Source of the DNA: Planctomycetota bacterium
Lineage (GTDB): Bacteria; Planctomycetota; J058; JAJDCQ01
Direction of reading: 5' to 3'
Assembly: GCA_029260755.1 (NCBI GenBank)
Contig: JAJDCQ010000115.1
Coordinates: forward strand, 24,929-88,928
Length of the DNA stretch: 64,000 nucleotides
In this document: piece after piece, positions 1 to 64,000 of the stretch
Layout: each line of letters starts with the position of its first letter
Position numbering within the stretch: the stretch's first letter is position 1
Made by a program: the position numbers and the translations under genes
The notes under the pieces: generated by a model
Told to the model about the DNA's origin: nothing
Seen by the model: only the letters and a program-made list of their open reading frames with translations
Databases searched by the model: none

Positions 1-792
1 GGCGGTCTGCCAGCCGGTCTCGGTCAGCCAGACCTCCTGGCCCTGGCCGAAGCTGTCCATGATGTACTTGAACGAGGGCTTGCTGAGCGGCTTGCCGTCG
101 AGCTCCTCGAAGACGGTGTCGGCGTCGCCGTCGTAGATGTGGTGGGTGACTATGTCGATCTCGTCGCCGGCGCGGACCATCACGTCCTCGAGCCAGTCCC
201 ACCACTCGCCGCTGTTGAGGTCGGAGAGCTCGGGGCCGAGGACGAAGCAGTCGGGGTCGGCCGCCTTGGCGGCGCGGGCACCGACGATCAGGACCTCGTC
301 GATGTACTGGTCGCGGGTGCCGCTGTAGAAGTGGTCGAGGTTCGGCTCGTTCCACATCCCCCAGTGCTCGATGTCGTTGCCGTAACGGTTCACGCAGGCC
401 GTCACGAAGCGGGCCCAGTCGGCCGGGTCGACCGCCGGGAAGCTCTGGTTACGGTTGCCGTTCGCCCAGCCGGGCGCGTAGGCCAGCGTCGCGAAGATGT
501 GGAGCCCGCGGCTGCGCGCCGAGGCGACGGCGCGGTCCATGAAGCCCCAGTTGAACTGGCCCTGCTGCGGCTCGAGCTGGATCCAGTTGAAGTCGTAGCG
601 GACCCAGTCGACGCCGGCGGCGACCATCCGGTCGAGGGTCGTGTCGTCGGGGACGTGGGCGTTGATCCCGAACGGGCTGACGGCCGGGCCGGTCACCTCC
701 TGGGCGCGCGCGGACGAGGCGGGAACGAGAACGAGAACGAGCGCGAGCGTCGCCACGAGGGCCGGCGCCGCGCGGAGCGCAAGGCGAGTCAT
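1..792 (-). CDS. Secreted glycoside hydrolase, TIM-barrel (GH5/GH39-like), C-terminal part truncated by the window edge
   Basis: Reverse-complement translation from the ATG at ~792 gives a signal peptide (MTRLALRAAPALVATLALVLVLVPASSARAQE) followed by DFNWIQLEPQQGQF...GMWNEPN, typical of family-5-like glycosidases. The ORF is open to position 1, so the track does not list it. The listed + ORF 139..1116 is its antisense. Confidence 0.55.
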   Translation of the reverse strand, partial: MTRLALRAAPALVATLALVLVLVPASSARAQEVTGPAVSPFGINAHVPDDTTLDRMVAAGVDWVRYDFNWIQLEPQQGQFNWGFMDRAVASARSRGLHIFATLAYAPGWANGNRNQSFPAVDPADWARFVTACVNRYGNDIEHWGMWNEPNLDHFYSGTRDQYIDEVLIVGARAAKAADPDCFVLGPELSDLNSGEWWDWLEDVMVRAGDEIDIVTHHIYDGDADTVFEELDGKPLSKPSFKYIMDSFGQGQEVWLTETGWQTA

Positions 793-931
793 CGAATCGA
801 GGTCTCCGAGGGTGCGTGGAGCCGGGTTCGGCCCCTCTCTCGGATGTCCTTACACCGCGGGCGCCGGGGAGCTTCACGACGCGCCGCGGGACGGACTCAA
901 GGCGCTCTGGAGACTGGGTTTGAGCTCGAGG

Positions 932-1255
932 CTACTCGTCCGGCTCGATCGTCAGCGTCAGGGGGAAGCCGCGACCCCGGGCCAGGCTGTGCGCCTTGTC
1001 GACCCGGAACTCCGCCTCCTCGAGGGAGAGCGTCACGACGTGGGCGCAGCCGCTCGCGTGCGCCTCCATCATCACCTGGATCGCGCCGGTCTGGTCGAGG
1101 TGGAAGATCGAGGTGAGCACCATCACGACGAAGTCCATCGTCGTCACCGGGTCGTTGTGGATGACGACCCGATAGCGCGGGGCGTGACGCGTCCGCGTCT
1201 CGACGTCGGGGTCGAGGACGGGGGTCGTGAACGGCTTCGCGGGCTCGGGGGACAT
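932..1255 (-). CDS. clpS: ATP-dependent Clp protease adaptor ClpS
   Basis: 107-aa product with YRVVIHNDPVTTMDFVVMVL, the ClpS core motif. Size is typical. Confidence 0.85.
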   Translation of the reverse strand: MSPEPAKPFTTPVLDPDVETRTRHAPRYRVVIHNDPVTTMDFVVMVLTSIFHLDQTGAIQVMMEAHASGCAHVVTLSLEEAEFRVDKAHSLARGRGFPLTLTIEPDE

Positions 1256-1401
1256 GACGGGCTCGATGATGGCGGGGGGACGGCCGGGATGTCCAGACCG
1301 GACGCGCTGCGGAGTTCATCGACGGTGGGGTGGGGGGTTGTGTTTCGTGGATTCGCGCGGTCGAGGTCTTCGATCTTCGCGAGGACTTCGCACGCGCGGG
1401 G

Positions 1402-1496
1402 TGCAATCCGCGTAATCCGCGTAATCCGCGGTTCGGTCTCTCTCGGCGCTCGACCGAGTGGGAACCGCGGATTACGCGGATTACGCGGATTGCACC
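1402..1496. repeat. Palindromic intergenic repeat element, copy 1 of 4, built from (AATCCGCG)n arms
   Basis: gcAATCCGCGTAATCCGCGTAATCCGCGG is followed by a ~34-bp core (ttcggtctctctcggcgctcgaccgagtgggaa) and then the inverted arm CCGCGGATTACGCGGATTACGCGGATTgc. Copies lie at ~15496, ~37100 and ~51699. Confidence 0.7.
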
Positions 1497-1553
1497 GCGT
1501 AGCGCGGCTCGTCTTGCCGCGGCGGGCGCCGTCGAGTCGGGAGAGGTCTCGTC

Positions 1554-2438
1554 CTAGAACGCATCCCCGAGCCGCCCCCGAACCCCGCCGCCCCGGTAGA
1601 CGACGTCGCCCACCCCCTCGATCCACGCCTTCTCGTCCGCGTCCATCGGCCCGCGCTTCATCGCGTCCAGGGCGTGGCGGAGCTCGGCGCCGTCGCGGGC
1701 GCCGGTGATGCAGACGTCGGTCCAGTCGTTCGAGAGGGCGAAGCGGTAGCAGTCGCCCGCGGTCGGGGTCTTGCTTCCCTCGGGCCCGCCGGCGACCGGG
1801 CGCAGGAGCTGGCCCCATCGCGTCGCCGTGAACGCGACCAGGCCGGCGCGCTCCTCGCGCGGGGCGAGGCCGGGGAAGATGTCCTTCTCCGCGCCTCGGT
1901 GGGCGGCGTTGTAGCGGAAGTGGATGACGTCGACGCCCGAGCCGGGGGCGGCGAGCTTCGCGGCGAGCGGTCGCTCGTGGGTGCTCACGCCGACGTGGGC
2001 GGTCAGGCCGGCGTCCCGGCAGCGGAGGGCGGCGTCGAGGATCCGTCGGCTCGGCGCCTTGTTCCACCAGCCGAGCAGCAGCAGGTCGGCCCGCTCGATC
2101 CCGAGGCGCCTGAGCGCCCAGCAGAGGCTCGGACGGACGAAGCTGCCGAGCCGGCTGTAGCTCTGGACCACGACGAAGAGGTCGTCGCGCCTGCCGCGGG
2201 CGGTCAGCGCGCGGATCGCGCCGGCGAAGGCGCGCGTCCGCATCGAGCCCCAGTAGAGGTAGCCGACGCCGTGCTCCTCGACGGCCGCCTCGAGGTCCGC
2301 GCCGCCCACGCCGAAACTGGCCGCGACGCCGAGGGGGTGGATCGTCCGTCCGGTGCGCCCGAGGGTGCGCCGGGCGAAGGGGAGCGACGCGTCGCTCGCT
2401 TCCTCGGGGACTCGCGGTGTCGTCGAGGTGGTCGACAT
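1554..2438 (-). CDS. Aldo/keto reductase family oxidoreductase
   Basis: 294-aa product resembling the aldo/keto reductase (AKR) (beta/alpha)8-barrel family (GYLYWGS..., IHFRYN...). Confidence 0.75.
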   Translation of the reverse strand: MSTTSTTPRVPEEASDASLPFARRTLGRTGRTIHPLGVAASFGVGGADLEAAVEEHGVGYLYWGSMRTRAFAGAIRALTARGRRDDLFVVVQSYSRLGSFVRPSLCWALRRLGIERADLLLLGWWNKAPSRRILDAALRCRDAGLTAHVGVSTHERPLAAKLAAPGSGVDVIHFRYNAAHRGAEKDIFPGLAPREERAGLVAFTATRWGQLLRPVAGGPEGSKTPTAGDCYRFALSNDWTDVCITGARDGAELRHALDAMKRGPMDADEKAWIEGVGDVVYRGGGVRGRLGDAF

Positions 2439-2465
2439 CGATCGGGCCGGGGCGGCGGAGGACGC

Positions 2466-3005
2466 CTAGTTCTCGGCTCGCCGCGGCGAGAACAGGGTCA
2501 GGGTGATCGTCGCCTTGCGCCAGAGGCGGTCGTCCTTCGGGTCCCGCGTCGCGACCACGTCCTTCACCTTCAGCCCGGGCCACTCGTTCTGGCAGTCGAA
2601 CAGGAAGTCGGTGAGCTGCTTCATGTCGATGTCGTCGATGCTCACCTGGAACGACGCCTCGTTGAACGCGCCGACCGGGCGGGGGCGTTGCGGCTGGAAG
2701 TTCTTCAGGTCGAGCCCGCGCTTGTTCAGGAGCGAGATGATGAAGCTCTGGAGCTGGGCGACCTTCTTCGGATCCTTCCGGGCCTTCCGCTCGAGGAGGA
2801 TCCACTCGCGCAGCTGCTCGTCCTTCTCCGCGAACTGCTTCATGTTCTCGAGGTTCGAGACCTCGCGCTTCAGCTTCCCCTGCTGCTCGCTGTAGCGTGT
2901 CCAGAGGAGCACGCCGAAGCAGGCGACGATCGTCGTCAACACGACCATCATCATGATGAAGAAGCGGAGGAGGTCGAATCCCTGTCCCGGGGGGCGCGCG
3001 CTCAC
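2466..3005 (-). CDS. GspM/PilO-like inner-membrane assembly protein of a T2SS/T4P-like machine
   Basis: 179 aa with a short cytoplasmic N-terminus, one TM helix (FFIMMMVVLTTIVACFGVLLW) and a coiled-coil/periplasmic domain. It is the last gene after the gspK- and gspL-like genes and overlaps the upstream gene by 4 nt. Confidence 0.45.
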   Translation of the reverse strand: MSARPPGQGFDLLRFFIMMMVVLTTIVACFGVLLWTRYSEQQGKLKREVSNLENMKQFAEKDEQLREWILLERKARKDPKKVAQLQSFIISLLNKRGLDLKNFQPQRPRPVGAFNEASFQVSIDDIDMKQLTDFLFDCQNEWPGLKVKDVVATRDPKDDRLWRKATITLTLFSPRRAEN

Positions 3006-4705
3006 GACTCGGTCCCCTCGATCACCTCGACCTTGATCGTGAAGTCCCAGCCGCCCTTGGTGTTCTTTCCGAAGCGCTCGACCTTCGCCCGCACGACCTT
3101 GCTCGTGTTGTTGACCGCCTGCTCGATCAGGGCGGGGATCTCGTTGCTGTCGGCCGTTCCCGCGATCGTCGATCGCTCCTGACCGACCGTGAGCTGCTTG
3201 ATCGTCACGTTGCCCTGGTAGGGCTTCATCCCGCGGCAGAACTCGGCGAGGATGTCGAGGGCGCTCAGCTTGAAGACGCGCTTGATGTCGTCGGTCTCGC
3301 CGTAGCGCTGCTCGAGGGTGTACTTCTGATCCTGCCAGATCCGGTAGCGGTCCCGGTCGGCCGGGATCTCGCCGAGCTCGGGGAACATAGTCAGCAGGAG
3401 CACGTCCTGCTCGAGCTGCGCCCGCTCCCGCTTGATCCCGATCCGCTCGAGCTCGACCTTGAAGCCGTAGGCGACGACGAACAGGAGCAGGAAGGTCAGG
3501 CAGAGGGTCGCCGCGACGCCGCGCCGCACCCGCTCGAACTTGCCCTGGAACGAGAACTCATCCCGCCGGAAGTCGAAGCCGCCCGCGTCGTGGCCGAGCG
3601 CCTTGAGGGCCAGGCCGACCGGGATCGGCGCCTGGAAGTCGACCGTCTCCTTGTCGACCCGGGCCTGGTCGGCCGGGATCAGCTCCGAGAGCTCGATCCG
3701 CTGGCTCGGGATCTCGAAGTGCTCCTCGAAGAGCCCCTCGATCCCCTCGAGGGTGCAGCTCGCGCCGGTGAGCGCGATCAGGTCGACGTCGTCGGCCGCG
3801 TGGGTCGCCGCGAGGGTCCGGTCGATCTCGAGGAAGATCTTCTGGAGGTAGTTCTCGCGCTCGACCTCGGTGATCTGGCTGTCCTCGAGCCGGAACCCGG
3901 CCGCCTCCTCGCTCCCGTCGTCGAGGATCACGACCGGGAGGCGCGAGCTGTCGGCGCGCATCTCGTGCGCGTCCTCGGAGTCGTCGAGGCCGTCGTCGAA
4001 GGCGTCCGCGCGGCCGCTCAACCGGGCGCTCTGACGGCCGGAGCGGCTGCGGGCGCCCCGCTGCATGATCGCGCCGAGCCGCATCCGGACGCTCCGCGCG
4101 GCCAGGAGACGCCCCCCCTGGACGAGGAGGAGCTTGAGGGTGTCGGCCTCGATGTCGACGACGAGGACGACGCCCTTGTCGGCGAACAGGCCGCCGACCT
4201 CGTAGGCGTTGAAGAGCGCCGCCACGTCGAGGTCGAGGGCCGAGGGATCGACGCTCACCTCGCCGAGGAGGTGGAGCTGCCGCTCGATGTGCGTCTTCTT
4301 CAGGCCGGCGACGAGCAGCCGGCTCTTCCCCTCGAGCTCCTCGATCTTGTACCACTGCAGGACGAGGTCGTCGATCGCGACCGAGTGGAAGTGACTCTCC
4401 GCCTGGAAGCGGATCGTCTTCTGGATCTGCTCGTCCCGGGTGAACGGCACGGTGATCTCGCGGATCACGCAGTCCTGCGCCCGGATGCTCGCGACCACCG
4501 GCGTCCGGGGGAGCTTGTGGCGGCGGAAGATCTCGCGGAGGACCCCGATGATGTCGACGTCGCCTGGCGGGATCTCGCCGGCGCCCTCGCCCGCCTGCGC
4601 CATCTTCTGGACGACGAAGTCGCGGATGCGGAAGCGCGCGCCGGTCCCCTCGACGAGGACGGCCTTGACGGCGTTGGAGGTGATCTCTAGCCCGACGGCG
4701 CGCAT
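3002..4705 (-). CDS. GspL-like protein: PilM-type actin-like cytoplasmic domain, TM helix and PilN-like periplasmic domain
   Basis: 567 aa. The N-terminal ~360 aa resemble PilM/GspL actin-like ATPase-fold domains, followed by a TM helix (VAATLCLTFLLLFVVAYGF) and a periplasmic C-terminal domain. Synteny with the gspK-like gene supports the call. Confidence 0.55.
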   Translation of the reverse strand: MRAVGLEITSNAVKAVLVEGTGARFRIRDFVVQKMAQAGEGAGEIPPGDVDIIGVLREIFRRHKLPRTPVVASIRAQDCVIREITVPFTRDEQIQKTIRFQAESHFHSVAIDDLVLQWYKIEELEGKSRLLVAGLKKTHIERQLHLLGEVSVDPSALDLDVAALFNAYEVGGLFADKGVVLVVDIEADTLKLLLVQGGRLLAARSVRMRLGAIMQRGARSRSGRQSARLSGRADAFDDGLDDSEDAHEMRADSSRLPVVILDDGSEEAAGFRLEDSQITEVERENYLQKIFLEIDRTLAATHAADDVDLIALTGASCTLEGIEGLFEEHFEIPSQRIELSELIPADQARVDKETVDFQAPIPVGLALKALGHDAGGFDFRRDEFSFQGKFERVRRGVAATLCLTFLLLFVVAYGFKVELERIGIKRERAQLEQDVLLLTMFPELGEIPADRDRYRIWQDQKYTLEQRYGETDDIKRVFKLSALDILAEFCRGMKPYQGNVTIKQLTVGQERSTIAGTADSNEIPALIEQAVNNTSKVVRAKVERFGKNTKGGWDFTIKVEVIEGTES

Positions 4706-4774
4706 GGGTCGCTAGCTACTCTTGGTCCTTGATCCGGTCCGGTGGTGAGATGACGTGCGAGGGGGTGCCCCGGT

Positions 4775-5302
4775 TCAGGGGGGCGGCCGGAACGTGATCG
4801 CGTGCTCCTGCCCGCCCCGCTTGTCGAGGAAGACGATCCGATACTCCTCGGCGTCGCCATCGCGGCGCTCGATCCGCTTCAGCTCGAACCCGTCGAGCTC
4901 GTCGCCGGGGCTCGCCTGCGACTGGCCTCCGCCCTTGGACCGCTTCCGCTTCAGGAGACAGCTCTGGTAGCGATCGGTGTAGAGGACCGCGGCGACCTCG
5001 AACACCTGCTCGATCTTCGGCGTCGGCGGCTTCGGCGGCTCCTTCGGCCCGGTGTTCACCGGCGCGGGCGGCGGCGGCGGCGTGTAGCCGAGGACGCCGG
5101 GGATCACCGCGTACTCGGCGATCCCCTTGTGCTGCGCGTCCTCCTGGATCTCGAGGCGTCGCTCGTCGACGATCGGGACGACGATCGCGCCCTCGACGGT
5201 GCGCGGGTCGGTCATGAAGACGGTGTACTCGACCGCGACGATCGCGAAGGCGATGCCGACGTTCAGGACAACGATGAGGACTCGGGCGAGGCTCGGCGTC
5301 AC
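4775..5302 (-). CDS. Hypothetical membrane-anchored protein inside the gspK-L-M module
   Basis: 175 aa with an N-terminal TM helix, a Pro-rich linker (PPPPPAPVNTGPKEPPKPPTPK) and a C-terminal domain. It lacks a prepilin-peptidase motif, so it is not a pseudopilin. Confidence 0.4.
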   Translation of the reverse strand: MTPSLARVLIVVLNVGIAFAIVAVEYTVFMTDPRTVEGAIVVPIVDERRLEIQEDAQHKGIAEYAVIPGVLGYTPPPPPAPVNTGPKEPPKPPTPKIEQVFEVAAVLYTDRYQSCLLKRKRSKGGGQSQASPGDELDGFELKRIERRDGDAEEYRIVFLDKRGGQEHAITFRPPP

Positions 5303-5309
5303 GCGGGGC

Positions 5310-6413
5310 TCACTCCGGGATCTCTCGCCACGCGATCACCTCCATCGCGTCGCCGTGGCGGCGGATCGTCGCCGCCGCGCGCTTGAAGACGACCGGGCTG
5401 CGCGCCTCGATCGACACCCGGAAGTGGTAGCTGGTGACCGAGAGAACCTTGTCGAGCGAGACCGTCGCCTCCTCGCCCTCGCCCGAGCCGCTGCCGCTCC
5501 CGCCCTCGCCGCCGCCCTGGCCGCCGCCTTCGCTCGGCTCGAAGAGCTGCTTGAGCTGCGGGATGCTCGAGGCGAGCTCGGAGACCTCGGCGAACTCGTT
5601 TCCGTCGGGGAGCTCGCCCGGCTCCTCGCCCGGCTTGGCCGGCTCGGGATCGCCCCGGAACTGGACGATCGCCTCGACGGCCGCGTCGCGGTCGATCGGC
5701 TTGTCGTCCTTGTCCTTCTCCGGGAGGATCGCGAAGAGGACCTCCGCGGAGGCCGTGTTGATGTTGATCTTCCCGGCCGAGAGGATCGTCAGGAAGTCGA
5801 GCAGCCCGGGGATCCGCTCGCCCGTCTCCTCATCGAACCTCCCGTGGAGCGTCTCCGGCTCGATCTCGGGGATCTGCTCGAGCTCGCTGATGTCGAGGAG
5901 GCGCCGATTGAGCGCGCCCTCCTCGTAGTCGCCCTCCTCGTCGGGGTCGACGAAGTCGATCAGGCGCTCGGCGACGTTCTCCTCCTCGGTCTCGATCTTG
6001 GTCGCCAGCGCCGTGAGGAACGTCTTGATCAGCTCGGCCTTCTTCTCGTCGTGAAGGAGGTTGACGTCGATCCGGCGCTCGGTGTCCACCAGGCTCACGA
6101 TCACCGGGATGTCGCCGACCGTGGCGTCGGTCTCGAACGCGGTCTCGGCGCGCGCCCAGTCCTCACGGATGCTGTCGACCTCGGTCTGGCTCTGATCGTC
6201 GCGGAGGACCGCCTTCGCCCACGCGACTCCGCCGAGCGCCGCGTAGTAGGCGCGGTCGTCGGCGAGGAAGTTGCCGACGAGGCGCTCCTCGATCTTCGCG
6301 GAGTAGGTGAACTGGATCACCAGGACGATCAGGACCGACAGGACGAGGAGCGAGAGGACCAGCGCGACGCCGCGGTCACCGGTTCGCCGGGAGGCTCGAG
6401 TGGGGTGCTGCAT
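5310..6413 (-). CDS. gspK: Type II secretion minor pseudopilin GspK-like protein
   Basis: N-terminal hydrophobic segment RGVALVLSLLVLSVLIVLVIQF is typical of GspK, and a helix-hairpin-helix ININTASAEVL is present. The listed ORF extends to 6503; I placed the start at the Met of MQHPTRASRRTGDRGVALV, which is uncertain. Confidence 0.55.
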   Translation of the reverse strand: MQHPTRASRRTGDRGVALVLSLLVLSVLIVLVIQFTYSAKIEERLVGNFLADDRAYYAALGGVAWAKAVLRDDQSQTEVDSIREDWARAETAFETDATVGDIPVIVSLVDTERRIDVNLLHDEKKAELIKTFLTALATKIETEEENVAERLIDFVDPDEEGDYEEGALNRRLLDISELEQIPEIEPETLHGRFDEETGERIPGLLDFLTILSAGKININTASAEVLFAILPEKDKDDKPIDRDAAVEAIVQFRGDPEPAKPGEEPGELPDGNEFAEVSELASSIPQLKQLFEPSEGGGQGGGEGGSGSGSGEGEEATVSLDKVLSVTSYHFRVSIEARSPVVFKRAAATIRRHGDAMEVIAWREIPE

Positions 6414-6620
6414 GAGGGCTCGCGTTCGGGGTGGGTTGGGTGGGCGGTCTCGAAGGACCCGTCCCATCTCCGACGCTCCGCGTCCTGGGAGGTTCATTGG
6501 CATTGGGGCATCATCAATGCACCCGGTGGGAATCCGGCCGCCGGACCGCTCCTTCCCGCCGTGTGGACAGCAGGTTAGCGACTCGGCGCGGCGCCGGCAA
6601 GGTCCTTCTCCGGCGTCCGC

Positions 6621-8408
6621 CTAACTTCGCCCTGATGGGCGTCGGCCCTGGCCGCTCGCGAGGTCCTTCCGGACCGACGTGATCAGGCGGGCGATCTCGA
6701 ACTGGAGGTGGGCGACCTCGGCCATCGCGCTGGTGATCTCGCTCAGGTACTTGAAGGTCACGTAGAGAAACGCGCCCATGATGAATCCGCCGAGCGCCCC
6801 GAAGAGCTTCACCTCGGCGGGGAACTGGGGGACCGCCACGCTGGCCGCGGAGACGACGAGGCCGAGCAGGCCGAGGATGTAGGCGAAGAACAGGAGGACG
6901 TCGGCGATCTCCTTCAGGCGCCCGACCCGCGGCGAGTCGGGCATGATGGAGTCCTGGGAGGCGGCGGCCGCCCCGGCCTCGGCCTCCTCGGGCTCGTAGG
7001 AAGCCTCCGCGGCGCGACCCTGGCCGGGGTCCGGCCGGCGCGCATCGGCGGCCGCCGGTCGCCGGGCGGAGCCCTTGTCGCTGGCGGTCCGACTGGAGGC
7101 GCCCCCCTTGCTCCGGGCGCTGGCCGTGCGCTTGGCGGGCGGCGGGGACGCGCTCGGACGGGCGATGGGCACCCCGCGCGGCGGCGTCGGCGCGTCCGAG
7201 CCGATCTCCGGCAGTCCCTCGCGACGCGAGTCGCTCGGGCCGGCGGGATCGTGGGCCACCGGCTCGCGGAGCTCGGTCGCCGGAGCCTTCCCGGCGCCGC
7301 CCTTCTTCTTCTTCGCGTCGACCTTCCCCGAGCTCGCGCCCCTGGGGCGCTCGATCCGGCGGGCCTTGCGGGCGACGGCGGCGTCGGGCTTCGCCGCCTT
7401 CTTCGCCTCGGCGGGCTTGGCCTCGGCGGGCATCGCGTCGGCGGGCTTCGCGTCGGCAGGCTTGGCGTCGGCAGGCTTCGCGTCGTCGTCGGGCTCGGCC
7501 GCCTCGGGCGTCGGCTCCGGCTTCCCGGCGGACCCGGCGGCCTCGGACGACTCGTCGGGCTGCGGCGCCGGGCTCGCCTCGGCGGTGATCTCGGCCTCGG
7601 CCGTGGTCGCGGCCGTCTCTGTCTCGGTCGCGATCCCGTCGCTTCCCTCCTGGAGCGTCTCGCCGCTCGGAGGAACGACCGGCGTCGGGAACGCGAACTC
7701 GGTCGCCTTCGACGCGAACGATGCGTTCGGCGAGCCCTCGTCGAGCGTCTCGTCGGCGCCGAAGTCGGGCTCGGCGTCGGGGACCGACGCGTCGTGGGCC
7801 GTCTCGCCGGGGTCGGGGCTCTCCGCCTCCTCGCCGGGCTCGTTCGCCTCGTCGGCGCCCTCCGCACCGCCGTCGGTCTCCTCCTCGTCATCGTCCGGCG
7901 CCATGTCGGCGACCGAGTCGTGATTCCGGGCGACGCCGATCGTCGCCGTCGCGATCTCGAAGACCGAGTCCGTCGAGCCCTCGCCCGGCGCGGGCGGCCC
8001 GCCGGACTCGCCTTCGCGAACGGGGACATCGCCCGCGGGCTCGAGTAGATCGTCGGAGACCTCCGGGGCGGCCGCCGCCTCGTCGGCGACGACCGCGACG
8101 CCGCCGCCGCTCGCCGTCGCCGCGGCGCCGTCGCCCTCGCCGGCGACCTGCGCTTGCGCCTGCGCCTGCGCCTCGACCGGGTCCTGCGTCTCGAGGCGCT
8201 CGAGCAACGCGAGCCGCTCGAGGTCGCGCTCGCGCTGCTTGCGGAGGGCCTCGGCGGCGACCTCCTTCTCCTCGAGCGCGCGAAGATCGTCCGCCGAGAT
8301 CAGGCGGTTCTTGTGCCCGCAGCTCGGACACGCGATCCGCTGTCCTCGCATCTCATCGGGGGCGCTCAGGACCTGGTGGCAGCTGACGCACCGGTTCTTG
8401 ATCGCCAT
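6621..8408 (-). CDS. Zinc-ribbon protein with a long acidic low-complexity region, (AKPAD)n repeats and a C-terminal double TM anchor
   Basis: The N-terminus has CVSCHQ...x17...CPSCGH, a C-x2-C...C-x2-C zinc ribbon. The central region is D/E/A/P-rich with AKPADAKPADAKPADAMPAEAKPAEAKK, encoded by a 15-nt tandem repeat at ~7400-7480. Two C-terminal hydrophobic helices follow. Start is placed at the internal Met of MAIKNRC. Confidence 0.5.
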   Translation of the reverse strand: MAIKNRCVSCHQVLSAPDEMRGQRIACPSCGHKNRLISADDLRALEEKEVAAEALRKQRERDLERLALLERLETQDPVEAQAQAQAQVAGEGDGAAATASGGGVAVVADEAAAAPEVSDDLLEPAGDVPVREGESGGPPAPGEGSTDSVFEIATATIGVARNHDSVADMAPDDDEEETDGGAEGADEANEPGEEAESPDPGETAHDASVPDAEPDFGADETLDEGSPNASFASKATEFAFPTPVVPPSGETLQEGSDGIATETETAATTAEAEITAEASPAPQPDESSEAAGSAGKPEPTPEAAEPDDDAKPADAKPADAKPADAMPAEAKPAEAKKAAKPDAAVARKARRIERPRGASSGKVDAKKKKGGAGKAPATELREPVAHDPAGPSDSRREGLPEIGSDAPTPPRGVPIARPSASPPPAKRTASARSKGGASSRTASDKGSARRPAAADARRPDPGQGRAAEASYEPEEAEAGAAAASQDSIMPDSPRVGRLKEIADVLLFFAYILGLLGLVVSAASVAVPQFPAEVKLFGALGGFIMGAFLYVTFKYLSEITSAMAEVAHLQFEIARLITSVRKDLASGQGRRPSGRS

Positions 8409-8492
8409 GCGGGGTCGGTCCGGAAGACGAGGGCGGGAGAGGCGGCGGGCGGAGCGGCCCGAACGTCCTTCTATCATGCCGCTGGATGGCGA

Positions 8493-9443
8493 TCAAGACG
8501 AGCCTTCGTCCCGGCGTATCACGGGATTACGCAGCGTGCCGATCCCCTCGACCTCGCACTCGACGAGATCGCCGTCGCGAAGGAAGACGGGCGGGTCGCG
8601 AAACACGCCGACGCCGCCGGGGGTGCCGGTCGAGATGACCGTTCCGGGCTCGAGGTCGCAGAAGTCCGAGATCCACGCGACGAGGTGGGCCGCCGAGAAG
8701 ATGAGCTGGTCGGTGCGGCTCCGCTGCCAGACCTCTCCGTTGAGGCGCTGCTCCACGCCGAGATCGGCCGCGTCGCCGACCGCGTCCGGCGTGACGACGA
8801 CCGGCCCCATCGGCGCGAAGGTGCGCCACGACTTGGCCCGGCAGTACTGGCGGTCGCTCTTCTGGGCGGCGCGATCGCTCACGTCGTTGCAGACGGTGAA
8901 GCCGAGCACGTGCGCCAGCGCCCGCTCCGAGGGCACCGGCGCGCTCGCCCGCCGCCCGATCACGATCCCGAGCTCCGCCTCGGCATCGATCGCGTCGCGG
9001 CCCGCCGGCAACTCGATCGGCTCGCCGGGCCCGATCACCGAGGTGGGCGCCTTCGTGAAGAGCATCGGCTGCGCCGGCGGCTGCTTGTTCTGCTCCTCGG
9101 CGTGGTCCCGGTAGTTCAGCCCGACCGCCCAGATCACCGGCGGCCGGGCGATCGGCGCCGCGAGGCGCACCGCGTCGAGGCGCGGCGCGAGCGTGTCGTC
9201 GGTCGCGCCACCGCGGTCCGCGATGAGCGCCGCGGCCCGGTCGACCACCGCGGCGAGCTCGGCCCGAGGGCAGACCCCGTCCCGATCGAGGGTCGGGTGG
9301 CGCAGGAGCGTCCCGAGGTCGGCGACCCGCTCGGTCAGCCCACGCTGCTCGCGGAGGGCTCGCTCGAGGTCGACGACCCGGTCGCCGACGACGGCGCCCG
9401 GGACGCGCTTGCCGTGGGGATGATGGAAGGTACAGAGCTTCAC
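8493..9443 (-). CDS. Fumarylacetoacetate hydrolase (FAH) family hydratase/isomerase
   Basis: Similar to the FAH fold (2-keto-4-pentenoate hydratase-like): VKLCTFHH..., AVGLNYRDHAEE, ELGIVIGRRA. A probable GTG start (VKLCTF) is preceded by gaggga. Confidence 0.75.
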   Translation of the reverse strand: MKLCTFHHPHGKRVPGAVVGDRVVDLERALREQRGLTERVADLGTLLRHPTLDRDGVCPRAELAAVVDRAAALIADRGGATDDTLAPRLDAVRLAAPIARPPVIWAVGLNYRDHAEEQNKQPPAQPMLFTKAPTSVIGPGEPIELPAGRDAIDAEAELGIVIGRRASAPVPSERALAHVLGFTVCNDVSDRAAQKSDRQYCRAKSWRTFAPMGPVVVTPDAVGDAADLGVEQRLNGEVWQRSRTDQLIFSAAHLVAWISDFCDLEPGTVISTGTPGGVGVFRDPPVFLRDGDLVECEVEGIGTLRNPVIRRDEGSS

Positions 9444-9748
9444 GGGAGTCCCTCGGAGGCGGCGTGAGGAGGCAGTCCGCACAGCGTCATAAGGTCGGAC
9501 AGTTTAGCAACCGTCGTCGCTCGGCCGCACCCTGCGCGGCCACCTTGACACCCCTTCGCCAACGGCTAGAGTGGCGACCCTTCGCGACGGCGGAGCCTTG
9601 AAACACGGTGTTTTGCGTCCTCGCGGCGTCCGCGGTCATCCGCTTCGCTCGCGACGGCTGACCCCTCTCTCGGGGTCGCCGGGCCGGGGGGGTCGACGCG
9701 CGACTCACCGACATCACGAGCCCCCCCATACTTGGAGGTACAGGGTCT

Positions 9749-11419
9749 ATGTTGGAGCGCATCCGGCGCATGAGCGTCCTCGTCCCGGTCCTGCTCGCGG
9801 CCCTCGTGAGCGTTCCGCTCCTCGGCATCGCTCAGGATGGGGACGAAGAGGTCCTTCCCGAGAAGAAGTCGAGCCTCGGCGTCACCACCGTCGACAAGTA
9901 CGCCTACATCCCCGAAGAGGAGCTCCCGCCGGTCAAGGAGGCGAGCAACTACAAGTGGGATGACAGCGATCCGACCGTCGTCTTCCCGATCAACGTCTGG
10001 ATCGGCTGGGCGCCCATCATCGCCGCCAACGGCGGAACCGAGCCGAGCACCGACTCCTGGTTCTACAAGAACTACAAGTTCAAGGTCGACCTGAAGATCA
10101 TCGACAACCCCACCGAGGCGCGCGACGCGTTCAGCGCGGGCGAGAGCCACATCCTCTGGGGCACGCTCGACATGATGGTGCTCTTCAGCGAGGAGCTCCA
10201 GAAGGACAGCCGCACCAACCTCCGGATCTTCCAGCAGATCGACTGGAGCAACGGAGGCGACGGCGTCGTGGCCCGGAACGGGATCAAGAAGATCAACGAT
10301 CTCAAGCCGAGCGGCGGCAAGAAGAAGAAGATCGCCCTCGCGCAGTACTCGCCGAGCCACTACTACATGCTCAACCTCCTCTACTTCGCGGGCATCAACC
10401 CCGACGAGGTCGAGTTCAAGTGGACCCAGGACGCCTTCCAGGCGGCCGCCGCGTTCGTCGGCGACGAGACGATCGACGCGTGCGTGACGTGGGCGCCCGA
10501 CATCTACAACATCTCCGACCCCGAGAAGAGCGGCATCAAGGATGCGGCGCTGATCTCGAGCACGGTCGAGGCGAAGAAGGTGATCGCCGACGTCTGGGCC
10601 GCGCGGGCCGACTTCGCGCGGGACCACCCCGAGATCATCAAGGGCCTCGTGCACGGAGTGTTCGAGGGCATGAAGATGGTCAAGGCCGACCCGGGCAAGG
10701 TCGCGAAGATGGTCGACAAGGCCTACGACCTGCCCAAGGGCGAGGCCGAGGCCATGATGGCCGACGCGCACCTCACCAACTTCGCCGAGAACTACGACTT
10801 CTTCCTCAACCAGAACAACGCGGCGAACTTCGAGAACACCTGGGAGCAGATCTCGACGATCTACGGCCGGACCGGCTACGTGAAGAGCCCGCCGTCGTGG
10901 AAGGAAGTCCTCGACCCGCGCGTGATCGAGCAGCTCAAGGACGAGTACAAGGACTCGAAGAACGAGTACTCGGGCTCGGTCATCAAGATCGCACCCGGCA
11001 AGGACCCGAAGGGTAAGGAGGTCCTCACCCGGACCGTCCGGATCCACTTCGCGCCGAACTCGCCGGTCGTCGACTTCAGCTATCACCCCGAGTCCGAGAC
11101 GATCGTCAAGGAGCTCGGCCGGATGATCGCGCAGTTCGAGGACACGATCATCGTGATCGAGGGCCACGCGGACCGCTCCAAGTGGAACGACGCGAAGGCG
11201 CTCGGCGACGCCTACTTCAAGAAGCACGGCGAGCGCGTCGCGGACCTGAGCGAGCGTCGGGCGGGCGGCGTGCTGAACGCGCTGTTCAAGCAGTTCCCCG
11301 ACCTCAAGAAGGCCAAGGACCGGATCGTCACCGACGGCAGGGGCTGGGACAAGCCGCTCGCCAACGACGCGCTCAGCCGGCGCGTCGAGGTGAAGGTCAT
11401 GACGCCGGAGGCGGAGTAG
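9749..11419 (+). CDS. ABC transporter substrate-binding protein (NMT1/SsuA/TauA-like) fused to a C-terminal OmpA-like peptidoglycan-binding domain
   Basis: A signal peptide is followed by an NMT1/SsuA-like periplasmic binding domain, then a C-terminal TIIVIEGHADRS...LSERRAGGVLNALF...RVEVKV that matches the OmpA/MotB C-terminal domain. The ATG is preceded by ggagg. Confidence 0.75.
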   Translation: MLERIRRMSVLVPVLLAALVSVPLLGIAQDGDEEVLPEKKSSLGVTTVDKYAYIPEEELPPVKEASNYKWDDSDPTVVFPINVWIGWAPIIAANGGTEPSTDSWFYKNYKFKVDLKIIDNPTEARDAFSAGESHILWGTLDMMVLFSEELQKDSRTNLRIFQQIDWSNGGDGVVARNGIKKINDLKPSGGKKKKIALAQYSPSHYYMLNLLYFAGINPDEVEFKWTQDAFQAAAAFVGDETIDACVTWAPDIYNISDPEKSGIKDAALISSTVEAKKVIADVWAARADFARDHPEIIKGLVHGVFEGMKMVKADPGKVAKMVDKAYDLPKGEAEAMMADAHLTNFAENYDFFLNQNNAANFENTWEQISTIYGRTGYVKSPPSWKEVLDPRVIEQLKDEYKDSKNEYSGSVIKIAPGKDPKGKEVLTRTVRIHFAPNSPVVDFSYHPESETIVKELGRMIAQFEDTIIVIEGHADRSKWNDAKALGDAYFKKHGERVADLSERRAGGVLNALFKQFPDLKKAKDRIVTDGRGWDKPLANDALSRRVEVKVMTPEAE

Positions 11420-11535
11420 TCATCCGCCGCTTCGCACCGGTGTAGCCTGATTCACGAGGCGGGCGGCAGCGTCGAGCGACGATGCCGCCCGCTTCGCTTC
11501 CCGAGCACCGACCGTCGCTGCCGGAGGGGGAGGTC

Positions 11536-13566
11536 ATGACGAACCGTCTGATGGGCATCGCCCTCGCCGTGGTGATGGCGCTCTTCGCGGCCGGCGCCAC
11601 GCAGATGCGGAGCGCCGAGCTCGAGCGCGCGGCCAAGCCCGCGATCGAGGCGAAGGCGCTCGAGCTTCGCGCCGAAGGCAAGTCGGACGACGAGATCGAC
11701 ATCGCGGGCGACACGATCCGCAACCAGGTCGGTCAGAACCCGCCGACGTTCGCGACGATCCTGAGCGTCATCAGCGTCCTCGCGGTGATCGCCGGGATCG
11801 GCGGTCTCGCCTGGGCGTTCGCCGGGTTCCTCTTCCCGATCCGGGAGCCGCTGGGGCGGCTGAGCAAGAACCTCCACAGCGCCGCGTTCGTCGTCGTCGT
11901 CATCCTGCTCTGGCTTGGCGCGACGACCGGAGCGAAGGACAAGCGGTTCCTCGGGCCGAAGATCCTCCCCGGGCCGGCCGAGTTCTACGAGGAGTTCCCG
12001 AAGCTCATCCGAGGGACCGACTGGGAGGACTGGGGCCTCTGGTCACGCGATGAGCCCGAGCATCTCCGTCAGCCGAACGATCCGGGCGACGACAAGCCCG
12101 AGAAGCAGGAGGCGGCCCAGGCTCAGCGCGCATGGGTGGCGCTGCTCCGGCTCGACTGGCACGACCGGGTCGCCGGAGGCGAAGGGCTCGAGAAGCTCCC
12201 CGTCGCCGAGCAGGACGCGGTGGCGAAGGCCGAGGGCTTCGAGGGGATCGCCCAGCTCGAGGGCTGGTGGGCGAAGACCGAATCGATGCCGGCGGCCGGC
12301 CGGGAGGCGCGCAAGCTGCGCGCGTTCCGGAGCTCGATCGGCGACGAGCAGGACGACGCCCTCCGGGCGCGGAGGCTCGACCGACTCGTCCTCGGCGACG
12401 AGGAGGTCGAGGGGACCGACGATCTCGCCAGGGCCAAGCGCGTCCTCGTGGCGTGGGCGCGCGCCCTCGTCGACGCCGAGCTCGCGGCAGACCGCCTGAC
12501 CCCCGACGAGCTCAAGGCCGAGGTCGCCGCGGCGATCGGCAAGGCGTCGGCCTTCGACCTGACGCCCGATCAAGGCAAGGCGATCGCCGACTTCTACGAC
12601 GACGCGCGGCCGATCCACGCCCGGTTCGTCGCGTCCGGCCTGGCCGGCGTCGCCGACGGCGCGCAGCTCGAGGACTGCTTCGCGGCGATACGCGAGGCCC
12701 GGTGGACGGCGGCGGTCGCCGGTGAGAGCCTCGCCGACTCCGCCGCCTTCGAGGCGCTCTGGAAGGGCGTCCTCGACGGCGCCGGCGAGGAGCGCGAGGC
12801 GCTCGAGGAGTTCCGCCAGAAGCTCGGCTCGACGGCGACGCGGATCGGCGACCAGCGCCGGCCGAAGCGCTTCCGGGACATCGACGAGTGGCACGCGGTG
12901 CCCTACTGGGCCTGCGACCGGGTGCTCCGCGTGGTCATGGGTCACGACTGGCAGGAGTGGAAGCTGCTCAACGACACGCTCATCACGTTCCTGAGGATCG
13001 CGATGGGCTTCTGCTGGGCGGCCCTCCTCGCCGTCCCGCTCGGGATCCTGATGGGCAGCTTCGTGCGGTTCCGCGCGTTCTTCGAGCCGCTCCGGGTCTT
13101 CGGGCTCTACGTGCCGCTTCCGCTCCTGCTGCTGCTGTTCATGGCGATCTTCGGCCTGAGCGAGCAGCAGAAGGTCGCCTTCGTCGCGCTGTCGATCTCG
13201 GTCGTGCTCCTGCCCAACACGATCCTCGCGGTCGAGAGCGTCCCGCAGGTGTTCATCGACACCGGCTCGACCCTCGGCGCGACGCGCGCGCAGATCGTTC
13301 GCCGGGTGCTCGTCGGCATCTCGTGGGGCGACATCTTCCGGGCGCTGCGCCTCGGGTTCGCGGTGGGCTGGACCTGGATCCTGGTCGCCGAGGCGATCGG
13401 CGCCGAGAGCGGGCTCGGCTACCGGGCGAGCGTGGCGCAGAAGCGCGGGCTCACCTCGATCATCTACTTCATCATCATCGAGATCGTGTTCCTCGGATAC
13501 GTGATCAACAAGCTGTGGGCCGTCCTGGAAGGCAAGCTCTTCCCGTATCGCCAGGTCTCGGAGTAG
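11536..13566 (+). CDS. ABC transporter permease (SsuC/TauC-like binding-protein-dependent component) with a ~430-aa N-terminal extension
   Basis: The C-terminal ~250 aa form a typical BPD_transp_1 permease (…[39 protein letters not shown]…). The N-terminus adds TM helices and a charged helical region. The chosen ATG at 11536 is preceded by ggaggggagg. Confidence 0.7.
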
Positions 13567-13609
13567 GCGAGTCCCGAAGGAAGCGAGCGATCACGCTGGA
13601 GGATCGAAC

Positions 13610-14572
13610 GTGAACATCGACAAGGAGCACGTGGTCCACAAGAGCCCTCCCAAGGCGGGGGAGCTCCACAAGGACTACAGCGACTACATCATCACGTTCG
13701 AGAACGTGACGAAGAGGTTCGGCGACTTCACCGCGGTGAAGGACGTGAACTTCGAGGTCTACGACATCCCCGAGAAGGGCGAGTTCATCTCGATCCTCGG
13801 CCCGTCGGGCTGCGGGAAGTCGACGATCCTGAACCAGATCGCGGGATTCTACGGGCCGAGCTCGGGGCGGGTGCTCCAGCGAGGGAAGCCGATCACCGGT
13901 CCGGGCGCCGACCGCGGCATGGTCTTTCAGACCTACTCGTCGTTTCCTCAGCTCAAGGTCTGGCAGAACATCGCGTTCGGCATGGTGATCCAGGAGCTGA
14001 AAAGACCGAAGAATCCGGCCCTAAAGCTCCTGGATTCGTTCATCGGGATCCAGGGAGCCCGGAAGCGGGACCTGAAGGAACGTGCTTTGCTCTGGGTCGA
14101 CCGTGTCGGCCTCAAGGGCAATCACGAGAAGTACCCCCACCAGCTCAGCGGTGGCATGCGTCAGCGGGTCGCGCTGGCGCGCACCCTCGCCGTCAAGCCA
14201 GAGATCATCCTCATGGACGAGCCGTTCGGCGCGCTCGACCGGATCACCCGCTGGGAGATGCAGGATCTCCTGGTCTCTCTCTGGCGTGAGAAGCAGGCGA
14301 CGGTCTTTCTCATCACACACGACATCGGCGAGGCCGTCTACCTGGGCGATCGGATCTACATCCTCAGCGAGAGCCCGGGCACCATCTCCGAGGAGGTGGA
14401 CGTCCCGCCGCCCGACGAGCCCGCGGCCGTCATGCAGCGTCGGAACGAGTTCAGCGAGATCGTGAACGAGATCTCGATGAAGGTGGAGTACGAGGGCGGC
14501 GCCGAGGGCGCGCCTGCCAAGGAAGAGAAGGTCGAGGGCGTGAAGCTCGACGTCCCCGCAAAGCGAGCGTAG
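13610..14572 (+). CDS. ABC transporter ATP-binding protein (NitT/TauT family)
   Basis: Walker [16 protein letters not shown] signature [15 protein letters not shown] and Walker [12 protein letters not shown]. The start has a ggagga RBS. Confidence 0.85.
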
Positions 14573-14723
14573 CTCTCACGATCCGAAAGGGTTGTGACAT
14601 CCCGGGTCGACGAGACTTCTTGATAGCGCTCCGAAGGACCAGTAGACTCTAATCTCCCCGCGGCCTGACCGCCGCACCCGCGTTCCCATCCCGCGGGCCC
14701 AGGGACCTGAGAAGGAGACGAAG

Positions 14724-15380
14724 ATGGCTGACGAGAAGAAGAACGAGCAGCAGCAGGAGAAGAAGGGCGGGTCATTTCTGACCAAGCTGATCCTCATCCT
14801 TCTCGTGCTCATCATGGGCTTCGGCGGGTTCCTGATGTACCGCCACAGCAGCACGGTCGGGAAGGCGCCCTGGAAGTGGGGCGGCGAGGAGTGGAGCAGC
14901 TTCGCCTCGTTCGCGTCGGACGAGTCGAAGGAGATCGGATCGTCGGCGGCCGAGACCGCCAAGAGCGCCGGCGCGAAGCTCAAGGAGTGGGCCGGCAACC
15001 TCGACTCGCTCCTCAAGAAGGCCCGTCAGGGCACCGGTGAGGAAGAGGGCGGCACGGCGGTGACCGTCGGGACCGAGGGCACGGCGGCGAACGTCGACGC
15101 CGAGTGCCTCAACAGCTACCGCGAGGGCTGCAAGGCGCTCGCCGAGGCGGTTCCTCTCTACAAGCACGCGCAGAAGCTCCAGGTCGGCACCGGCGGCACG
15201 GCCCCGGATGCGACCGCCGCCTTCGAGAAGTACACCGAGGCGAAGAAGCACTTCGACACGGCCGTCACCAAGCTCGAGAAGGCCAAGGAGCTCGATCCGA
15301 ACGTCGACCCCGAGCTCGACGACCTGATCGGAGCGACCAAGGAGTGGCAGGAGGCGTGCGAGGAGACGATGAACGACTAG
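14724..15380 (+). CDS. Hypothetical membrane-anchored protein
   Basis: 218 aa with a strong RBS (aaggagacg), an N-terminal TM helix (LTKLILILLVLIMGFGGFLM) and a Lys/Glu-rich helical C-terminus. Confidence 0.5.
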   Translation: MADEKKNEQQQEKKGGSFLTKLILILLVLIMGFGGFLMYRHSSTVGKAPWKWGGEEWSSFASFASDESKEIGSSAAETAKSAGAKLKEWAGNLDSLLKKARQGTGEEEGGTAVTVGTEGTAANVDAECLNSYREGCKALAEAVPLYKHAQKLQVGTGGTAPDATAAFEKYTEAKKHFDTAVTKLEKAKELDPNVDPELDDLIGATKEWQEACEETMND

Positions 15381-15495
15381 TCTCGTTCGCGCCTTTCTTT
15401 CACGACTGACTGACTCACCGCCGCGGCGGTCGTCCCATCCGGGCCGACCGCCGCGCGCGTGTACGGCGGCGACTTGGCACTGACCGAAGGCAGTC

Positions 15496-15581
15496 CGCGC
15501 AATCCGTGAAATCCGCGGTTTCGTTCTCCCGTCACGAGCCGGGTGGAACCACGGATTTCGCGGATGACGCGGATTGCGAGC
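15496..15581. repeat. Palindromic intergenic repeat element, copy 2 (diverged)
   Basis: gcgcAATCCGTGAAATCCGCGG, then a core, then CCACGGATTTCGCGGATGACGCGGATTGCGAG. It has the same architecture as the copy at 1402. Confidence 0.6.
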
Positions 15582-15800
15582 TGCAGGCTCCAAGTCCATT
15601 GCCGACGATCCGCCGGTCTCGACTCGCAAATCCGTGGGATCCATGCATCCGTCGATCGAAACCGATCGAAGGGGCGCGCCTCGATCGCCCCCGCCCCGCG
15701 GCTTGCCCGCGTCTCTCTCTCAGTGTTAGATGCCGCCCTGCCCGCGAGCCCACCGTAGGTTCCGAAGCCGACCGACCCGACCGATCTCCGGAGGCATCCG

Positions 15801-16739
15801 ATGAAGCGTGCCTTGGCGTTCGCCGCCCTGACGGCATTCCTCGCCGTGACCGCGGCCATCCTCGTCGTCCCCGCCTCGACCCACGCCGCCGACGAAGAGC
15901 CGGCGACGCTCCCCGGCGGCCTCCGCAAGGTCTCGCCCGGCGAGTACGAGAACGAGGTCGACGGCAGTCGATGGGTCTACGTGCCCAGCTCGACCTTCAC
16001 GATGGGTCGGGATGACGGCGAGGCTGACGAGGGGCCGGCGCGCGAGATCCAGGTGTCGGCGTTCTTCATCCAGAAGACCGAGGTGTCGAACAAGCAGTAC
16101 GGCAAGTTCCTCGAGTGGTTCGGACGGACCCGCAGCTACCAGTACGCCCACAAGGACCAGCCGGCCGGTCAGAACCACCTACCGCGCTCTTGGGCACGCG
16201 AGGCGTACAAGAACTACAGCCCGACGCCCGATCACCCGGTCGTGTTCGTCTCCTTCTGGGACGCGTGGACCTACGCGGGCTGGGTCGGCGCCCGCCTGCC
16301 GACGGAGGCCGAGTGGGAGCTCGCGGCGCGCGGGACCGACGGGCGGAAGCACCCGTGGGGCGACGAGAAGGCGAGCGCGGGCGGCTTCTATCGAGCGAAC
16401 TACGGCACCGGCAAGCCGGGCGCCGATGGGTTCGAGACGACCGCGCCGGTCGGCAGCTTCCCCAAGGGCGCCTCGCCGTTCGGGTGCCTCGACATGGCAG
16501 GCAACGTCTTCGAGTGGTGCGGCGACTTCTACAGCTCGAAGTGGTACGACCAGATGCCCAAGAAGGACCCGAACAACATCGCGCCGGCGGCGCCGAAGCA
16601 CTCGGTGCGAAGCGTCCGGGGCGGCTCGTGGTCCGACCGGAGCAGCCTCCTCCGCTCGAGCTACCGCGACTACCGCAAGCCGGAGACCCAGGGCGCCATG
16701 ATCGGCTTCCGGTGCGTGATTCCCGCCCCGCAGAAGTGA
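15801..16739 (+). CDS. Formylglycine-generating enzyme (FGE/SUMF1) family protein, secreted
   Basis: Signal peptide plus FGE-sulfatase domain hallmarks (WEWC, RGGSW, FRC). Confidence 0.8.
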   Translation: MKRALAFAALTAFLAVTAAILVVPASTHAADEEPATLPGGLRKVSPGEYENEVDGSRWVYVPSSTFTMGRDDGEADEGPAREIQVSAFFIQKTEVSNKQYGKFLEWFGRTRSYQYAHKDQPAGQNHLPRSWAREAYKNYSPTPDHPVVFVSFWDAWTYAGWVGARLPTEAEWELAARGTDGRKHPWGDEKASAGGFYRANYGTGKPGADGFETTAPVGSFPKGASPFGCLDMAGNVFEWCGDFYSSKWYDQMPKKDPNNIAPAAPKHSVRSVRGGSWSDRSSLLRSSYRDYRKPETQGAMIGFRCVIPAPQK

Positions 16740-16888
16740 GGCTGACCCCGAGGCCCAGATCCGCAGATGCCCCGGGTCCTTCTCGACGTGATGATGTCGA
16801 CGCGGGACGACGTGGAACCGCCGGACTCACCATGCCGCACGGCGTTGACACTTCTCCGAAAGGCGGATTAGAATGTCCGTCCGCCCGG

Positions 16889-16906
16889 TTGTGAAAAAAG
16901 TCACAA
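16889..16906. promoter_or_regulatory. CRP/FNR-type palindrome TTGTGA-N6-TCACAA about 80 bp upstream of the octahaem cytochrome gene
   Basis: A perfect TGTGA aaaaag TCACA inverted repeat, the CRP-family consensus spacing, sits in the 244-bp intergenic region before the respiratory cluster. Confidence 0.4.
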
Positions 16907-16982
16907 GCCCGCAAACCAGCCGTCCTTAACGTAACCGCGACGCTCACGCTAACGTCCAGCGTGCGGAGGAGATAGGGCGAAC

Positions 16983-19900
16983 ATGGCGAATCCAGCGCCG
17001 AGAGGGTTCCGAGAAGGTCCGTACGACATCGGGACTCTGAACAAGGTCTTCGCGGTCTCCAGCATCGCGATGCTCATCTCGCTGGTTCTGCTCGTCTGGG
17101 ACGACTACGCCCGCGAGTGGAAGCACGTGCAGGGCGAGTTCCGCGAGATCGAGATCGAGCGGGCCGAGACCGCTCTGGCCGCGGAGCGTGCGCGGCTCGA
17201 GGCCGAGGACGCGAAGCGCCTCGGGGAGCTCGAGGCCGCCCTCGCCGCCGGCGAGAAGTCGATCGCGTCGAGCGAGTCCGAGATCGCGCGGATCGAGGCC
17301 GAGATGCGGCTCACGAACGCGACCGTCCAGCGACTCGGGCTCGACTACGCCAACCTCAAGTCCGAGGTCGACGCCCTCGACTACGAGATCTCGGTCTACG
17401 ACGAGCACCACGACCCCCGCCAGGATGGCGCCGTCACCCGCCGCAAGCGGATGAAGGCGGAGCTCGACGCGATCTTCATCGCGAAGGAAGAGGCGGACAC
17501 GACCCTCCTCGCGCAGAAGGAGGCGCTCGCGAAGGTCTACGCGACGAAGACCGAGGCCGAGGCCGCCCTCGCCGAGATCAACACCGAGGCGGTCCGTCTC
17601 GAAGGCGCCCTCGACAAGATCGCCCACAAGGTGATCAACGATCTCATGCTCGACGCGCCGCTGCTCGACTTCGTCGCGCCGACCCTCAAGATCGACCAGA
17701 TCGTCCTGCCCCATCTCCAGGACGACCTCTACTTCGCGAAGATCTACAAGGTCGACCGCTGCCAGACCTGCCATCTCGCGATCGATCGCGCCGGTTACGG
17801 TGAGGAGGTCCCCGAGGTCTTCCGGACGCACCCGAACCTCGACCTCTACATGTCGGCCACCTCGAAGCACCCCAAGGGCAAGTTCGGGTGCACGATCTGC
17901 CACGACGGGATGGGCCACGCGGTCGATTTCGTCCGCGTCGCGCACATGCCCGACGTCGAGCCGCTCGACAAGAGCCATCAGCCGGCCGACGACGATCACG
18001 TCGGCGGCGGCGGCCACGGCGGCGAAGGCTGGTTCGACCGCCCCGACCGCGAGCGCTGGCACGAGGAGCTCGACTGGCACCAGCGCCACCACTGGGCGGA
18101 GCCGATGGTCCCGCTCTCGCTCGTCGAGGCGCGTTGCATGAACTGCCACGCGACCAACCGGCCGCTCGAGGGCGCCGACACGCTCAACGCCGCCCGCAAG
18201 ACGATGGAGAAGGCCGCCTGTTACGGCTGCCACAAGATCCGCGGCTACGATGCGATGCCGAAGCCGGCGCCGCCGCTCACCCACGTCGGCGACAAGCTCG
18301 ACCACGACTGGGTCTTCGCCTGGCTCAAGAACCCGCGCCACTTCCGGCCGTCCACCTACATGCCGCGGTTCTTCGACCTCGACAACGTCGATGAGATCGA
18401 GCGCTACGGGGAGGAGGCGATCTTCTACCCGGCGCGCCAGAACCTCGAGGCGCTCGCGATCACCGACTACCTCTACTCGGTCTCCGGCAACCGCGGCTAC
18501 CAGACGGTGGACGGCGGCGACGCCGAGGCCGGTGAGGCCTCCTTCCACGAGCTCGGTTGCGCCGCGTGCCACGTCAACGACGGCAGCCCGCTCTCCGAGA
18601 CCGACGCGACCCAGGAGTACGGTCCCGAGCTCTCGCGCATGGCCGAGAAGCTCGCATCCGGCGGCGGCGCGACGTGGGTATACAACTGGGTCCGCGACCC
18701 GAAGCACTACTACGCCGACGGCAACATGCCGAACCTGCGGCTCACCGAGGACGAGGCGAAGGACATCGCCGCCTACATCACGTCGCTGAAGAAGAACGGG
18801 GCCGCGAAGGCGACCGTGCCCTTCGCCCTCGACGACGGGATCGACACCTCGGGCACCGACCCGCGCACCTACCGGGACATGCTCCGCGCCCTCGCGATCG
18901 AGCACCTCCGCGATCGCCTCACCGCGAGCGCCGCCGAGAAGGAGATCGGGCGCTGGAAGGCGGAGGCCGGCACCGACGCGAAGCTCGACGCGCGCCTCAT
19001 GAGCTACGTCGGCGAGCGGACGATCAATCACTACGGTTGCTTCGGCTGCCATGACATCCCGGGCTTCGAGGGACGGCTGGGCATCGGCGCCGAGCTCTCG
19101 ACGATCGGCAGCAAGATCCTCAGCCAGTTCGATTTCGGCCACGTCGCGATCGAGCACTCGCGGATGGACTGGATCGCGCAGAAGCTCGACGAGCCGCGGA
19201 TCTTCGACGTGACGAAGATCAAGGCCCCGCGCGACAAGCTGAAGATGCCGAAGTTCGGGTTGACGAAGGAGGAGGTGAAGGCGATCACCATGTTCCTCCT
19301 CGGCCTGACCGATCGTGAGGTCGGCCCGCACTACGAGTACAACCCCGGCGAGCGCCAGCGGGCGCTCACCGAGGGGCGGCACCTCATCGAGGACAAGAAC
19401 TGCATCGCGTGCCACTACTTCGAGGTGCCTCAGTGGAGCCTGGTCCTCGAGCGCGACGCGACCGAGGACGAGCCCGCCGAGCGGCGTGAGATCTCGTTCC
19501 AGGGACTCAAGCTCCTCGACACGCGGCCGCTTCAGAGCTTTGATTACCACGAGGCGGCCGAGGAGGGCGAGGATCCGCTGGTCGACCCCGAGGAGCCGAT
19601 CCCGTTCCCGGTCAACTTCGAGCTCTGGAGCGCGGTTCCGAGCCTCGGTCTGCCTGCCGGCGCGACGTTGAATCTCACCTACAACGCCCCGCCCAAGACG
19701 CCGGAAGAGGACTACGAGCCCGAGCCGACCTGGCTCCTCGAAGCCGGCGCCGAGTCGATCGGCTTCGACCGGGTCGACATGATCAAGTCCGGCGGTCTCG
19801 GCGGTCGCCTGGCCGAGCAGGTCACGAGGCGGGCGCTCCTCGACGCGGACGGGATCGATCTCGAGAACCTGGTCGAGACGGCCGCGGGCGAGAACGAGCT

Positions 19901-20993
19901 GACGCCCGAGGACCTCTTCGGCGACTACGGCCCGATCGTGATCGCGAGCCGGTCGTTCATCCCGCCCGTCCTCAACGACGAGGGCGAGAAGGTCCAGCCG
20001 CGCTGGGTCGCCGACTTCCTCCGCGAGCCGTACACCCTGCGACCGCAGGTGGCGGTGCGGATGCCGAACTTCCACCTGAGCGAGACGCAGATCCGGACGC
20101 TCTCGGACTACTTCCAGGCGAAGGCCGAGCTCGACCTGATCGCCCAGACCGAGCAGGCGCTCGGCGTCGACCCGGACGGCGCCCTGATCGCCGGGTCGAT
20201 CAAGGCTCGGGTGAAGGAGGGAGCGTACGTCGGCAAGTTCGCGCAGCTCACCACCGACATCCAGAAGGTGCTCGCCGACAACGGCGCCGAGCACTTCTTC
20301 CAGCTCAGCTTCACCGAGTCGGCGCTCAACTGGACGATCAACCCCGCGCTGCTCCGACACGACCCGATGTCGGTTCGTCACGAGGAGCAGTACCTCCTCG
20401 AGCGTGAGAAGAAGCACCCGGGCTGGCTCTCGCTCGGACGCGAGCTCTTCGAGGACGCGAGCATCAACTGCGCCTCGTGCCACGTTCAGCAGGGTCGTCC
20501 GCCCGGCGGCGAGCCACGGACGTGGGCGCCCGATCTGGGGCGCGTTCGGTTCCGCCTCACCCCGTCGTGGGTCGAGCGCTGGATCGCGAACCCGAAGAAG
20601 ATCGTCCCCAGCACGAACATGCCGTCGCTCTTCCCGGTCGGGGAGAAGCGATACCAGGAGATCCTTCCGCTCTCACGGGAGGAGCAGATCGCGGCGATCC
20701 GCGACTACCTCATGACGGGCCTCGTCGGCGGCGTCGAGTCGGTGCCGCGGGATCCGAAGGCCGGCTCCGACGTCGTCGTGACCAGCTCGGCGATCGATCT
20801 GGCCAGCGTGACGTCGGTCAAGTTCGGGGACCGTGCGGTGAATGAGGGCGACGCAGGCTTCGTCCGAGTCAAGGGCCGCGGAGGCCGGACCACCGCCCTC
20901 CGCGTGCGGGTTCCCGCGGGGATCTCGGGCACCGTGTGGCTCGAGTGCACCGACGGACGCTACGTCGCCCGCACCAGAATCGACGTTCAGTAG
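16983..20993 (+). CDS. Membrane-anchored octahaem c-type cytochrome (1336 aa) with an N-terminal coiled-coil and a C-terminal beta-rich domain
   Basis: Eight CxxCH motifs (CQTCH, CTICH, CMNCH, CYGCH, CAACH, CFGCH, CIACH, CASCH). An N-terminal TM helix is followed by a ~200-aa coiled-coil. Third-position GC bias supports the + strand. Confidence 0.8.
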   Translation: MANPAPRGFREGPYDIGTLNKVFAVSSIAMLISLVLLVWDDYAREWKHVQGEFREIEIERAETALAAERARLEAEDAKRLGELEAALAAGEKSIASSESEIARIEAEMRLTNATVQRLGLDYANLKSEVDALDYEISVYDEHHDPRQDGAVTRRKRMKAELDAIFIAKEEADTTLLAQKEALAKVYATKTEAEAALAEINTEAVRLEGALDKIAHKVINDLMLDAPLLDFVAPTLKIDQIVLPHLQDDLYFAKIYKVDRCQTCHLAIDRAGYGEEVPEVFRTHPNLDLYMSATSKHPKGKFGCTICHDGMGHAVDFVRVAHMPDVEPLDKSHQPADDDHVGGGGHGGEGWFDRPDRERWHEELDWHQRHHWAEPMVPLSLVEARCMNCHATNRPLEGADTLNAARKTMEKAACYGCHKIRGYDAMPKPAPPLTHVGDKLDHDWVFAWLKNPRHFRPSTYMPRFFDLDNVDEIERYGEEAIFYPARQNLEALAITDYLYSVSGNRGYQTVDGGDAEAGEASFHELGCAACHVNDGSPLSETDATQEYGPELSRMAEKLASGGGATWVYNWVRDPKHYYADGNMPNLRLTEDEAKDIAAYITSLKKNGAAKATVPFALDDGIDTSGTDPRTYRDMLRALAIEHLRDRLTASAAEKEIGRWKAEAGTDAKLDARLMSYVGERTINHYGCFGCHDIPGFEGRLGIGAELSTIGSKILSQFDFGHVAIEHSRMDWIAQKLDEPRIFDVTKIKAPRDKLKMPKFGLTKEEVKAITMFLLGLTDREVGPHYEYNPGERQRALTEGRHLIEDKNCIACHYFEVPQWSLVLERDATEDEPAERREISFQGLKLLDTRPLQSFDYHEAAEEGEDPLVDPEEPIPFPVNFELWSAVPSLGLPAGATLNLTYNAPPKTPEEDYEPEPTWLLEAGAESIGFDRVDMIKSGGLGGRLAEQVTRRALLDADGIDLENLVETAAGENELTPEDLFGDYGPIVIASRSFIPPVLNDEGEKVQPRWVADFLREPYTLRPQVAVRMPNFHLSETQIRTLSDYFQAKAELDLIAQTEQALGVDPDGALIAGSIKARVKEGAYVGKFAQLTTDIQKVLADNGAEHFFQLSFTESALNWTINPALLRHDPMSVRHEEQYLLEREKKHPGWLSLGRELFEDASINCASCHVQQGRPPGGEPRTWAPDLGRVRFRLTPSWVERWIANPKKIVPSTNMPSLFPVGEKRYQEILPLSREEQIAAIRDYLMTGLVGGVESVPRDPKAGSDVVVTSSAIDLASVTSVKFGDRAVNEGDAGFVRVKGRGGRTTALRVRVPAGISGTVWLECTDGRYVARTRIDVQ

Positions 20994-21041
20994 CGGTCCA
21001 GGCGACCGCTCGGCCCGGGAGCTCGGGCCGAAGGAGGAGAG

Positions 21042-21782
21042 ATGGTGAAGAGGTTCCTGACCGCCGCGATCGCGGCGACGATGATCCTGGGCGCGACGAG
21101 CGTGTTCGGGGCGCCTCCCGGCTACGACGCGGTCGAGGTGAAGGACGGCGGCACGATCAAGGGTCGCGTGGTCTTCGGCGGCGACGCCCCCGAGCGCAAG
21201 AAGCTCGAGGTGACCAAGGATCACGAGGCGTGCGGCAAGGATGCCAAGCTGAGCGACGAGCTCACCGTCAACGCCGAGAACAAGGGCATCCAGTGGGCCG
21301 TCGTCTACGTCAAGAAGATCAAGAAGGGCAAGGCCTGGCCCGAAGGCAGCATGAAGCAGACCTACGACCAGAAGGCCTGCGTCTTCACCGAGCACGTCAA
21401 GGTCATCCCCGTCGGCTGCACCCTCGAGATGAGCAACTCCGACGCGGTCCTCCACAACGTGAAGGCCGCGAGCATGAAGACCAACTTCAACGAGTCGATC
21501 CCCGCGAACGACAAGATCGAGCAGACGTTCAACTTCGACGAGCAGGTCAAGCTCGAGTGCTCGGTCCACCCGTGGATGAGCAGCTACCTCTTCGTCAGCG
21601 AGCACCCGTACGCGGTCGTCACCGACGCGGACGGAAACTTCGAGCTGACCGACCTCCCCAAGGGCAAGTACAACATCATCGCCTGGCAGGAGACGCTCGG
21701 GAAGCACGACAAGAAGGGCGAGAAGGTCGAGATCAAGGGTGGCGACACCCAGGAGCTCGAGCTCAAGTTCGAAGGCAAGTAG
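21042..21782 (+). CDS. Periplasmic cupredoxin (amicyanin/plastocyanin-like type-1 copper) protein with a C-terminal CarbopepD_reg-like beta-sandwich
   Basis: Signal peptide present. AVLHNV and LECSVHPWM match the amicyanin ligand set PHNV...C-x2-H-x2-M. The C-terminus DADGNFELTDLPKGKYNI resembles carboxypeptidase-regulatory-like domains. Confidence 0.5.
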   Translation: MVKRFLTAAIAATMILGATSVFGAPPGYDAVEVKDGGTIKGRVVFGGDAPERKKLEVTKDHEACGKDAKLSDELTVNAENKGIQWAVVYVKKIKKGKAWPEGSMKQTYDQKACVFTEHVKVIPVGCTLEMSNSDAVLHNVKAASMKTNFNESIPANDKIEQTFNFDEQVKLECSVHPWMSSYLFVSEHPYAVVTDADGNFELTDLPKGKYNIIAWQETLGKHDKKGEKVEIKGGDTQELELKFEGK

Positions 21783-21799
21783 CGCCGATCGCCGGCTGA

Positions 21800-21822
21800 G
21801 CGGGGTCGTCACGCGACCCCGC
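21800..21822 (+). terminator. GC-rich stem-loop (9-bp stem, 5-nt loop) between the cupredoxin and Rieske genes; possible attenuator or mRNA processing/stability element
   Basis: gcggggtcg-tcacg-cgaccccgc is a perfect 9-bp inverted repeat. No U-tract follows. Confidence 0.25.
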
Positions 21823-21845
21823 CGGTCCGGTTCGGAGGAAACCAG

Positions 21846-22604
21846 GTGGCAGACAACGAGTCCGCCGGCGCGGCGAAGCCCGCCGACGACGCGAAAGACG
21901 CACCCGCGAAGCCCGAGGCGGCGGCGAAGGAAGCCGCCGCCAAGGCCGATGCGGGCAAGGCGGTCAGCGAACCGGCGGCCAAGGCCCCGGCGGCCAAGGC
22001 GCCCGCCGCGAAGAAGCCCGTCAAGAAGGCGGTGAAGAAGGCGGCCAAGCCGAAGAAGGCCAAGGCGAAGAAGGAGCCGCTCCCGCCCGCGCTCATCCCG
22101 GTCGGGCGTCGCGACTTCCTCTCCTGGGTCGGCGTCGGCTGGGGCGCCATGCTCGCGAGCGCGGCCGTCAGCGGCGCGGTGCTTCAGCGCTTCCTGTTCC
22201 CGAACGTCCTCTTCGAGCCGCCGACCACGTTCACCGTCGGCTTCCCGGACGAGTACGGCGACGGCGTCCACGTGAAGTGGAAGGGCGCCTACGGGATCTG
22301 GCTCGTCCGGACGCCCAGGGACGATGTGCACGAGAAGCCGGGCTTCTACGCGCTGTCGGTCATCTGCACCCATCTGGGCTGCACGCCCAACTGGCTCTCC
22401 GCCGATCTCAAGTTCAAGTGCCCGTGCCACGGCAGCGGTTTCCGCCAGACCGGGATCAACTTCGAGGGCCCGGCGCCGCGTCCGCTCGAGCGGCACCGCA
22501 TCGTCTGGGCTCCCGACGGCCAGATCATGGTCGACAAGGGCAAGAAGTACCAGCAGGAGCTGGGACAGTGGGCCGACCGCGAGGCGTTCCTCGCTTACGG
22601 CTAG
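21846..22604 (+). CDS. Rieske [2Fe-2S] iron-sulfur subunit of a cytochrome bc/b6f-type complex
   Basis: CTHLGC and CPCHGS boxes are present, with an N-terminal Ala/Lys-rich extension and a TM anchor. Confidence 0.85.
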   Translation: MADNESAGAAKPADDAKDAPAKPEAAAKEAAAKADAGKAVSEPAAKAPAAKAPAAKKPVKKAVKKAAKPKKAKAKKEPLPPALIPVGRRDFLSWVGVGWGAMLASAAVSGAVLQRFLFPNVLFEPPTTFTVGFPDEYGDGVHVKWKGAYGIWLVRTPRDDVHEKPGFYALSVICTHLGCTPNWLSADLKFKCPCHGSGFRQTGINFEGPAPRPLERHRIVWAPDGQIMVDKGKKYQQELGQWADREAFLAYG

Positions 22605-22687
22605 GCTGACCCGGGTAGAGACACTTCGTCGCACGGCGTCGTCCAGGGGGGAAGGCGCCACACGCTCCTCGCAGCGAGACCGAATCG

Positions 22688-23473
22688 ATGGCTCTGACAG
22701 ACAAGCTCGTGAGTACGGTCACCGAGTCGCAGGTCTGGAAGTCGATCTTCCGGCACGGCATGCCGGACACCCCACGCAACCAGGCGCTGGCGGTGCTCTC
22801 GAACGTCTTCCTTCACCTGCACCCGATCAAGGCCAGGAAGAGTGGGATCAAGCTCCAGTACACCTGGTGCATGGGCGGGATCTCCTTCTTCCTGTTCCTC
22901 GAGCTGGCGGTGACCGGCATCCTCCTCATGTTCTACTACCGGCCGACGGCCGAGTACGCGTACATGGACATCGAGGCGCTCGGCGACCACGTGCCGATCG
23001 GGATCATGCGTGAGCTCCACCGATGGGGCGCGCACCTGATGGTCCTGGCGGTGTGGCTCCACATGTTCCGGGTGTTCCTCACGGGATCCTACAAGCCACC
23101 GCGGGAGTTCAACTGGGCCGTCGGCGTCATTCTGTTGACGCTCACCCTGCTGCTCTCCTTCACCGGGTACCTGCTTCCGTGGGACCAGCTCGCGATCTGG
23201 GCCATCACCGTCGGGTCCAACATGGCTCGAGCGACCCCGTTCCTGGGACACGAGGGCCCCGGCGCGTCGCTCCTGATGCTGGGGGACATCCCGCTGGTTC
23301 ACGCGGGAGACGATGCGAGATTCGGGCTGATCGCTGGCCGGGCCGTCGGTGAGGCGGCTCTCCTTCGCTTCTACGTCCTGCACTGCATCGCGATCCCGTT
23401 CGTCGTCATGATCCTGATCTCGATCCACTTCTGGCGAGTCCGCAAGGACGGCGGGATCTCTGGACCTCTGTAG
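22688..23473 (+). CDS. Cytochrome b6-type subunit (N-terminal cytochrome b domain)
   Basis: 261 aa with four TM helices and haem-ligand His residues in the cytochrome b N-domain pattern (RELHRWGAHLMV..., LPWDQLAIWA). Confidence 0.85.
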   Translation: MALTDKLVSTVTESQVWKSIFRHGMPDTPRNQALAVLSNVFLHLHPIKARKSGIKLQYTWCMGGISFFLFLELAVTGILLMFYYRPTAEYAYMDIEALGDHVPIGIMRELHRWGAHLMVLAVWLHMFRVFLTGSYKPPREFNWAVGVILLTLTLLLSFTGYLLPWDQLAIWAITVGSNMARATPFLGHEGPGASLLMLGDIPLVHAGDDARFGLIAGRAVGEAALLRFYVLHCIAIPFVVMILISIHFWRVRKDGGISGPL

Positions 23474-23570
23474 ACGAACCGACGCATCGGTCGTCCTCGG
23501 GGGGAGGGCGGCGGCTCGAGTCAGCACGCAGACCTAGCGACGCTCGCTAGATCCTCTTTCGGAGAATGGA

Positions 23571-24653
23571 ATGGTCGAAGCGGCCAAGGCCATCGTCACC
23601 TTCCTGACCCAGCCGGAGTGGTTGATCACCCTCTCCGGGATCGCGATGGCTCTCTTCTTCTGGAAGAGGGACCAGCTCGTGCATCCGCGGGTGATGCTGC
23701 CCGTCGCGCTGGCGTCGACGCTCTTCTTCGTGCTCTCGTGCCTGAACGACAACTTCCGCGCGATCGTCACGAAACCCGACAACATCCCGATCGTCCTGCT
23801 CCTGGTCTTCGTCGGCTTCCTGTTCTGGCTGGCGATGTATCAGGCGGTGGAGAACGACAAGCGGATCGCGAACGGGTTGCCGCCTCAGGAGGCGGCCGAC
23901 GAGCCCGCGAAGGTCACGGTGTGGCCGAACCTCGTCTACACCGAGATGATCTGCATCATCCTGATGACGGTCGGGCTGGTCATCTGGAGCGTGTTCATCA
24001 AGGCGCCGCTCGAGGAGCCGGCCGATCCGTCCGACTCGCCCAACCCGTCGAAGGCGCCGTGGTACTTCCTGGGTCTCCAGGAGATGCTCGTCTACTTCGA
24101 CCCGTGGCTCGCCGGCGTGGTCTTCCCTGGCCTCATCATCGTCGGCCTCGTCGCCATCCCGTTCATCGACCGTAACCCCAAGGGCTCGGGCTACTACACG
24201 TTCGCCGAGCGGAAGTTCGCGATCAGCGTCTTCTGCTTCGGGTTCCTCGTCCTCTGGGTCCTGATGGTCATGCTCGGGACGTTCCTCCGCGGCCCGAACT
24301 GGAACTTCTTCGGCCCGTACGAGCACTGGGACGTCCACAAGCTCGTGCCGCTGACGAACGTCAACCTGTCCGAGTACATCTACGTGAAGTGGATGGGCCA
24401 GCAGCTCCCCGAGAGCATCCTGGTTCGTGAGGGGCCAGGCTTCGTCCTGATAGGCCTGTACTTCCTCGCCCTGCCGCCGTTAATGGCGAAGACGTTCTTC
24501 AAGAACTTCCTGCGAGACCTCGGGTTCATCCGCTACAACCTGATGGCGTTCCTCTTCCTGTTCATGCTGTTCCTTCCGATCAAGATGGTGCTTCGGTGGA
24601 CCATGAACCTGAAGTACATCGTCGCCATCCCCGAGTGGTTCTTCAACATATGA
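23571..24653 (+). CDS. Cytochrome b C-terminal domain / subunit-IV-like protein, extended form
   Basis: Contains PWYFLGLQEMLVYF (the PEWY-type motif of the cytochrome b C-terminal domain) plus extra TM helices; 360 aa. Confidence 0.8.
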   Translation: MVEAAKAIVTFLTQPEWLITLSGIAMALFFWKRDQLVHPRVMLPVALASTLFFVLSCLNDNFRAIVTKPDNIPIVLLLVFVGFLFWLAMYQAVENDKRIANGLPPQEAADEPAKVTVWPNLVYTEMICIILMTVGLVIWSVFIKAPLEEPADPSDSPNPSKAPWYFLGLQEMLVYFDPWLAGVVFPGLIIVGLVAIPFIDRNPKGSGYYTFAERKFAISVFCFGFLVLWVLMVMLGTFLRGPNWNFFGPYEHWDVHKLVPLTNVNLSEYIYVKWMGQQLPESILVREGPGFVLIGLYFLALPPLMAKTFFKNFLRDLGFIRYNLMAFLFLFMLFLPIKMVLRWTMNLKYIVAIPEWFFNI

Positions 24654-25915
24654 CCGACGCGGCGGCCGACGGTGCCCGCGAACCGACCGCTTCGAGCGGT
24701 CCGGACCGGGCGCCCGCCGCCGGCTCGAACGACGACCCCTCCCCACCGGACGCGCCTCCCTCCGGAGACGCCTCCGCCCACCCGACGAGCAGTACCGACG
24801 TGAGCAGCCCGACAGCCGACACCGCCTCGCCGACCGATGGCGAGACCGCGCCCGACGCCAGCCCGACCGCCGACGCCGCGACCGCGCCAGCTCCGAAGCC
24901 TCTCCCGGCGCCGGCGGATCCGCTCGCCGGTCCGCCGGAGCTCGACGCGGAGATCGATGAGCCAAACACCCGCACGATGGTGCTCCAGCTCTTCATCTTC
25001 CCGTTCCTGATCGTGCTGATCTGCGTCGCCGTGTTCCTGTTCTTCGGCCTGGCGGCCGGCTCGAACAAGACCTACCGCCAGTACATCGCCGAGGTCCGTC
25101 AGGGCGGGACGAGCCAGCGCTGGCAGGCGGCGTTCCAGCTCGCCAAGCGCCTCCAGGAGGCCGACGCGGCCGGCGAGACCGACTTCTTCGGTTCCGAGGA
25201 CGTCAACGAGACGATCCTGATCTTCCAGGCGGCCAAGAACGACGACCCGCGGGTCCGGCAGTACCTCGCGCGGGTCCTCGGGCGCCTCGGCGATCCGAAG
25301 GTGCTTCCGGTCCTGCTCGAGGTGGTCCGCAACGAGGAGGAGGCGAGCGAGACCCGCTTCGCCGCGATCTTCGGCGTCGGGATGCTCGGCGGGAAGGCGA
25401 CGAGCGCCGTCCCCGAGCTCGCGCCGCTGCTCCGGAGCGAGGATCAGTACGTCCGAACCGTCACCGTCTATGTCCTGGGCTACATCGGCGACCGCTCCGT
25501 CGTTCCGCAGGTGGAGCCGCTCCTCGACGATCCCGACCAGAACGTCCGCTGGAACGCCGCCCTCGCCCTCGCGCGGCTGGGCAGCGATGCGGGGCTGGCG
25601 GCGATCGAGTCACTCCTCGAGTGGAAGCCCTCGGGCGAGCCGCCCGCCGGGCTCGGCTGGGACGCCATGTTCACCGACGTCGGGGCGTACCAGCAGAGCC
25701 ACCGGCGCGAGCTGGTGAAGGGCGCCCTCGCGGCCGTGGCCGCCCTTCGCGCGGAGGAGCTGCGCGAGCGCGTCGAGCAGCTCACGTCCGATCCCGATCC
25801 GATCGTCGCCGACGCGGCCCGGAAGGCGCTGGAGGCGATCGACGCGCCGGCCCTCGTGCCTGCCACCGCCGACGACCCCGCGGGGGCCGGCGAGACCGCG
25901 CCCCCGGGCCAGTGA
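24650..25915 (+). CDS. HEAT-repeat (PBS-lyase-like) membrane-anchored protein
   Basis: ATGA overlap with the upstream stop. Disordered N-terminus, one TM helix, then multiple HEAT-like repeats (DPRVRQYLARVLGRLGDPKVLPVLL..., DQNVRWNAALALARLG). Confidence 0.65.
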   Translation: MTDAAADGAREPTASSGPDRAPAAGSNDDPSPPDAPPSGDASAHPTSSTDVSSPTADTASPTDGETAPDASPTADAATAPAPKPLPAPADPLAGPPELDAEIDEPNTRTMVLQLFIFPFLIVLICVAVFLFFGLAAGSNKTYRQYIAEVRQGGTSQRWQAAFQLAKRLQEADAAGETDFFGSEDVNETILIFQAAKNDDPRVRQYLARVLGRLGDPKVLPVLLEVVRNEEEASETRFAAIFGVGMLGGKATSAVPELAPLLRSEDQYVRTVTVYVLGYIGDRSVVPQVEPLLDDPDQNVRWNAALALARLGSDAGLAAIESLLEWKPSGEPPAGLGWDAMFTDVGAYQQSHRRELVKGALAAVAALRAEELRERVEQLTSDPDPIVADAARKALEAIDAPALVPATADDPAGAGETAPPGQ

Positions 25916-26235
25916 GCGCGAGCCCCGATCCGGCTGCGGCCGACACCGCCGCCGCCGACGAGCCGTCCGCACCGCCGGAAGACGCCGAGACCGAAGGGCG
26001 AGGTTCGTCGGCGTCGAGCATCGTGTTCGGAGCGGTGGCCGTCTTCTTCGCGGCATCACTGATCGACTTCGTCCTGGGCTTCCCGATCTTCACCGGGCTC
26101 GCCCTCTTCGCCGCCGGCCTCTTCGCCCTGGTCGGCGTCCAGTGGCTGCTCTGGCGGGCGTTCTTCCCGAGCCTGCTCGCGGAGGCGGGCACCGGGGAGG
26201 CGCCGAGACTGCCGTCGGACCTGCCGCCGTCGTGA
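25912..26235 (+). CDS. Small membrane protein with a conserved C-terminal QWLLWRAF-P-LL-EA motif (paralogue A)
   Basis: GTG start overlapping the upstream TGA (GTGA). Two TM helices. The C-terminal GVQWLLWRAFFPSLLAEA is shared with the ORF at 26820. Confidence 0.5.
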   Translation: MSASPDPAAADTAAADEPSAPPEDAETEGRGSSASSIVFGAVAVFFAASLIDFVLGFPIFTGLALFAAGLFALVGVQWLLWRAFFPSLLAEAGTGEAPRLPSDLPPS

Positions 26236-26774
26236 GGCTCTTCTACACCGGTCTCGCCTTCTGGTGCGCCGCGGCGCTCCTCGCCGCCGCCGCGATCGGG
26301 ATCGGCGCCCGCCGCTTCGAGGCCACCTCGACTCAGGTCCACATCCTGGTCGGTCTCTTCGCGTCGATCTTCGCGTGCCTGACCCACTCGGTCGTCTTCG
26401 CGCACCTGATCGGCAGCGGGATCACCGTGAAGGATGCGGTCAGCAGCCACGGCCTCGACCCGCAGATCGTCCGCCGGACGAAGAAGTTCAAGGGCCGCTC
26501 GTTCCCGTTCGCGCTCTTTGCGGCCCTCGCCGCCGTCGCGGCGGCGCTCGCGGGCGGCGCGGCGTATCGCGCGCCCGACCCCGGGGTCACCCACGCGATC
26601 GTGGCCGCCGTCGCGATCGTGCTCAGCCTCGTCGCGTTTCCGATCGAGGTGAAGGTGCTCCACGAGAACACGAAGCTCCTCCGCGAGGTCGACGGCCTCG
26701 TCCGCCGCGCGCAGGCGTCCGCCGCGGCCGGGACGGGCGCCCCCGAGCCGCCCGCGACCGCCGAGCGCGTCTGA
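26232..26774 (+). CDS. Hypothetical 4-TM membrane protein
   Basis: GTGA overlap with the upstream gene. Hydrophobic helices, including KVLHENTKLLREV near the C-terminus. Confidence 0.45.
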   Translation: MRLFYTGLAFWCAAALLAAAAIGIGARRFEATSTQVHILVGLFASIFACLTHSVVFAHLIGSGITVKDAVSSHGLDPQIVRRTKKFKGRSFPFALFAALAAVAAALAGGAAYRAPDPGVTHAIVAAVAIVLSLVAFPIEVKVLHENTKLLREVDGLVRRAQASAAAGTGAPEPPATAERV

Positions 26775-26819
26775 TCGAGATTCTCAGATGCTCGCGGCCT
26801 CCCCGATCGTGATGGGGGT

Positions 26820-27086
26820 ATGAGCATCCCCGACCGACCGACACCGATTCCGACCCCGGAGGAGCGCGCGGCGAGAGTCGCCGCGACGATCGGAATGATC
26901 GCGCTCGCTCCGCCCATCCTCGTCGGCGTCGTCTCCCTCGACGTCGCGTTCACGATGGGCGTTCTCACCGGGACGGCCTTCCTCTTCGTCCCCATCTTCG
27001 CGTACATCGGCCTCCAGTGGCTGCTCTGGCGGGCCTTCTGTCCCGATCTGCTCATCGAGGCGTCGGCGGAGCTTCGTCAGGAGTAG
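26820..27086 (+). CDS. Small membrane protein (paralogue B of the 25912 gene)
   Basis: 88 aa. The C-terminal GLQWLLWRAFCPDLLIEA matches paralogue A. Confidence 0.5.
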   Translation: MSIPDRPTPIPTPEERAARVAATIGMIALAPPILVGVVSLDVAFTMGVLTGTAFLFVPIFAYIGLQWLLWRAFCPDLLIEASAELRQE

Positions 27087-27907
27087 ACGCCGAGCGAGAC
27101 CGCCATCCAGGCCGCCGAGGCCTCGCCGATCAGCACCATCGCGGTCGCGGCGTAGAGGATCCCGGTCGCCGACTGGGTCGAGCGGATCCGGACCGTCTCC
27201 CAGATCATGTAGCCGACGACGAGCGGCCCGACGAGGCCGAAGAGGATCCGGGGCAGGATCACGACGGACTCGCGGATCACCAGGCTCTTGGTGCCCCCGT
27301 CGATCCCGGCGCCGGCGAGCCAGAGGCCGGCGCCGCAGACGACGACGCGGAACGCGAGCGCGGCGAGGAACAGGGCGGTCAGACGCTTGAGCGGGGTGAT
27401 CGCGAGCCGGGGCAGGATCAGGTAGAAGTGGCCGAGGATCATCGCGAGCAGGGTGACCCCGCCGAGGAGCGCCTGGCCGACCCCGCTGGAGACGGCGAGC
27501 GCGATCGACGGGGCGACCCGCCCGCTCGCTCCGTTCGCCGCCGGCGCGGCGGCGGCGTTCTCGCCGGCGAGGCGGGCGGCCTCGACGCCGCCCACGACGA
27601 CCGCCGCCATCGCCAGCCCGGCGCCCGCGATCACGAACGCCCGCGCCGCGGCGAAGCGGTCCCCTCGAAGGCTGGCCATGTGGACGACGACGGCCAGCGC
27701 GGCGGCGCCCGCCAGCCCCGGACCGAGCGGGCCGGCCGACGCCCCGGCGAGCCCGAGGCCGATCGCCGCGCCGAGGAATCCGAGGACGAACACGCCGTTC
27801 ACGACGAAGAACCGCCGGCCGGCGTCCTTGATCGGGACGATCGTCAGGCCGACGAGCATGCCCGCGGCCGTGTGGAGGGCGAGCAGAGCGAGGACGGTGG
27901 CGATCAC
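27077..27907 (-). CDS. Hypothetical polytopic membrane protein
   Basis: 276 aa with 7-8 predicted TM helices. Codon bias is consistent with the minus strand. Confidence 0.5.
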   Translation of the reverse strand: MIATVLALLALHTAAGMLVGLTIVPIKDAGRRFFVVNGVFVLGFLGAAIGLGLAGASAGPLGPGLAGAAALAVVVHMASLRGDRFAAARAFVIAGAGLAMAAVVVGGVEAARLAGENAAAAPAANGASGRVAPSIALAVSSGVGQALLGGVTLLAMILGHFYLILPRLAITPLKRLTALFLAALAFRVVVCGAGLWLAGAGIDGGTKSLVIRESVVILPRILFGLVGPLVVGYMIWETVRIRSTQSATGILYAATAMVLIGEASAAWMAVSLGVYS

Positions 27908-27938
27908 GACGTCGTCACGGTAACCGGCGCCCCGGCGC

Positions 27939-29921
27939 TCAGGCGCTGCAGCGGAGCGCGACGAGCGTGATGTCGTCGTGGGGTACGGCGCTCCCTCGGA
28001 ACGCCTTCAGCTCGTCGTGGATCTTGTTGCAGAGCGCCTCGGGCGGAAGGTGACCCCACTTGCCGAACATGCCGACGAGGCAGTCGAGGCCGAGCTCCTC
28101 GAGCCCCTCGTTTCGCGCCTCGGTCACGCCGTCGCTGTAGAGGAGGATCTGGTCGCCCGGCGCCAAGATGATCTCTTTCTCCTGCATCATCTCGTTCGCC
28201 CGCGCGATCACCGCGAGCGCGACTCCGCCCGAGCGGGTGCACTCGGTCTTGCCGCACTCGCCGTAGGCGGCCGCCGCGCTTCGATACGCGGCGATCGAGG
28301 TCGGGTCGACCCCGGGCGGCGCGGGCGCCTGGTGGCGATAGACGAGGACGTGCTCGTGTCCGGCCGGCGTGAAACGGAAGCTCCGGTGCCGCGCCCACCA
28401 GTTGCAGACGAGCGCCGTCATGAACATGCCGCGCTTGACCGAGCCGCAGAGGAGCGTGTTGAGGTTCTGAAGGATCGGCGTCGTCGAGGTCGGCACGCCC
28501 TGGCTCGCGATGAGCGAGTGGAGCACCGTCCGCGCCATCGTCATGACCATGCCGGCGCCGACGCCCTTGCCCGACACGTCGCCGATGCAGATCGTCAGGC
28601 TCTCTGTCGTGTCGGCGTGAGGGAGGAAGTCGTAGTAGTCGCCGCCGACCTCGCGGGCCGGCACCATCAACCCCCAGATCTGAAGGCCGTCGACGTCGGG
28701 GAACGACTTCGGCAGGAGCTGGCGCTGGATCTCGGCGGCCCGGTCCATCTCGTGGGCCATCCGGGCCTGCTCGGTCGCGGCCAGGTAGAGCTTCGCGTTG
28801 ACGATCGCGACGGCCGCCGAGCCGGCGAGCGACTCGAGCAGCTCGAGGTCGGTCGGCCCGAACTCCTTGTTCGACATCTTGCTGTCGATGTAGAGGAGCC
28901 CGATGACCTCCCCCTTCTCGAGGAGCGGCACGCACATCACCGACTGGAGCTCCATCTGCACGATCGAGACGCTCGTGCTGCCCGAGTCGCTCGTGTCGGT
29001 GAGCACCTGCGCCTTCTTCGCCTTGATGGCGGCCTCGGCCATCGACTTCGAGAACGCGAAGTGGCTCTCCTGGAGCGTCCGCCGGCGATCGTCGCGGCCG
29101 ACCTTGTAGACGAGGGTGCGCGACTCGCCCTTGCCCTCGAGGAGCATCACGTAGCCGCGCTCCGCCTTGCTGATTCCGATCGCGTGGTCGGTCACCAGGA
29201 CGAGCAGCTCATCGAGGTCGAGCGTCCGCGAGAGCGACTGACCGACCTCGTAGAGCTTGGCGATGCTCTCCTTGAGCTGGAGGATCTCGTTCCGGTCGCG
29301 GTCGGCCTTGTCGAAGATCCGGCTGTTCTCGATCGAGACGGCGGCCTGGCGGGCGAGCGCCTGGACCAGGCGCATCGCCTCCTTCGAGAGCGACTCGACC
29401 TCGTCAGTGCTGTCGACGTAGATCACGCCGCCGACCCGCTCCTCGCCGCGGTCGCCGCCGCCGAAGATCAGCGGGACGCAGATCAGGGTGCGAAGCCCGA
29501 GCGAGGCGATCGAGGCGCTCGCGTCGCCGCCGGCGATCGCGTCGGTCATGAAGACCGCCTCGCCGCCCTGGATCACGCGCTTGATCATCGTGGTGGAGAA
29601 CTCGCGACTGCTGAGGGTCTCCTGCGTGATCCCGACCCCGACCTTGAACCGGAGCTTGCTCCCGTCCTCCATGAGCATGATGAAGCCGCGCTGGGCGCCG
29701 GTGATGTCGATCACCGAGGCCATGATCGCGGCGAGCAGCTCCTGGGGATCCAGGATCGAGCTGATCTTCTGGAAGGTCTCGATGACCCGGGAGTCGAGCG
29801 CGCCCGGCGGCGGCAGCGTGACGGTCGGAGCCGTCGTCGCCGCCTCCCCGTCGAGCGACCCGATGATCGAGTCGACCTTCTTGCGGATCTCCTCGAGGAT
29901 CCCGAGGTCGTCGGGGTCCAC
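27939..29921 (-). CDS. GAF-domain-containing PP2C-type (SpoIIE/RsbU-like) serine phosphatase
   Basis: Two GAF-like regions are followed by a PP2C/SpoIIE domain (GDVSGKGVGAGMVM..., LYSDGVTEA). Start is set at the GTG (VDPDDLGILEEI) preceded by gaggggag; the listed ORF extends further upstream through Arg-rich sequence. Confidence 0.8.
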   Translation of the reverse strand: MDPDDLGILEEIRKKVDSIIGSLDGEAATTAPTVTLPPPGALDSRVIETFQKISSILDPQELLAAIMASVIDITGAQRGFIMLMEDGSKLRFKVGVGITQETLSSREFSTTMIKRVIQGGEAVFMTDAIAGGDASASIASLGLRTLICVPLIFGGGDRGEERVGGVIYVDSTDEVESLSKEAMRLVQALARQAAVSIENSRIFDKADRDRNEILQLKESIAKLYEVGQSLSRTLDLDELLVLVTDHAIGISKAERGYVMLLEGKGESRTLVYKVGRDDRRRTLQESHFAFSKSMAEAAIKAKKAQVLTDTSDSGSTSVSIVQMELQSVMCVPLLEKGEVIGLLYIDSKMSNKEFGPTDLELLESLAGSAAVAIVNAKLYLAATEQARMAHEMDRAAEIQRQLLPKSFPDVDGLQIWGLMVPAREVGGDYYDFLPHADTTESLTICIGDVSGKGVGAGMVMTMARTVLHSLIASQGVPTSTTPILQNLNTLLCGSVKRGMFMTALVCNWWARHRSFRFTPAGHEHVLVYRHQAPAPPGVDPTSIAAYRSAAAAYGECGKTECTRSGGVALAVIARANEMMQEKEIILAPGDQILLYSDGVTEARNEGLEELGLDCLVGMFGKWGHLPPEALCNKIHDELKAFRGSAVPHDDITLVALRCSA

Positions 29922-29932
29922 GGCGCTCCCCT

Positions 29933-30241
29933 CTACCCGTCCACCAGCTCGAGGTTTGCCCCGGCGATCACCTTCCGGGTGCCGCGTTCGGGGAACAGGA
30001 CGATCCAGCAGGCGGCCTGGCTGCTGTGATAGAGGATCCGGCCCCGCTCGCCGGCCGCGATCGTGGTTCCATCGGCGAACCGCTGGTCCCGGCTGATCCG
30101 GACGACCGCGCCGGCTCCGATCTCGTTCGTCGGCTTGCTCGCGCCCACGGGCTCTCTGCCTCCTCGCGGTGACGACGGACGCGGCCGATCGATGTACCGG
30201 TCGCGGCCGGTGATGATAGCCCTGCGACGGCGCGGCAGCAA
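29933..30241 (-). CDS. Small hypothetical protein
   Basis: The C-terminal half (VVRISRDQRFADGTTIAAGERGRILYHSSQAACWIVLFPERGTRKVIAGANLELVDG) is protein-like, but the N-terminus is Arg-rich and uncertain. Confidence 0.3.
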   Translation of the reverse strand: MLPRRRRAIITGRDRYIDRPRPSSPRGGREPVGASKPTNEIGAGAVVRISRDQRFADGTTIAAGERGRILYHSSQAACWIVLFPERGTRKVIAGANLELVDG

Positions 30242-30333
30242 GCTGAGCCGCGCCCTTCTTGCAACCCCCCCTGGCAGGTGCTAACATTTTGGACTCGGTC
30301 GGTTACGGAAGTCGAGGAGGCGAGCAACAGCCC

Positions 30334-30813
30334 GTGACCAGAGCGCTGGCGGCGGTCGTGATCCCGGCGGTGCTCGTCCTGGTCGCGGGGTGTCGGCTCG
30401 TCGGTCCGGGTCAGCCCGGGTTCCCGTGGGACTACCGCGGGTTCGCCCTGGTGACGACGCGGACCGACCTCGATCCCACCGTGCCTCACCCCGGCGTGCT
30501 CGTCGTCCTCGCGAACGACGAGGGGGTCGAGGGGGTGCGGCGGGCCGGGCCTCACGACCCTGGTAGTGTCCTGGTGGCCGTCGGTTACGAAGGCGTGCGC
30601 CGCGCCGACGCGGACGACACGGCGGTGACCATCGGAGAGCGACGCACGGTCTGGACGATGCGAAGAGTCGCCGCCCCGCGAGGAGACGACTCCGGATGGC
30701 GCTTCGGAGCCCACGCCGGGGAGACGCTCAAGCGCCTTCCCGCGGATGGGTGCGCCGGATGTCACGCGCGCGCCGTCGAGACCGATCACGTGTTCAGCCG
30801 CTGGGCCGAGTGA
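30334..30813 (+). CDS. Putative lipoprotein c-type cytochrome, cytochrome P460 / c'-beta-like (CxxCH near the C-terminus)
   Basis: Lipobox LVLVAGC. A single CAGCH lies 16 residues from the C-terminus, as in cytochrome P460. Size is ~160 aa. A GTG start is preceded by ggagg. Third-position GC is consistent with coding. Confidence 0.4.
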   Translation: MTRALAAVVIPAVLVLVAGCRLVGPGQPGFPWDYRGFALVTTRTDLDPTVPHPGVLVVLANDEGVEGVRRAGPHDPGSVLVAVGYEGVRRADADDTAVTIGERRTVWTMRRVAAPRGDDSGWRFGAHAGETLKRLPADGCAGCHARAVETDHVFSRWAE

Positions 30814-30829
30814 CCGAGGCGGAGGATCG

Positions 30830-32062
30830 GTGGACGACCACGTCGCCAGGACGGTGCGGGACCTGAACTCGAAGATCGGGCTCGTGCGCAAGTACGCCGC
30901 CCGCGACCTGGGCCGCTACTGCGACCCGGCGACGATCGAGGCGCTCCTCCACGCCCTCGCCGATCCCGAGCCAGAGGTTCTCATCGAGGTCGTCGAGTCG
31001 CTCCGTCGCCTCGGCGACAAGCGCGCCATCGAGCCGCTCCGCCGGTTCGCGCGCGCCGGCGCCGGCAGCCTCAGCCAGGCCGCCCTCGGCGCGGCCGTCG
31101 AGCTCGAGTCGGGCAACGTGCGCCCCGTCCGGCCCGGCCCGATCAGCGACCCGGACACCGCCGCGGAGATGCTCGCCGGCCTCAAGGGCGAGCCGGCTCC
31201 ACCGACGTCGCAGAAGCGTCCGCCGCGCGCGGGCGCCCGGTCGCGGCGCCCCGACACGGCCGTCGATCCCGGCTTCAACCTGACCGAGACCGACCCCGCC
31301 CTCCCGCCGCTCGCCGCCGCCGCGACCGAGGAGCGGCCGATTCGCGGCGCGATCCAGAAGCTCACCGAGACGGTCGACCGCCCGATCGTCCGCCTCGACG
31401 ACCCGAACGACGACCTCCTCGACGAGACCGAAGAGGTCGAGCCGCCGATCCCGCCGAGCGCGCGGCGCGAGGAGACCCCGCCGCCCGACTCCTTCGACGA
31501 GCCGCCGAGCGAGGACTACCACGGGAACGAGCTGCCCGACCCCTTCGACTCCGACGACCTCGACGACGACGACGAGGACTTCCTCGGGGGCGCGCCGAGC
31601 GAGCGGAACCTTCCGACGGCGCCTCGCGCCCCCACCTCGGGGAGCGAGTCCGCCCGCCGCCGGGCGACCCTGGTGACCGAGGCGATGCAGGGGACGGACG
31701 CGGTCGTGGCGGCGCGAGACTACGGCTTCAAGATCACCGTCCCTCTCCTCGGCGGGAAGCGTCGCCAGAAGGTGCGCGTCGTCTTCGAGAACTCCGATCC
31801 CGAGGGCGACAAGGTCATCCTGATCCACTCGGTCTGCGGGAAGTCGAGCCCGGTCAACTATCGATGGGCGCTCGATGCCAACCGGAAGATGATGTACGGG
31901 CGCATCGCCCTCCGCCACGACCGCGGCGGCGAGCGGTTCATCGTCCTGAACACGCTGCTGGAGTCGACGGCCGACCCGTTCGACCTCCGCAAGAACGTCC
32001 TCGCGATCGCCGACAAGGCGGACTGGATCGAGCGCCAGCTCTCGCCCGTCGACCGCTACTAG
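30830..32062 (+). CDS. HEAT-repeat protein with an acidic disordered linker and a YbjN-like C-terminal domain
   Basis: GTG start after ggagga. N-terminal PBS-lyase HEAT repeats (DPATIEALLHALADPEPEVLIEVVESLRRLGDKRAIEPL), a D/E/P-rich linker, and an ordered C-terminal domain. Confidence 0.55.
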   Translation: MDDHVARTVRDLNSKIGLVRKYAARDLGRYCDPATIEALLHALADPEPEVLIEVVESLRRLGDKRAIEPLRRFARAGAGSLSQAALGAAVELESGNVRPVRPGPISDPDTAAEMLAGLKGEPAPPTSQKRPPRAGARSRRPDTAVDPGFNLTETDPALPPLAAAATEERPIRGAIQKLTETVDRPIVRLDDPNDDLLDETEEVEPPIPPSARREETPPPDSFDEPPSEDYHGNELPDPFDSDDLDDDDEDFLGGAPSERNLPTAPRAPTSGSESARRRATLVTEAMQGTDAVVAARDYGFKITVPLLGGKRRQKVRVVFENSDPEGDKVILIHSVCGKSSPVNYRWALDANRKMMYGRIALRHDRGGERFIVLNTLLESTADPFDLRKNVLAIADKADWIERQLSPVDRY

Positions 32063-32440
32063 CCCGGATAGGGGCCATCGGGCTCGCCTTCGGCGAGCAG
32101 ATGGCACCACGGAGGCACGGAGACACGGAGAAGCGACTGCGTGCGCCGTATCCCGGCTCGGACCGAGCCGACCGGCTCCAGGGATGGCTGGCTCCCTCTC
32201 GGTCTCGGTCGCGCGAGGCGACGGGAACCAAGAGAAGGAGGAAGGAGCGGCGGGGTCCGTGCGCGACGTGGCGTCATCCGAAGCTGCTCCGTGCCTCCGT
32301 GCCTCCGTGGTTCCATCTCTCATCGACCTGAGGACGAGCCGAGTGCGCGCGGGGCGTCCGGTTATCCGACGAACCTCGATGCAACCCCCGTCATCGCCAC
32401 CAGTTGACATCGACCCAGCCAAAACCCCACAACCCCAGAC

Positions 32441-32456
32441 GTCAAGACATCTTGAC
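32441..32456. promoter_or_regulatory. Perfect palindrome GTCAAGA-CA-TCTTGAC in a long 5' leader; candidate operator
   Basis: 7-bp inverted repeat with a 2-nt spacer, ~180 bp upstream of the 32636 ORF, within a 570-bp region free of coding signal. A TTGACA-like hexamer lies at ~32404. Confidence 0.3.
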
Positions 32457-32635
32457 GGCGTCGGGAGGGCGCTTGGTTGGCGGATTCCGCCATGATCTCG
32501 TTCAGTACGTGACGCTCCTAACCCGGTGTTTGGTAGTGGTTTCTGGCAGACTTGTCGTATTTCGCGTATGCTGACTCTACTGCCGCACCTGGCAGTGATC
32601 GAATCGCCTAACTCGCTACACCGGGGTAACCTACA

Positions 32636-34081
32636 ATGGTCCAGCGCATCGTCATCCCCGTCCCGGGGGTCTCGGGACGGTCTCGGGGAGTCCCTGCCCA
32701 GTCCGGCAGCCATACTCGCTTTGATACTCACATCTTGGAGAGCTTCGACGAGGAGCTCCTCGGCGCCATCCCCGGCCGCATGGGCGCGGTCGACGATGAC
32801 CCCGAGCAGCTGCTCCGCACCGAGTTCTTCGACGCCGACCGCATGCGAGGCCACCTCGAGCGGTTCGAGGAGCTCCTCGGGGCCGAGAGCCACCTCGCGG
32901 CGCTTCGCTTCGACCCGATCCGGGTCGCCCAGATCTGCGAGCGCGAGAGCCTCCCGCCGGTCGGAGCCGGAGCCGGCGACGACGCGGCCCGGCGGAAGCT
33001 CTTCGAGAAGCTCTGCTGCCCGGTGACCCTGCGCAAGGCCAAGCGGACGATCGAGCACGCCTACCGCGAGAGCGCCCGCCGGCTCGAGCGCGCGACCCGC
33101 GCCGCCATCCGCAAGGCTGCCAAGAACAGCCGCAACCCCGGACGCCGTTGCCGCGGCCGGCCGCCCGCCGAGCTGCCGAAGGGCGCGCGCTGGGCCGATC
33201 CCGCCGAGGCGCGCAAGGATCTCCTCGCGGTGACCGCCGCCCTGATCCACCTGACGGCCCACCGGAGCCTCGGCCTTCCGCCGGAGCAGAACCCGCTCTT
33301 CGCGACCGTGCTCGAGGTGAGCTGCCGCGAGGCCGCCAAGGCGGCCAGCAAGTCGTGCGGCGTGGCGAGCCGGACCGAGAGCGCCGTCGTCGTCTTCGAC
33401 GGCACCCGCGCCGACCGGGACCCCGAGGTCGTCGCCGACAAGCTCGAATCGACCGACGACGAGGTCGACGACCTGGTCACCCGCCTCGGCGGCGACCCGG
33501 CCCGCGTCCTCGCCCCGGCGATCGCGGCCATGGTCCGCAACGTCCTCCGGCCGACCCTGTCGCTCGACCACCTCCTCGCGCTGGTCGTCGGCGATCAGGC
33601 GACCCGCGGCAAGCGCCAGCGCGACGCCGCCCGCGACGACGACGACGCCGCGCGGCGGGCGCTCGACGCCGCCTTCCGCCGGGACGAGGCGCGCGCCCGC
33701 CGCCGGGGCGACGCCCGCCGGCTCGAGGCCGCCCGCCTGGCCCGCGCCGCCCTCGCGGCGCTCACGCCGGCGGAGAACGCCTTCTTCATCGCCGCCCGGC
33801 GGGCCGCCCTGCGCGACCTCCGGGCGAGCGCGGCGCTCGGCAACGCGCCGGCCGAGGTCGCGCGGGTGCTGACCGACCCGACCGACCCGCACGCCCAGCT
33901 CGGCTTCGCCGCGAGCCTGCGTCAGCTCGGCGCCGTCGAGCGCGCGAGCCGGGTCGAGCGGTTCGTCGAGCGGGTCTTCGGCGTCGCGCCCGCGCCGACG
34001 GCCGCCTGCCCGTCCGGAAAGTTCAACGCCGGCGCGGTCGGGCATCCCTCGGGTCGCTTCGACGCGGCCGCGAGCGCGTAG
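32636..34081 (+). CDS. Hypothetical protein
   Basis: 481 aa. Composition and codon bias favour the + strand over the overlapping 1083-aa Arg-rich antisense ORF. No recognisable domain. Confidence 0.4.
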   Translation: MVQRIVIPVPGVSGRSRGVPAQSGSHTRFDTHILESFDEELLGAIPGRMGAVDDDPEQLLRTEFFDADRMRGHLERFEELLGAESHLAALRFDPIRVAQICERESLPPVGAGAGDDAARRKLFEKLCCPVTLRKAKRTIEHAYRESARRLERATRAAIRKAAKNSRNPGRRCRGRPPAELPKGARWADPAEARKDLLAVTAALIHLTAHRSLGLPPEQNPLFATVLEVSCREAAKAASKSCGVASRTESAVVVFDGTRADRDPEVVADKLESTDDEVDDLVTRLGGDPARVLAPAIAAMVRNVLRPTLSLDHLLALVVGDQATRGKRQRDAARDDDDAARRALDAAFRRDEARARRRGDARRLEAARLARAALAALTPAENAFFIAARRAALRDLRASAALGNAPAEVARVLTDPTDPHAQLGFAASLRQLGAVERASRVERFVERVFGVAPAPTAACPSGKFNAGAVGHPSGRFDAAASA

Positions 34082-34201
34082 AAACCGATACGGATGGAGT
34101 CAGTGGCGCCGAGGGTGCCCGGGGCCGGCCCGGGCGCTCGCGGTGCCGCGGCGTGTACGGGTTGGTCGGTGACCGCCGCGCGACGGGGCCGCCGACTGGT
34201 G

Positions 34202-34757
34202 GGCGAAGCGATTGCCGACGGACGGGGGCCTCGGGCCTGCGCCCTGCTTCGGATGTCGCGGATTGGCCGAGCCGTCGCCTCCCGTTCGGAGCTCTTCTGG
34301 GCAGCCAGCGCGGGGGTCAGAGCGCCGGTTGCCGCTCGCTCGAAACGGGGTTGCCGCAGCAGGCCCCCCTCCCGAGCGGCAACCGGACGACACTGACCCC
34401 CACCCCAATGCCGGCCCGCGGAGAGTCGCCCGAACCCGGTCTCCGCTGGTGCGGACTCGCGAACCCACGCCCTGGATCGCGCCGACGGCCCCGGGCCCCG
34501 CTTCGGGTTCGCGAACCCACCACTTGGATCGAGCGGAGGGCCCCGGGCCCCGCATTGGGGGTCAGTGTCGTCTTCCTGCTGTCTTGGGAGGAGAGCACGC
34601 TCCGGCAACCCCGCTCCGACCAAGCAGCAGGAAGCGCTCTGACCCCCGCGCTGGCTGCCCCGGAACGTTCCGAACGGGAAACCGCGGCTCGGCCCGCCCG
34701 CCCGCTCCGAAGCAGGCCGCCCGCCCGCGGCCCTCGCCCGTCGGCAATCGCTTCGCC
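34202..34757. repeat. ~560-bp non-coding imperfect palindrome with two internal ~45-bp tandem repeats
   Basis: The left end GGCGAAGCGATTGCCGACGG pairs with the right end CCGTCGGCAATCGCTTCGCC. Internal arms (ggggtcagagcgc...ggggttgccg...acgacactgaccccc) are reverse complements of each other. The centre carries tandem cgcgaacccac..ggccccgggccccgc units (~34457-34501 and ~34510-34553). Mirrored ORFs on both strands confirm the symmetry. Confidence 0.6.
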
Positions 34758-34822
34758 TGAGGTTCGGCATTGGCCTCGCACGGGGCGACGCGCGGTTGAC
34801 CCCGTTTGGTAGGGTGACCGCC

Positions 34823-35617
34823 ATGACCGAGAGCCCTGAGGCGGCCAACCAATCCGCAGCCCCCCCGACTCCGCCCCCCCTGGTCGTCGCCTCCGGGCTC
34901 CGCCGCGACTACCAGGTCGGACAGTCCACCGTCCACGCCCTCGCGGGGATCGACGTCACCATCGCCGCGAGCGAAGCAGTCGCCATCGTCGGCCGGAGCG
35001 GCAGCGGGAAGTCGACCCTGCTGAACGTGCTCGGCGGCCTCGAGCGGCCGAGCGCCGGGTCGATCACGGTCGCGGGGCACGACCTCGGCTGCCTCTCGCG
35101 GGACGAGCTCGCGGTCTACCGGCTGCGCACGGTGGGGTTCGTGTTCCAGTCGTTCCACCTGGTGCCGCACCTGTCGGTGCTCGAGAACGTGGCGTTGCCA
35201 ATGATGATCGCCGGCGTCGGCTGGCTCGCCCGACGGCGGCGGGCCAAGGAGCTGCTCGAGCGGACCGGGCTGAGCGAACGGATGCGGCATCGGCCGACCG
35301 AGCTCTCCGGCGGCGAGCGCCAGCGAGTCGCCGTCGCCCGCGCCCTCGCGAACGAGCCGAAGCTGCTCCTCGCCGATGAGCCGACGGGCAACCTCGACAC
35401 GAAGACGGCCGGCGAGATCATGGGCCTGATCCGCGAGGAGCGGACCCGGGCCGGGGCGGCGCTCGTCCTGGTCACCCACGAGCGCGACGTCGCCCACGAG
35501 AACGCCGAGCGGATGATCGAGCTTCAGGACGGCGCCGTGCTCTCGGATCGACCGACCGCCCCCTCCGGCGAGGTCGCCGAACAAGCAGACGCGGCGGGCG
35601 CGGAGGAGGCGGCGTGA
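34823..35617 (+). CDS. ABC transporter ATP-binding protein (LolD/MacB/FtsE-like)
   Basis: Walker A GRSGSGKSTLLN, signature LSGGERQRVAVARAL, Walker B LLLADEPTGNLD. Confidence 0.8.
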   Translation: MTESPEAANQSAAPPTPPPLVVASGLRRDYQVGQSTVHALAGIDVTIAASEAVAIVGRSGSGKSTLLNVLGGLERPSAGSITVAGHDLGCLSRDELAVYRLRTVGFVFQSFHLVPHLSVLENVALPMMIAGVGWLARRRRAKELLERTGLSERMRHRPTELSGGERQRVAVARALANEPKLLLADEPTGNLDTKTAGEIMGLIREERTRAGAALVLVTHERDVAHENAERMIELQDGAVLSDRPTAPSGEVAEQADAAGAEEAA

Positions 35618-36942
35618 AGCGCATCGACCTGATCCGCCTCACCCTCTCGAACCTCCGCCGCCAGAAGCTCCGCACCGCCCTGACGGTGACCGGCGTGATC
35701 GTCGGCACCGCCGCCGTGACGACGATGGTCAGCATCGGGATCGGCGTGAAGCGAAGCCTGATCGCCCCGCTCGAGCAGGCGGAGCTCCTCACCAGCCTGA
35801 CGGTGCAGCCGGTGAAGCTCGACCTCGGCTCGTTCAGCTTCTCCGATCTCGGGCGCGGCGGGATGCAAAAGCTCCGCGAGCGAAAGTCGATCACCGACGA
35901 GACGATCGCCGAGATCGCGGCCATCGAGCACGTCCGGGTCGTCTACCCCGACAAGAACGTGCCGCTCTCGCTCGAGGTCGAGGGCGGGAAGATCTCGGTC
36001 GTCGGGATCGACGTCATCCCGGACGCGGCCATCACCGAGGGCATGCGCGAGGCGATCCTCGCCGGCGGGTACTGGGATCAGACCGGCCGAGGCGGGGCCG
36101 TCCTGCCGAGCAGCCGGCTCGAGGACCTCGGCGTGGCGAGCCCCGAGGAGGCCGTCGGCCGAGACGCGATCTTCCGATCGCCCGGAGCGTTCTACGAGAC
36201 GAAGCCCGGCGCGGAGGTCTCCGAGAACCGGCGCCGCGTCACCGTCCCCATCATTGGCGTCTACGAGAGCCAGGCGCTCGGCCTGGCCGGCACCCGCGTC
36301 CTGCTCCCGCCCGGGGTCGGCGACGACGCCGCCGAGCTCGCCGGCCCGATCGGCAAGATGACCTTCGGCGGCCCCGTGAAGGACGGCGAGTACCGAGCCC
36401 TCTCGGTGAAGGTGACCGACTTCGAGCACCTCGACGAGGTCCGCGCCGCGATCGACGACAAGGGCTACGGCACGATGACGGCCGGCGACCTCATCGGCGT
36501 CATCGACACCGTGTTCATCGGCATCGAGGCGGCCCTCGGCCTGATCGGAAGCGTCGGTCTGATCGTCGCCTTCTTCGGCATCGCGAACACGATGGTGATG
36601 GCGGTGCTGGAGCGAACGAGAGAGATCGGAACGCTCAAGGCGCTCGGAGCCCGCGACCGCGACGTTCGCCGCCTCTTCGTGATGGAGGCGGCCACGATCG
36701 GGTTCCTCGGGGGCCTCCTCGGCGTCGGAGTCTCGAAGCTCCTCGGAGCGCTCGGCGACCTGATCGCCAACGCCTTCTTCGCCCGGGGCGAGAACCAGAC
36801 CCCGCTCGACCTCTTCCAGATCTCGACCCCGCTGGCCCTGGGAGCGGTCGCGTTCGCGGTGGTGACGGCCGTGATCGCGGGAGCCTACCCGGCGTGGCGA
36901 GCGTCGCGGCTGGACCCGGTGGTGGCGCTGCGCCATGAGTAG
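35614..36942 (+). CDS. FtsX-like ABC transporter permease (MacB/LolCE family)
   Basis: N-terminal TM helix, a large periplasmic domain and a C-terminal FtsX 3-TM domain (…GIANTMVMAVLERTREIGTLKALGA…). The ATGA overlap with the ATPase gene indicates translational coupling. Confidence 0.8.
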   Translation: MKRIDLIRLTLSNLRRQKLRTALTVTGVIVGTAAVTTMVSIGIGVKRSLIAPLEQAELLTSLTVQPVKLDLGSFSFSDLGRGGMQKLRERKSITDETIAEIAAIEHVRVVYPDKNVPLSLEVEGGKISVVGIDVIPDAAITEGMREAILAGGYWDQTGRGGAVLPSSRLEDLGVASPEEAVGRDAIFRSPGAFYETKPGAEVSENRRRVTVPIIGVYESQALGLAGTRVLLPPGVGDDAAELAGPIGKMTFGGPVKDGEYRALSVKVTDFEHLDEVRAAIDDKGYGTMTAGDLIGVIDTVFIGIEAALGLIGSVGLIVAFFGIANTMVMAVLERTREIGTLKALGARDRDVRRLFVMEAATIGFLGGLLGVGVSKLLGALGDLIANAFFARGENQTPLDLFQISTPLALGAVAFAVVTAVIAGAYPAWRASRLDPVVALRHE

Positions 36943-37099
36943 TGATGATCGATCGGCTCACGCAGCGGCGCAGAGTCGGCTTCGCCGACGATTTCTCACG
37001 CCAGGGACGCCAAGGGGCCAAGGCCGCCAAGGGTCCCGACTCGAACATTGGCGGGCTTGGCGTGACCGTGACGCGTCGGCAATGGCTCGGCGACGCCCG

Positions 37100-37196
37100 A
37101 ATCAATCCGAGCAATCCGCGAAATCCGCGGTTCGGTCTCTCTCGGCGTTGAGCCCAGTGGGAACCGCGGATTACGCGGATTACGCGGATTGCGAGT
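37100..37196. repeat. Palindromic intergenic repeat element, copy 3
   Basis: atcAATCCGAGCAATCCGCGAAATCCGCGG, then the core ttcggtctctctcggcgttgagcccagtgggaa, then CCGCGGATTACGCGGATTACGCGGATTGCGAG. Confidence 0.7.
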
Positions 37197-37332
37197 TGCC
37201 GGGTCCGGATTCATTGCCGTTGCGCGGGCCGTTCCAAAGGGCCGAAGGGGTCAGGTCTCGGATCTTCGCATCAAGGCCACCGTTGCAAGGATCCGAGACC
37301 TGGCGCGTGGGCTCTTTCGGCGCCGCCAACGA

Positions 37333-37743
37333 TCACTCCGTGCCGCTGGCCGACGTCCCCACCGCGAGCCAGATCGTGGTGATCAAGACCCCGAGCCCGG
37401 CGACCGCGACGGCGCCCACGAGCCCGTCCCCACTCAGATCGAATCGGACGATCTGAATCGAGATCGCGAGGGCGCCCAGGGCTCCGAGGATCGCGAAGGC
37501 GGCGCCGATGAGCCGGTAGTCGATCCTCAGACCGGAGAACTTCGGCGCCCGATCCGGGGGCAGGGGCGCCAGCGGCCGACCGGCCTCGCGCTCGGGCGCG
37601 GCCGCAACGTAGCGTCCGACGCTCGGCGCCGGCTCCCGCCGCATCCCAGCCGACGGAGACGGCCCGCGCACCGGGTCCTCCGTCTCCCGGAGCTCACGCT
37701 TGCGCTCGGCGAGTCGATCGAGCATGTCGCGGTGCTCGCTCAT
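37333..37743 (-). CDS. Small hypothetical membrane protein
   Basis: 136 aa. A charged N-terminus and two C-terminal TM helices (LIGAAFAILGALGALAISIQIV, VGAVAVAGLGVLITTIWLAV). Preferred over the Arg-rich antisense ORF 37189..37920. Confidence 0.4.
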   Translation of the reverse strand: MSEHRDMLDRLAERKRELRETEDPVRGPSPSAGMRREPAPSVGRYVAAAPEREAGRPLAPLPPDRAPKFSGLRIDYRLIGAAFAILGALGALAISIQIVRFDLSGDGLVGAVAVAGLGVLITTIWLAVGTSASGTE

Positions 37744-37907
37744 GACGCCATCCTAGCCGCCACGACCAACGGGGCGAAGGGGTCAGGTCTGGTCAGGTCG
37801 GTTCCCGAACGAAACAGAGAGAGGCGCAGAGCCTCGATCTCGATCGAAGCGCTGCGCCTCTGCGTGAGGTCAGGTCATTCTCGGGGACCTGAACCGGGCG
37901 ACGACGA

Positions 37908-39806
37908 CTACCGGCCGTAGTCGATCACGCGCTCGGTCGTGTTGCCGTAGGCGTCCGTCGCGACCACCCGGACGAGCTTGTCGGGCGGGAGGTCGATCTC
38001 GACCTCGAACGCTCCGTCGGCGCCGACCTTCACGGCGGTGCCGTTCACGGTGACGACGGTCTTGGGGTCGGCCTTGCCTCCCACCTTCACGCGGGTGGCG
38101 ACCTCGAGGCTCGGGCCCTTGTCGTCGATCGCGACGCGGATCCGGGCGGCTCCGACGTTGCCGGCGTTGTCGGTCGCCTCGGCAACGATCCAGTGCTCGC
38201 CGCCGGGGAGCTTGACCGTCGCCTCCCAGGCTCCGTCGGCGCCCCTGGTCGCCGGCTGGCCTCCGATGGTGACGGTCGCAATGTCGTCTCCGGGCACCTT
38301 CGTCTTCACGATGACCTCGCCGGCGTGGCGGGTTCCGTCGCCCGGGCTGGCGATCGTGACGCTCGGGGCGGTCGAGTCGCGGGCGACGCTGATCGACTGC
38401 TCGGCGCGGTTGCCGGAGAGGTCGGTCGCGACGGCGACGATGCGGTTCACCCCCTCGGCGAGGATGACGTCGACGGCGTAGCGGCCGCCGCCGAGCTCGG
38501 TCGCCTCGACGCCGAGCACCTCGACCTTGCTCACGCCGCCGTCGTCGGTCACCTGGACGACGGTGCGAACGCGGTGGCCGCGCACGGCCGAGTCGCCGGC
38601 CGGCTCGAGGAACGCGATCCCCGGCGGCGTCTCGTCGAAGAGGACGCGGATCTTGGCCTCGCCGGTCTTGCCGCGAGTGTCCGTTGCCTTGGCGACGATG
38701 GGCGTCCATCCCTGCCCGAGGTCGACGTCGACCAGGTAGGTGCCGTTGGCGCCGGGCGCCTTCCTGTCGTTGACGGTCACGTCGAGCTTTCCGGCTCCGC
38801 CGAGCGTCCGCACCTGGACGCGGATCTTCCGGGCCGACGCCGTCGAGCCGTCCTCGGGCATGAGGATCTCGACGATCGGACCGATGTTCGCCAGGTCGGA
38901 GACCGGCTTGCCGTCGGTGAGGGTGCAGATGTTCTCCTTGGGGATCATCGCCGCGTAACCGCTCTGGACGTCGGCCTCGGCGAAGCGCTCGGCGACCCGC
39001 GCGATCTTCACGATCGCGACCTTGATCCGGTCGCGGCCGAGCGACTCGCCCGTCCGCGGGTCCTTGACCGCGCTTCCCTGGGCGTAGACGTCGAACACCT
39101 GCCCGGACTTGATCCCGCCGGACGAGCCGCGGTTGATCTTGACCTCGCGCTCGGAGCTCGCGATCGCCCGGATCGGGGCGAGCTGGCCCATCACCTTGCC
39201 GACGATCTTGCGGACGCACTCGATGTAGAACTCGTCCTCCTCGTCCCCGCTGAGGCGGTCCTCGGGGCCGCGGCCGCGCGCCTTGAAGCGCTTCCGGACG
39301 TCGACCTTCTCGGCGAGGATGATCTCGCCCGTCTCGGCGTCGACGATCTTCACGTCGGCGACCATCGTCCCGCGCGGGTTGTTCAGGTAGTGGGTGGTGT
39401 TGGGGACGCTCTTGCGGTCGACCTCGAGCCGCCAGATCGACATGGTCGCGCTCAGGAGATAACGCGCGCCGATCATCTTGCCGGCCCGGACGGCCCGGTT
39501 CGGGTCGAGCGCGCCGCTCGAGCTCAGCTCCTGCTCGCTGAGCAGGCTCTCGAGCTTCACCCGCTCGACGACGGTGAACCGCCCCATCCGGACGAGGGCG
39601 CCCTCGACGCGGGTCGCGAGCCGGGTGACGCCGGCGTCGACGACGCCCGGCGACTTGAACGGCAGGACGCAGATGCTCGGTTTCTCGTCCTCGGCGCGGG
39701 CCGCAGTCGCGGGGCCGGCGAGGGCCGCCGAGAGCCCGATGATGGCCGCCATCGCAGCCACGAAGCCACTACGGCGCATAGCGTTGCGTCGAATCATCGT
39801 GATCAT
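37908..39806 (-). CDS. CsgG-like lipoprotein fused to a C-terminal array of Ig-like/beta-sandwich repeats
   Basis: The N-terminal ~200 aa match CsgG-family features (SICVLPFKSPG..., VVERVKLESLLSEQELSSSG, AGKMIGARYLLSATM). The C-terminal ~400 aa are repetitive beta-rich modules (…GVNRIVAVATDLSGNRAE…, …WIVAEATDNAGNVGAA…). Start is uncertain within MIGRS…MITMIRRNAMRRSG. Confidence 0.6.
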   Translation of the reverse strand: MITMIRRNAMRRSGFVAAMAAIIGLSAALAGPATAARAEDEKPSICVLPFKSPGVVDAGVTRLATRVEGALVRMGRFTVVERVKLESLLSEQELSSSGALDPNRAVRAGKMIGARYLLSATMSIWRLEVDRKSVPNTTHYLNNPRGTMVADVKIVDAETGEIILAEKVDVRKRFKARGRGPEDRLSGDEEDEFYIECVRKIVGKVMGQLAPIRAIASSEREVKINRGSSGGIKSGQVFDVYAQGSAVKDPRTGESLGRDRIKVAIVKIARVAERFAEADVQSGYAAMIPKENICTLTDGKPVSDLANIGPIVEILMPEDGSTASARKIRVQVRTLGGAGKLDVTVNDRKAPGANGTYLVDVDLGQGWTPIVAKATDTRGKTGEAKIRVLFDETPPGIAFLEPAGDSAVRGHRVRTVVQVTDDGGVSKVEVLGVEATELGGGRYAVDVILAEGVNRIVAVATDLSGNRAEQSISVARDSTAPSVTIASPGDGTRHAGEVIVKTKVPGDDIATVTIGGQPATRGADGAWEATVKLPGGEHWIVAEATDNAGNVGAARIRVAIDDKGPSLEVATRVKVGGKADPKTVVTVNGTAVKVGADGAFEVEIDLPPDKLVRVVATDAYGNTTERVIDYGR

Positions 39807-39981
39807 TGCCTCCGAGCCTGGTGCGGGGTCCCGCGACGTGGGACGCACCGACCGCCCTATCATTCAGCGGCGACTGAGATTCCACAATGGACGAAGACGC
39901 CGGAAACGCCAACCGGCCCCGGGAGGGCGCTGGCGTCGCCGGCGTCTCGCGCCTGCGAGGATCGATCTCCGGGAAGAGCGA

Positions 39982-40581
39982 CTACGCGCGCTTCTTCCGG
40001 ATCTCCTTCTCGTTGATCCAGACGATCTCGGCGAGCTCGATCGACTCCAGCATGAGGGTCAGCTTGTAGTGGATGATGCGCTTGCCGTCGCGCTTCTTGT
40101 CGATCGAGGTGAGCTCGCCCGAGAAGAAGACGTCGGCGCCGACCTGCTTGCCGAAGGCCTTCGCCTGCTTCGGGTCGACCGCGCCGCTCTCCATGTACTC
40201 GATCTCGTCGAGGATGTCCTGACGCCGCTCCTTGTCCGCGGCGAACCGGAACCGGCCGCTCCGGATGAGGCCGTTGCGGATCGAGTTCATCACGTTCCGC
40301 ATGTCGATGTGCTCGGAGGTCTTGTTCCGGACCTTGCTCAGGAGCACGATCAGGCGCTGGCCCTCCTTGGTCTCGTTCTGGAAGGCCTGGATGGCCGGAT
40401 GACTGTTCATGTCATCGATCATCTCCTCGGCCATCATCTGGACGTCGGTCGAGCCGAAGTCCTCGGTGAGGGTCTCGACGGCCTCCTCGTCCTCGTAGGT
40501 CACCTGCTGACCGCCACATCCGGCGATCGCCAGGAGCGCGAACGTCAGCGCCAGCCCGAAACCCTTCCGCGTCGTCTTCAT
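39982..40581 (-). CDS. LpoB/COG3417-like lipoprotein
   Basis: Lipobox LLAIAGCGG. GKQVGADVFFSGELTSI matches the LpoB/TolB-N-like lipoprotein family motif. Confidence 0.55.
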   Translation of the reverse strand: MKTTRKGFGLALTFALLAIAGCGGQQVTYEDEEAVETLTEDFGSTDVQMMAEEMIDDMNSHPAIQAFQNETKEGQRLIVLLSKVRNKTSEHIDMRNVMNSIRNGLIRSGRFRFAADKERRQDILDEIEYMESGAVDPKQAKAFGKQVGADVFFSGELTSIDKKRDGKRIIHYKLTLMLESIELAEIVWINEKEIRKKRA

Positions 40582-40740
40582 CGATCGTAGCTCCGTCTCG
40601 ATTCGGGCGAAGCCCCGGCGCCCCGTCCGAACTCTGGACAGCGGCCGGGGCGATCCGATTCGAAGTGCGACCGACGCCGCCCCCCGAACCGTCTTCCCCC
40701 TCGTTCGTTCTGTTCTCTTCCCGACGGCCGCGTCAGACCG

Positions 40741-41166
40741 TCACTTGACCTCTTGCGGCCGACGTACGGCCAGCTTGAACGACTTGGCCCGCCCATCCGG
40801 CGCGGTGCCCTTGATCGGCAGGCGCTGGTGGCCGTAGATGATCTTCGGGTTCCAGTGCTCGGTGTGGCTCTGGAGCTCGAAGCCCGACTCGTCGAACCAC
40901 TCGAACTCGTACTCGAAGCGGATCGTGTCGTCGTCGAGGTTGACGAGCGTCGCCTGGACCTCCAGGAACCCGCTCGTCTCGGCGTTGCGCGTCTTGATGT
41001 CCTGGATCTTCAGATCGTCGTAGAGATCCTCATCGCCGATCAGGACGTCACTCTGTCCGCTCTCGGTATCGACGTTAGCGACGTTTGCCGCCGAAGTCGA
41101 ACACCCGGCGGCGGTCGTCATCAGAAGCGCCACCATCACCACCGTCACCCGCGTACTCGCCGTCAT
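40741..41166 (-). CDS. YcfL-like lipoprotein (DUF1425-like)
   Basis: Lipobox TTAAGCS. FEYEFEWFDESGFELQ resembles the YcfL-family motif. Adjacent to an LpoB-like gene, as in enterobacterial ycfL-lpoB. Start is uncertain. Confidence 0.5.
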   Translation of the reverse strand: MTASTRVTVVMVALLMTTAAGCSTSAANVANVDTESGQSDVLIGDEDLYDDLKIQDIKTRNAETSGFLEVQATLVNLDDDTIRFEYEFEWFDESGFELQSHTEHWNPKIIYGHQRLPIKGTAPDGRAKSFKLAVRRPQEVK

Positions 41167-42775
41167 CCGAACCTCCATCATTGCTCATGCCCCACTTCGG
41201 CTCGGGAGCCTCGCCGATCTCGTCAGCGCCCTTGGCCATGTTCGCGAAGATGTTTCCGTTCACCGATCGGCAGTTGATGAAGAGCCGCCGCCCCTCGGGG
41301 ACGGTGACCTTGCCGAGCTTGAGAGAGTTGAGCTTCCCGCCGCCCTGACCGTGAACGCCGATCGAGAGGTCGGGATACTCGCCGGCCGGCACGGTCACCC
41401 TCAGCACTTGTAGGTTCCTTGGTAACGTCAACCAGCTCCGCAGATCGGCCTGCTCGCTGATCTCGGTCAAGACCGCCCCGGCGACCCGGATGCCGACGTT
41501 GCCCATCACGCCGCCCGCGCCGCCGCTCTGAAGCGCCGCCTGAGCCGCGATGTAGGTCGCCGCCGCCTTGATCCCGAGCCGGACCGCCTGCTTGATGCTC
41601 AACAGCAACATCCGATCCCACAGGAACTTGATCGCGACCGCCTCGATGTTCGTCAGGGAGTAGCTCTGCGCGAGCGCGTCGCTTCCCTTGAGGAGGGTGA
41701 TGTAGGCCTCCGGGGTCGGGCGGGTCTTGTACTTCGGGATCGCGATCTTGCCGTAGACGGTGTCGGTGAGGGGGTTCTTCATCAGGCCGGGGATGAAGAT
41801 CGGGAAGCGGACGGCCAGCTCATCCTTCTCGGGCGCGAGGCCGCACGAGTAGAGGATGAAGACGTCGCCGGTGCCGGACTGTGGCGTCCAGTCGCCCCCG
41901 CCGAACGTCTCCTTCCACTTGTCGTAGGCTTCCTGGTCGCGGAGCTTCTTCGAGATCCGGAGGAGGTCCTCCTTGATCAGCGGGAAGCCCGGGTTCATGT
42001 CGTAGACCCGCTCGTAGGAGATCCGCGCGTTGTCGAGCTCGTAGGAGTAGCCCCGATCGGCCTGCTCCTCGTAGATCACCGCGCTCAGGTAGTGGCCGAT
42101 CGCGAGGTCGTAGACGTTGCTGACCGAGTCGACGACCGCCTGTTGATCGGCCCGCGCCTTGTCGAGCTCCTCGGTCATCTTCGACATGGCCGCCGAGCAG
42201 TCGACGCTGGTGCCGTCCTCGGTCTCGCCCTCCTTCTCGCCGCGCGCCTCCTCGAGCTCCTCCTCGTACTCCTCGCGGAGCTCCTTGAGGCGCTGGTTCG
42301 TCCGGCGGATCTCGACGTGCGCCTCGTCGAGCCTCTCCTGGGTCTGACCGGCGCAGAGGTAGTTCATGCCCCAGAAGATGTGGATCAGCGCCTTCTCGAA
42401 CATCTCCCCCTTGTAGGGGATCGTCTTCTCGTTGATCAGCAGGCTCATCGCCTGCTGCCCGACCTGGGCGCCGGTGCTCTCCTGCTCGTACTCCTCGAAG
42501 AGCCCGAGCGCCGTCTTGAAGTCCGCGTTGCTCTTCTCGAAGTCGCCCGCGGTGTGGACGATCATCCCGCGCTCGAGGACGTAGCAGACCTTGTCGAGGT
42601 CACGTTGCAGGCCCTGCTCGAGGCCGTTGTAGGCCTCGGTGAACCGACCCGCCGCGAAGTGGTTTCGCGCCTCGAGCGTCTGGTCGGGATAGTCGGTGAC
42701 GACCGAGCACCCCGTCGTCCCCAGCAGCACCGTCGCGACGGTGAGTCCGATCGGCGCGAGCTTCCGCCCGTTCAT
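41075..42775 (-). CDS. Large hypothetical lipoprotein (COG3014-like)
   Basis: Lipobox LLGTTGCSV after MNGRKLAPIGLTVATV. ~560 aa with TPR-like helical regions and a Gly/Asp-rich tail. Same strand as the neighbouring lipoprotein genes. Confidence 0.55.
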   Translation of the reverse strand: MNGRKLAPIGLTVATVLLGTTGCSVVTDYPDQTLEARNHFAAGRFTEAYNGLEQGLQRDLDKVCYVLERGMIVHTAGDFEKSNADFKTALGLFEEYEQESTGAQVGQQAMSLLINEKTIPYKGEMFEKALIHIFWGMNYLCAGQTQERLDEAHVEIRRTNQRLKELREEYEEELEEARGEKEGETEDGTSVDCSAAMSKMTEELDKARADQQAVVDSVSNVYDLAIGHYLSAVIYEEQADRGYSYELDNARISYERVYDMNPGFPLIKEDLLRISKKLRDQEAYDKWKETFGGGDWTPQSGTGDVFILYSCGLAPEKDELAVRFPIFIPGLMKNPLTDTVYGKIAIPKYKTRPTPEAYITLLKGSDALAQSYSLTNIEAVAIKFLWDRMLLLSIKQAVRLGIKAAATYIAAQAALQSGGAGGVMGNVGIRVAGAVLTEISEQADLRSWLTLPRNLQVLRVTVPAGEYPDLSIGVHGQGGGKLNSLKLGKVTVPEGRRLFINCRSVNGNIFANMAKGADEIGEAPEPKWGMSNDGGSDDGEYAGDGGDGGASDDDRRRVFDFGGKRR

Positions 42776-42935
42776 GCTGGCCCCCTGCTCCTTCGAGCGG
42801 GCGCGCGGGCCGAAGCCGGGCGCGCCTTTGCTAAGCAACGATTGGAGGATCGCGAGGCTCTCCGCCCCGCGATCCTCGCGCTCCGATCGACACGGAGCCC
42901 GCCTGTCAGTCCATTCCGCGTCGACGCGCGGTCGT

Positions 42936-44012
42936 CTAGTCGTCGCCCGGCAGGCCGCCGCCGCGGCTGCCGCCCCGACGGCCGGTGTCCGGCGCGGCGT
43001 GGGCGATCGTGCGGACGATCGACCCGTTCGGAACGTCGGCGACCGCTCCGGAGACCTTCGCCTTGCTGAACTTGGGAAGGACCTGGATGATCGTCGCCTC
43101 GCAGAGCTTGATCTCCTCGGAGCCGAGCACCTCGCCGGTGTCGGGGTCGATCATCTCCTCGCCCTGCATGTAGACCGCGACGCGCTGGCCGACGCCGACG
43201 CCGGTTCCCTCGCCGCGGTTGAAGGTGAGCACGCCGCCGGTGAAGGCCATGACCTTCGCCGGGTAGATCGTGTCGAGCACCTTCTGGACGAGCGCGGTGA
43301 TGAGCTGACGGTGGACGTCGTCGGTGAGCTCGGCGGGGATGTCGAGCGTCTGCGAGTTCGCCTTCACCCGCTGCTTGAGCTCCTTGACGGCGCGCGCGTT
43401 CTCGGCGGCGACGATCCGACCGGTCGTCGAGTTGACGATCTTGATGTCGCAGATCATCTGCGCCTTGAGGATGCGGGTGTAGTGGTTCGTGCCAGGAATC
43501 TGGCGGAAGCCCTCGTTGAGGTCGTGCAGCGAGATGCTGCCCATGAGGAGGTAGTCGGCGCCGATGAGCTTGCCGAGCTCGATGTAGCGCGACGGGTCGA
43601 CCGCCCCGCTGTCGCTGAGCATCTGCTCGTCCATGACCTTCTGGAGCGCCTCGCGCTCCACGACCTTGAACTTGTTGCTCTTGACGAGGGTCGTGATGAA
43701 CTTGTCGGTGAGGAGGTTCGTCTCGCCCTGGAGGATCTTCTCGGATTCCTCGGCGGTGAGCTCGGTCGAGTGCGGCCCGCGGACGATCCGGACCTTCTTG
43801 TTGCGCAGAACCTGCTGGTAGTTGAAGTCGAGCACCGCGATGCTCGCCTTCCCCGACTTCGCCGGGGGTGGCGGCGCCGCGGACGGGTCCTCACCCTCGT
43901 AAGGGTCGCCCTGCGCGAGCGCGCTGGCGGGCGCGAACCCGAGGACGAAGACCGCGGCGAGGGCGGCACACGCGAGCGTGACCGCGAGGCGGCGAGGCGA
44001 ACGAGGAGCCAT
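42936..44012 (-). CDS. CsgG family lipoprotein (curli production assembly/transport component-like)
   Basis: Signal peptide; ASIAVLDFNYQ, VVEREALQKVMDEQMLSDSGAVD and LGKLIGADYLLMGSISL are characteristic of CsgG (PF03783). 358 aa. Confidence 0.7.
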   Translation of the reverse strand: MAPRSPRRLAVTLACAALAAVFVLGFAPASALAQGDPYEGEDPSAAPPPPAKSGKASIAVLDFNYQQVLRNKKVRIVRGPHSTELTAEESEKILQGETNLLTDKFITTLVKSNKFKVVEREALQKVMDEQMLSDSGAVDPSRYIELGKLIGADYLLMGSISLHDLNEGFRQIPGTNHYTRILKAQMICDIKIVNSTTGRIVAAENARAVKELKQRVKANSQTLDIPAELTDDVHRQLITALVQKVLDTIYPAKVMAFTGGVLTFNRGEGTGVGVGQRVAVYMQGEEMIDPDTGEVLGSEEIKLCEATIIQVLPKFSKAKVSGAVADVPNGSIVRTIAHAAPDTGRRGGSRGGGLPGDD

Positions 44013-44346
44013 GGGTGTGTTCCTCCGTGGATCGACAGGCCGCGCTCGGCGTCGTCCCGGTCAGGGGCGACGAGCTGGTCCGTCCGATGGTGTCCTGGAT
44101 GGGCAACAGCTCCCGGGTCCAGCGCGGCCCTGCGCGCAGACCGGGTGGCATGGACGTGCGACGCCCGAGAGGCGCTCGTATTCGCAGGATTCTAGTGAGC
44201 CCGCGGCGACGGGTCAACCGGCGCGACGACCGCGCATGGAATCGACATCCTTATGTAGCAGAATCGTTTGTGCGAATCATCTCGCGGATTCTCGCGGCTC
44301 CGAGCCGGCCCGAGGCGGCTTTCGGCGACGCCGAGCCCGTCCTAGA

Positions 44347-45267
44347 ATGATGACATCCCGCGACCCCTGCCCCGGAGCGCCCGTGACGACCCCCGCCGCC
44401 AACTTCGGCGATCGCCTCGCCGACGCCGTCCGCGCCCGCGGCCCCGCCTGCGTCGGGATCGACCCGCGCCCCGACTGGCTCCCCGAGGACGTCCTGCGCG
44501 AGGGCGACATCGGCGCGACGCTCCGCGCCCACGGCGAGGCGGTCGTCGAGGTGGTCGCCGACGCCGCCTCCACCGTGAAGCTCAACTGCGCCTTCTTCGA
44601 GCGGCACGGCGCCGACGGCTGGTCGGCGATGCTCTCGATCGCCCGCGCCGCGCGGGCGCGCGGCCTCGTGACGATCGCCGACGCCAAGCGCTCCGACATC
44701 GGGCCGAGCGCCGCGGCCTACGCCGACGCGTTCCTGGGCGATGACTCGCCGTTCGACGCCGTCACGGTCGTCCCGTGGCTCGGCGAGGACGGCCTGACCC
44801 CGTTCATCGACGCCGCCCACCGAGGCGGTCGCGGGATCTTCTGCGTCCTGCGGTCGTCGAACCCCGGCGCCGAGCGGCTCCAGGAGGTCGAGACGGCGGA
44901 CGACGGGCCGCTCTGGGAGAGCCTCGGACGCACCCTCGCCGCGGCCGAGAAGCCCGGGTCGAGCGGCCTCGGCGCCCTCGGCGCGGTCGTCGGCGCGACG
45001 GTCCCCGACGCGGTCGCCCGCGCGCGCCGCGTCCTGCCGGCCGGCTGGCTGCTCCTCCCGGGCTACGGCGCGCAGGGCGGCGGCGCGGCGGCGATCGTCC
45101 CCGCCCTCGACGAGGCCGGCCTCGGGGCGATCGTCAACGCGTCCCGTTCGGTCGTCTTCCCGTGGCGTGCGGACGGCGAGGCGCCCGGGCCGAGCTGGCG
45201 CGACCGGGTGCGGGCGGCGCTCGACGCCATGAACTCGGACCTGGGCTCCGCGACCCGTCGCGAGTGA
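44347..45267 (+). CDS. pyrF: Orotidine-5'-phosphate decarboxylase, type 2 (long form)
   Basis: ACVGIDPR, KLNCAFFE and IADAKRSDIG motifs. ~306 aa from the ATG at 44347. Confidence 0.8.
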   Translation: MMTSRDPCPGAPVTTPAANFGDRLADAVRARGPACVGIDPRPDWLPEDVLREGDIGATLRAHGEAVVEVVADAASTVKLNCAFFERHGADGWSAMLSIARAARARGLVTIADAKRSDIGPSAAAYADAFLGDDSPFDAVTVVPWLGEDGLTPFIDAAHRGGRGIFCVLRSSNPGAERLQEVETADDGPLWESLGRTLAAAEKPGSSGLGALGAVVGATVPDAVARARRVLPAGWLLLPGYGAQGGGAAAIVPALDEAGLGAIVNASRSVVFPWRADGEAPGPSWRDRVRAALDAMNSDLGSATRRE

Positions 45268-45335
45268 ACCGAACGCCTCGCCCCGGGTTACCGGGCGATG
45301 GCCCGCGCGCGAGAGACGAGCCCCGAAGAGACCCC

Positions 45336-47735
45336 ATGCCGGTGAACGACGACGCGAAGAGGGTCGGCTCCGACCCGGCCGCCGGCGCCCGCGCCCTCGC
45401 GCTCGGCGCGCTGGCCGCCTTCGTCGTCGTCCGCCTCCACGTCTCGGGGCTCGCCAGCCACTTCGACTCCCCGAGCACGAACGCGGCGATCGAGACGATC
45501 GGATGGATGGCGGTCGCCCTGACCCTCCTCGCGTCGCTGCTGGGGAGCTCGGCGCCGGGGGGCCCGACGCGGCCCGCGGGGAGGTCGACGATCCCGGCGA
45601 TCGTTCCGGTCGGACTGATCGCCTTCGTCGTCGTCTGCGCGGTCAGCGCGCTGCGCGCCCCGCACGCCGATGTCGCCATCCGGACGGCGGTCTCGTGGAC
45701 GACGCATCTCGCCGTCGCGGCGGCCGCGTTCGCGCTCGTCCGCTCCGATCGGGCCGCCCTCCGCGAGGTCGTCGCCCTCCTCGGCGCGACGGCGCTCAGC
45801 GCCGCCCTCCTCGGCCTCTACGAGTACACCGTCGAGTGGGACGAGATGCGCCGGTTCTACGAGACGGCCGAGGGGCGGGCGGCCGCGTTCGTCCCCGCGA
45901 ATCTCCGGGGCGCGTTCGAAGGTCGCCTCTACGAGCGGGCCGCGATGGGTCCGTTCCTGATCTCGAACCTCCTCGGCGCGTTCATCGCGGTCGCTGCGCC
46001 CTTCGCGATCGCCCCGCTCACCGCCCTCGCCGCTCGACCGGGCCGCGCCGGCGGCGTCCGCGGCGTCGCGATCGCCGGGCTCGTCGCGACCGTCGCGATC
46101 GGGGTCGCCGGCCTGCTGGTGACGAAGTCCAAGGGCGCCCTCATCGCGGCGGCGGCCGCCGCCGCGGTCGCCGCGCTCGTCGTCGCCTTCCGGAAGAGCC
46201 GGCGGACGGGGGCGATCGCCGGCGCGGTGCTCGTCGTCGCGGGCGGCGGCGTCCTCGGCGCCGGCATCCATCGCTGGCGAACGCTTCCGGACTCCGGCGT
46301 CGCCCTCTCGCTCCAGTATCGCCTCGAGTATGCCCAGGCCGCCCTCGGGATGGCCGCGGACCACCCGCTCGGCGGCGTCGGCCTCGGCAACTTCGGGGAC
46401 CGGTTCTCGGAGTATCGGCCGGACCGAGCCGAGGAGACCCGGTTCGCCCACGACGACGCGCTCCAGGTCCTCGCGGAGACCGGGGCGCCCGGGATCATCG
46501 CGATCGCCATCGCCGTCGTCGGCGTGCTCGTCGTCCTGCTCCGCGGTCTGACCGGACCGACCAGGGCCGAGCCCGACGGCGAACGAGCGGCCGAGCCCGG
46601 CGCGGGAGCGGTCGACGCGGCGAGCGCGTCGATGCCCCCCGCCGCGACCACGGCCGCGACGACGTCCGCCGCGACCGCGCCGGGGAGTGCAGGAGCGGGC
46701 GACCGCAGCCCGTTCGTCGCCACCCTCGTCGGCATCCTCTTCGGCGCGACGACGCTGGTCGGACTGCTCGGTCGCTACGCCGAGCCCGACGCGGCGCTCC
46801 GGGTGACGGCCATCGTGCTGCTCGCCTGGGCGTCGCTGCGCCTGGCGGTCGCCGCCCTCGCCGACGCTGCCCCGCTCGCGCTCCGGATCGCCGCCCTCTC
46901 GAGCGCGGCCGCGCTCGGGGTGAGCAGCCTGCTCGACTTCCCGTCCTACGCGCACGGCCTCCAGGCCGCCGCCGCGCTCGTGATCGCGATCGGGCTCGCC
47001 CTCGCGCCGGCGGCGTCGGCAGCCTCCGAGCGGCCCGCGTGGCAGCCGCCGCGCGCGGTGATCGGCGGGCTCGCCCTCGGCGCCACGGCGATCGCGCTGG
47101 TGCTCTGCCTCGGCTATCTGCGGCCGCTCCTGGCCGCCGACCTCGCCGCGGTCGACGGCCGGGAGGCGTTCCGCGAGGCGCTCACGCCGAGCAGCGTCCT
47201 CGACCCCGACGCTCCCGACGAGGCGAGCCGGCGCGAGCGCCTCGACGCGGCCGCGGTGAGCTACGCCGAGGCCCGCGCCCACTGGCCTCGCGGGCTGCGC
47301 CTCGCCCTGGGCGAGGCGACCGCGCGCCTCGCCCGACACAAGATCGGGCGCGACCCGGGCGACCGGGCCGCGGCGATCGCCGCCCTCGACGACGCGGTCG
47401 CCCTCGCGCCCTACCACGCGGGCGTCGCCGCGCGCCTCGGCGAGGCGCACCTGGCCGGCTGGCGGCCGTGGCCCGAGAGCGTCGAGCCGCCGCCGCCCGA
47501 GGCGATCGAGGCCTACGAGCAGGCGATCACGCTCTACCCGAGCCACCCCGGCTACCGCCTGACGACGGCGATCCTGCTCGACGCCGCGGGCCGACGGGAG
47601 GAGGCGGCCGAGCAGGCGCGCGAGGCGCTCCGGATGACCGACCGGGTGCGGAACTACCGGCTGCTGCTCGGGCCGGGCGAGCGAGCGCTCGCGGCGTCGA
47701 TCGCGGCGGGGGAGGGGATCCCCGGTCGTCGGTGA
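45336..47735 (+). CDS. O-antigen ligase (Wzy_C/WaaL-like) polytopic membrane protein with a C-terminal TPR-like domain
   Basis: Multiple TM helices. Wzy_C signature region PLGGVGLGNFGDRFSEYRP…AHDDALQVLAETGAPG. C-terminal helical repeats. ATG at 45336. Confidence 0.65.
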   Translation: MPVNDDAKRVGSDPAAGARALALGALAAFVVVRLHVSGLASHFDSPSTNAAIETIGWMAVALTLLASLLGSSAPGGPTRPAGRSTIPAIVPVGLIAFVVVCAVSALRAPHADVAIRTAVSWTTHLAVAAAAFALVRSDRAALREVVALLGATALSAALLGLYEYTVEWDEMRRFYETAEGRAAAFVPANLRGAFEGRLYERAAMGPFLISNLLGAFIAVAAPFAIAPLTALAARPGRAGGVRGVAIAGLVATVAIGVAGLLVTKSKGALIAAAAAAAVAALVVAFRKSRRTGAIAGAVLVVAGGGVLGAGIHRWRTLPDSGVALSLQYRLEYAQAALGMAADHPLGGVGLGNFGDRFSEYRPDRAEETRFAHDDALQVLAETGAPGIIAIAIAVVGVLVVLLRGLTGPTRAEPDGERAAEPGAGAVDAASASMPPAATTAATTSAATAPGSAGAGDRSPFVATLVGILFGATTLVGLLGRYAEPDAALRVTAIVLLAWASLRLAVAALADAAPLALRIAALSSAAALGVSSLLDFPSYAHGLQAAAALVIAIGLALAPAASAASERPAWQPPRAVIGGLALGATAIALVLCLGYLRPLLAADLAAVDGREAFREALTPSSVLDPDAPDEASRRERLDAAAVSYAEARAHWPRGLRLALGEATARLARHKIGRDPGDRAAAIAALDDAVALAPYHAGVAARLGEAHLAGWRPWPESVEPPPPEAIEAYEQAITLYPSHPGYRLTTAILLDAAGRREEAAEQAREALRMTDRVRNYRLLLGPGERALAASIAAGEGIPGRR

Positions 47736-47783
47736 CGGTGATCGATCGACGGCAGCGCTGACGATGACCGACTTCGTCGATCG

Positions 47784-50700
47784 GTGAAGACGACGGCTCG
47801 CGCTCCGCTCGCCGAGCGTGCTACGATGCCTCCCGTCATGGCGATGAGGCCGGTCGAAGCGAGCGCCCAGGAGCTTCTCGAGCTCGCTTTCAGCGATGAC
47901 CTCACCGGCCTTCGCAACCGCCGCTACTTCTATCACTACCTCTCCGAGAAGATCGAGGCCGCCGGCCCCCAGCCCCAGCCGCTCGCGCTCTGCCTGATCG
48001 ACCTCGACTCGCTCAAGCCGGTCAACGACACCCTCGGCCACGTCGCCGGCGACCGGCTCCTCGCCCGCGTCGCCCACCTGATCCGCGACACCGTCGGCGA
48101 CGAGGGGCTCGCGGTCCGCTACGCCGGCGACGAGTTCGCGATCGTGCTCCCCGGCCGGACCGTCGACGAGGCGGTCGCCCTCGGCGAGCGCGTCCGCGAG
48201 CGCGTCGCGAGCGACCCGTTCTCCGCCCTCGACCTCCCGCCGACGATTCGACCGACCCTCTCGGCCGGCGTCGCCGTCTTCCCGCACGACGCGACCGGGT
48301 GCGAGGAGCTCGTCGATGTCGCCGATCAGGCCCTCTACGCGAGCAAGCGCGCCGGCAAGAACCGCGTCACCCGCGCCGGCTCCGCCGCCTCCGCCGCGCC
48401 CACGGGACGATCGCCGACCGCCGCGACGACGGGCCCGGGCGCGGGCGCCGCCCCGCCACGCGCCGTCGACCGAACCGTCACGCCGGGTCGGGCGCCCCGG
48501 CCGACCGCCGATCCGGGACGCGGCTCGCCCCTCCCGGTCGCCCGACCGCTCATCGGACGCGACGCGGCCGTCTTCGAGGCGATGACCGCGCTCGACCGGC
48601 TCACCCGGCGCGAGCCCGGCCTCGCCCTGCTCTTCTGCGGGCCGAGCGGCCGGGGCAAGTCGCGGATGTGCCGCGAGGTGGCGCGCCTCGCGACGAGCCG
48701 CGGGCTGGCGGTCACCGCCGGCGGCGGGCACGAGGCCGACCGGGGGGAGCCGTTCCGCGCCTTCGCCCGCCTGATCGACAAGGTGCTCGGCGACGACCCC
48801 GTCATGAGGCGCCGCGTCGAGGCCGAGGTCGCGCCGTTCCGCCGGGCGGTCCTCACCGAGATCCTCTCGGAGATCTCCGCGGACCGGAGCGACGCCATCG
48901 ACGGCGCCGCGTCCGACGACGAGAGCGAGACCCTGGCCGCCGTCCGCGGGATGACCGACGTCCTCGCCGTGATCGGGCGCGTCCGACCGACCGTCCTGAT
49001 CCTCGACGACCTCGAGCACGCCGACCGCGGATCGCTCTCCGTGATCGTCCGCTGGGTCGAGACGCGGGGACGCGGCGTCCTCCTCGTGGGGTCGGCGAAC
49101 GCGGCGCTCGGCGGCCAGGAGTGGAGCGAGGCGGCGAAGCGCATCGGTGCCCGCCGGGCGGAGGCCCGGATCGTCGAGCTCTCCGCCCTCGACCGTCCCC
49201 GGACATCGGCCCTGATCGCCTCGTCGTTCCGGGGGAGCACCCCGCCCGACGCGGTCGTCGATCGCGTCTTCACGCTCACCCGCGGCGAGCCGGTCCACAT
49301 CGAGGCGGCGGCGCGGTCGCTCTCCACCTCGGGCGGCGTCGTCCTGCGTCCGAGCGGCGATGCCGAGTTCGGACCGGGCGCGGCGGCCGGCCTCCCGGCG
49401 TCCCGCGAGCAGCTCGTCGAGGCCGACCTCGCGGCGACCGACGGCCCGGTCCGCGAGCTCCTCGAGCAGGCGAGCGTGATCGGAAAGCGCTTCGATCTCG
49501 AGCTGCTCCGCCGCGTCGTCCTCCGGAGCGAGGGCGAGGCGCTCGACCTGCTCGAGGAGGCGCGCCGCCTCCACCTGCTCCGCGACGCCCTCTGGAGCGC
49601 GGGCGCCGACTTCGAGTTCGCGAGCCCGCAGCATCGCGAGCACACCTACCGCCGCACCGATCCCTACCGACGGCGGCGGACGCATCTGATCGTGGCGCAA
49701 GCGCTCGCGGCGCGGCTCGGATCGGACGCGACGGGGCGCGGCGCCGCCCTGATCGCGTGGCACAGCCGTCAGGGCGGGGACCTCGAGGCGGCCGCCGACC
49801 TCGAGGCGATCGTGGCCGCCCGTCGCGACCGATTGACCGACCTGCGCGACCTCGCGGCTCCGCCCGAGCCGCGACCGGAGACCGACGCCGACGGGAGCCG
49901 CGAGGGCGGGTCGGTCGACGCGGCCGTCGCGGTCGAGCTCGTCGCCGGGCTCGCCGCGGCGGTCCGGGCGCACAAGCTCTATCCGCCCGGATCGCGGAGC
50001 TGTCGCGACGCGCTCGCCACCCTCGCGCGCCGGGTCGGCGAGGCGCACGCCGAGGCCAGCGCCATCACCCTCACCGCCGATGGTCCGCGGCTGGCCTGTA
50101 ACGGTCAGCCGCTCCGCGATCCCGCGCCTCCGCCGGTCGCGACGCGGTGGTTGATCGAGACGCTCACCGGCGGCGAGGCCAGCAGCCTCACCATCGCGGC
50201 GCGGGTGAGCCGCGACTCGCTCGCCAGCCTCGTCGCCGTCCTCGCCGAGACGCGGCGCGGGCCCGAGGGTCGGGGTCAGGCGGACCTCGAGGGCCGACTC
50301 GGCGAGCTCGTGCGCGTCTCGGCGACCGCCGCCGGCGCGGCCGAGCGTCCTCGAGCGACCCCGCCGCCGGCCCCGGTCGGGCCCGCGCCCGGTCCGCGCG
50401 CCGCGCCGGCCGACGACGCCCTCTCACCACCGCCCGCCTCGAGCCGGCCGCCCGCGGTCGACCTCTTCGGCCTTCCGCCCGAGCAGCTCGTCGATCGGCT
50501 CGGGCGGCTCGTCACCGACGAGCGCCTCGACGTCGCGCGGTCGGAGCTCGAGCGGCTCGGCGCCGCCCTCGCCGAGAGCGCGCGGCGCGGCGCGGCGGCC
50601 GAGCGCCTCGGCGCGATCATCGACCGCGCCCCTCCGGCGCTCCGCGACACCGCCCGATCGATCCTCCGCGAGCGCCTCGGCGACGCGCTCGGCATCGAGA

Positions 50701-51617
50701 GCGACGAGGCGCGCTTCGACGCGCTCCTCGACCTCGCCGACCGTGCCGTCCCCGCCCTCCTCGCGCGAGGCGACGTGGCCGGCGCGACGCGGATCATCTG
50801 GGCGGCCGGCCGACGCGCCCGCGAGGGTCTGGTCGAACGCGGGCGCCCTCGCCTCGAGCGCTGGCTCGGCGGCGCGTCCGGCGAGCCGATCTGGACCGCC
50901 CTGGCCGAGGGAACCGCGGCGGAGCGCGAGGCGGCTCAGACGCTCCTCGAGGGGGCCGGCGACGCCGCCCTGCCGGGCCTCGTGGCGCTCGCCCGACGCC
51001 CTCTCTCGCCGGCGGGAGAGACGGCCGTCCGGAGCCTCGCCCGCGTCCTGGGCATCGGGGCGGCCGCGGCCCTCGCGGCCGAGATCACGCCGACCCTCGA
51101 CGAGGCGAGCGCCGCCCGCCTCCTCGATCGCGCGCTCGCGGCGGGCGAGGGCGCCGACGCGGTCCTCCGTCGGGCGGCCAGCGCCACCCTCCCCGGCCTC
51201 CGCGCGACGGCGCTCACCCGCGCCGCCGAGCTCGATCCCAAGCTGCTCGTCGAGCTCGCCGGCGCGATCCTGACCGACGCCCCGACCGAGCTCCGCGTCG
51301 TCGCGCTCGACGCGCTCGGCTCCTGCCGCACCGACGCGGCCCGCGACCTGATCCTCGCGACGCTCGCGACCGACGACGGGGACGACGACGTCGCCCGCGC
51401 GTGCTGCGTCGCGCTCGGACGCGCCCCGGACGCCCGCGCGGTCGACCCGTTGATCGCGATCGCCCGCGGCGAGGCATCCGGCGGCGTGCGGGAGGCGTCC
51501 GCCTGGGCGCTTGGCCAGCAGGCCGACCCGCGCGCCCGCTCGGCGCTCGAGGCGCTCGCCGCGGGCGACGATGCGCTCGCCGCGACGGCGCGCCTGCTCC
51601 TCGCCGACGGTGGCTGA
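47784..51617 (+). CDS. Multidomain signalling protein: GGDEF-like domain (AGDEF variant), P-loop NTPase (AAA_16/STAND-like), C-terminal HEAT repeats
   Basis: DLTGLRNRRYF…RYAGDEFAIVLPG marks a GGDEF domain with a degenerate A-G-D-E-F motif. LLFCGPSGRGKSRM is a Walker A. The C-terminus has HEAT/PBS-lyase repeats (…DPLIAIARGEASGGVREASAWALGQ…). Start codon is uncertain (GTG 47784 or ATG 47826/47838). Confidence 0.65.
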   Translation: MKTTARAPLAERATMPPVMAMRPVEASAQELLELAFSDDLTGLRNRRYFYHYLSEKIEAAGPQPQPLALCLIDLDSLKPVNDTLGHVAGDRLLARVAHLIRDTVGDEGLAVRYAGDEFAIVLPGRTVDEAVALGERVRERVASDPFSALDLPPTIRPTLSAGVAVFPHDATGCEELVDVADQALYASKRAGKNRVTRAGSAASAAPTGRSPTAATTGPGAGAAPPRAVDRTVTPGRAPRPTADPGRGSPLPVARPLIGRDAAVFEAMTALDRLTRREPGLALLFCGPSGRGKSRMCREVARLATSRGLAVTAGGGHEADRGEPFRAFARLIDKVLGDDPVMRRRVEAEVAPFRRAVLTEILSEISADRSDAIDGAASDDESETLAAVRGMTDVLAVIGRVRPTVLILDDLEHADRGSLSVIVRWVETRGRGVLLVGSANAALGGQEWSEAAKRIGARRAEARIVELSALDRPRTSALIASSFRGSTPPDAVVDRVFTLTRGEPVHIEAAARSLSTSGGVVLRPSGDAEFGPGAAAGLPASREQLVEADLAATDGPVRELLEQASVIGKRFDLELLRRVVLRSEGEALDLLEEARRLHLLRDALWSAGADFEFASPQHREHTYRRTDPYRRRRTHLIVAQALAARLGSDATGRGAALIAWHSRQGGDLEAAADLEAIVAARRDRLTDLRDLAAPPEPRPETDADGSREGGSVDAAVAVELVAGLAAAVRAHKLYPPGSRSCRDALATLARRVGEAHAEASAITLTADGPRLACNGQPLRDPAPPPVATRWLIETLTGGEASSLTIAARVSRDSLASLVAVLAETRRGPEGRGQADLEGRLGELVRVSATAAGAAERPRATPPPAPVGPAPGPRAAPADDALSPPPASSRPPAVDLFGLPPEQLVDRLGRLVTDERLDVARSELERLGAALAESARRGAAAERLGAIIDRAPPALRDTARSILRERLGDALGIESDEARFDALLDLADRAVPALLARGDVAGATRIIWAAGRRAREGLVERGRPRLERWLGGASGEPIWTALAEGTAAEREAAQTLLEGAGDAALPGLVALARRPLSPAGETAVRSLARVLGIGAAAALAAEITPTLDEASAARLLDRALAAGEGADAVLRRAASATLPGLRATALTRAAELDPKLLVELAGAILTDAPTELRVVALDALGSCRTDAARDLILATLATDDGDDDVARACCVALGRAPDARAVDPLIAIARGEASGGVREASAWALGQQADPRARSALEALAAGDDALAATARLLLADGG

Positions 51618-51698
51618 CGTCGACGCGCGCTTTCATTGCTGACGACGTCGCGCGCTTGATGACCCCATCGCCGTGTGAGAACCCGAACCCTGGCGACT

Positions 51699-51789
51699 CG
51701 TAATCCGCGTAATCCGCGTAATCCGCGGTTCCCACTGGTTCAACGCCGAGAGAGACCGAACCGCGGATTTCACGGATTGCACGGATTGA
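51699..51789. repeat. Palindromic intergenic repeat element, copy 4 (inverted orientation)
   Basis: cgTAATCCGCGTAATCCGCGTAATCCGCGG, then the core in reverse-complement orientation relative to copies 1 and 3, then CCGCGGATTTCACGGATTGCACGGATTG. Confidence 0.7.
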
Positions 51790-51890
51790 TTGTTCCTGGA
51801 ACGGACGTAGGCGTCGGCGACGAGCGCAATGCGAAACGGGCCCGATCGTGTCGGGCCCGTCGCGCATCTCGATCGACGTGGGCCGACGCG

Positions 51891-52808
51891 TCAGTCGCCC
51901 GCGAGCAGCTTCTCCACCTCGGCGTCGAGGTCCTTCGCGGCGACGTCCATCGCCACGACCTCACCCTTCCCGTTCACGATCATCAGGAACGGGACGTGGA
52001 TGATGCCCATCTCATTGTAGAGCGCGGCGTTGAAGCCCTCGCCGTCGTAGACGACGTTCGGGAAGGTCAGCCCCTTCTCATCGACGACCTTCTTCGCGAC
52101 GGCGCCGCTGCGGTCGACCGAGAGACCGATCGTCTGGAGACCCTTGTCGCGGAACTTGTCATGGACCCGCTGGACCAGCGGGAGCTCCGACATGCAGTGG
52201 CCTCACGTGCTCGCCCAGCTCATGATGATCTTCGGCTTGCCGTCGGCGAGCTCCACCCGGAGCGTGTCGTCCGCTCCCGCGACCGGTCCGTAGACGACCC
52301 GGACCTGCTTCATGATGCGATCGTAGAACTCGACGTAGCGAGGATGACGGATCTCGCGCAGCATCCGTCCGAGGAAGAGACGGACCGACGGCTCGACGTC
52401 GGGGCCGAGGCCGTCCTTCTCCGCCCGTTCGAAGACGGCCATCCCCTCCTTCACCCGGTTGCCCGACGCGGCGAACCGGACGACCTGGATCGTGAGGATG
52501 ACCTCGGCCCGCTTCCCGCCCTCGTCCGCGCCGTTGTCCGCCCGCCACGCGCGGAGGCGGTCGAGGACGCCCTGCAGCTCGGCGCTCATGTTTCCGAGCG
52601 TTCTCGTGACGCCCTTCTCGTCGCGCGCCATCGAGAACTTCCGGGCCTCCTCGCGATACTTCTCGCTGACCTCCCGCATGGCCGCGTCCGCCTCGGCGGG
52701 CGTGAGCGGTGTCTCGTCGTCGGCGCGGCTCGGAACGAGCGCGCCGCCCGCGAGGGCGACGAGGACGACGACCGTCGCGACCGTCGTCGGCACTCGGAGT
52801 CTCCTCAT
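51891..52808 (-). CDS. Candidate selenoprotein: secreted thioredoxin-fold (TlpA/redoxin-like) protein with an in-frame TGA (Sec) replacing the first Cys of CxxC
   Basis: ORFs 52203..53081 and 51891..52193 are in the same frame, separated only by the TGA at 52203-52205. Read-through gives …KPKIIMSWAST-U-GHCMSELP…, matching the redoxin motif W-A-x-x-C-x-x-C with U at the first Cys. A SECIS-like hairpin lies 20 nt downstream. The N-terminal signal peptide starts MRRLRVPTTVATVVVLVALAGGA after a ggag RBS. Confidence 0.5.
52166..52182 (-). other. SECIS-like stem-loop immediately downstream of the in-frame UGA
   Basis: The mRNA reads UGA + 20 nt, then CCCGCUG-GUC-CAGCGGG: a 7-bp GC-rich stem with apical GGUC, reminiscent of the E. 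coli fdhF SECIS apical loop. Confidence 0.4.
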
Positions 52809-52849
52809 GAGATGCTCCTCTCTCCGGACCGGGCTCCCGGAACGGAAGC

Positions 52850-55495
52850 CTAGTCGAGATCTCGCGCCTTGCGGAGGAGGACGTTGAGCTCGCCCTGCCC
52901 CTCGGACTCGAGACCGACCCTCTGGATGAGCGCCGTGCGCTGGTCCTCGCTCGGCTCGCCGGCCACGCCGGCGTTCGCGAACGTGAGATCGACCAGCCGT
53001 CCGACGAGCTCGCCGTAGACGCCGTAGGCACCGTCGAGGACGGCGCGCTCCTCGTCGGTCAGCGGAACCGACTCGGGCCACTCGATCGGCGGGGGCGGCT
53101 CGATGAAGGCGGCCTCGCCCATCTCGAAGGGATCATCGGGCTCCGCCCGCGGCGCCTCGAGCGGGGCGAACCCGGGCGGCAGCTCCGAGGTCGGCTCGGC
53201 GCGCGGTGCGAAGCCCGGCGCGAGCTCCTCCTCGGCGGCCGGAGCCGCCCGGGCTTCGAGCGGAACCGGGGCTCCGAAGGGCGAAGGCGCCGACGGGGCC
53301 ACCGGCGGCGCCTCGGCGGCCGGCGGCTCGAGCGGCGCGGGCGCGCCGAAGGGCGAGGGCTCCGACGGCGCGACGGGCGGCGCCTCGGCCGCGGGGGCCT
53401 CGGGCGGCGGGGCGCTCGCCGCGCCGACCGGACCGGCATCGAACGCGAACTCGCCGAGCTGCGGCTCGAGCGCGCCGGTCTCCGGTGCGGACTCGGGAGC
53501 CGGCTCTGCGGCGGGCATGTCCGCCTGGAAGTTCCCCACCCGCGACGGCGTCAAGTCCGCCGGAAGGATCGGCTCGGCGATGTCGTAGCCGAAGGGGCTC
53601 GGCGCGGCCGGGGCGACGCCGGGGGGCGGCGGCGCGCCGGGAGCGCCCACGGCGGGCGCCGCCGGACCGCCGAGCTCGAGCGGCACGTCGAGGTTGAAAT
53701 CTCCGTCGAAGCCGCCGCCGAGGTCGCCGAGGTCGAGCCCCTCGAGCCCGAAGCCATCGCCGCCTGCGGGCGCGCCGGCCGGCGCCCCGAACGGCGGCGC
53801 TCCTCCCGGCGGAGGCCCGAAGCCCTGCGGCGGCGCTCCGAAGGGATCCGGGGCCGGCGCGCCGTAGGGATCGGCAGGCGGTGCGCCGTGAGGATCCGCC
53901 GGCGGGGCGGCGTAGGGAGCGCCGGGCGGAGCAGCGCCGTAGGGATCGGGCGGCGCCCCGAAGGGGTCGGCCGGGAGTCCGTACGGATCCGCCGGAGGAG
54001 GAGCGCCGTGCGGAGGAGCGCCATACGGATCAGCCGGCGGCGCGCCGTACGGATCCCCGTAGGGGTTCGGCGGAGCGCCATACGGATCCGCCGGCGGGGC
54101 GCCATACGCGTGCGCGGGGGGCGCGCCGTACGGGTCGGCCGGCGCCCCGTAAGGATTCGGCGGAGCTCCGTACGGGTCCGCCGGCGGCGCTCCGTACGGA
54201 TCCGCGGCCGGCGGCGCACCGAACGGAGAGGGCGCGGGAGGGGGCGAAGGGAACGGCGCCGCTCCGAAGCCTCCGAAGTCGCCCGGGGACGACGCGGGGC
54301 TGGCGAAGTCTCCCGGCGAGCTGGTCGGAGGAGGCGCGAAGCCGCCCGCCCCGAATCCCGGCGGGCCCGCCGGCGGGCCCGCGGCGGCGAACCCCGGCGG
54401 CGCGGCCGGCGCGAAGCCGGGCGGGGCGGATCCTGCCGAGGGCGGGAATCCAGCGCCGGGCGCCGGCTCGCTCGGTTTGCCTCGCTCCTCGAGGAGCTCG
54501 GCCGGAAGGGGCGCCTCGATCGACTGCTGCATGTAGAGCTGCGCGAGCTTGGCGTCGCTGGTGAACGGATCCTCGTCCGAGACGGCCTCGGGCGGGGCGC
54601 TGAACGAGGGGCCCGGTCCTCCGCCCGCGGGCGGGAACGCGCTGGGGTTGGCCGGGAAGCCGCCCGACGATGGATCGAACGGGAGCGGCTGGGCCATCGG
54701 CGCCTGCGCGAACGGATTGCCGGCCGCGTTCGGATCGGCCGGAAACGCGGCCGCGGCCTGATCGAGCGGGTTCACGCCCGGCGCCGGCGAGAGCGGAAAG
54801 CCGCCGCCCGGATCCGGCGCGTACTGACCGGCGGGCGCGTCGAACGGCATCGCCCCGAAGTCGGCGGGACCGCCGCCCGGAGCGCCGGGGGCGCCGGGAG
54901 GAAATGGAGCACCGAACCCGGGTGAGGCCGGGTAGCCGGGAGCGGGGGGCGGGGCGCCGTAGGCGCCGGGCGGCGGCGGCGCCGGCACCGTCGCGAACGG
55001 ATCCTGATCCGCTCCGGGCGCGGGACCGGGAACGGTCTGGAACGGGTCGTTCGCGCCCGGACCGGGGGCGAAGGGATCGCCCGAGGCGAACGGATCGCCG
55101 GCGGCGAACGGCGCACCGGGCGGGGGAGCCGGGGGGATCGGCGGCGCGACCGGACCGGCGAGGTGACTCATCACGTCGTCGAGGGCGCGCGTCGCGTCGG
55201 GAACCGCGGCGGGCCGGACGAAGCCCTGCGGCCATCCGACCTGGGGACCTTCGCCGAGGAGACCCTTCGGAAACGGGTCGCCGGGTCGGAGGCTCGCCAT
55301 CTCCCGGCCGAGCGACTCGAGGCTCGCGCTGTCGCCTCGGGCGCGCGCGATCTGTGCCTCGACGTAGAGCGCGCCGAAGAGCTCCTCGGTCTTTCCGCGC
55401 TGACGACACGCATCGGCGACCTGATGCGCCTTCTCGAAGAGCCCGTCGATTCCTTCAGCGGTCGGATCGATGATCTCGAGGAGCCCGAGGGTCAT
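52850..55495 (-). CDS. Proline/glycine-rich protein with >20 tandem DPYGAPP(A) repeats between a structured N-terminal and a structured C-terminal domain
   Basis: ~880 aa. N-terminal ~120 aa (MTLGLLEIIDPTAEGIDGLFEKAHQVADACRQRG…). A central P/G/A/D/Y low-complexity region with (A)DPYGAPP(N/A) repeats is encoded by 24-nt tandem units at ~53820-54220. The ordered C-terminal domain is …RAVLDGAYGVYGELVGRLVDLTFANAG…. Confidence 0.55.
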   Translation of the reverse strand: MTLGLLEIIDPTAEGIDGLFEKAHQVADACRQRGKTEELFGALYVEAQIARARGDSASLESLGREMASLRPGDPFPKGLLGEGPQVGWPQGFVRPAAVPDATRALDDVMSHLAGPVAPPIPPAPPPGAPFAAGDPFASGDPFAPGPGANDPFQTVPGPAPGADQDPFATVPAPPPPGAYGAPPPAPGYPASPGFGAPFPPGAPGAPGGGPADFGAMPFDAPAGQYAPDPGGGFPLSPAPGVNPLDQAAAAFPADPNAAGNPFAQAPMAQPLPFDPSSGGFPANPSAFPPAGGGPGPSFSAPPEAVSDEDPFTSDAKLAQLYMQQSIEAPLPAELLEERGKPSEPAPGAGFPPSAGSAPPGFAPAAPPGFAAAGPPAGPPGFGAGGFAPPPTSSPGDFASPASSPGDFGGFGAAPFPSPPPAPSPFGAPPAADPYGAPPADPYGAPPNPYGAPADPYGAPPAHAYGAPPADPYGAPPNPYGDPYGAPPADPYGAPPHGAPPPADPYGLPADPFGAPPDPYGAAPPGAPYAAPPADPHGAPPADPYGAPAPDPFGAPPQGFGPPPGGAPPFGAPAGAPAGGDGFGLEGLDLGDLGGGFDGDFNLDVPLELGGPAAPAVGAPGAPPPPGVAPAAPSPFGYDIAEPILPADLTPSRVGNFQADMPAAEPAPESAPETGALEPQLGEFAFDAGPVGAASAPPPEAPAAEAPPVAPSEPSPFGAPAPLEPPAAEAPPVAPSAPSPFGAPVPLEARAAPAAEEELAPGFAPRAEPTSELPPGFAPLEAPRAEPDDPFEMGEAAFIEPPPPIEWPESVPLTDEERAVLDGAYGVYGELVGRLVDLTFANAGVAGEPSEDQRTALIQRVGLESEGQGELNVLLRKARDLD

Positions 55496-55615
55496 GCGGC
55501 CACCATCTCCGTCTCTGCGGGTTGTCCGAAAAAAGGGTCGTGACGAACCAGGTTCGAAGGCCAGCGTACCCGTCGTCGAGGGGGCTCGCAACCGACCCCG
55601 GAGGTGGGAAGACGC

Positions 55616-58465
55616 TCACCGGGAGGGGAGACGCCGGCGCACCTCGATCCGGCGAATCAGATAGCTCGTCCGCGGCCGCCCGCCCGACTCGGGCTCGATC
55701 CGGAGCCGGTTCTCGCCGGGCTCGACGAGGTCGGTCACATCGAATGCGTCGGCGCGGAACGCGCGGGTGAGCGGGGAGAGCTCGCGGACGACGACCTGAC
55801 CGTTGACGCGGAGGGTGATCGGGGCGTAGCCGATGTAGCGACGATCGCGCCAGACGTAGCGCCCGGTCGCGTGGGTGAGGACCAGGCTCACGCGTTCGGC
55901 GTCTTCCTCGACGGTGAAGGAGGCCTCGATCGCGTGGCCGGGCTCGACGAGGGCGCGCGAGCCGTCGGTCTGATTCGACCACGCTCCGTCGAGATCATCC
56001 TCGGACCGATCGATGTGGGTCGCGGCGAGGCGGGCGCCCGGGGCGGGCGTGACGTCGCGCGGGTCGCCGACCCGCCAGAACGTGAGGGCGCGGATCATCG
56101 TCGCGGGCGCCGGCCTCACCTCGAGGGAGATGCCGCGGAGCGACGCCCACTTGAACGCCCTGGTGAAGTCGTAGCCGTCGGGCACCCAGCTCTCGGTCGT
56201 CCGCGCGTAGGCGGCCTGGAGGGTGTAGAGACCGCCCGCCTCCGTCGAGCACCGGAGTCGAACGAGGAGATCCTGCCCGGCGAAGCCCGACCCCGTCGCA
56301 TCCCAGAGGGTCGCGCGGTCGCGCTGGCCGGGGCGCCCTCCCTGGAACGCGTCGGCGCGCTCGATGACCGAGCCGCCCTGCCGCACGGTCGTCTCGGCGC
56401 GCGCCCGATCCTCACCGGCGTCGAGGAGGAGGTCGACCATCGACCAGTCTCCGACGTCCCGGAGGACGAGCCCGACCTCGCCGGCGACGAAGCGGTCGCG
56501 CCAGGAAGGATCGAGGTCGGCGCGGAGGCCGATCCCCTCGCCGCGGACGACGCGCCACGCTCCGTCCTCGGGCGTCGGCGCGAGGGCCCAAGCGACGAGC
56601 GGATCGCCGGCATCGACGCGGAGAGCGCCGTGCCCCACGAGCGCGGCGAGCGCGGCGCCGACCGCGTCGATGACGGCCTCGACCCGACGGGCGAGCGGCT
56701 CGGAGACGACCGCGCTCCGATCCTCGAGACCGGCGCGGAGCCGGGTCGCCCGCTCCTCGAGGTCGCGCCCGCGCCGGAGCTGCCGCCGGAACGCCTCGTC
56801 GACCGCCCGGCCGTCGATCGTCACCGGGTCCGCGCCGAGGAGCGCTCCGATCAGTCTCCGCGCGTCGAGGGCGAGCTCGAGGAGCGCGACGGCGTCCTCG
56901 CCGAGCACGTTCGTCGTGCTCGTCCGCTCGAGGGCGCGGCGCGCCTCATCGGGGCGTCCCGTGACGCAGCTCTCGATCGCCCGGTCGACCTCGACCGCGA
57001 TCGCGAGGATCGGCGCGTGCTCCACGGCGCCGCGTTCGATCGCGAGCTCTCGGGCTCGGCGCCCGGCGTCGGCGTCGCCCGCGGCGGCGCGCTCCAGGGC
57101 CAGCCACGCGAGGAGGTCGCGCGCCAGGCCTGGCTCGCGACGGGCGAGGCGGGCGTCGAGCTCCTCGGGGCTCGAGGCGCCCAGCGCCGCGAGGGCGCGG
57201 CACCCCTCCGCGAGCCGGCCGCCGCCGGCCAGATCGGCGAGGCGCGTCCGGATGATCGCGAGCTCGTCGGTCTCGGGCGGCGTCGGGTCGATCGGCGCGG
57301 GGCTCACCCCGCTCGCCGGTTGCCGGACCGCGACGAACGCGACGGCGCCGACGACGCAGACGGCCGCGGAGACGGCGATCAGCAGGGCGACCGGGAGCCG
57401 CGCGCCGTCGCGCTCCGGCGTGCGTCTCGAGTCGAGGCGCGCGGACCCCGAGGGGGGCTCGCGTCGCGCGTCCGTCGAGTCGCCGCGCGGAGGCGCGGGC
57501 GCGAACCCAGGCGCGGGTGCGGCCGCGGGGGGCGGAGGCGGCGCGCTCCGGCGGGGCGGGGCGAGCAGGGTCGAGGGGTCCTCGGCGACGATCGCCCGCT
57601 CGATCGCGTCGGCGAGCGCGATGGCGGAGGGCGGTCGCTCCGAGGGGTCCTTGGCGAGGGCCCAGAGGCAGGCGGCGTCGAGAGCGTCGGCGACCCGGTC
57701 GCCGAGGTGCTCCCGCGCGCCCAGGTTCGAGCATCGGCTCGGCGGGTCGGGGACGTGGGTGATGATCGTCGCGATGAGGCGCGCGGCGCTCGCCCCCGCG
57801 AACGGGGAGGTGCCCGCGATGGCGTAGTAGAGCGTGGCGCCGAGGCCGTAGACGTCGCTCGCGACGGTCGCGACGCTGGCGCCGTCGATCTGCTCGGGGC
57901 CCATGTACTCGAGGGTGCCGATGGCCATTCCGGTCCGGGTGAGCTCCTCGACGACCGCGCGATCGACGACCTTCCCGAGGCCGAAGTCGAGGAGGCGGGC
58001 GCGACCGGCCTGATCGATGAGGACGTTCGCCGGCTTGAGGTCGCGGTGGAGGATGCCGTGGCCATGGGCGTGGTGGAGCGCGCGCGCGGCCGCGGCGACG
58101 GCGGCGGCGTGGGCGCGGACCGACGGCCCGCCGAGGCGCGGGACCCGGCTCTGGAGGGACTCGCCCGCGACGAGGTCCATGACGAGATAGAAGCGGCCGT
58201 CGCCGGTGGCGCCGACGTCGAGGACCGGGACGATGCCCGGGTCGTCGAGGCGAGCGAGGAGGAGCGCCTCGCGCCGGAGCCGGTCCTCGAGGGAGGGATC
58301 GGAGTTCCGGACGACCGTCTTGATGGCGTAGACGCGGCCGCTCGGCTCGTGGCGGGCGCGGTAGACGATCCCCATCCCGCCGCGGCCGAGGATGCCCTCG
58401 ATCACGTAGGCGCCGAGGCGCCCCCCGACCGTGTCGGCCCCGTCGTCGAGGTGAGTGTCGGACAA
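55616..58465 (-). CDS. Serine/threonine protein kinase with TM helix and large extracytoplasmic C-terminal domain
   Basis: Hanks kinase motifs GILGRGGMGIVYRA, AIK, HRDLKPANVLI, DFGLGK. One TM helix (LPVALLIAVSAAVCVVGAVAFVAV) and a ~550-aa C-terminal domain shared with the paralogue at 60021. Confidence 0.8.
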   Translation of the reverse strand: MSDTHLDDGADTVGGRLGAYVIEGILGRGGMGIVYRARHEPSGRVYAIKTVVRNSDPSLEDRLRREALLLARLDDPGIVPVLDVGATGDGRFYLVMDLVAGESLQSRVPRLGGPSVRAHAAAVAAAARALHHAHGHGILHRDLKPANVLIDQAGRARLLDFGLGKVVDRAVVEELTRTGMAIGTLEYMGPEQIDGASVATVASDVYGLGATLYYAIAGTSPFAGASAARLIATIITHVPDPPSRCSNLGAREHLGDRVADALDAACLWALAKDPSERPPSAIALADAIERAIVAEDPSTLLAPPRRSAPPPPPAAAPAPGFAPAPPRGDSTDARREPPSGSARLDSRRTPERDGARLPVALLIAVSAAVCVVGAVAFVAVRQPASGVSPAPIDPTPPETDELAIIRTRLADLAGGGRLAEGCRALAALGASSPEELDARLARREPGLARDLLAWLALERAAAGDADAGRRARELAIERGAVEHAPILAIAVEVDRAIESCVTGRPDEARRALERTSTTNVLGEDAVALLELALDARRLIGALLGADPVTIDGRAVDEAFRRQLRRGRDLEERATRLRAGLEDRSAVVSEPLARRVEAVIDAVGAALAALVGHGALRVDAGDPLVAWALAPTPEDGAWRVVRGEGIGLRADLDPSWRDRFVAGEVGLVLRDVGDWSMVDLLLDAGEDRARAETTVRQGGSVIERADAFQGGRPGQRDRATLWDATGSGFAGQDLLVRLRCSTEAGGLYTLQAAYARTTESWVPDGYDFTRAFKWASLRGISLEVRPAPATMIRALTFWRVGDPRDVTPAPGARLAATHIDRSEDDLDGAWSNQTDGSRALVEPGHAIEASFTVEEDAERVSLVLTHATGRYVWRDRRYIGYAPITLRVNGQVVVRELSPLTRAFRADAFDVTDLVEPGENRLRIEPESGGRPRTSYLIRRIEVRRRLPSR

Positions 58466-58560
58466 CGACGCGCTCTCCGCCGGCCGAATCGACGGCCGGG
58501 CCCGCCGGGACCCAGCCGTCGACGAGGTTAGTGGCGGAGGTGGCCCGATTCCAGCCCGGG

Positions 58561-58800
58561 TTAGAGGTTCGGCGAGTACTTGTTGTAGAAGTAGCGGTCG
58601 GGGTTGGTCGGGTCACCGTCGTAGGCGAGCGCCTCGACCTCGAGGGAGCGGACCCGGCCGGGGCCGCCGGCGGGGAGGGTCTCGAGGAAGGAGAGGATGA
58701 GCCTCTCGGTCTCGCGGACGAGCGCCTCGGCCTGGCCGTCGTCGTCGTCGGGGTTGGGGATCGCGAGCTCGAAGCTGCCGAGCACCCTGAGCCTGGTCAT
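58561..58800 (-). CDS. Small hypothetical protein (79 aa)
   Basis: MTRLRVLGSFELAIPNPDDDDGQAEALVRETERLILSFLETLPAGG…YFYNKYSPNL is protein-like; the upstream part of the listed ORF is low-complexity. Confidence 0.35.
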   Translation of the reverse strand: MTRLRVLGSFELAIPNPDDDDGQAEALVRETERLILSFLETLPAGGPGRVRSLEVEALAYDGDPTNPDRYFYNKYSPNL

Positions 58801-58924
58801 CGCCTTCGCCTCCCGGGGTCGCGGTCGTGGGGAGGGTCGGTGCGGGGATCCCTCCCCCGCGCCCCTCTCCCACTTCCCTTTATCGCCCGGGGAACGTGGA
58901 GACTTGAGCGGGCGACCCGATCGC

Positions 58925-59341
58925 TCAGCGGAGGCCGTAGTCGACGAGCTCGTCGCGCTGACGGCTGAACTCCCGGTCGAAGAGCTCATGGGCCGAGGGA
59001 ACGCCGATCGGCTGGGCGTCGCATCCCCCTTCGGCGCGCGGGACGACGAGGAAGAGCCGCGGCGCCGCCTCGTGCGGCCAGCGGATCAGCGCCATCGCCT
59101 CCCGGAGATCCTCTCGCCGGCAGAAGAGCCGGGCGAGCGCCTCGGCGCCGGGGATGGCCGGGCCGGAGACGGCGACGAGCGCTTCCTCGAGGAAGCCCTC
59201 GCCCGATTCGCAGAGGCCGAAGGCCTGGACGGCGGCGCCCGCGGCGGCGGGGCGCGCCGCACGCGTCTGGAAGCGCCGGGCTCGCGCCGGCTCGAGGAGG
59301 GCGACCTCCGAGGTCGCGCGAGGGTCGGTTAGGTCTTTCAT
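58925..59341 (-). CDS. Hypothetical protein (138 aa)
   Basis: The internal Met MKDLTDPRATSEVALLEP… begins a protein-like segment (…RLFLVVPRAEGGCDAQPIGVPSAHELFDREF…). No recognisable domain. Confidence 0.35.
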   Translation of the reverse strand: MKDLTDPRATSEVALLEPARARRFQTRAARPAAAGAAVQAFGLCESGEGFLEEALVAVSGPAIPGAEALARLFCRREDLREAMALIRWPHEAAPRLFLVVPRAEGGCDAQPIGVPSAHELFDREFSRQRDELVDYGLR

Positions 59342-59495
59342 CGGGATCTCTCTTCGCGCAGGCGTTCCCTTCCCTCCTTCCGTTGTGCGGCCCGGCCCCG
59401 GTGTCTTTACCCTTTTCTCCGCCTTGCTAGCATTTCGTCGCCTCGACCGGCCCCGACCGGGCCCGACGGGGCCCAACCTCCCTGGAGAGAGTCCG

Positions 59496-60014
59496 ATGAG
59501 CTCGAGCGTCCCCGACCAGCACAAGGCCCACGCGCCCGCGGCGACCGAGATCGCGTGCGCCCTCCTGACGGTGAGCGACAGCAAGACGGCCGAGACCGAC
59601 CGGAGCGGCGACCAGGCGGCCGGTCACCTCCGCGACGCCGGCTTCGCGGTCGCGAGCCGCGCGATCGTGAAGGACGATCCGCCCTTGATCGAGGCGGCGA
59701 TCACCGGCGCGCTCGACCGCGAAGAGGTCCGCGCCGTCATCACGAGCGGCGGCACCGGCCTCACGAGCCGCGACTCGACCTACGAGGTCGTCACGGGGCT
59801 GCTCGACAAGGAGCTGACCGGCTTCGGCGAGCTCTTCCGCTGGCTCAGCTACGAGGACATCGGCGCGGCGGCGATGATGAGCCGCGCCACGGCGGGGTCG
59901 CGCGGCCGCAAGGTCATCATCGCGCTGCCGGGGTCGCCGAACGCGGTCGACCTGGCGATGACGAAGCTGGTCGTGCCGGAGCTGCGGCACCTGATCGAGC
60001 AGGTGTCGCGGTGA
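59496..60014 (+). CDS. moaB: Molybdenum cofactor biosynthesis protein B (MoaB/MogA family)
   Basis: CALLTVSD…VITSGGTGLTSRD…GSP motifs of the MoaB/MogA fold. ATG is preceded by ggagaga. Confidence 0.75.
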   Translation: MSSSVPDQHKAHAPAATEIACALLTVSDSKTAETDRSGDQAAGHLRDAGFAVASRAIVKDDPPLIEAAITGALDREEVRAVITSGGTGLTSRDSTYEVVTGLLDKELTGFGELFRWLSYEDIGAAAMMSRATAGSRGRKVIIALPGSPNAVDLAMTKLVVPELRHLIEQVSR

Positions 60015-60020
60015 GGCGAC

Positions 60021-62900
60021 CTACCAGCGAATCTCGACGCCGTAGAACCAGTACCCGTGAGTGGCCTGGGCATCAGCGGCGACCTCGAGACGGAACGAGT
60101 TCGTCCCCGGGCGCACGAGGTCGGTGATCTCGAAGAAGCCCGAGCTCGTTCCGGCGTCTCCGTTCGGCGAGAACGTCGAGGCGACCTCGACGCCGTTCAC
60201 CGACGCCGTCACCGGGGCGTAGGAGGGCATCCGGCCGCCGAGCGCGGCGAGATGCTTGAGGACGAGACAGACCGGCCCCCGGCCCGGGGGCCCCTCGAAC
60301 TCGAACTCGATGAGCGTGCCTTCGGGACCGAAGGCGAGGGCGTTGTCGCGTGGCCAGGCGTGTGGGGCCAGCCGGACCGCGTCGCGGTCGATGCAGCCGG
60401 TGACCTTCAGCCCCGGCTTCGCGAAGGTGACGGCGCCGCCACCGCTCGACTCGCTCCCGAGGAACGCGTCGACGCCGGGCCAGGGATTCTTCGCCCGCCT
60501 CAAGACGATCTCACGAACGAGGGTCTTCGGCGCGGGGAGGACGCGAAGATCGCCCCGCTCCAGCTCGGGCCATGAGGCGACGGCGTAGAGCGCCTTCGGC
60601 GAAACGACGGCGACGCCGCGCTCGGGCCACGCCCGCGCAACGAGATCCTCGCCGGTCCCCCCCGGCGCCGGGTACCGCGACAGCTCCACCCGTCCGGCCG
60701 TGCCTCGCGGCGCGCTCGAGATCGGGGCGGCGCGCACGAGCACGCCGGCGCCGGCCGCCTCGATGAGCGCCCGGGGATGCTCACCCCCGGAGGACGCGAG
60801 CCGCACCTCGATGGCGACGAACCGCTCCGCGTTCGGCACGACGAGGTCGAGGCTTCCCGACTCGAGCGTGGGGCCGTCGGTCTCGGCGGCGAGGCCGATC
60901 CCGTCGTTCAGTCGCTGCCAGCGAGACGGATCGGCGCCGAACCCGGCGAGGATCAGCCCCGCGTCGTCGATCCCCGAGAGGCGCAGGTCGTGGCTGCCGT
61001 AGAAGCTCTTGGCGTGGCCAAGGACTCGTCGAGCGGCCCTCTCGACGCGCTCCCGGACCGGTCCCGGAGCCTCCGCGATGCCCTTCGTGACGCGGGCGGT
61101 GAGCGCCCGCGCAGCGGTCAGGAGCGTCACCGGATCCTCGGCCAGACGATACACGTCAGCCCCGGCGATCGACCCGGCATCGATGACTCCCACCGGCGGC
61201 GCCTCGCCGCTGATCGTCGCGACGATCAGACCGCGGCCGGCCACGAGAGCGGCGAACGCGTCGTGGACGTCGCTCCCGATCACATCGGTGAGGGACGGCT
61301 CTCCGAGCGCGTCGGCTGCTCGCCTGGGATCGCCGCGCGTCGCCTCGTCGATGAGCGTCAGGTAGGCATTCGCGAGACCGACGATGAGGCTGGCGCGGCC
61401 TTCGGCGCCCGCCGTCGCGGCCGCGACGCGGCCCCCCTCGAGGTCGCCGGCGACGGCGCGCTCCAGCGCGAGCCACGCGAGCAGCGCTCCGCGCATCTTG
61501 GCGGGGCGCTTGCTGCGCGCGTCGATGAGCCGGTCGATTTCGGCGACATCCCGGACGTCGAGGGCGCGGATCGCGTCGAGGCCGGCGGCGAAGTCCCTCT
61601 GCGTGAGCGCCTCCTCGACGGCGTCGTGGGCGCGGTCGGCAGCGTCCGGCGGGGGGGGCCCCGGATCGGGCGGGTCGGGCCGATCGGGTGGGCCGGTCCC
61701 GGCGCCCGAACCGGCGGCGCCCGAGCCTCCGGCGATGTCGGGGCCCGGGTCGGGCGGCTCGCCGCCGCCGCCGATGGCGAGGAGCCCCACCGCAACCAAG
61801 AGGAGCGCGCCGACTCCGATCGCGATGAAGAGGGCCGAGTTCGACTGCTCGGGAAGACGGACCGTCGTCTCGCGCCCGTCGGCGGTCCGGACGACGCGAA
61901 CCCTGCCCGACGATGAGCTCGTCCGAGAGATCTTGCCCGAGCCTCTGCTCACTCGCCGGCGTCCCGTGGTCCGGGTCGCCCGGCGGGCCTCGGCGATCGC
62001 TCGCTCGATCGCGTCGGCGAACGCGGCGGCCGTCTCGTGGCGGTCGTTGGGCTCCTTCGCGAGCGAGGTGAGGCAGACCTCGTCCAGGCGCGCGGCCAGG
62101 CGGTTCGCCTCGCCCCGGTGCTTGCGGATCTCGGAGGGCGGATCGGGCTCGCGGTTGAGGATCCCCGAGATGATGTTCGCCGCGCTCGCGCCCTGAAACG
62201 GCGGCCGCCCCGCGATCACCTCGTAGAGGGACGCCGCGAGCCCGTAGATGTCGGCCGCGCCGGTCAGCTCGCTCGACTCGCCGAGCTGCTCGGGCGCCAT
62301 GTAGGCGAAGGTCCCGATCACCATCCCGGCCGCGGTGAGCGCGTGTCGGTTGGAGTCGGGGTCGCCCGGGGACGTCTCCGAGATCGCCTTCGCGAGGCCG
62401 AAGTCGAGGATCTTCGGCGGCCCCGAGGTCGGAACGAGGATGTTCGCCGGCTTGATGTCGCGATGGAGCACGCCGAGGCCGTGGGCGTGGTTGATCGCCC
62501 GGGCGACCTCGGCGATGAGCCGCGCCCCCGCCGCCACCTCCAGATCACCGCTTCGAGCGAGCGTCTTGAGGTCCTCGCCCTCGACCAGCTCCATGGCGAT
62601 GAACGGCCGTCCATCCGCCATGCGCCCGGTGTCGATGAGCTCGACGACGCTCGGGTGATCGAGCCGGGAGATGACGTTCGCCTCGCGCCGGAGGCGCTTC
62701 TCGAGGCCGGGGTCGCCGGCCTGGAGCAGCATCTTGATCGCCACGCCCTCGTTCGTCCGGGTGTGCCGACCCTGATAGACGACGCCCATCCCGCCGCGGC
62801 CGAGGACGCCCTCGACCGCCCAGGGACCGATCATGGTCCCGGGGGGGAGCTCGTCGCCGCTGCCACTGCTGCTGCCGGTCTTGCGCGTGTCGCCGTGCAT
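60021..62900 (-). CDS. Serine/threonine protein kinase with TM helix and large extracytoplasmic C-terminal domain (paralogue of 55616..58465)
   Basis: GVLGRGGMGVVYQG, AIK, HRDIKPANILV, DFGLAK. TM helix ALFIAIGVGALLLVAVGLLAI. The C-terminal domain shares LLAWLALERAxAGD and a terminal …YAP(I/V)T…VNG…DVTDLV(E/R)PG(E/T)N… region with the other kinase. Confidence 0.8.
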   Translation of the reverse strand: MHGDTRKTGSSSGSGDELPPGTMIGPWAVEGVLGRGGMGVVYQGRHTRTNEGVAIKMLLQAGDPGLEKRLRREANVISRLDHPSVVELIDTGRMADGRPFIAMELVEGEDLKTLARSGDLEVAAGARLIAEVARAINHAHGLGVLHRDIKPANILVPTSGPPKILDFGLAKAISETSPGDPDSNRHALTAAGMVIGTFAYMAPEQLGESSELTGAADIYGLAASLYEVIAGRPPFQGASAANIISGILNREPDPPSEIRKHRGEANRLAARLDEVCLTSLAKEPNDRHETAAAFADAIERAIAEARRATRTTGRRRVSRGSGKISRTSSSSGRVRVVRTADGRETTVRLPEQSNSALFIAIGVGALLLVAVGLLAIGGGGEPPDPGPDIAGGSGAAGSGAGTGPPDRPDPPDPGPPPPDAADRAHDAVEEALTQRDFAAGLDAIRALDVRDVAEIDRLIDARSKRPAKMRGALLAWLALERAVAGDLEGGRVAAATAGAEGRASLIVGLANAYLTLIDEATRGDPRRAADALGEPSLTDVIGSDVHDAFAALVAGRGLIVATISGEAPPVGVIDAGSIAGADVYRLAEDPVTLLTAARALTARVTKGIAEAPGPVRERVERAARRVLGHAKSFYGSHDLRLSGIDDAGLILAGFGADPSRWQRLNDGIGLAAETDGPTLESGSLDLVVPNAERFVAIEVRLASSGGEHPRALIEAAGAGVLVRAAPISSAPRGTAGRVELSRYPAPGGTGEDLVARAWPERGVAVVSPKALYAVASWPELERGDLRVLPAPKTLVREIVLRRAKNPWPGVDAFLGSESSGGGAVTFAKPGLKVTGCIDRDAVRLAPHAWPRDNALAFGPEGTLIEFEFEGPPGRGPVCLVLKHLAALGGRMPSYAPVTASVNGVEVASTFSPNGDAGTSSGFFEITDLVRPGTNSFRLEVAADAQATHGYWFYGVEIRW

Positions 62901-63018
62901 CGTCAGTCAGACTCAGGGTACATGAGCGAGCCCCTCGACGCCGCAACGGCGCAAGGGGCTCGGGTGCGCCCTCGGAGCCGGACGATGATCATCGCCCGTC
63001 GCTCGAGGCTCTCGCCGC

Positions 63019-63345
63019 TCAGTCGCCGGCGTACTGCGGGCCTTCCTCCATGAGCTCGACCTCCCCGAGCTTCTCGGGGAACTCGTAGAGGGTCGCCGCG
63101 ATCTCCTCGAACTTCTGCTCGTCCATCTTGATCAGCTTGCAGAGGATCTTGCGGTAGAGGAACGTCTGCTGCGCCAGCTCGTAGACGTAGGCGTGGAGAT
63201 GCGGGTCGAGGTCGTGGTGGCTGCCGCCGCCCATCGCCTCCTGGAAGGTCCGCTTGCGATACATGTTGTAGCAGTGCTCGCGGCGCGTGTCGTCGAGCTC
63301 CGCCTCGACCTCGTCCACCAGCTTCTTGAGCTCGTTCTCGGTCAT
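63019..63345 (-). CDS. Hypothetical protein downstream of sdhB
   Basis: 108 aa, protein-like composition (MTENELKKLVDEVEAELDDTRREHCYNMYRKRTFQEAMGGGSHHDLD…). No assignable family. Confidence 0.45.
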   Translation of the reverse strand: MTENELKKLVDEVEAELDDTRREHCYNMYRKRTFQEAMGGGSHHDLDPHLHAYVYELAQQTFLYRKILCKLIKMDEQKFEEIAATLYEFPEKLGEVELMEEGPQYAGD

Positions 63346-63363
63346 CGTCGACTCCTCGCTCGG

Positions 63364-64000
63364 CTACTTCCGAAGCCAGTTGGTGAAGAGGTGAACGGTG
63401 GCCTGCCGGCCGAGGACGGCGATCGCCTCGGTCAGGTGGATCTCCTTCGGGCACGCCTCGACGCACGCCTGGGCGTTGCCACAGTCGGTGATCCCGCCCG
63501 GTCCCATGACCGCCTCCATCCGCTCGGCGTTGTTCATCATGCCCGTCGGATGGCTGTTGAAGAGGACCGCCTGGCCCATCGCCGCCGCGCCCATGAAGTC
63601 GCTTCGGTCGTTGACCTGCGGGCACACCTCGAGGCAGCAGCCGCACGTCATGCAGCGGCTGAAGTCGTAGGCGACCTGCTGCTCGTCCTGACTCAGCTTC
63701 GGGCCCGGCCCGAGGTCGTAGGTCCCGTCGATCGGGATCCACGCCTTGATCTTCTTGAGGTTGTCGAACATGACCTTGCGGTCGACGATCAGATCACGGA
63801 CGAGCGGGAACTTCGACATCGGCTCGATCGTGATCGGTTGCTCGAGGTGGTCGATCAGCGAGCTGCACGCCTGGCGAACCTGCTGGTTCACCACCATCGT
63901 GCAGGCGCCGCAGACCTCCTCGAGGCACATGCACTCCCAGGAGACGGGCGTCGTTTTCTGCCCGTCGCGCCGCGTCGGCTTGCGCTGAATCTCCATCAGG
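63364..64000 (-). CDS. sdhB: Succinate dehydrogenase/fumarate reductase iron-sulfur subunit, N-terminus likely beyond the window end
   Basis: The 2Fe-2S region is CMCLEEVCGACTMVVN…AC. The 4Fe-4S motif is CMTCGCCLEVCP. The 3Fe-4S motif is DCGNAQACVEACPKEI. Confidence 0.8.
   Translation of the reverse strand, partial: LMEIQRKPTRRDGQKTTPVSWECMCLEEVCGACTMVVNQQVRQACSSLIDHLEQPITIEPMSKFPLVRDLIVDRKVMFDNLKKIKAWIPIDGTYDLGPGPKLSQDEQQVAYDFSRCMTCGCCLEVCPQVNDRSDFMGAAAMGQAVLFNSHPTGMMNNAERMEAVMGPGGITDCGNAQACVEACPKEIHLTEAIAVLGRQATVHLFTNWLRK

Follow-up and report, generated by a model that had tools for sequence, protein, structure and literature searches.

Four intergenic palindromic elements of ~90 bp in a 64-kb stretch of DNA (the window, that is, the whole of the stretch that was analyzed) are real and not an artefact, and their arms appear to tie them to a widespread module that accompanies genes for the small nuclease GxxExxY and that seems so far to be undescribed. 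Our preferred reading, to which we assign a probability of roughly 45%, is that the four elements are gene-less, REP/REPIN-like, non-autonomous members of a widespread repeat system in which GxxExxY plays the part that RAYT plays for REPs.

The four elements share one layout, which can be written as (nAATCCGYG)x3-GTTC, ~25 nt of core and GAAC-(CRCGGATTn)x3. Copy 1 (1400-1496, plus strand) is composed of a forward array of three AATCCGCG units (1405-1430), a core (1431-1465; GTTCGGTCTCTCTCGGCGCTCGACCGAGTGGGAAC) and an inverted array (1466-1491), and its palindrome reaches further outward through GGTGC and GCACC. Copy 2 (15490-15577, plus strand) is diverged; its forward array (15493-15517) reads AGTCCGCG, AATCCGTG and AATCCGCG, and is followed by the core (15518-15549) and the inverted array (15550-15574). 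In copy 3 (37104-37190, plus strand) the corresponding segments span 37104-37129, 37130-37164 and 37165-37190, and in copy 4 (51702-51787, minus strand) the core lies on the minus strand, at 51728-51761. An earlier, sequence-only reading of this DNA had described four such copies, and all were found at approximately the positions it gave, with the conserved core that it put at ~34 bp measuring 32-35 bp, with the core of copy 4 inverted as it had said, and with copy 2 diverged. It had taken the repeat units to be octamers, present two or three times per arm; Tandem Repeats Finder instead returns a period of 9 bp (one variable base followed by AATCCGYG), and exactly three units are present in each of the eight arms, the inner ends of which read GGTT(C/T). 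The inverted arms are 27-30 bp long in every copy. The NPRNPRNPRF peptides that had been suspected of being spurious are just that, in that they are in-frame translations of the arm units (AAT CCG CGT ... CGG TTC).

The elements stand out from the composition of the window as well as from their surroundings. The AATCCGCG unit occurs 19 times in the window, compared with 5.25 +/- 2.4 times in shuffled sequences (the largest count being 12), and 17 of the 19 occurrences fall inside the four elements. The 19-nt start of the core, GGTTCGGTCTCTCTCGGCG, has three exact occurrences, against an expectation of 0.24. The conserved block extends over ~85-91 bp, within which the copies are 0.77-0.95 identical to one another, whereas their 100-nt flanks are 0.51-0.64 identical, which is the background level, meaning that the flanks are unrelated. 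Copies 1, 3 and 4 are mutually 0.89-0.95 identical (copies 3 and 4 being at 0.95), and copy 2 is 0.77-0.78 identical to the other three. A tail of ~35 nt to the right of copies 2-4 shows weak mutual similarity (0.57-0.70); a profile HMM search of this tail for a collapsed GxxExxY ORF found no match. The sequence-only reading overlooked two further features, a fifth element at 32099-32318, which is discussed below, and a third array close to copy 2. The latter is a solo, degenerate forward array (15629-15653, plus strand; AATCCGTG g GATCCATG c ATCCGTC) that begins 52 nt to the right of copy 2, so that the region as a whole has the alternating layout forward-core-inverted-spacer-forward. The inverted-spacer-forward geometry seen here recurs in four of the related loci described below (L015, L017, L023 and L024).

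All four copies lie between genes supported by GC3 and are therefore intergenic, as had been stated before. Copy 1 separates two minus-strand genes, one encoding an aldo/keto-reductase-like protein (stop at 1554) and the other clpS; copy 2 separates two plus-strand genes, one of them hypothetical (end at 15380) and the other an FGE-sulfatase gene (start at 15801); and copies 3 and 4 both sit between convergent genes, which for copy 3 are a MacB/FtsX permease gene (end at 36942) and a hypothetical gene (end at 37333), and for copy 4 the genes of a GGDEF-AAA-HEAT protein (end at 51617) and of a thioredoxin-like protein (end at 51891). Because the strands of the flanking genes differ among the copies, the core has no fixed orientation relative to transcription. 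Pfam scans of ~40 window genes revealed ordinary chromosomal functions and no transposase, Y1_Tnp or PDDEXK_3 domain, and a six-frame profile search of the 64 kb detected neither a GxxExxY gene nor a remnant of one.

Short-read contigs from the same organism (Logan, SRR15505512), which we located by exact-protein matches, break within the elements. In particular, the core of copy 4 contains the end of one contig and the right arm of copy 1 the start of another, and a third starts inside copy 1, at window position 1468 by coordinate arithmetic, and runs through the diverged copy 2. Since assemblies break at multi-copy repeats, the contig ends inside copies 1 and 4 support genome-wide repetition, and the presence of many copies across the genome is in this way supported indirectly. 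Logan contigs that extended the window by ~1.6 kb contained no further copies. Apart from the organism's own sequence, the closest homologue of a flanking gene shares no more than 40-47% identity, and the databases hold no close relative of the organism; a blastn search of copy 1 against plasmids found no match, and a metagenome scan with the window core gave a single partial and uninformative match (L029).

The arm taken by itself is a 30-nt, non-palindromic array of three 9-nt units (nnATCCGYG) ending in GTT(C), and it is this module that is found elsewhere. We scanned GTDB, with one genome per species, using a pattern that contained the innermost units only (AATCCGYGGTT, 20-50 nt, AACCRCGGATT), and recovered at least 26 loci, six of which (L006, L007, L009, L013, L018 and L025) were excluded as plain hairpins or other repeats. 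Among the matches listed, 16 loci continue outward as ATCCGYG units at an exact 9-nt register, mostly with three units per arm, and four further loci have partial arrays, giving ~20 array loci altogether. The outer two units, which were absent from the scan pattern, show ATCCGYG at 56-85% per position, and three units per arm is the rule in the 26 elements found in the window and 16 other loci. The carriers include Verrucomicrobia (strain LW23, Luteolibacter, Chthoniobacterales and Opitutaceae), Planctomycetota (Pirellulaceae, Planctomycetaceae and Tepidisphaeraceae), Auribacterota, Lentisphaeraceae and Thermoanaerobaculia (Acidobacteriota also being named among the carrier phyla), together with MAGs whose labels are Alphaproteobacteria, Burkholderiaceae and Thermoplasmatota and which may have been binned unreliably. 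Cores are unrelated between lineages and are held in common within one genome (L020/L022, L026 and L002), and modules occur solo, tip-to-tip, tail-to-tail, clustered and nested, with BIME-like clusters of alternating orientation in L023, L015, L017 and L024. The proposal that the elements form a REP/MITE-like repeat family thus holds insofar as they are dispersed intergenic palindromes with unrelated flanks; what does not hold is the restriction of that family to one lineage, since the arm module is common to several phyla and to phage contigs and only the core is lineage-specific.

The fifth element of the window (32099-32318) is related to the four copies but built the other way around. Its arms are 36 nt long and 92% complementary, and consist of CACGGAG units with an 8-bp period; AC-(CACGGAGn)x3 at 32106-32130 and (CTCCGTGn)x3-GTT at 32287-32312 enclose a 148-nt interior. 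Its tips (AC...GTT) face outward, as do those of the arrays around GxxExxY genes; in the four copies they face inward. The interior has no significant similarity to the cores, and a profile HMM search for a collapsed GxxExxY ORF within it found no match. Modules of the CACGGAG type are present in 44 viral-contig loci, seven of which are inverted-forward pairs 92-130 nt apart; in five of these seven pairs the interior holds nested inverted triple arrays of other units (CGCAGAT, CACGAAG and GTTTCRAG). There are also chains of modules whose units are CGCAGAG, CGCGGAG and CACAGAG, and the unit can be generalized across the variants as CRCRGAK.

Two of the array loci, L017 (Verrucomicrobiae) and L005 (Auribacterota), contain an intact gene of 125-137 codons next to the element. 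In both, an inverted array (..CACGGATGGGG.. and ..GGCGGATTattttATG, respectively) directly adjoins the start codon and a complete forward-core-inverted hairpin starts 6-12 nt past the stop codon; the encoded protein is a member of PDDEXK_3 (PF13366, E 6e-32) and GxxExxY (TIGR04256). We also performed the reciprocal test, in which gene contexts were picked by protein homology alone. In 15 of the 15 gene contexts examined altogether, the GxxExxY / PDDEXK_3 gene has AATC-type arrays, or else single units or direct repeats, in its flanks, and most of these contexts have an inverted array that adjoins or lies close to the start codon, and a forward array with GTT beyond the stop codon. At least two units occur within 60 nt upstream of the gene in 7 of the 11 contexts that were scored, compared with 2.3% of control windows from the same loci. 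The features of the window arms, namely (A)ATCCGYG units at a 9-nt period, three to an array, with GGTT(C) as the array end, recur at the borders of GxxExxY genes in L017, L005, L030, L033-L035 and L049. Judged from sequence context, then, the arm module is associated with GxxExxY genes.

In Verrucomicrobia, tttAAC-(CACGGATnn)x3 lies at the ATG or no more than 6 nt away in five of five contexts (from three host loci, the five being interrelated and not independent); in four of these, at least two ATCCGTG units and GTT follow closely on the stop codon, and in the fifth (L033b) single units remain there. In Gracilibacteria the layout is inverted-array-ATG ... stop-forward-array-GTT. Elsewhere the flanks take other forms: in Treponema the gene lies between two single inverted AATCCGTG units; on a Fusobacteria plasmid it lies between two copies of a 52-nt direct repeat that contains TTAATCCGTGTA; in Persicobacter the gene is flanked by AATCC arrays; in Ignavibacterium a forward array of four units, with GGTTCAGACA as its end, is located at the start codon and is repeated after the gene in direct, not inverted, orientation; and in Caldithrix AATCCTG-type arrays and hairpins lie 100-200 nt off, not at the gene borders. 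Low-GC phyla have flanking units that are reduced to AATCC or AATCA and carry little information. Three viral contigs that encode GxxExxY are array-flanked too, among them one of 62% GC with ATCCGCG/ATCCGTG units and one in which a TGATT array runs into the ATG and AATCA...GGTTCAGACA follows the stop codon.

Several of the related loci record rearrangements at the arrays. Downstream of the gene in L030 lie units made up of an inverted array, ATGGGAAATATGATTACTGACCTTCATGCCTGA and a forward array; in these, the first and the last few codons of the ORF are joined (the L017 protein ends in ...PPDLHA), which is the kind of internal deletion that yields non-autonomous elements. L017 and L030 are orthologous loci of the form PilT-GxxExxY-PilT, and alignment shows L030 to be longer by 186 nt, that is, by three 62-nt units, each composed of GTTCTGAAAT, a remnant of the ORF end and a forward array, and each bounded exactly at the forward-array-GTT junction. 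In L015 the "core" between facing tips contains a duplicated 3' end of infA, and in L034 it contains a duplicated 5' end of the downstream gene; the arrays are thus sites of active rearrangement.

Arrays are also abundant in viral contigs. A scan with one arm, CRCGGATNNCRCGGATNNNRCGGAT, for which approximately one match would be expected by chance (our arithmetic), returned at least 120 loci, some of the matches being coding tandem repeats that we excluded; the arm module is present in more than 80 viral-contig loci. Among the matches listed, 86 of 143 viral arrays have the AC tip, typically as ttttAAC-(CACGGATnn)x3. Many viral solo arrays are positioned just upstream of a ribosome-binding site and ATG, the genes downstream are unrelated phage genes, and the orientation of the arrays relative to neighboring genes, as determined from crude gene calls, is unbiased (16 same, 15 opposite and 25 mixed). 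We considered whether TTGAC-CACGG... might be read as a sigma-70 promoter and rejected this, as the position of the -10 element does not fit. None of the 120 one-arm viral loci listed (1.06 Mb) contains GxxExxY, in searches that recovered the positive controls, and none is found in the 164 array-selected viral loci altogether (~1.4 Mb). Given that the gene is present in only 2 of ~20 array-selected genome loci among the matches listed, and in none of the 164 viral ones, arrays occur in bulk without a nearby GxxExxY gene. Across 21 loci no recurrent gene family other than GxxExxY was found beside the arrays.

The GxxExxY / PDDEXK_3 protein has ~125 aa and the PD-(D/E)XK nuclease fold, with the invariant residues E30, Y33, D69, K81 and Q93, which include the D...(D/E)xK motif. 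The AlphaFold model is confident (pLDDT 90.9), and a structure search with it returned generic PD-(D/E)XK neighbors only (Cas4 SSO0001, lambda-type exonucleases and Hjc resolvases), all with E >= 1e-3; no solved structure related by sequence was found. The family is very large, one search having returned ~8,000 relatives, and a survey lists it as being of unknown function, with "multiple transfers, mixed clades" (PMC3424549). Our literature searches on GxxExxY, PDDEXK_3 and PF13366 found no paper on flanking repeats, and those on AATCCGCG gave irrelevant primer matches only.

Set beside known systems, the elements are REP/MITE-like in behavior, yet belong to neither family as defined. Like MITEs (Correia, RPE, Nezha and ERIC), they are ~90-150 bp long, intergenic and hairpin-forming, with terminal inverted repeats; they are multi-copy and break assemblies; and the related loci hold ORF-deleted derivatives of a longer, gene-bearing unit. 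They differ from MITEs in that target-site duplications were not detected, no transposase of the DDE or another known type is encoded by the parent unit, tandem sub-repeats make up the inverted repeats, and the tips in the window point inward, not outward. A check for target-site duplications had been proposed, and an alignment of the four copies with their flanks revealed no direct repeat at the boundaries; a possible 7-bp match flanking one copy in L020 is unconvincing as such a duplication. As regards descent of the MITE type, GxxExxY-bearing and ORF-collapsed versions are both found in Verrucomicrobia, but the window copies are of reversed geometry, GxxExxY is no known transposase, and the searches found no gene of this kind in the lineage of the window. 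Integron cassettes resemble the GxxExxY cassettes in having a small promoterless ORF next to an imperfect palindrome and in being co-oriented inside operons, and attC sites resemble the arrays in that the inverted arrays are bounded by AAC ... GTT and that a variable center lies between conserved ends. The arrays, however, are made of three 7-mers at a 9-nt period and not of R and L boxes, half-sites occur alone, and the window elements are dispersed, not gathered in one array; the bases beside AAC/GTT fit the attC consensus RYYYAAC/GTTRRRY only sporadically, and neither an integrase nor an attI site was seen in the window. The intervening sequences of rRNA genes likewise have an ORF of ~120 aa between long inverted repeats, which would pair into a double-stranded RNA stem. 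The elements described here differ in that they are not located in rRNA genes, those in the window are without an ORF, and the protein family is another one. Resemblances to DnaA boxes, parS, DNA-uptake sequences and the tRNA T-arm were judged too weak.

According to our preferred reading, the GxxExxY nuclease would bind the repeated units and cut or recombine at the arrays, possibly when these are extruded as hairpins or cruciforms. Such action would copy, duplicate and disperse modules, with GxxExxY relating to the modules as RAYT relates to REPs, and the window copies would rely on a GxxExxY gene located in another part of the same genome. The repeat system is probably mobile. Specifically, we liken the window copies to dispersed mobile DNA because the elements are 0.77-0.95 identical and their flanks no more alike than background, the core occurs in both orientations, all copies are intergenic, contigs break within them, and viral solo arrays are without orientation bias. 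Several observations count against this reading. The tip-to-tip geometry of the window copies is opposite to that of the modules around the gene; the window contains no GxxExxY gene, and arrays vastly outnumber the gene; no target-site duplication was seen; and the hairpins that occupy nearly every intergenic gap of one phage contig look regulatory.

The numerical excess of arrays, and their abundance in phage contigs that have no GxxExxY gene, would be expected if arrays were pre-existing genomic sites into which GxxExxY homes as a selfish cassette, the window hairpins then being unoccupied targets or host elements that function and spread independently of the nuclease. The distance from array to start codon, which varies from 0 to ~35 nt, and the placement of GxxExxY cassettes inside host operons in the same orientation as the host genes (for example, between PilT and PilT or between hsdR and hsdS) point in the same direction. 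We nevertheless regard this explanation as unlikely. It leaves unexplained both the conservation of the arrays across phyla and the occurrence of gene-less copies with the same core at unrelated sites, and the ORF-deleted derivatives retain both arrays, as expected if these are the ends of an element.

Alternatively, the elements may act at the level of RNA, their 27-bp stems being kept by selection as sites of processing (for example, by RNase III), as stabilizing structures, or as non-canonical terminators or insulators. Folding of each copy, which the sequence-only reading had put forward as a check, predicts very stable hairpins on both strands (-84 to -48 kcal/mol, z -4.7 to -13), with copy 1 at -84.4 kcal/mol (z -12.2) and the diverged copy 2 at z -7.1. 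Moreover, every window copy is downstream of the 3' end of at least one gene, many solo arrays precede a ribosome-binding site and ATG, and in the phage contig L170 six hairpins are spread over 7.4 kb, so that nearly every intergenic gap has one, a pattern more suggestive of regulatory punctuation than of insertion at random. However, no U-tract follows the stems, and the suggestion that the copies are transcription terminators is not supported as regards the intrinsic type; around copy 1 there is no terminator-like site, and the sequence past the stems is GC-rich. Rfam gave no match at gathering thresholds for the window and eight related loci, and in E-value mode returned only sub-threshold, generic miRNA-hairpin models for the elements and gene-flanking loci. 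Orientation relative to genes is random, as seen for copy 1 versus copy 2 and for the viral solo arrays, and there is no single strand on which the mismatches in the stems are consistently G-U-compatible. Nor would a role of structure alone explain why a 7-nt sequence is conserved across phyla, why the period is 9 nt, or why solo, non-palindromic arrays exist. We therefore consider this explanation, too, to be improbable.

The recurrence of a short motif at a fixed register and in both orientations is typical of operator arrays, and, together with the independence of that orientation from flanking genes, might indicate that the arrays are clustered DNA sites, three per arm, for a conserved host protein of the nucleoid-associated or regulatory kind. 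We think this quite improbable: GxxExxY is the sole candidate protein that was found, a 9-bp period should place successive sites on different faces of B-DNA, and identical cores at unrelated loci, along with the contig breaks, point to copy-and-paste spread.

The likeness to REPs, BIMEs and REPINs is extensive, covering short intergenic repeats that occur solo, as inverted pairs forming ~90-110-nt hairpins and in alternating clusters (PMC2817692, PMC3116915, PMC3733652), arms that are better conserved than the spacer, and an associated enzyme gene bracketed by inverted repeat copies, as the RAYT gene is by inverted REPs (PMC2817692). REPs are defined as imperfect palindromes of 20-40 bp tagged at one end with GTAG or CGTC (PMC3733652), and neither tag is conserved at either end of the four copies. 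The partner gene here encodes a PD-(D/E)XK nuclease, GxxExxY, in place of a Y1 HUH transposase, and is multi-copy where RAYT is usually single-copy. That the window copies are classical REPs, BIMEs or REPINs mobilized by a RAYT is thus very improbable, even though their size, intergenic position, hairpin potential and solo, paired and alternating layouts (L023, L015, L017) resemble REP/BIME (PMC2817692, PMC3116915), because the tag is lacking, the single module is a triple tandem 9-mer array and not a small palindrome, REP sequences are species- or genus-specific whereas the unit found here is common to several phyla and to phage contigs, and the REP-associated RAYT that had been postulated was not found, with no Y1 transposase in the window and none recurring in the 21 array loci.

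Our preferred reading, in which the window elements are non-autonomous members of a GxxExxY-associated repeat system, can be extended into a broader picture, which we put forward tentatively and at somewhat less than even odds. A hitherto undescribed selfish superfamily, spanning phyla and also occurring in phage contigs, would have at its center a minimal PD-(D/E)XK gene, GxxExxY, bracketed by inverted triple arrays of 9-nt units, and would spawn gene-less modules in solo, tip-to-tip, tail-to-tail and nested forms and in CRCRGAK variants. In that picture, PDDEXK_3 would be the first nuclease-only partner of a REP-like repeat system. If the preferred reading is right, there would be a second kind of REP-like system that is independent of RAYT, and a class of intergenic repeats that break assemblies of PVC bacteria and their phages would be accounted for. 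Should the modules instead be regulatory RNA or DNA punctuation common to hosts and phages, they would be of interest as well. The module would also flag a source of spurious annotated ORFs (NPRNPR..., TTDYTD...), and the link between GxxExxY and a defined DNA module provides a testable hypothesis as to the substrate of PDDEXK_3, a family whose function is listed as unknown (PMC3424549).

A degenerate solo forward array, with units AATCCGTG, GATCCATG and ATCCGTC, lies at 15629-15653, on the right-hand side of copy 2 of the intergenic palindromes (15490-15577) at a distance of 52 nt, and makes that copy a member of an alternating cluster resembling a BIME (a cluster of REP elements in alternating orientation). 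Copies 2-4 also share a tail of ~35 nt that follows the inverted arm on the right (GCGAGyTGCcGGgTCC..TtCATTGCCG; 15578-15620, 37191-37230 and, on the minus strand, 51660-51701), the similarity of which is weak, with an identity of 0.62-0.68 among the three copies versus a background of ~0.55. Directly upstream of copy 3 (37104-37190), in the intergenic region 3' of a MacB/FtsX gene, the sequence GCCAAGG(G) is repeated over a short stretch (36999-37040; TRF periods of 8, 9 and 17).

The window contains a fifth inverted-array element, at 32099-32318, which the sequence-only reading had overlooked. Its arms, (CACGGAGn)x3 and (CTCCGTGn)x3, have a period of 8 bp and flank an interior of 148 nt, and its tips (the AC/GTT ends of the arrays) point outward. 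The same CACGGAG/CTCCGTG module occurs in 44 loci from viral contigs, in some of which inverted arrays of other units are nested inside. Modules can also be chained: in five viral contigs (L051, L053, L063, L070 and L071) modules with differing units, namely AAC-(CGCAGAGAA)x3, (CACGGATnn)x3, (CACGGAGG)x3 and (CGCGGAG), follow one another in the same orientation with 10-20 nt between them, sometimes linked by ATGGGGAA-type remnants.

The strongest counterpoint to reading these arrays as purely selfish elements comes from another viral contig, L170 (an IMGVR_UViG contig of 12.2 kb and 66% GC), in which six near-identical hairpins occur in 7.4 kb (1380-7480), approximately one per intergenic gap within a block of co-oriented genes. 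Each consists of TTTTTGAC-(CACGGATnn)x3, a loop of 16 nt and (ATCCGTGnn)x3-GTGG, and their spacing looks like regulatory punctuation.

Tandem repeats of other kinds are found in coding regions of the window, with a period of 15 nt (5.7 copies; 7401-7485) within the gene at 6621-8492, with a period of 72 nt (2.4 copies; 53244-53415) within a 913-aa ORF at 52850-55591, and, as Lys/Ala/Pro-rich repeats with periods of 33, 15 and 12 nt (21891-22074), towards the N terminus of a protein with a Rieske domain (21783-22604). A respiratory cluster (20994-24653) comprises a multi-haem cytochrome c protein of 1346 aa (16953-20993) and, after it, a Rieske protein and a cytochrome b split into separate N-terminal and C-terminal genes; the cluster, though unusual, is ordinary gene content. 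The protein database contains no close relative of the organism; for the FGE-sulfatase, the top match other than itself is 40-47% identical.

At three comparison loci, the core between facing tips includes duplicated fragments of adjacent host genes, either ~75 nt from the 5' end of the downstream gene (L034, 1200-1500; L033, 1905-2200) or the 3' end of infA (L015, 7150-7600), indicating that whichever process copies the arrays also takes flanking DNA along. In L026 (4592-5775), from a MAG labelled Alphaproteobacteria, an array cluster is adjoined by two genes for MazF/PemK-like toxins and one for a Phd/YefM-like antitoxin, which are probably coincidental content of a mobile region. The cassette carrying GxxExxY, the PDDEXK_3 gene bracketed by arrays, is located in an Ignavibacterium locus (L043) between hsdR and hsdS, both recognised by Pfam matches, in an operon for type I restriction-modification, and a viral contig (L216) seems to have a similar hsdM/hsdS setting, to judge by the flanking sequence alone. 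Together, these two settings suggest a preferred or tolerated insertion context for the GxxExxY cassette.

Follow-up and report, generated by a model that had tools for sequence, protein, structure and literature searches.

Whole-length palindromic MITEs are exemplified by Correia, ERIC/IRU and the Rickettsia RPE elements, while integron attC sites, which are 57 to 141 nt long, carry RYYYAAC and GTTRRRY cores (R'' and R') and lie near cassettes and an IntI integrase. The REP unit is 20 to 40 nt long, with a stem of 8 to 9 bp or slightly more and a loop of 4 to 5 nt (Di Nocera et al. 2013, PMC3733652), and REP dimers consist of inverted units with different stems which fold into larger hairpins and are found mostly downstream of genes (PMC3733652). 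The arms of quasipalindromes in E. coli are re-made complementary by template switching (PMC7202029), and palindromes as long as the one considered here are expected to be unstable (PMC7999016, PMC4787754).

The locus studied here is an imperfect, nested palindrome of about 580 bp (34191-34768), situated between two operons of the window, i.e., the whole 64-kb stretch of DNA analysed, whose GC-rich host looks like a member of a poorly sampled Planctomycetota lineage. It is a non-coding composite DNA palindrome, whose two units meet at a GGGTTCGCGAACCC core and which contains one extra 52-nt slippage duplication, and it is a variant of the known intergenic hairpin-forming repeats, not something categorically new. 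Concerning its history, we give an even chance to a REP-dimer- or MITE-like hairpin element, or else a fold-back duplication, whose pairing was kept by template switching at the DNA level.

Genomic context and synteny

The features surrounding the palindrome are the following.

32636 to 34081, + strand: upstream gene, encoding a 481-amino-acid conserved protein of unknown function (P0001)
34107 to 34145, + strand: compact GC-rich terminator-like hairpin outside the palindrome (dG -32.9 kcal/mol, no U-tract)
34191 to 34768, unstranded: whole imperfect nested palindrome
34823 to 36942, + strand: downstream operon, with ABC ATPase (34823-35617) and MacB/FtsX-type permease (35614-36942)

Two + strand transcription units are separated here by 741 nt, within which the palindrome starts 110 nt after the upstream stop codon (34081); the ATG of the ABC ATPase is located 65 nt past the right terminus of the palindrome. 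The compact terminator-like hairpin begins 26 nt after the same stop codon. Simple consensus scans detected 0 U-tract terminator-like sites in 33800-35100 and no sigma-70-like promoter. An intrinsic (rho-independent) terminator is likewise a GC-rich hairpin downstream of a gene, but the palindrome lacks a U-tract, is twenty-fold larger at 580 nt and follows a separate, compact hairpin of conventional size at 34107-34145, which bears out the opinion of an earlier note on this DNA that it is not a simple terminator.

The window is ordinary chromosomal core, encoding ClpS, cytochrome bc genes, an FAA hydrolase, kinases and similar functions, and among its credible ORFs we found no transposase, RAYT, integrase, invertase, recombinase or reverse transcriptase. 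The 481-amino-acid protein belongs to no Pfam, NCBIfam, PADLOC or PHROG family. A replication landmark was considered and rejected, since no GC-skew switch occurs at the palindrome.

The best homologues of the permease are 60% identical, and those that carry a name are planctomycete MAGs. The locus of one homologue (L006, 60% permease identity) is syntenic downstream, where the ABC ATPase, the permease, a CsgG-like gene and the next gene are all retained, while on the upstream side it has an unrelated gene and just 98 nt of intergenic DNA, without similarity, versus 741 nt here. Synteny therefore breaks at the palindrome, which the nearest available relative lacks. The palindrome is also absent from the other loci inspected, namely, those of homologues of the 481-amino-acid protein (L003 and L004) and a second permease homologue locus (L007). 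L003 and L004 have upstream neighbours common to both, and the palindrome therefore has no mobile partner in the gene of the 481-amino-acid protein; a mobile unit made of a gene plus hairpins (REPtron or IS200-like) was rejected on this synteny and on the lack of a nuclease or transposase signature in the protein.

Arms and predicted fold

The outermost pairing, GCCGA with TCGGC, is followed by a 6-nt bubble and then by perfect 20-nt termini, GGCGAAGCGATTGCCGACGG (34202-34221) and its exact reverse complement CCGTCGGCAATCGCTTCGCC (34738-34757), for which no further site exists in the window even when 2 mismatches are allowed. The arms proper (34202-34376 and 34583-34757) are 175 nt long, ungapped and 79% complementary, so the reverse complementarity of the ends and the internal arms is as the earlier note had described it. 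Arm pairing reaches outward to about 34191 and 34768 and inward, at lower identity, to about 34469 and 34505. This is by a wide margin the largest inverted repeat of the 64 kb, the runner-up having arms of 49 nt.

The palindrome has a GC content of 73%. Folded as RNA, it reaches -426 kcal/mol on the + strand (z = -18.6 against dinucleotide shuffles) and -464 kcal/mol on the - strand (z = -20.8, likewise), and as single-stranded DNA -245 kcal/mol (z = -16.5); no shuffle matched these energies, and both RNA strands fold about equally well. In the predicted global fold, everything except the inner stems of the side hairpins would pair arm to arm, giving a four-way junction.

Two inverted units with compensated side hairpins

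When the left half is aligned with the reverse complement of the right half, the palindrome is seen to contain a unit of about 260 nt twice. The two copies are inverted relative to each other, meet tail to tail and have diverged in sequence; their parts are listed below.

34202 to 34469, + strand: left unit, about 268 nt, with alternating conserved and variable blocks, ending at CTCGCGAACCC
34505 to 34757, - strand: right unit, about 253 nt, inverted diverged copy of the left unit
34312 to 34401, unstranded: left side hairpin, with foot stem, asymmetric internal loop, inner stem and 34-nt apical region
34557 to 34647, unstranded: right side hairpin, with the same outer stem as the left one (34557-34565 with 34639-34647)
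34452 to 34555, + strand: two 52-nt tandem direct repeats (34452-34503 and 34504-34555), 83% identical
34505 to 34518, unstranded: perfect 14-nt palindrome GGGTTCGCGAACCC at the unit junction

Over the ungapped 175 nt, identity between the units is 79%, and stretches of 27, 20 and 11 nt show no difference at all. Conserved blocks of 20, 11, 10, 11, 27, 11 and 17 nt are separated by variable blocks; in the left unit the conserved ones are B1 (GGCGAAGCGATTGCCGACGG), CCTGCTTCGGA, GGCCGAGCCG, TCCCGTTCGGA, the 27-mer GGGCAGCCAGCGCGGGGGTCAGAGCGC, CGGGGTTGCCG and GACGACACTGACCCCCA. Arm mismatches are moderately clustered (permutation P about 0.01-0.03), and the 175-nt arms contain no indel. G.U-compatible arm mismatches number 7 on the + strand and 13 on the - strand, a difference that is not significant.

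Each unit carries a side hairpin of about 90 nt. In the left one, a 9-bp outer (foot) stem is formed by GGGGGTCAG (34312-34320) with CTGACCCCC (34393-34401) and a 14-bp inner stem by 34325-34338 with 34373-34386, while the right inner stem (34573-34587 with 34620-34633) differs in sequence from the left and has one bulged base. The apical region, of 33 to 34 nt, contains the conserved CGGGGTTGCCG and CCTCC. Of the 14 inner-stem pairs, 6 differ between the two units, each through a change on both sides, and 0 are broken; four of these six pairs adjoin one another. Compensation is also seen in a small hairpin of the outer arm (CTCC/GGAG in one unit, TTCC/GGAA in the other). In a neutral simulation at the observed 21% divergence, 0 of 10,827 stems with at least 6 changes kept all their pairs; something thus maintains local pairing, which neutral drift cannot explain.

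At the centre, the symmetry is broken by the two 52-nt repeats, the second of which is the true mirror partner of the inner end of the left unit. The two central direct repeats reported in the earlier note are real, although their length is 52 nt and not about 45 bp. TRF gives them no score because there are only two copies and these have diverged. They have diverged by 17%, about as much as the arms, which indicates that the whole structure is old. An imperfect second copy of the 14-nt core, GGACTCGCGAACCC, is present at 34456-34469.

Searches for other copies

The earlier note had suggested looking for copies elsewhere, for covariation among homologues and for a flanking target-site duplication. 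Within the source genome, the copy searches covered the 64-kb window. Over the window and the fetched related loci, blastn, an nhmmer profile and a covariance model (R1) recovered only the two units, so that the covariance analysis found no homologue beyond these two internal copies. Exact-block scanning of 185,579 species-representative genomes detected no copy; the source genome is not among them, since the pattern would otherwise have matched both units. When both hairpin blocks were used in the genome scan, the single match (L005) was a chance one, in conservon-type coding genes of an Actinomycetota MAG. A 21-mer scan of JGI metagenomes gave no copy, the match L008 being due to chance and lying inside a coding region, four viral scans of IMG/VR returned only seed-length chance matches within coding regions, and blastn against plasmids and phages returned nothing. 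Across the window, related loci, genomes, metagenomes, viruses, plasmids and phages, no other copy was therefore found; in so far as these collections reach, the outcome is one that the earlier note had named among the signs against its reading.

Rfam 15 produced 0 matches in the window at gathering score; its permissive mode listed only sub-threshold miRNA-type hairpins and RT-19 at 15.5 bits (threshold, 78.3). Likewise, no significant target-site duplication was identified: no direct repeat abuts the termini, and the best similarity between the flanks, GGTGACCGCC (34168 and 34813), is equalled by 25% of random window segments and was for this reason rejected both as a target-site duplication and as a flanking direct repeat. 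A shared protein-binding motif was considered and rejected: none of the conserved blocks turns up a second time in the rest of the window, and the density of CGGA is only about twice background.

Comparison with known systems

Among the closest known systems are REP hetero-dimers or BIMEs (tagged with an unpaired GTAG or CGTC at one foot of the stem), which share with the palindrome inverted hairpin units with different stems, joined in a larger hairpin, and a non-coding position downstream of a gene (here, tail-to-tail units 110 nt past the stop codon). On one strand, GTGTCGTC is found immediately 5' of both inner stems, so that CGTC abuts the inner stem in both units; as a 4-mer, it is weak evidence for a REP tag and may be there by chance. 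The A/T in the first stem positions and the CCA tail of the CGTC family are not consistently present. The unit, at about 260 nt, is about ten times longer than the 20 to 40 nt of a REP, and the side hairpin of 90 nt, with its 9- and 14-bp stems and its apical region of 33 to 34 nt, contrasts with a REP stem of 8 to 9 bp and loop of 4 to 5 nt. REPs occur in many copies per genome, together with a RAYT (IS200-like Y1 transposase); within the 64-kb window, the palindrome has no further copy and the credible ORFs include no RAYT. Membership in the CGTC-REPs was rejected on size and on the lack of further copies in the sequences searched.

With palindromic MITEs, the palindrome has in common terminal inverted repeats (perfect over 20 nt here), the lack of coding capacity, a long hairpin, an intergenic location and absence from the orthologous site of a relative. 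It differs from them in having no target-site duplication, no second copy found and no IS with matching ends, and in that its arms display compensated side hairpins instead of simple decay.

Each side hairpin has the topology of an attC site, i.e., a conserved foot stem, an unpaired spacer, a paired stem of variable sequence and a variable terminal structure. However, its foot stem is GGGGGTCAG/CTGACCCCC and no RYYYAAC or GTTRRRY cores are present; furthermore, the 64 kb contain no integrase and no cassettes, and the two sites are inverted inside a larger palindrome, which is not the attC arrangement. In an inverton (an invertible promoter switch), inverted repeats enclose a segment beside an invertase, and the population contains both orientations; here there are inverted repeats, and no recombinase gene is found in the window. 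The partners of a retron ncRNA, an IS110 bridge RNA and a TnpB-IscB omega RNA (reverse transcriptase, DEDD recombinase and RuvC nuclease, respectively) are also absent from the window.

Corrected quasipalindromes resemble the palindrome in being imperfect inverted repeats whose complementarity is restored by a mutational mechanism, so that compensated changes can be explained with no need of selection, but those studied span tens of nucleotides as opposed to the 580-bp nested structure found here, and they represent a mutational mechanism and not a family (PMC7202029).

Origin and maintenance of the palindrome

The reading of the palindrome as a DNA-level structure, to which we assign an even chance, may be outlined as follows. 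The structure would most likely have begun as a repeat element that forms hairpins, akin to a very large REP hetero-dimer or BIME or to a whole-length-palindromic MITE; alternatively, a fold-back (template switch) at a rearrangement junction would have produced an inverted duplication. The arms would later have decayed to 79% identity, during which intra-strand template switching or gene conversion, known from the correction of quasipalindromes in E. coli, probably kept the side hairpins and the arm blocks paired, possibly aided by weak selection for the hairpin. Read-through RNA of the + strand, or single-stranded DNA exposed in replication, would be expected to fold into a four-way hairpin of about 580 nt. 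Likely as an incidental effect, such a hairpin would hinder read-through by polymerase and the progress of 3' exonucleases from one operon to the other, and in read-through transcripts it would insulate the ABC operon from the upstream gene.

Template switching or conversion at the DNA level accounts for the compensated stems, the identical tracts, the central slippage and the absence of a G.U strand bias, and the DNA-level reading likewise explains the absence of homologues and of partner enzymes. The contiguity of four of the six changed pairs means that few template-switch events are needed. The identical runs of 27 and 20 nt, together with the clustered mismatches, form a conversion-like pattern, and the 52-nt central tandem duplication is a slippage signature. 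The position of the palindrome at the breakpoint and the 98-nt gap in L006 appear insertion-like.

The remnant of a hairpin-forming mobile element, one of the options raised in the earlier note, fits best in so far as the palindrome is absent in the relative, coincides with the synteny breakpoint and has other intergenic palindromes for company (see below), but no second copy, target-site duplication or transposase was found to go with it. A recombination hotspot, another option of that note, is compatible with the synteny breakpoint. Several results weigh against the DNA-level reading: no second copy came from any collection searched, no target-site duplication reached significance, the 64 kb encode neither a transposase or RAYT nor an integrase or reverse transcriptase, and the unit has about ten times the length of a REP. 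Since long palindromes are expected to be unstable, it hints at selection that this one has persisted until its arms differed by 21%, with no indel in 175 nt and with side hairpins that are fully paired. In addition, the upstream gene's own terminator-like hairpin may make a barrier role redundant.

If the DNA-level reading is true, the palindrome would be an unusually large and nested member of the hairpin-forming repeats that occupy intergenic DNA and shape the genomes of bacteria, and a natural long quasipalindrome whose pairing has been preserved through 21% divergence; this preservation is relevant to the question of how long palindromes are tolerated and maintained in bacteria. In practical terms, the palindrome breaks short-read assemblies, yields spurious long ORFs in six frames and marks a synteny breakpoint.

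Alternative explanations

A selected cis-acting RNA is a possible explanation, though in our estimate an unlikely one. According to it, read-through on the + strand, or a long leader of the ABC operon, would contain the four-way hairpin as a functional intercistronic element. The compensated stems, the indel-free 175-nt arms with their clustered conservation, the extreme stability of the fold and the location between two same-strand transcription units, 65 nt 5' of the ABC start codon, are all what such an element would show. Against it, the orthologous ABC operon in L006 has an upstream region of 98 nt without similarity, no Rfam family matches, no promoter-like or terminator-like site was found, the G.U-compatible mismatches do not favour the + strand (7 against 13 on the - strand), and DNA template switching can also yield compensation (PMC7202029). 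More generally, the large structured ncRNA envisaged in the earlier note received no positive support, given that there is no Rfam match, no homologue, no promoter and no G.U strand bias. In a cis-acting RNA, the perfect duplex blocks of 27, 20 and 17 bp could serve as RNase III sites. An alternative role would be that of a stability or insulator element uncoupling both operons. If the pairing is selected, the palindrome would represent a new large cis-acting structure in the Planctomycetota, to our knowledge a phylum with very few characterised RNA elements.

Two convergent sRNA genes, the left on the + strand and the right on the - strand, each giving a structured RNA of about 260 nt in which a conserved scaffold holds a 14-bp stem specific to the unit, seem distinctly doubtful. 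The unit architecture, in which conserved blocks accompany a stem that is variable yet paired, agrees with this arrangement, and several one-sided apical changes remain G.U-pairable in this orientation; but the opposite orientation folds equally well, and the 5' portion of about 110 nt of each unit is not structured alone (z about +1.1 and -0.6). Promoter and terminator signals are missing at the locus, no homologue turned up in any collection searched, and the transcripts would be almost fully complementary to one another. For convergent genes, the palindrome would be a by-product of their tail-to-tail arrangement.

It is improbable that the palindrome is a DNA site for a recombinase or structure-binding protein, be it an invertible segment bounded by the arms or a pair of attC-like hairpins served by an unlinked enzyme. 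The attC-like topology of the side hairpins, the perfect inverted blocks of 20 to 27 bp, which could support inversion, and the location at a synteny breakpoint point in this direction, but the 64 kb encode no integrase, invertase or transposase, the GGGGGTCAG/CTGACCCCC foot stem does not correspond to the attC RYYYAAC and GTTRRRY cores, and a cassette array is lacking, the hairpins being just two and inverted relative to each other.

We attach a slight probability to the idea that the units are copies of an undescribed structured module, either RNA or folded single-stranded DNA, in which a fixed scaffold presents a re-programmable 14-bp stem read by an unlinked protein. The compensated stems would then be selected differences in specificity instead of templated repair. 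As a proposal, the scaffold would comprise the G5TCAG foot stem, the asymmetric internal loop and the CGGGGTTGCCG...CCTCC apical region. Specificity in such a module might be carried by analogy with attC sites or guide-RNA scaffolds.

Assembly support

Two Logan contigs, assembled from the read set SRR15505512, are 100% identical to the outer arms; they end within the side hairpins, one at 34328 and the other at 34627. The outer arms are thus supported by an independent assembly, while the interior (34329-34626) rests on the source assembly only. An assembly artefact, meaning a fold-back chimera or a mis-join through a repeat, deserves very little credence: although the interior is found in the source assembly only and the independent contigs end within both arms, fold-back artefacts are perfect palindromes at contig ends, whereas the palindrome here is internal and 79% identical, has an asymmetric centre and is flanked by unique genes on both sides. 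Moreover, the independent assembly reproduces both outer arms at 100% identity, and its symmetric break points fit a drop of coverage in a GC-rich hairpin.

Non-coding status

All six frames of the palindrome are almost open, with 0 to 2 stops each and long ORFs on both strands, as a GC content of 73% would lead one to expect. Across codon positions 1, 2 and 3, GC is flat in the six frames (0.73/0.73/0.73), while in three neighbouring genes it amounts to 0.69-0.78, 0.46-0.55 and 0.92-0.95 (about 0.75/0.50/0.94). Even in the best 90-nt sub-window of the palindrome, the difference between GC3 and GC2 is only 0.30, i.e., there is neither gene-like periodicity nor a small-ORF signal. The ORFs overlapping the palindrome have no Pfam match, and a concatenated six-frame query found no similar protein among 5.8 billion. 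The earlier note was accordingly right in calling the region non-coding and its mirrored ORFs junk. An unannotated protein-coding gene, or what is left of a disrupted one, has next to no probability: the long open frames on both strands would speak for it, but it was rejected on the flat codon-position GC and the lack of a Pfam or protein match and of a small-ORF signal. Nor did any closer relative turn up with an intact homologous gene aligning in frame with the region.

Other palindromes in the window and in a relative

The same 64 kb contain five smaller strong palindromes, which are intergenic and fall into two other families.

About 1400, 15500, 37100 and 51700: AATCCGCG family, four copies, arms made of three tandem AATCCGCGT-type 9-mers
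32099 to 32318: CACGGAG palindrome, arms made of 8-mers

All five, like the palindrome under study, are situated 37 to 158 nt downstream of a stop codon. In a relative, a palindrome of about 300 bp, of yet another sequence, occurs at the 3' end of the orthologous gene. These further palindromes, here and in a relative, show that large hairpin-forming intergenic repeats are normal in this lineage, of which the palindrome under study is the largest and most complex one seen. The families of the window share with it the genome, the class of position, strong hairpins and an enrichment in CGGA/TCCG. They are about 100 to 220 bp long, with arms of three tandem repeats of 8 to 9 nt, and the AATCCGCG family is multi-copy (four copies per 64 kb), whereas the palindrome under study measures 580 bp, occurs once in the window and is built from a complex unit that bears side hairpins. 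Its left arm carries CGGATGTCGCGGATTG, which is identical at 15 of 16 positions to an arm of the AATCCGCG family.

The 481-aa gene and the palindromes around it

According to our analysis, the gene upstream of the element studied encodes a conserved 481-aa protein, P0001, which has only two homologues (P0002 and P0003) among 5.8 billion proteins and no match in Pfam (above threshold), NCBIfam, PADLOC, or PHROGs. The strongly conserved motifs of this protein include NSRNPGRRCRGRPPA and MVRxVLRPTLSLDHLL.

Features at the 481-aa gene
32099 to 32318: palindrome with 36-nt arms of CACGGAG 8-mer repeats (92% complementary) and a 148-nt spacer
32636 to 34081, + strand: gene encoding P0001
34107 to 34145: compact GC-rich hairpin (−32.9 kcal/mol, without a U-tract), 26 nt past the P0001 stop codon

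The CACGGAG palindrome follows a HEAT-repeat gene at a distance of 37 nt and precedes the 481-aa gene, which is therefore bracketed by two different palindromes. It is plausible that the hairpin at 34107 to 34145 is a terminator in its own right. In L004, a locus of a metagenomic relative that carries an orthologue of the 481-aa gene, the gene terminates within a palindrome of ~300 bp (5711 to 6016), with ACGG-rich repeat arms of 60 nt (83% complementary) and 40 nt (85% complementary), the sequence of which is unrelated to that of the element studied.

Assembly breaks in the side hairpins

Two Logan contigs matching the outer arms of the element studied (L001 and L002; read set SRR15505512), which come from an independent short-read assembly, break symmetrically inside the two side hairpins, at window positions 34328 and 34627. 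This suggests a drop in coverage in the GC-rich hairpin, and such symmetric breaks are a practical signal for locating palindromic elements of this kind in fragmented assemblies.

A four-copy palindrome family

The window also holds a family of palindromic elements of ~100 nt, which looks lineage specific and REP/MITE-like.

Copies of the palindrome family
1397 to 1499
15492 to 15604
37100 to 37203
51689 to 51791

The arms consist of three tandem 9-mers (AATCCGCGT / ACGCGGATT) around a centre of ~27 nt, the fold energies range from −50 to −92 kcal/mol, and a stop codon is found 55 to 158 nt upstream of each copy.

The left arm of the element studied contains CGGATGTCGCGGATTG (34250 to 34265). 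In the AATCCGCG palindrome family, one arm segment (15561 to 15576 and 37112 to 37127) agrees with it at 15 of 16 positions, a likeness that may be due to a common motif or to chance. The density of CGGA/TCCG in the outer arms is ~2 times that of the window overall.

Other features of the locus

In L006, a relative syntenic downstream of the element, a gene encoding a cNMP-binding Ser/Thr kinase (2485 to 4023) is inserted between the permease gene and the CsgG-like gene, a position at which the window has no such gene; this difference makes a second local rearrangement in the vicinity of the ABC operon.

Further features of the window
52850 to 55591, − strand: 913-aa ORF without a Pfam match, probably encoding a repetitive low-complexity protein
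53244 to 54202: dense tandem repeats within this ORF (periods of 24 and 72 nt)
55616 to 58465 and 60021 to 62900, both − strand: two paralogous Ser/Thr protein kinases of ~950 aa

The two kinase paralogues lie ~4.4 kb apart, and their common DNA segments are 78 to 84% identical.

Follow-up and report, generated by a model that had tools for sequence, protein, structure and literature searches.

Among the described systems closest to the locus analysed here is the cj0089-cj0090-cj0091 operon of Campylobacter jejuni, which has the same components in the same order as the core of our locus: a TPR lipoprotein (~450–570 aa), a DUF1425 protein (~120–145 aa) and an LpoB-like protein (~200 aa). The three Campylobacter genes are co-transcribed, Cj0091 is found at the outer membrane, and Cj0089 fractionated with the inner membrane; a Cj0091 mutant adhered more weakly and colonised chicks more poorly (PMC3100323). 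The Helicobacter pylori counterparts of this operon are HP0018 and HP1457 (PMC3100323, PMC11394524). HP0018, reported to be the homologue of Cj0089, is seen in foci at the envelope and co-immunoprecipitates with two peptidoglycan hydrolases, AmiA and MltD, and its deletion leads to chains of outer-membrane vesicles and an altered cell shape (PMC11394524). In Escherichia coli, LpoB activates PBP1B, and bona fide LpoB together with the UB2H docking domain is reported to be restricted to enterobacteria (PMC3060616). The E. coli genes ycfL and lpoB are adjacent, in the same gene row as nagZ; the adjacency of DUF1425 and LpoB genes and the homologous LpoB globular domain are shared with our locus, but E. 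coli K-12 has no annotated COG3014 gene next to ycfL-lpoB.

The window, i.e., the whole 64-kb stretch of DNA that was analysed, contains at 37908–44012 five consecutive, co-oriented minus-strand open reading frames with coding-type composition (GC3 0.88–0.96). Their positions and strand are confirmed, and the Pfam assignments of the preliminary description are essentially retained. A sigma-70-like promoter candidate on the minus strand (44189..44217; TTGACC, 17-nt spacer, TAGAAT), identified purely by its match to the consensus, is located 177 nt 5′ of gene 1 and is the sole promoter-like site in 37000–44600, where shuffled sequence averages 0.3. At the other end, a strong minus-strand hairpin (37820..37861; 20-nt arms, 90% complementary, 2-nt loop) is found 47 nt past the stop of gene 5 and overlaps the sole terminator-like site (37821–37835). 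Because all five genes lie on one strand between a single promoter-like site and a single terminator-like hairpin, they are predicted to form one operon of exported envelope proteins. The locus had been described as a lipoprotein cluster; all five products are indeed exported, but only those of genes 2, 3 and 4 are lipoproteins, both CsgG-like proteins having signals of the signal-peptidase-I type.

The core of the operon is, to judge from homology and gene order, a widely conserved trio of lipoproteins encoded by genes 2, 3 and 4. Gene 2 (41075..42775, minus strand) encodes a COG3014-type lipoprotein of 566 aa, counted from the ATG that precedes the lipobox (a TTG further upstream would give 587 aa), with the lipobox ...LLGTTG|C at Cys23. 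This protein matched no Pfam family; its assignment follows from homology to a protein (P0045) that bears the NCBI name "COG3014 family protein." It consists of a TPR-like helical half (residues ~28–292; 41900–42694), a C-terminal β-sandwich with an inserted helical hairpin and a EQADLRSWLTLP motif (residues ~300–515; 41231–41878), and a disordered, acidic tail (residues 519–566). Cluster representatives of the large COG3014 family number 8,224 at E≤1e-3 and 3,181 at E≤1e-30; members of the family have a near-invariant lipobox Cys, the TPR-like half and a conserved C-terminal domain with the motif EQADLRSW. In its resemblances, the TPR half is as close to the pilotins PilF, PilW and TadD as it is to NlpI.

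Gene 3 (40741..41181, minus strand), the start of which runs into the tail of gene 2, encodes a 146-aa YcfL/DUF1425 lipoprotein (PF07233, 1.7e-19) with the lipobox ...TTAAG|C at Cys27. Its matches in the PDB are 3O0L (1.4e-7) and the putative lipoprotein structure 4GIO (0.0098), which we take to be the structure of Cj0090. Gene 4 (39982..40581, minus strand) encodes a 199-aa LpoB-like lipoprotein with the lipobox ...LAIAG|C at Cys22, assigned by PF13036 (1.2e-37) and by TIGR02722 (139.7 bits, cut-off 110.55). As a single sequence it retrieved no LpoB from the PDB at E≤1; the profile of its family matched LpoB at 5e-11, the next-best PDB match being PelC, and hhalign aligned it to E. coli LpoB with 97.8% probability and 16% identity. 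The gene 4 family has an invariant N-x-T patch that corresponds to N110/T112 of LpoB. However, the disordered linker of E. coli LpoB is replaced by a short conserved segment (YGDxxxVETxxxDFGSTDLQ, present in 24 of 24 aligned homologues), and since the globular domain begins ~24 residues past the Cys rather than ~59, reach to an inner-membrane synthase cannot be assumed for this protein. No PBP family was matched among the scanned open reading frames of the 64-kb window.

Linkage of the trio is maintained well beyond this genome: COG3014, YcfL and LpoB genes follow one another in this order, on the same strand and within 4 kb, in 63 of the 79 loci with a COG3014 homologue, and LpoB is present in 74 of these 79. 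These loci span at least eight phyla, with lineages that include Planctomycetota, Verrucomicrobiota/Kiritimatiellia/Lentisphaerae, Thermodesulfobacteriota, Gammaproteobacteria, Hydrogenedentes, Omnitrophota, Sumerlaeota, Eisenbacteria and SAR324. In its gene content and gene order, the trio is an operon of the Cj0089-Cj0090-Cj0091 type. The tie to Cj0089 and HP0018 is indirect, being based on operon architecture, the match of gene 3 to the structure taken as Cj0090, a Vibrio homologue that bears the COG3014 name, and the report by Oakland that Cj0089 resembles Shewanella TPR proteins. The module itself is already known and widespread; in contrast to the C. jejuni operon, the locus sampled here, from a high-GC and probably planctomycete genome, has a FlgT-like periplasmic paralogue on either side of the trio, and one of these two is fused to Ig-like domains.

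Each CsgG-like paralogue consists of a domain of the TolB-N/LpoB/CsgG superfold followed by a putative FlgT_C/TsaP-like barrel, to which gene 5 adds four Ig-like domains. Gene 1 (CsgG1; 42936..44012, minus strand; 358 aa; PF03783 CsgG 1.5e-20, LpoB 2.8e-10) has a Sec signal with ASALA|QG cleavage (AxA|Q type), an α/β domain at residues ~50–250 (43263–43865) and a β-barrel at residues ~251–336 (43005–43262) that bears the family-invariant motif NRGxGxG...G(E/Q)xxxDPDTGExLG. Gene 5 (37908..39863, minus strand; 651 aa, shortened to 629 aa if the ATG at 39797 is the start; CsgG 3e-11) has a Sec signal with ARA|ED cleavage, an α/β domain at ~39168–39686 and a FlgT_C-like barrel at ~38904–39158. Neither signal contains a lipobox, and no lipobox or conserved Cys was found across 30 members of the CsgG-like family. 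The Ig-like array of gene 5, previously put at ~400 aa, is present, but comprises four repeats of ~85 aa each (residues 324–651; 37911–38894), ~330 aa in total, with a DNA repeat spacing of 252 nt. Pfam matches in gene 5 are Glucodextran_B in four stretches (9e-26), Big_13, Big_7 and FlgT_C (6.9e-5), and the NCBIfam matches include Ca_tandemer and OmpL47-type families. The Ig fusion is not unique, as ~15 homologues of 463–575 aa bear Ig-type domains.

In being Sec-exported and non-lipidated, and in having a TolB-N-like domain ahead of what may be a barrel of the FlgT_C type with an NRG...DxxTGE motif, the paralogues resemble, through weak matches, FlgT of the Vibrio flagellar H-ring (8Z5N) and TsaP, which forms the ring associated with the type IV pilus secretin (3JC8, 6VE2). 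The FlgT_C match scores 23.7 bits, under the Pfam cut-off of 27, the barrel aligns to TsaP at E 0.02–0.05 and weakly to FlgT_C repeats, and a weak match to FlgT_M was obtained with orthologues only. The paralogues have no LysM domain and no adjacent flagellar or pilus genes; flagellar and type IV pilus genes were found neither beside this cluster nor in related loci. A T2SS/T4P-like cluster with a PilM/T2SS-M-like gene occupies positions 1–8477 of the window, ~30 kb from the five genes.

The CsgG-like paralogues are accessory modules, different phyla attaching different superfold proteins, with barrel, PEGA or Ig-like fusions, to the trio. In 37 of the 79 loci, proteins of the same superfold are encoded next to the trio, the types being PEGA-fused proteins (27), a 250-aa barrel (19), CsgG1-type proteins (10) and gammaproteobacterial CsgG (7); in Hydrogenedentes, three or four copies of the module are fused in one chain. 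Among the domain families looked for in the cluster, CsgG, YcfL/DUF1425 and LpoB were recovered, whereas DUF799 and DUF4810, the partners in the CsgG-like/DUF799 (GNA1162)/DUF4810 lipoprotein trio, were not found. PelB-PelC (5T10, 9H80) is similar in that a TPR-containing protein is encoded with a small same-fold lipoprotein, but the COG3014 protein lacks a porin domain, genes for Pel biosynthesis are missing, and the resemblance to PelC in sequence falls short of significance.

We tentatively favour a role of the operon as an outer-membrane-tethered periplasmic scaffold for the maintenance of peptidoglycan and envelope, a function that we infer. The three lipoproteins would be located at the periplasmic face of the outer membrane, where the TPR half of the COG3014 protein would act as an adaptor or scaffold in the manner of NlpI, LpoA and BamD, docking the LpoB-like and YcfL proteins and recruiting peptidoglycan-remodelling enzymes. 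The FlgT-like proteins, which look less like a secretion pore than like paralogous, soluble scaffold proteins of the periplasm, might oligomerise on this lipoprotein core or bridge it, with the barrel and Ig array extending towards the wall; the whole assembly would then link growth and turnover of the peptidoglycan to the outer membrane. The published findings on HP0018, on Cj0089-Cj0091 and on LpoB and ycfL-lpoB of E. coli serve as hints towards such a role. Against it count the short segment behind the lipid anchor of the LpoB-like protein, the reported restriction of LpoB and UB2H to enterobacteria, the fractionation of Cj0089 with the inner membrane, the indirect tie to Cj0089 and HP0018, and the fact that genes for peptidoglycan enzymes are not conserved beside the module in the 79 loci.

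The preliminary description proposed a CsgG-type channel or secretion assembly, in which the two CsgG-family paralogues would form an oligomeric outer-membrane pore exporting a substrate, with the lipoproteins as accessories. CsgG (PDB 4UV3, 6LQH; type VIII secretion) does share with them the α/β periplasmic domain and PF03783, which scores above its gathering score of 20.8 bits in both (73.9 bits in gene 1 and 43.4 in gene 5); hhalign to E. coli CsgG reaches 95% probability, and the monomer model contains three unusually long strands (154–171, 177–194 and 200–217). Yet the profile is covered only at positions 4–150 and 47–152 of 210, so that the 358-aa protein, with its extra C-terminal barrel, is not the canonical CsgG it had been thought to be; with the NCBIfam CsgG equivalog, for which the cut-off is 505, the score is 13.7 bits. 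The hhalign match spans precursor residues 72–198 of 277 and ends before TM2. As judged from this profile alignment and the monomer model, the hairpin equivalent to TM1 is four residues shorter than that of CsgG and is charged (D, E, R, R, K), and ~13 residues of the region of TM2 and the C-terminal helix are missing, leaving no return strand; the model has three long strands instead of four. Nor is CsgG the best structural match, the predicted fold being about equally close to CT253, FlgT, CsgG, PelC, LpoB and LptE. The lack of a lipid anchor throughout the family argues against the pore as well, as does the lack of such a protein in most carriers of the core trio (42 of 79 loci). The curli partners CsgA, CsgB, CsgE and CsgF, already reported as missing, were indeed matched by none of the 44 window open reading frames scanned. 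A CsgG-like exporting pore, and with it a curli-type β-barrel secretion channel, is therefore very improbable in our opinion.

A ring or conduit role is conceivable because many superfold proteins, including CsgG, PelC, TraT and FlgT, form rings around conduits. Periplasmic rings or a lattice under the outer membrane could be built by the FlgT-like pair, perhaps joined by the LpoB-like lipoprotein, and could encircle or support a conduit or structure encoded elsewhere, with the TPR lipoprotein as a pilotin-like adaptor, just as FlgT is part of the flagellar H-ring, TsaP surrounds the PilQ secretin and PelC surrounds PelB. We consider this possible but doubtful: it is consistent with the weak alignment of the barrel to TsaP and FlgT_C repeats, the rank of PelC directly after LpoB among PDB matches of the LpoB-family profile, the fused chains of Hydrogenedentes, the closeness of the TPR half to pilotins no less than to NlpI, and the T2SS/T4P-like cluster in the same window, but secretin, porin and flagellar genes are not conserved beside the module in the 79 loci, and the fold also occurs in the monomeric LpoB, LptE and TolB-N. 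Display of the lipoproteins and the Ig-array protein on the cell surface for attachment, as proposed for Cj0091, appears very improbable. The defects of the Cj0091 mutant (PMC3100323) and the four-domain array of gene 5, of a kind common in adhesins, fit such a role; against it, surface exposure was not shown for Cj0091 (PMC3100323), the module occurs mostly in free-living environmental phyla, and no surface-export or anchoring signal was found in gene 5. Moreover, lineages use Ig, PEGA and barrel fusions interchangeably, which fits spacers better than specific adhesins.

More speculatively, and beyond the envelope-maintenance scaffold that we favour, the trio with its interchangeable TolB-N-superfold partners might, though we think it unlikely, be an ancient multi-phylum envelope machine never described as such, perhaps a periplasmic ring or lattice under the outer membrane, of which enterobacterial LpoB-PBP1B and ycfL-lpoB would be a derived and reduced remnant; peptides conserved at the C-termini of the partners (TPGSSxKPxxW, for example) would then serve as docking signals for the TPR lipoprotein.

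The preliminary description had treated the five genes as a linked unit of exported envelope proteins, and this stands; conservation of the gene set in other genomes makes it more than chance. Unlinking in relatives was looked for and not found: all five genes occur together in three further metagenomic contigs or MAGs, of which at least one is labelled Planctomycetes. One (L082) keeps the same order and holds an orthologue of gene 5, and the other two (L087 and a JGI contig) have a permuted order, namely Ig-fused, plain, COG3014, DUF1425 and LpoB. Recurrence of the set in two different gene orders indicates that the linkage is selected.

LpoB is a textbook outer-membrane regulator of cell-wall synthesis and is thought to be a recent enterobacterial invention. 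The comparisons reported here place LpoB-fold lipoproteins within a much older and very widespread three-gene module (more than 8,000 sequence clusters, in many phyla), to which further proteins with this fold have been added again and again.

In the window, five open reading frames follow one another on the minus strand at 37908–44012, with third-position GC of 0.88–0.96, as is typical for genes in a window of about 70% GC. None of the window's own proteins has a name on record; the family assignments of the preliminary description were broadly reproduced. Gene 1 (42936–44012, 358 aa) matches CsgG (PF03783, 1.5e-20) and LpoB (PF13036, 2.8e-10). Gene 2 (41075–42775, 566 aa from the ATG before its lipobox) has no Pfam or NCBIfam family; its homologues extend as far as a protein from Vibrio listed at NCBI as "COG3014 family protein". 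Gene 3 (40741–41181, 146 aa) belongs to DUF1425/YcfL (1.7e-19), and gene 4 (39982–40581, 199 aa) matches LpoB (1.2e-37), scoring above the cut-off of the NCBI LpoB equivalog model. Gene 5 (37908–39863, 651 aa, or 629 aa from the ATG at 39797) combines a CsgG match (3e-11) with a weak FlgT_C match (6.9e-5) and four Ig-like repeats of the Glucodextran_B/Big type (9e-26). A consensus scan of 37000–44600 found a single promoter-like site, which precedes gene 1 by 177 nt, and a single terminator-like site, within a palindrome with 20-nt arms 47 nt past gene 5. Where the five genes adjoin or overlap, none of the four junctions has an Rfam match or a shared repeat, and neither regulatory RNAs nor common intergenic repeats were found in the 160–185-nt gaps. 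The simplest reading is a predicted single five-gene operon.

Several minor features of this region may be recorded. GC content is 0.64–0.67 across 40000–44000, compared with 0.70–0.77 on either side. The last ~48 codons of the COG3014 gene (41075–41181) encode an acidic tail, modelled with pLDDT below 50 and absent from all homologues; over ~90–105 nt they coincide with the beginning of the ycfL-like gene, including its signal peptide. The public call of the latter gene (126 aa) begins within that signal peptide and has probably been cut too short.

The cluster had been described as one of lipoproteins that might form an outer-membrane channel or secretion assembly. The former holds for genes 2, 3 and 4, in which lipoboxes can be read, but not for genes 1 and 5, which carry ordinary cleavable signal peptides (ASALA↓QG and ARA↓ED, respectively). 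Across an alignment of 30 members of the CsgG-like family, the cleavage sites are of the AxA↓Q type (signal peptidase I) and no cysteine is conserved, so these proteins are not lipoproteins. Profile–profile comparison with E. coli CsgG gives a significant match (95% probability), which covers only residues 72–198 of the 277-residue precursor and stops just short of the second transmembrane hairpin; the segment matching the first hairpin is four residues shorter, rich in charged residues, and reads HDLNEGFRQIPGTNHYTRILKA. The AlphaFold model of gene 1 (pLDDT 81.4) has three long strands, not two hairpins; after them come a helix and then a small barrel of its own. It is in this C-terminal barrel, which aligns weakly to the repeated barrels of TsaP and to Pfam FlgT_C, that the family's most conserved motif (NRGxGxG...G(E/Q)xxxDPDTGExLG) is located. 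As stated in the preliminary description, no curli partner family is matched anywhere in the window, and a CsgG trio of the DUF799/DUF4810 type likewise found no matches in the family search. A curli-type channel was rejected on the missing conserved cysteine and lipidation, on the end of the CsgG match before the second hairpin and on a structural comparison in which CsgG did not match best; that genes 1 and 5 form CsgG-type pores is, in our opinion, very improbable.

Searching with the 358-aa paralogue showed that the Ig fusion recurs in about 15 homologues of 463–575 aa, in which a poly-proline linker and Ig-type domains follow the barrel. P0048 (575 aa; L081:2017-6179) is a second Ig-fused CsgG-like protein from the same sample, on another contig and without an adjacent trio; it is flanked by two proteins that match no Pfam family, one coiled-coil-like (573 aa) and one of 171 aa. 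A gene 1 homologue with 51% identity, P0051, stands alone on L083 and L084:2804-11008; in this single case, two genes of peptidoglycan hydrolase families, an M23 peptidase and a CHAP/GH46 protein, lie ~2–4.5 kb away.

The five genes proved to be linked in relatives, whereas unlinked genes there would have refuted the preliminary description. The nearest relative found, ENA metagenome contig L082 (~55% identity), has the gene order of the window: CsgG-like (346 aa), COG3014 (split in this assembly), DUF1425, LpoB and, last, a protein of 489 aa that joins a CsgG-type N-domain to Ig repeats and shares 51% identity with gene 5 across the Ig region. The same families occur in permuted order in L087 (GCA_019636275.1, a MAG labelled Planctomycetes) and in a JGI contig, namely Ig-fused CsgG-like (466–470 aa), plain CsgG-like (319–332 aa), COG3014 homologue (719–720 aa; 32% identity, E 2e-67), DUF1425 and LpoB. 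Gene content kept through rearrangement argues for selection on linkage. No description of this five-gene planctomycete version was found in the literature. As a separate observation, a MacB/FtsX-type (LolCDE-like) ABC ATPase and permease pair on the plus strand (34796–36942) converges on the cluster, and L082, the closest relative, also has a homologous permease close to its cluster (L082:7123-8445); none was seen beside the module in other phyla.

Genes 2–4 have a far wider distribution. A COG3014 family profile retrieved 8,224 representatives of 50%-identity clusters among 1.84 billion proteins searched, 3,181 of them at E ≤ 1e-30. A scan of one genome per species gave 191 relatives, from which 79 loci were kept; all their ORFs were translated and searched with the window's proteins and iterated profiles. 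YcfL and LpoB genes stand beside the COG3014 gene on the same strand in 63 of the 79 loci, almost always in the order COG3014-YcfL-LpoB. An LpoB gene is present in 74, and most of the exceptions lie on short contigs. By their labels, the carriers belong to Planctomycetota, Verrucomicrobiota, Kiritimatiellia, Lentisphaerae, Thermodesulfobacteriota/"Deltaproteobacteria", Gammaproteobacteria (Shewanella, Paraferrimonas, Fluviicoccus, Pseudomonadales), Hydrogenedentes, Omnitrophota, Sumerlaeota, Eisenbacteria and SAR324.

At least one further protein of the TolB-N superfold adjoins the trio in 37 of the 79 loci (all-ORF clustering). These accessories include PEGA-fused proteins (27 loci, mostly of the Planctomycetota-Verrucomicrobiota-Chlamydiota, or PVC, group), a 250-aa protein consisting mainly of the barrel (19 loci), orthologues of gene 1 (10 loci) and a PF03783-domain protein (2.3e-15; seven gammaproteobacterial loci). 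In two Hydrogenedentes loci, three or four units, each of a TolB-N-like alpha/beta domain and an FlgT_C-like barrel, are fused in tandem into one chain directly upstream of the trio (L016:5618-7918, 767 aa; L029:4631-7966, 1,112 aa). Genes 1 and 5 are thus one lineage's form of a wider pattern in which modular periplasmic partners accompany the lipoprotein trio; no description of this pattern was found in the literature. Beyond these partners, the trio has no functional neighbour conserved across lineages in the 79 loci: ORF clustering recovered only lineage-specific housekeeping synteny, and no PBPs, hydrolases, secretins or Lol proteins are kept beside the module.

Accessory CsgG-like proteins beside the trio share the C-terminal peptide [E/L]TPGSS[DE]xP[LMV]xW-COOH in two unrelated lineages, PVC-type (L019, L024, L026, L031, L048) and Gammaproteobacteria (L034, L036, L041, L042, L047, L066, L067). 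The C-terminus is LINVIQQExK in PEGA-fused partners and KLPRFxKLYARxF in the barrel partners of 250 aa; gene 1 and P0050 both end in LPGDD, not in the TPGSS-type peptide. Such termini may serve for docking, for instance to the TPR lipoprotein.

The model of the COG3014 protein (pLDDT 85.6, pTM 0.84) comprises a TPR-like helical half (~residues 28–292) and a beta-sandwich broken by a long helical hairpin that runs into the family signature EQADLRSWLTLP. Transmembrane anchoring by this hairpin was rejected, as no 19-residue window reaches a hydrophobicity of 1.6 family-wide; we treat it as buried or amphipathic, not as classically transmembrane. The LpoB-like protein is a true homologue of LpoB, but at profile level only: 5e-11 for the family profile against PDB structures of LpoB, and 97.8% probability at 16% identity against E. 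coli LpoB. The invariant N-x-T patch is kept, but the globular domain begins ~24 residues past the lipidated cysteine, after a conserved motif (YGDxxxVETxxxDFGSTDLQ), whereas the E. coli linker has ~59 residues. Typas et al. (PMC3060616) argue that this linker has to pass through the wall if the protein is to contact the UB2H domain, and they found LpoB and UB2H only in enterobacteria. The PBP1B-activator function is therefore not simply transferable to gene 4. Public annotations of such genes as "CsgG" and "LpoB" should be taken to indicate the fold and no more.

The YcfL protein of the window matches a putative-lipoprotein structure, 4GIO, which we take to be Cj0090, and a second DUF1425 structure. 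The C. jejuni operon cj0089-cj0090-cj0091 has the same architecture as the trio: its co-transcribed genes encode a 453-aa TPR lipoprotein, a 122-aa lipoprotein and a 207-aa lipoprotein (PMC3100323). Cj0089 has been likened to Shewanella TPR proteins (Oakland et al.), and a Shewanella locus (L030) is in our set. H. pylori HP0018 has in turn been equated with Cj0089, and HP1457 with Cj0091 and LpoB (PMC11394524). These links make a strong but indirect case that the window trio is an operon of the Cj0089-91 type. Deletion of HP0018 leads to chains of outer-membrane vesicles and altered cell shape; the protein is seen as foci in the envelope, and AmiA and MltD co-precipitate with it (PMC11394524). 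In E. coli K-12, ycfL lies directly upstream of lpoB, in the row ycfL-lpoB-nagZ. The trio is known as an operon; a search of the literature gave nothing mechanistic on YcfL, DUF1425 or COG3014, and the TPR component has neither a Pfam model nor a solved structure.

The gene set, the export signals, the folds and the conservation are shown; the mechanism is inferred. In our preferred model, tentative as a whole and much less secure than the identities of the proteins, the products form a periplasmic complex tethered to the outer membrane. Its adaptor would be the TPR lipoprotein, with the LpoB-like and YcfL lipoproteins as its fixed partners, and the FlgT-like products of genes 1 and 5, with their barrel and Ig array, would serve as spacers or oligomerising elements. 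The complex as a whole would act on peptidoglycan remodelling and outer-membrane-to-wall coupling. Homologues provide the support for this model (the HP0018 phenotypes, foci and co-precipitation with AmiA and MltD, the known role of LpoB in E. coli and the E. coli ycfL-lpoB-nagZ row). The main rival, a periplasmic ring or lattice round a conduit encoded elsewhere, draws on analogy with FlgT, TsaP and PelC and is, in our judgement, unlikely. A surface adhesin and a CsgG-type channel are both less likely still. The cluster is a good target for envelope biology, but it is no evidence for a new secretion system. The function of the module, once solved, would fill a gap in what is known of cell shape, of vesiculation and of how the outer membrane is tied to the wall, and would correct automatic annotations of "CsgG / curli channel" and "PBP activator LpoB" in environmental genomes.

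Two other regions of the window deserve mention. A type II secretion/type IV pilus-like cluster on the minus strand (1–8477) includes a PilM-like protein (3002–4705), a T2SS-M-like protein (2466–3005) and three ORFs of 175–618 aa without Pfam match. On the plus strand (16983–24653), there is a multihaem cytochrome c of 1,336 aa, parts of which are MtrC-like and FixO-like; next come a CarboxypepD_reg-like protein, a Rieske protein and a split cytochrome b, a succession that suggests an unusual bc-type respiratory complex.

Follow-up and report, generated by a model that had tools for sequence, protein, structure and literature searches.

A Candidate Selenocysteine-Containing TlpA-Like Protein with an Orphan Helical N-Terminal Domain, Encoded across an In-Frame TGA

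Organization of the Locus

The window, that is, the whole 64-kb stretch of DNA analysed here, has a G+C content of 70.7%. On its minus strand, the frame from 51891 to 52808 is broken solely by a TGA at codon 202 (52205-52203). Public annotation splits the gene at this codon into ORFs of 201 and 100 aa (P0001 and P0010), each deposited separately (NCBI, Logan). The Logan assembly and the window are 100% identical over 6115 nt. Read through the TGA, the gene (51891..52808, minus strand) has 305 codons, from the ATG at 52808-52806 to the true stop, a TGA at 51893-51891. The peptide context of the internal TGA is KIIMSWAST, the TGA, and then GHCMSELPLVQR, and its nucleotide context is GKPKIIMSWAST-TGA-GHCMSELPLVQRVHDKF. 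On the alignment with Cys homologues, this codon (52203..52205, minus strand) falls at the first (nucleophilic) position of a U-G-H-C motif and would be read as selenocysteine; 8/8 orthologous contigs have TGA at the same column. The second residue of the UxxC redox pair, the resolving Cys205, is encoded by a TGC (52194..52196, minus strand) that is invariant in 4/4 clades.

Upstream of the gene, a Shine-Dalgarno-like GGAGAGAGGAG (52815..52825, minus strand) can be read from the sequence 6 nt 5' of the ATG. A probable terminator, the GC-rich hairpin GGGCCCG-ACACGAU-CGGGCCC followed by GUUUCG (51833..51858, minus strand), lies 32 nt past the stop codon; it was recognized by eye in the sequence and was missed by a scan for consensus terminators. 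The next gene upstream (52850..55495, minus strand) encodes an 881-aa proline-rich protein of unknown function; its position beside the selenoprotein gene is conserved, as described below.

The TGA Codon Lies within a Thioredoxin-Fold Domain

When Cys was substituted for the stop, Pfam matches crossed the TGA without a break over aa 184-296, and the scores place the protein in the TlpA-like thioredoxin fold: 42 bits for Thioredoxin_8 (cut-off 27), 40 for Redoxin (26.6), and 39.4 for AhpC-TSA (26). Together with the PDB sequence matches and the invariant columns, these matches delimit a TlpA/ResA-type thioredoxin-fold domain of about aa 171-305 (51894..52298, minus strand) that includes the putative Sec codon. 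The closest solved structures in the PDB sequence search are TlpA/ResA-type thiol:disulfide oxidoreductases, ResA among them, and the invariant columns of the domain contain a candidate for the conserved cis-Pro, P273. In an alignment with 6 Cys-containing homologues, the TGA column corresponds to the first Cys of WxxxCxxC, and tblastn matches in genome and metagenome collections likewise carry Cys at this column. The UGA thus stands opposite a conserved Cys of the homologues, a residue that is usually catalytic, as expected of a selenoprotein. Back-translated pattern scans of genomes and metagenome contigs yielded nothing but remote Cys homologues, found in Bacteroidota, Planococcus, and 3 metagenome contigs.

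None of the NCBIfam equivalog cut-offs was reached: the scores were 46 against 170 bits for ResA (NF002854), 24 against 123 for DsbE(CcmG) (TIGR00385), and 19 against 230 for TlpA (NF047696). Judged by these scores, the protein resembles the ResA, DsbE(CcmG), and TlpA families without being an orthologue of any of them.

N-Terminal Region and Export

The first 29 residues resemble a signal peptide (52722..52808, minus strand), with an n-region RRLR, a hydrophobic core, and a c-region ending in SRA before DD. This was read from the sequence, and the predicted cleavage would fall between MRRLRVPTTVATVVVLVALAGGALVPSRA and DD. A hydrophobic segment opens every orthologue. The AlphaFold model, which covers the N-terminal fragment only (seven-sequence alignment, mean pLDDT 69), predicts an orphan six-helix TPR-like domain at aa 37-168 (52305..52700, minus strand), with helices at aa 37-60, 64-92, 96-115, 119-131, 135-153, and 156-168. 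By blocks, the pLDDT is mostly 78-91 for aa 31-140, 66-69 for aa 141-170, and below 50 for aa 1-30. No Pfam family matched the helical domain, and a Foldseek search against the PDB gave only non-significant TPR or helical-repeat matches (E of 0.25 or above); the PDB sequence search gave weak PPR-like matches. The helices are followed in the model by three beta strands, aa 171-197, which are part of the thioredoxin fold. Since the strands of this fold begin at about aa 171, the TGA is placed inside the thioredoxin domain. An additional domain of about 200 aa behind a signal peptide had been proposed in the initial annotation; the region is instead predicted to comprise a signal peptide (about aa 1-29) and a smaller extra domain, covering aa 37-168 in the AlphaFold model.

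Orthologues Carry the Same TGA and Continue in Frame

When 1.84 billion representative proteins were scanned exhaustively by HMMER, the N-terminal 201-aa fragment retrieved only 3 remote homologues (27-31% identity; 202, 199, and 208 aa), each aligned to its last residue. A profile search of a 5.8-billion-cluster collection added 4 homologues of 199-208 aa, and all 7 N-terminal homologues from the two collections terminate at the same residue. With the N-terminal two-thirds as query, a word-indexed protein search found only the gene's own 201-aa fragment.

Eight orthologous contigs (L009-L016) from at least 7 samples were compared with the window. Their sources are JGI 3300030620; ENA ERZ27256807; ENA ERZ23495206 (two scaffolds); and Logan SRR27277814, SRR27277816, SRR28208099, and DRR683875. 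They form 3 further clades, 4 with the window, with a between-clade identity of 28-38%. The TGA occupies the same alignment column in 8/8 contigs, within the motif W-[AED]-S-[TG]-U-G-[HAT]-C, and neither TGC nor TGT was found at this column among the orthologues. The 7 contigs that reach far enough all continue in frame (7/7) for 104-114 thioredoxin codons and then meet a real stop, the segment after the TGA reading G-[HAT]-C-R-x-E-L-P-L-V-[QE]-R. In close pairs within clades, dN/dS 3' of the TGA ranges from 0.20 to 0.56, about as in the 5' part. The orthologues share no start codon 3' of the TGA: where the window has a Met, 3 codons on, all of them have Arg. Conservation of the same frame on either side of the UGA, a recognized mark of selenoproteins, is therefore seen in 7 sequences from four clades. 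No Cys orthologue with the same N-terminal architecture was found in either collection (1.84 billion proteins, 5.8 billion clusters).

These data bear on three points raised in the initial annotation, which had asked whether orthologues carry TGA or TGC at this codon and had named, as arguments against selenocysteine, an intact separate gene boundary in orthologues or relatives with the TGA plus further disruptions. The codon is TGA in all 8 contigs, a separate boundary was seen in none, and the downstream frame is intact in 7/7 and under purifying selection.

A SECIS-Like Hairpin Downstream of the TGA

The sequence CCCGCUG-GUC-CAGCGGG forms a perfect 7-bp hairpin whose base begins 20 nt past the UGA (20-36 nt), with an apical part of the type GCUGGUCCAGC. 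The core of this candidate SECIS (52166..52182, minus strand) consists of the stem CCCGCUG/CAGCGGG and the loop GUC at 52173-52175; it can alternatively be drawn as a 6-bp stem with the loop GGUCC. The consensus bSECIS model has a loop of 3-9 nt, a stem of 4-16 bp, a spacing of 16-37 nt, and an energy of -7.5 kcal/mol or lower, with a G among the first two nucleotides of the loop, which follows N1-G-[G/U]-N-N2 (PMC13188914). The hairpin is present in all 7 sequences with a stem of 6-7 bp, a loop that starts 26-27 nt after the UGA and reads GGUCG or, closed by a G-C pair, GUC or GUU, and energies between -9.8 and -11.2 kcal/mol. In each of the 7 it conforms to the consensus model in all constraints.

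Taken from one sequence, such a hairpin is not surprising. In this 70.7% GC window, 4.9% of called-gene codons are followed by an equally stable, loop-G hairpin in the permitted geometry, and the 69-nt stretch, at z = -0.48, has no more folding stability than shuffled versions. For these reasons the single-sequence statistic was not used as primary evidence. The comparison of the orthologues was more informative. The named structure has 96% paired cells, as opposed to 25-46% for slid registers, and its helix is recovered by RNAalifold. There is one compensatory change, the basal pair C-G becoming U-A in the L009/L010 clade, and with so few sequences covariation alone is not significant (it was reached by 125/500 shuffles). 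Among the 4 clade representatives, no other 8-codon window of the gene varies as little in nucleotides as codons +6 to +13 past the TGA, which correspond to the hairpin and have 75% of third positions invariant compared to 17% gene-wide; outside the hairpin, the third positions of Gly, Ser, and Val codons vary freely. Part of this conservation comes from the protein, since the hairpin encodes the conserved peptide ELPLVQR. The hairpin is not a by-product of the peptide, however, since the closest Cys homologue, P0002 (TGC; 43% identity over the domain), encodes the near-identical ELPAVQRV at the hairpin site, and in that register it offers no hairpin better than one of 4 bp and -2.4 kcal/mol. 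The apical motif GCTGGTYSAGC occurs a single time in the window. Rfam, whether searched at gathering thresholds or permissively, gave no SECIS or other family; this null result is uninformative, since bacterial SECIS elements are poorly covered. The hairpin alone is thus weak evidence, and it is the comparative data that lift it, as a predicted element, far above chance.

The three observations on which the selenoprotein had originally been proposed were all confirmed: two same-frame minus-strand ORFs parted by one TGA (translation of 51891-52808), a TGA on the first Cys of the redoxin CxxC (alignment with Cys homologues), and a GC-rich GGUC hairpin about 20 nt downstream that fits a bacterial SECIS (bSECIS constraints in 7 sequences).

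Genomic Context

The N-terminal 115 aa (52% identity) and the C-terminus of the 881-aa upstream protein match the gene upstream of the orthologue in three contigs (L012, L013, and L016), where that gene directly adjoins and overlaps the orthologue. These matches suggest a conserved gene pair. The 881-aa protein has no Pfam match; its gene is probably co-transcribed with the selenoprotein gene, and the protein itself is a possible partner of the selenoprotein. The neighbours Wzy_C, CsgG/LpoB, and DUF1425 of the window are also present in L013. From these shared neighbours, the orthologous contigs appear to come from related organisms. For the SdhB encoded at the edge of the window, the best named matches reach no more than 66% identity and are spread among Eisenbacteria, "Deltaproteobacteria" MAGs, Firmicutes, and Binatia. 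Searches with the edge genes led beyond the window only into Logan contigs of 2.5-2.8 kb.

A Pfam search of about 50 ORFs found no selA, selB, selD, DsbD, or CcdA within the 64-kb window, and ARAGORN found no tRNA or tRNA-Sec within it. TGA is the ordinary stop in 16/37 window genes, including this gene's own stop, which argues that the genetic code is standard and not reassigned. A scan of the window for other in-frame TGA codons with coding signal on both sides returned antisense artefacts only and hence no second selenoprotein candidate, a weak negative, since its thresholds also missed the site at 52205.

Alternative Explanations of the In-Frame TGA

In the initial annotation the alternative was a pseudogene with a truncated thioredoxin domain, which would have arisen by a TGC-to-TGA nonsense mutation in a Cys TlpA-like gene and left the downstream ORF as a decaying remnant. 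A single transversion turns TGC into TGA, gene callers do give ORFs of 201 and 100 aa, and no Sec machinery was seen in the 64-kb window. This account is contradicted by the presence of the same TGA in four clades with only 28-38% identity, by the downstream frame, intact in 7/7 sequences long enough, and by the downstream dN/dS of 0.2-0.56. Over such divergence, an inherited nonsense mutation would not have kept the downstream frame intact. No TGC or TGT orthologue of the same architecture turned up in the two collections, and the orthologous contigs are neither chimeras nor copies of one sequence, the clades differing at 62-72% of residues. We regard a pseudogene as extremely improbable. An error of sequencing or assembly in a metagenome-assembled genome has an even smaller, practically negligible probability: the source is a metagenomic contig and the NCBI and Logan assemblies are probably from the same reads, but the Logan sequence is identical and the same TGA is found in 8 other contigs from at least 7 unrelated samples. 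It is also highly improbable that two genes meet here, a 201-aa helical protein ending at the TGA and a separate 100-aa protein starting from the ATG at 52193. The window does have this ATG 3 codons past the TGA, with a GAGG 7 nt upstream of it, and the GTGAGG across the TGA is Shine-Dalgarno-like. That Met is nevertheless Arg in all orthologues, with no start codon conserved after the TGA, the frame and register are strictly kept across the junction, and the split would part beta-1 of the thioredoxin fold from the active-site helix and lose the nucleophile. On the sequence comparisons, the pseudogene, assembly-error, and split-gene readings are effectively excluded.

The UGA could also be read through without selenocysteine, by hairpin-stimulated near-cognate or suppressor decoding (Trp, Cys, Gly) or by non-standard decoding of the codon. 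Downstream hairpins are generally able to stimulate read-through, and this explanation would be in keeping with a 64-kb window in which Sec machinery was not seen. It fits the site poorly, since the codon falls on the nucleophile of the CxxC redox site, where Trp or Gly would abolish activity, and decoding as Cys would predict TGC in some of the four clades. The hairpin, moreover, agrees with the bSECIS consensus of the SelB type, also in its loop G-[G/U], and TGA is a normal stop in 16/37 window genes. We consider such read-through very unlikely. It is thus very probable, as far as can be judged from sequence, that the minus-strand interval 51891-52808 forms one functional gene, that its product is an exported selenoprotein, and that codon 202 is a genuine Sec codon.

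Proposed Mechanism and Function

By analogy with established bacterial Sec insertion, UGA-202 would be recoded as selenocysteine during translation, the hairpin 20-36 nt downstream acting as a bacterial SECIS that would bring SelB-GTP-Sec-tRNA(Sec) as the UGA enters the A site. The product would consist of a signal peptide, the six-helix TPR-like domain, and the TlpA/ResA-type thioredoxin domain. In the U-G-H-C motif, the Sec selenolate would be the attacking nucleophile and Cys205 would resolve. The TPR-like domain could be a docking module that probably selects the substrate or a partner. The most likely function is that of an extracytoplasmic thiol-disulfide (selenenylsulfide) reductase; a membrane electron shuttle of the DsbD/CcdA type would maintain its reduced state, and Sec would offer a presumably faster and more oxidation-resistant nucleophile than Cys. 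The sequences show the structure of the gene, the conservation of the UGA and the hairpin, the constraint on the codons that follow, and the thioredoxin fold; we infer SelB dependence from bacterial Sec insertion, and export, redox direction, and substrate from the TlpA/ResA/CcmG family.

The selenoprotein reading corrects the annotation from two hypothetical ORFs (201 and 100 aa) to one selenoprotein, implies a Sec-decoding trait in the host's uncultured lineage, and extends the prokaryotic selenoproteome by a divergent family. By their sequences, these proteins are best described as a small, previously unannotated, and divergent selenoprotein family within the well-established TlpA-like UxxC class, outside every NCBIfam model. 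The family is unusual in that no Cys orthologue was found in two collections, and in that its redox domain comes joined to a TPR-like one, which could offer a handle on the substrate. Taken jointly, these features could describe an undescribed, always-Sec family of a sparsely sampled, high-GC uncultured lineage, in which the Sec-TlpA/TPR-like fusion and its linked proline-rich partner gene would together constitute a dedicated redox pathway outside the cytoplasm that depends on selenium and acts on a specific substrate; we give this broader model an even chance of being correct.

Comparison with Known Systems

Among prokaryotic selenoproteins, the UxxC thioredoxin-fold kind is the most common. 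The first report of Sec-containing TlpA-like proteins came from the Sargasso Sea selenoproteome (PMC1088965), and they are listed in a 2026 review (PMC13188914). MGB1650493.1 and MDE0950781.1 are known representatives. The present family shares with them the TlpA-like fold, a Sec placed first in UxxC opposite the Cys of widespread homologues, and a bSECIS directly downstream within the coding region. It differs from them, by their description, in the extra orphan six-helix N-terminal domain, in the W-x-S-[TG]-U-G-x-C motif, and in the lack of Cys orthologues of the same architecture in the two collections. As UxxC thioredoxin-fold selenoproteins, TlpA-like ones included, have been known since 2005, the view of Sec biology is unchanged.

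The best match to a selenoprotein-specific model was NF041054, "ResA-like WAxxUGC motif-containing protein" (WAxxUGC_long), which is likewise ResA/TlpA-like and has W-A-x-x-U-G at the Sec. The score of 41 bits against a cut-off of 300 places the protein outside this family, and the match covers the thioredoxin core only, query aa 182-288 aligning to positions 96-198 of the 354 in the profile. The motif of NF041054 is UGC whereas it is UGxC here, and the flanking domains differ.

In the E. coli fdhF SECIS, the apical loop is GGUC, with G23 and U24 contacting SelB. The present hairpin lacks the bulged U in the upper stem of that element and has a longer spacing, 26-27 nt to the loop. Similar to the fdhF element, it stands just 3' of the UGA, has an apical G-G-U-C, and keeps a spacing within 16-37 nt.

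The Cys-containing TlpA/ResA/CcmG(DsbE) periplasmic reductases (PDB 2lrn, 4nmu, 1st9) are exported proteins that carry Cys and not Sec and are without the TPR-like N-terminal domain. They have in common with the present protein the fold, the active-site position, and the ELP-x-hydrophobic-x-R segment after the CxxC. By analogy with these enzymes, the present protein is probably reductive.

Genomic context of the predicted selenoprotein gene

The gene immediately upstream of the predicted selenoprotein gene (51891-52808, minus strand) is conserved with it. This upstream neighbour (52850-55495, minus strand) encodes a protein of 881 aa that did not match any Pfam family, and sequence matches placed its relatives on three of the contigs that bear selenoprotein orthologues (L012:1333-2481, L013:3148-4242, and L016:2-724). 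The relatives are only 364-382 aa long; the window protein owes its greater length to a long insert that is rich in proline and contains repeats resembling DPYGAPPA. Conservation is limited to the N-terminal ~115 aa and the C-terminal ~70 aa.

Synteny extends further, between 40741-47735 of the window and L013:5297-11732. The shared block encodes a Wzy_C (O-antigen ligase-like) protein, CsgG/LpoB, an unknown protein of 520-587 aa with 55% identity between the two contigs, and DUF1425; the orthologue-bearing contigs therefore come from the same lineage. Large signalling proteins flank the selenoprotein gene, namely a GGDEF-AAA-HEAT protein of 1277 aa (47784-51617, plus strand) and two Ser/Thr kinases of ~950 aa (55616-58465 and 60021-62900, minus strand), and no functional tie between them and the selenoprotein gene was evident. 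A cytochrome cluster lies ~28 kb away (16983-24653, plus strand) and encodes a 1336-aa multi-haem cytochrome c, a small CarboxypepD_reg-like protein, a Rieske protein, and a split cytochrome b. These proteins are possible clients of a TlpA-like reductase.

Intergenic elements

A GC-rich hairpin (GGGCCCG-N7-CGGGCCC, followed by GUUUCG) is located 32 nt past the stop codon of the selenoprotein gene (51833-51858, minus strand). Judged from its sequence it is probably an intrinsic terminator, and the consensus terminator scan did not call it because the U-run is short. A palindromic element was found at four intergenic sites (1404-1492, 15559-15576, 37112-37191, and 51701-51795), where the 9-mer CGCGGATTA is present in 2-3 tandem copies opposite inverted copies (10 matches with up to 2 mismatches; 0 expected). 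Its possible identities include a REP-like element and an array of protein-binding sites. One copy lies just 3' of the selenoprotein gene, with convergent genes on either side.

Cysteine content and annotation of the predicted selenoprotein

Alignment of the orthologues revealed an additional conserved Cys (FPN[IL]C-DG) in two of the four clades, those of L011, L012, L013, L014, and L015. The residue lies in the alignment just after FPN, at about aa 252 of the window protein, and is missing both from this protein (FPNVVYDG) and from that of L009 (FPNIVEG). The extra Cys could have an additional redox or structural role. In the NCBI records and in the public assembly collection Logan, the selenoprotein gene is deposited as two unnamed proteins of 100 aa (P0010) and 201 aa (P0001), from ORFs at 51891-52193 and 52206-52808 on the minus strand. 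This split is a mis-annotation typical for selenoproteins.
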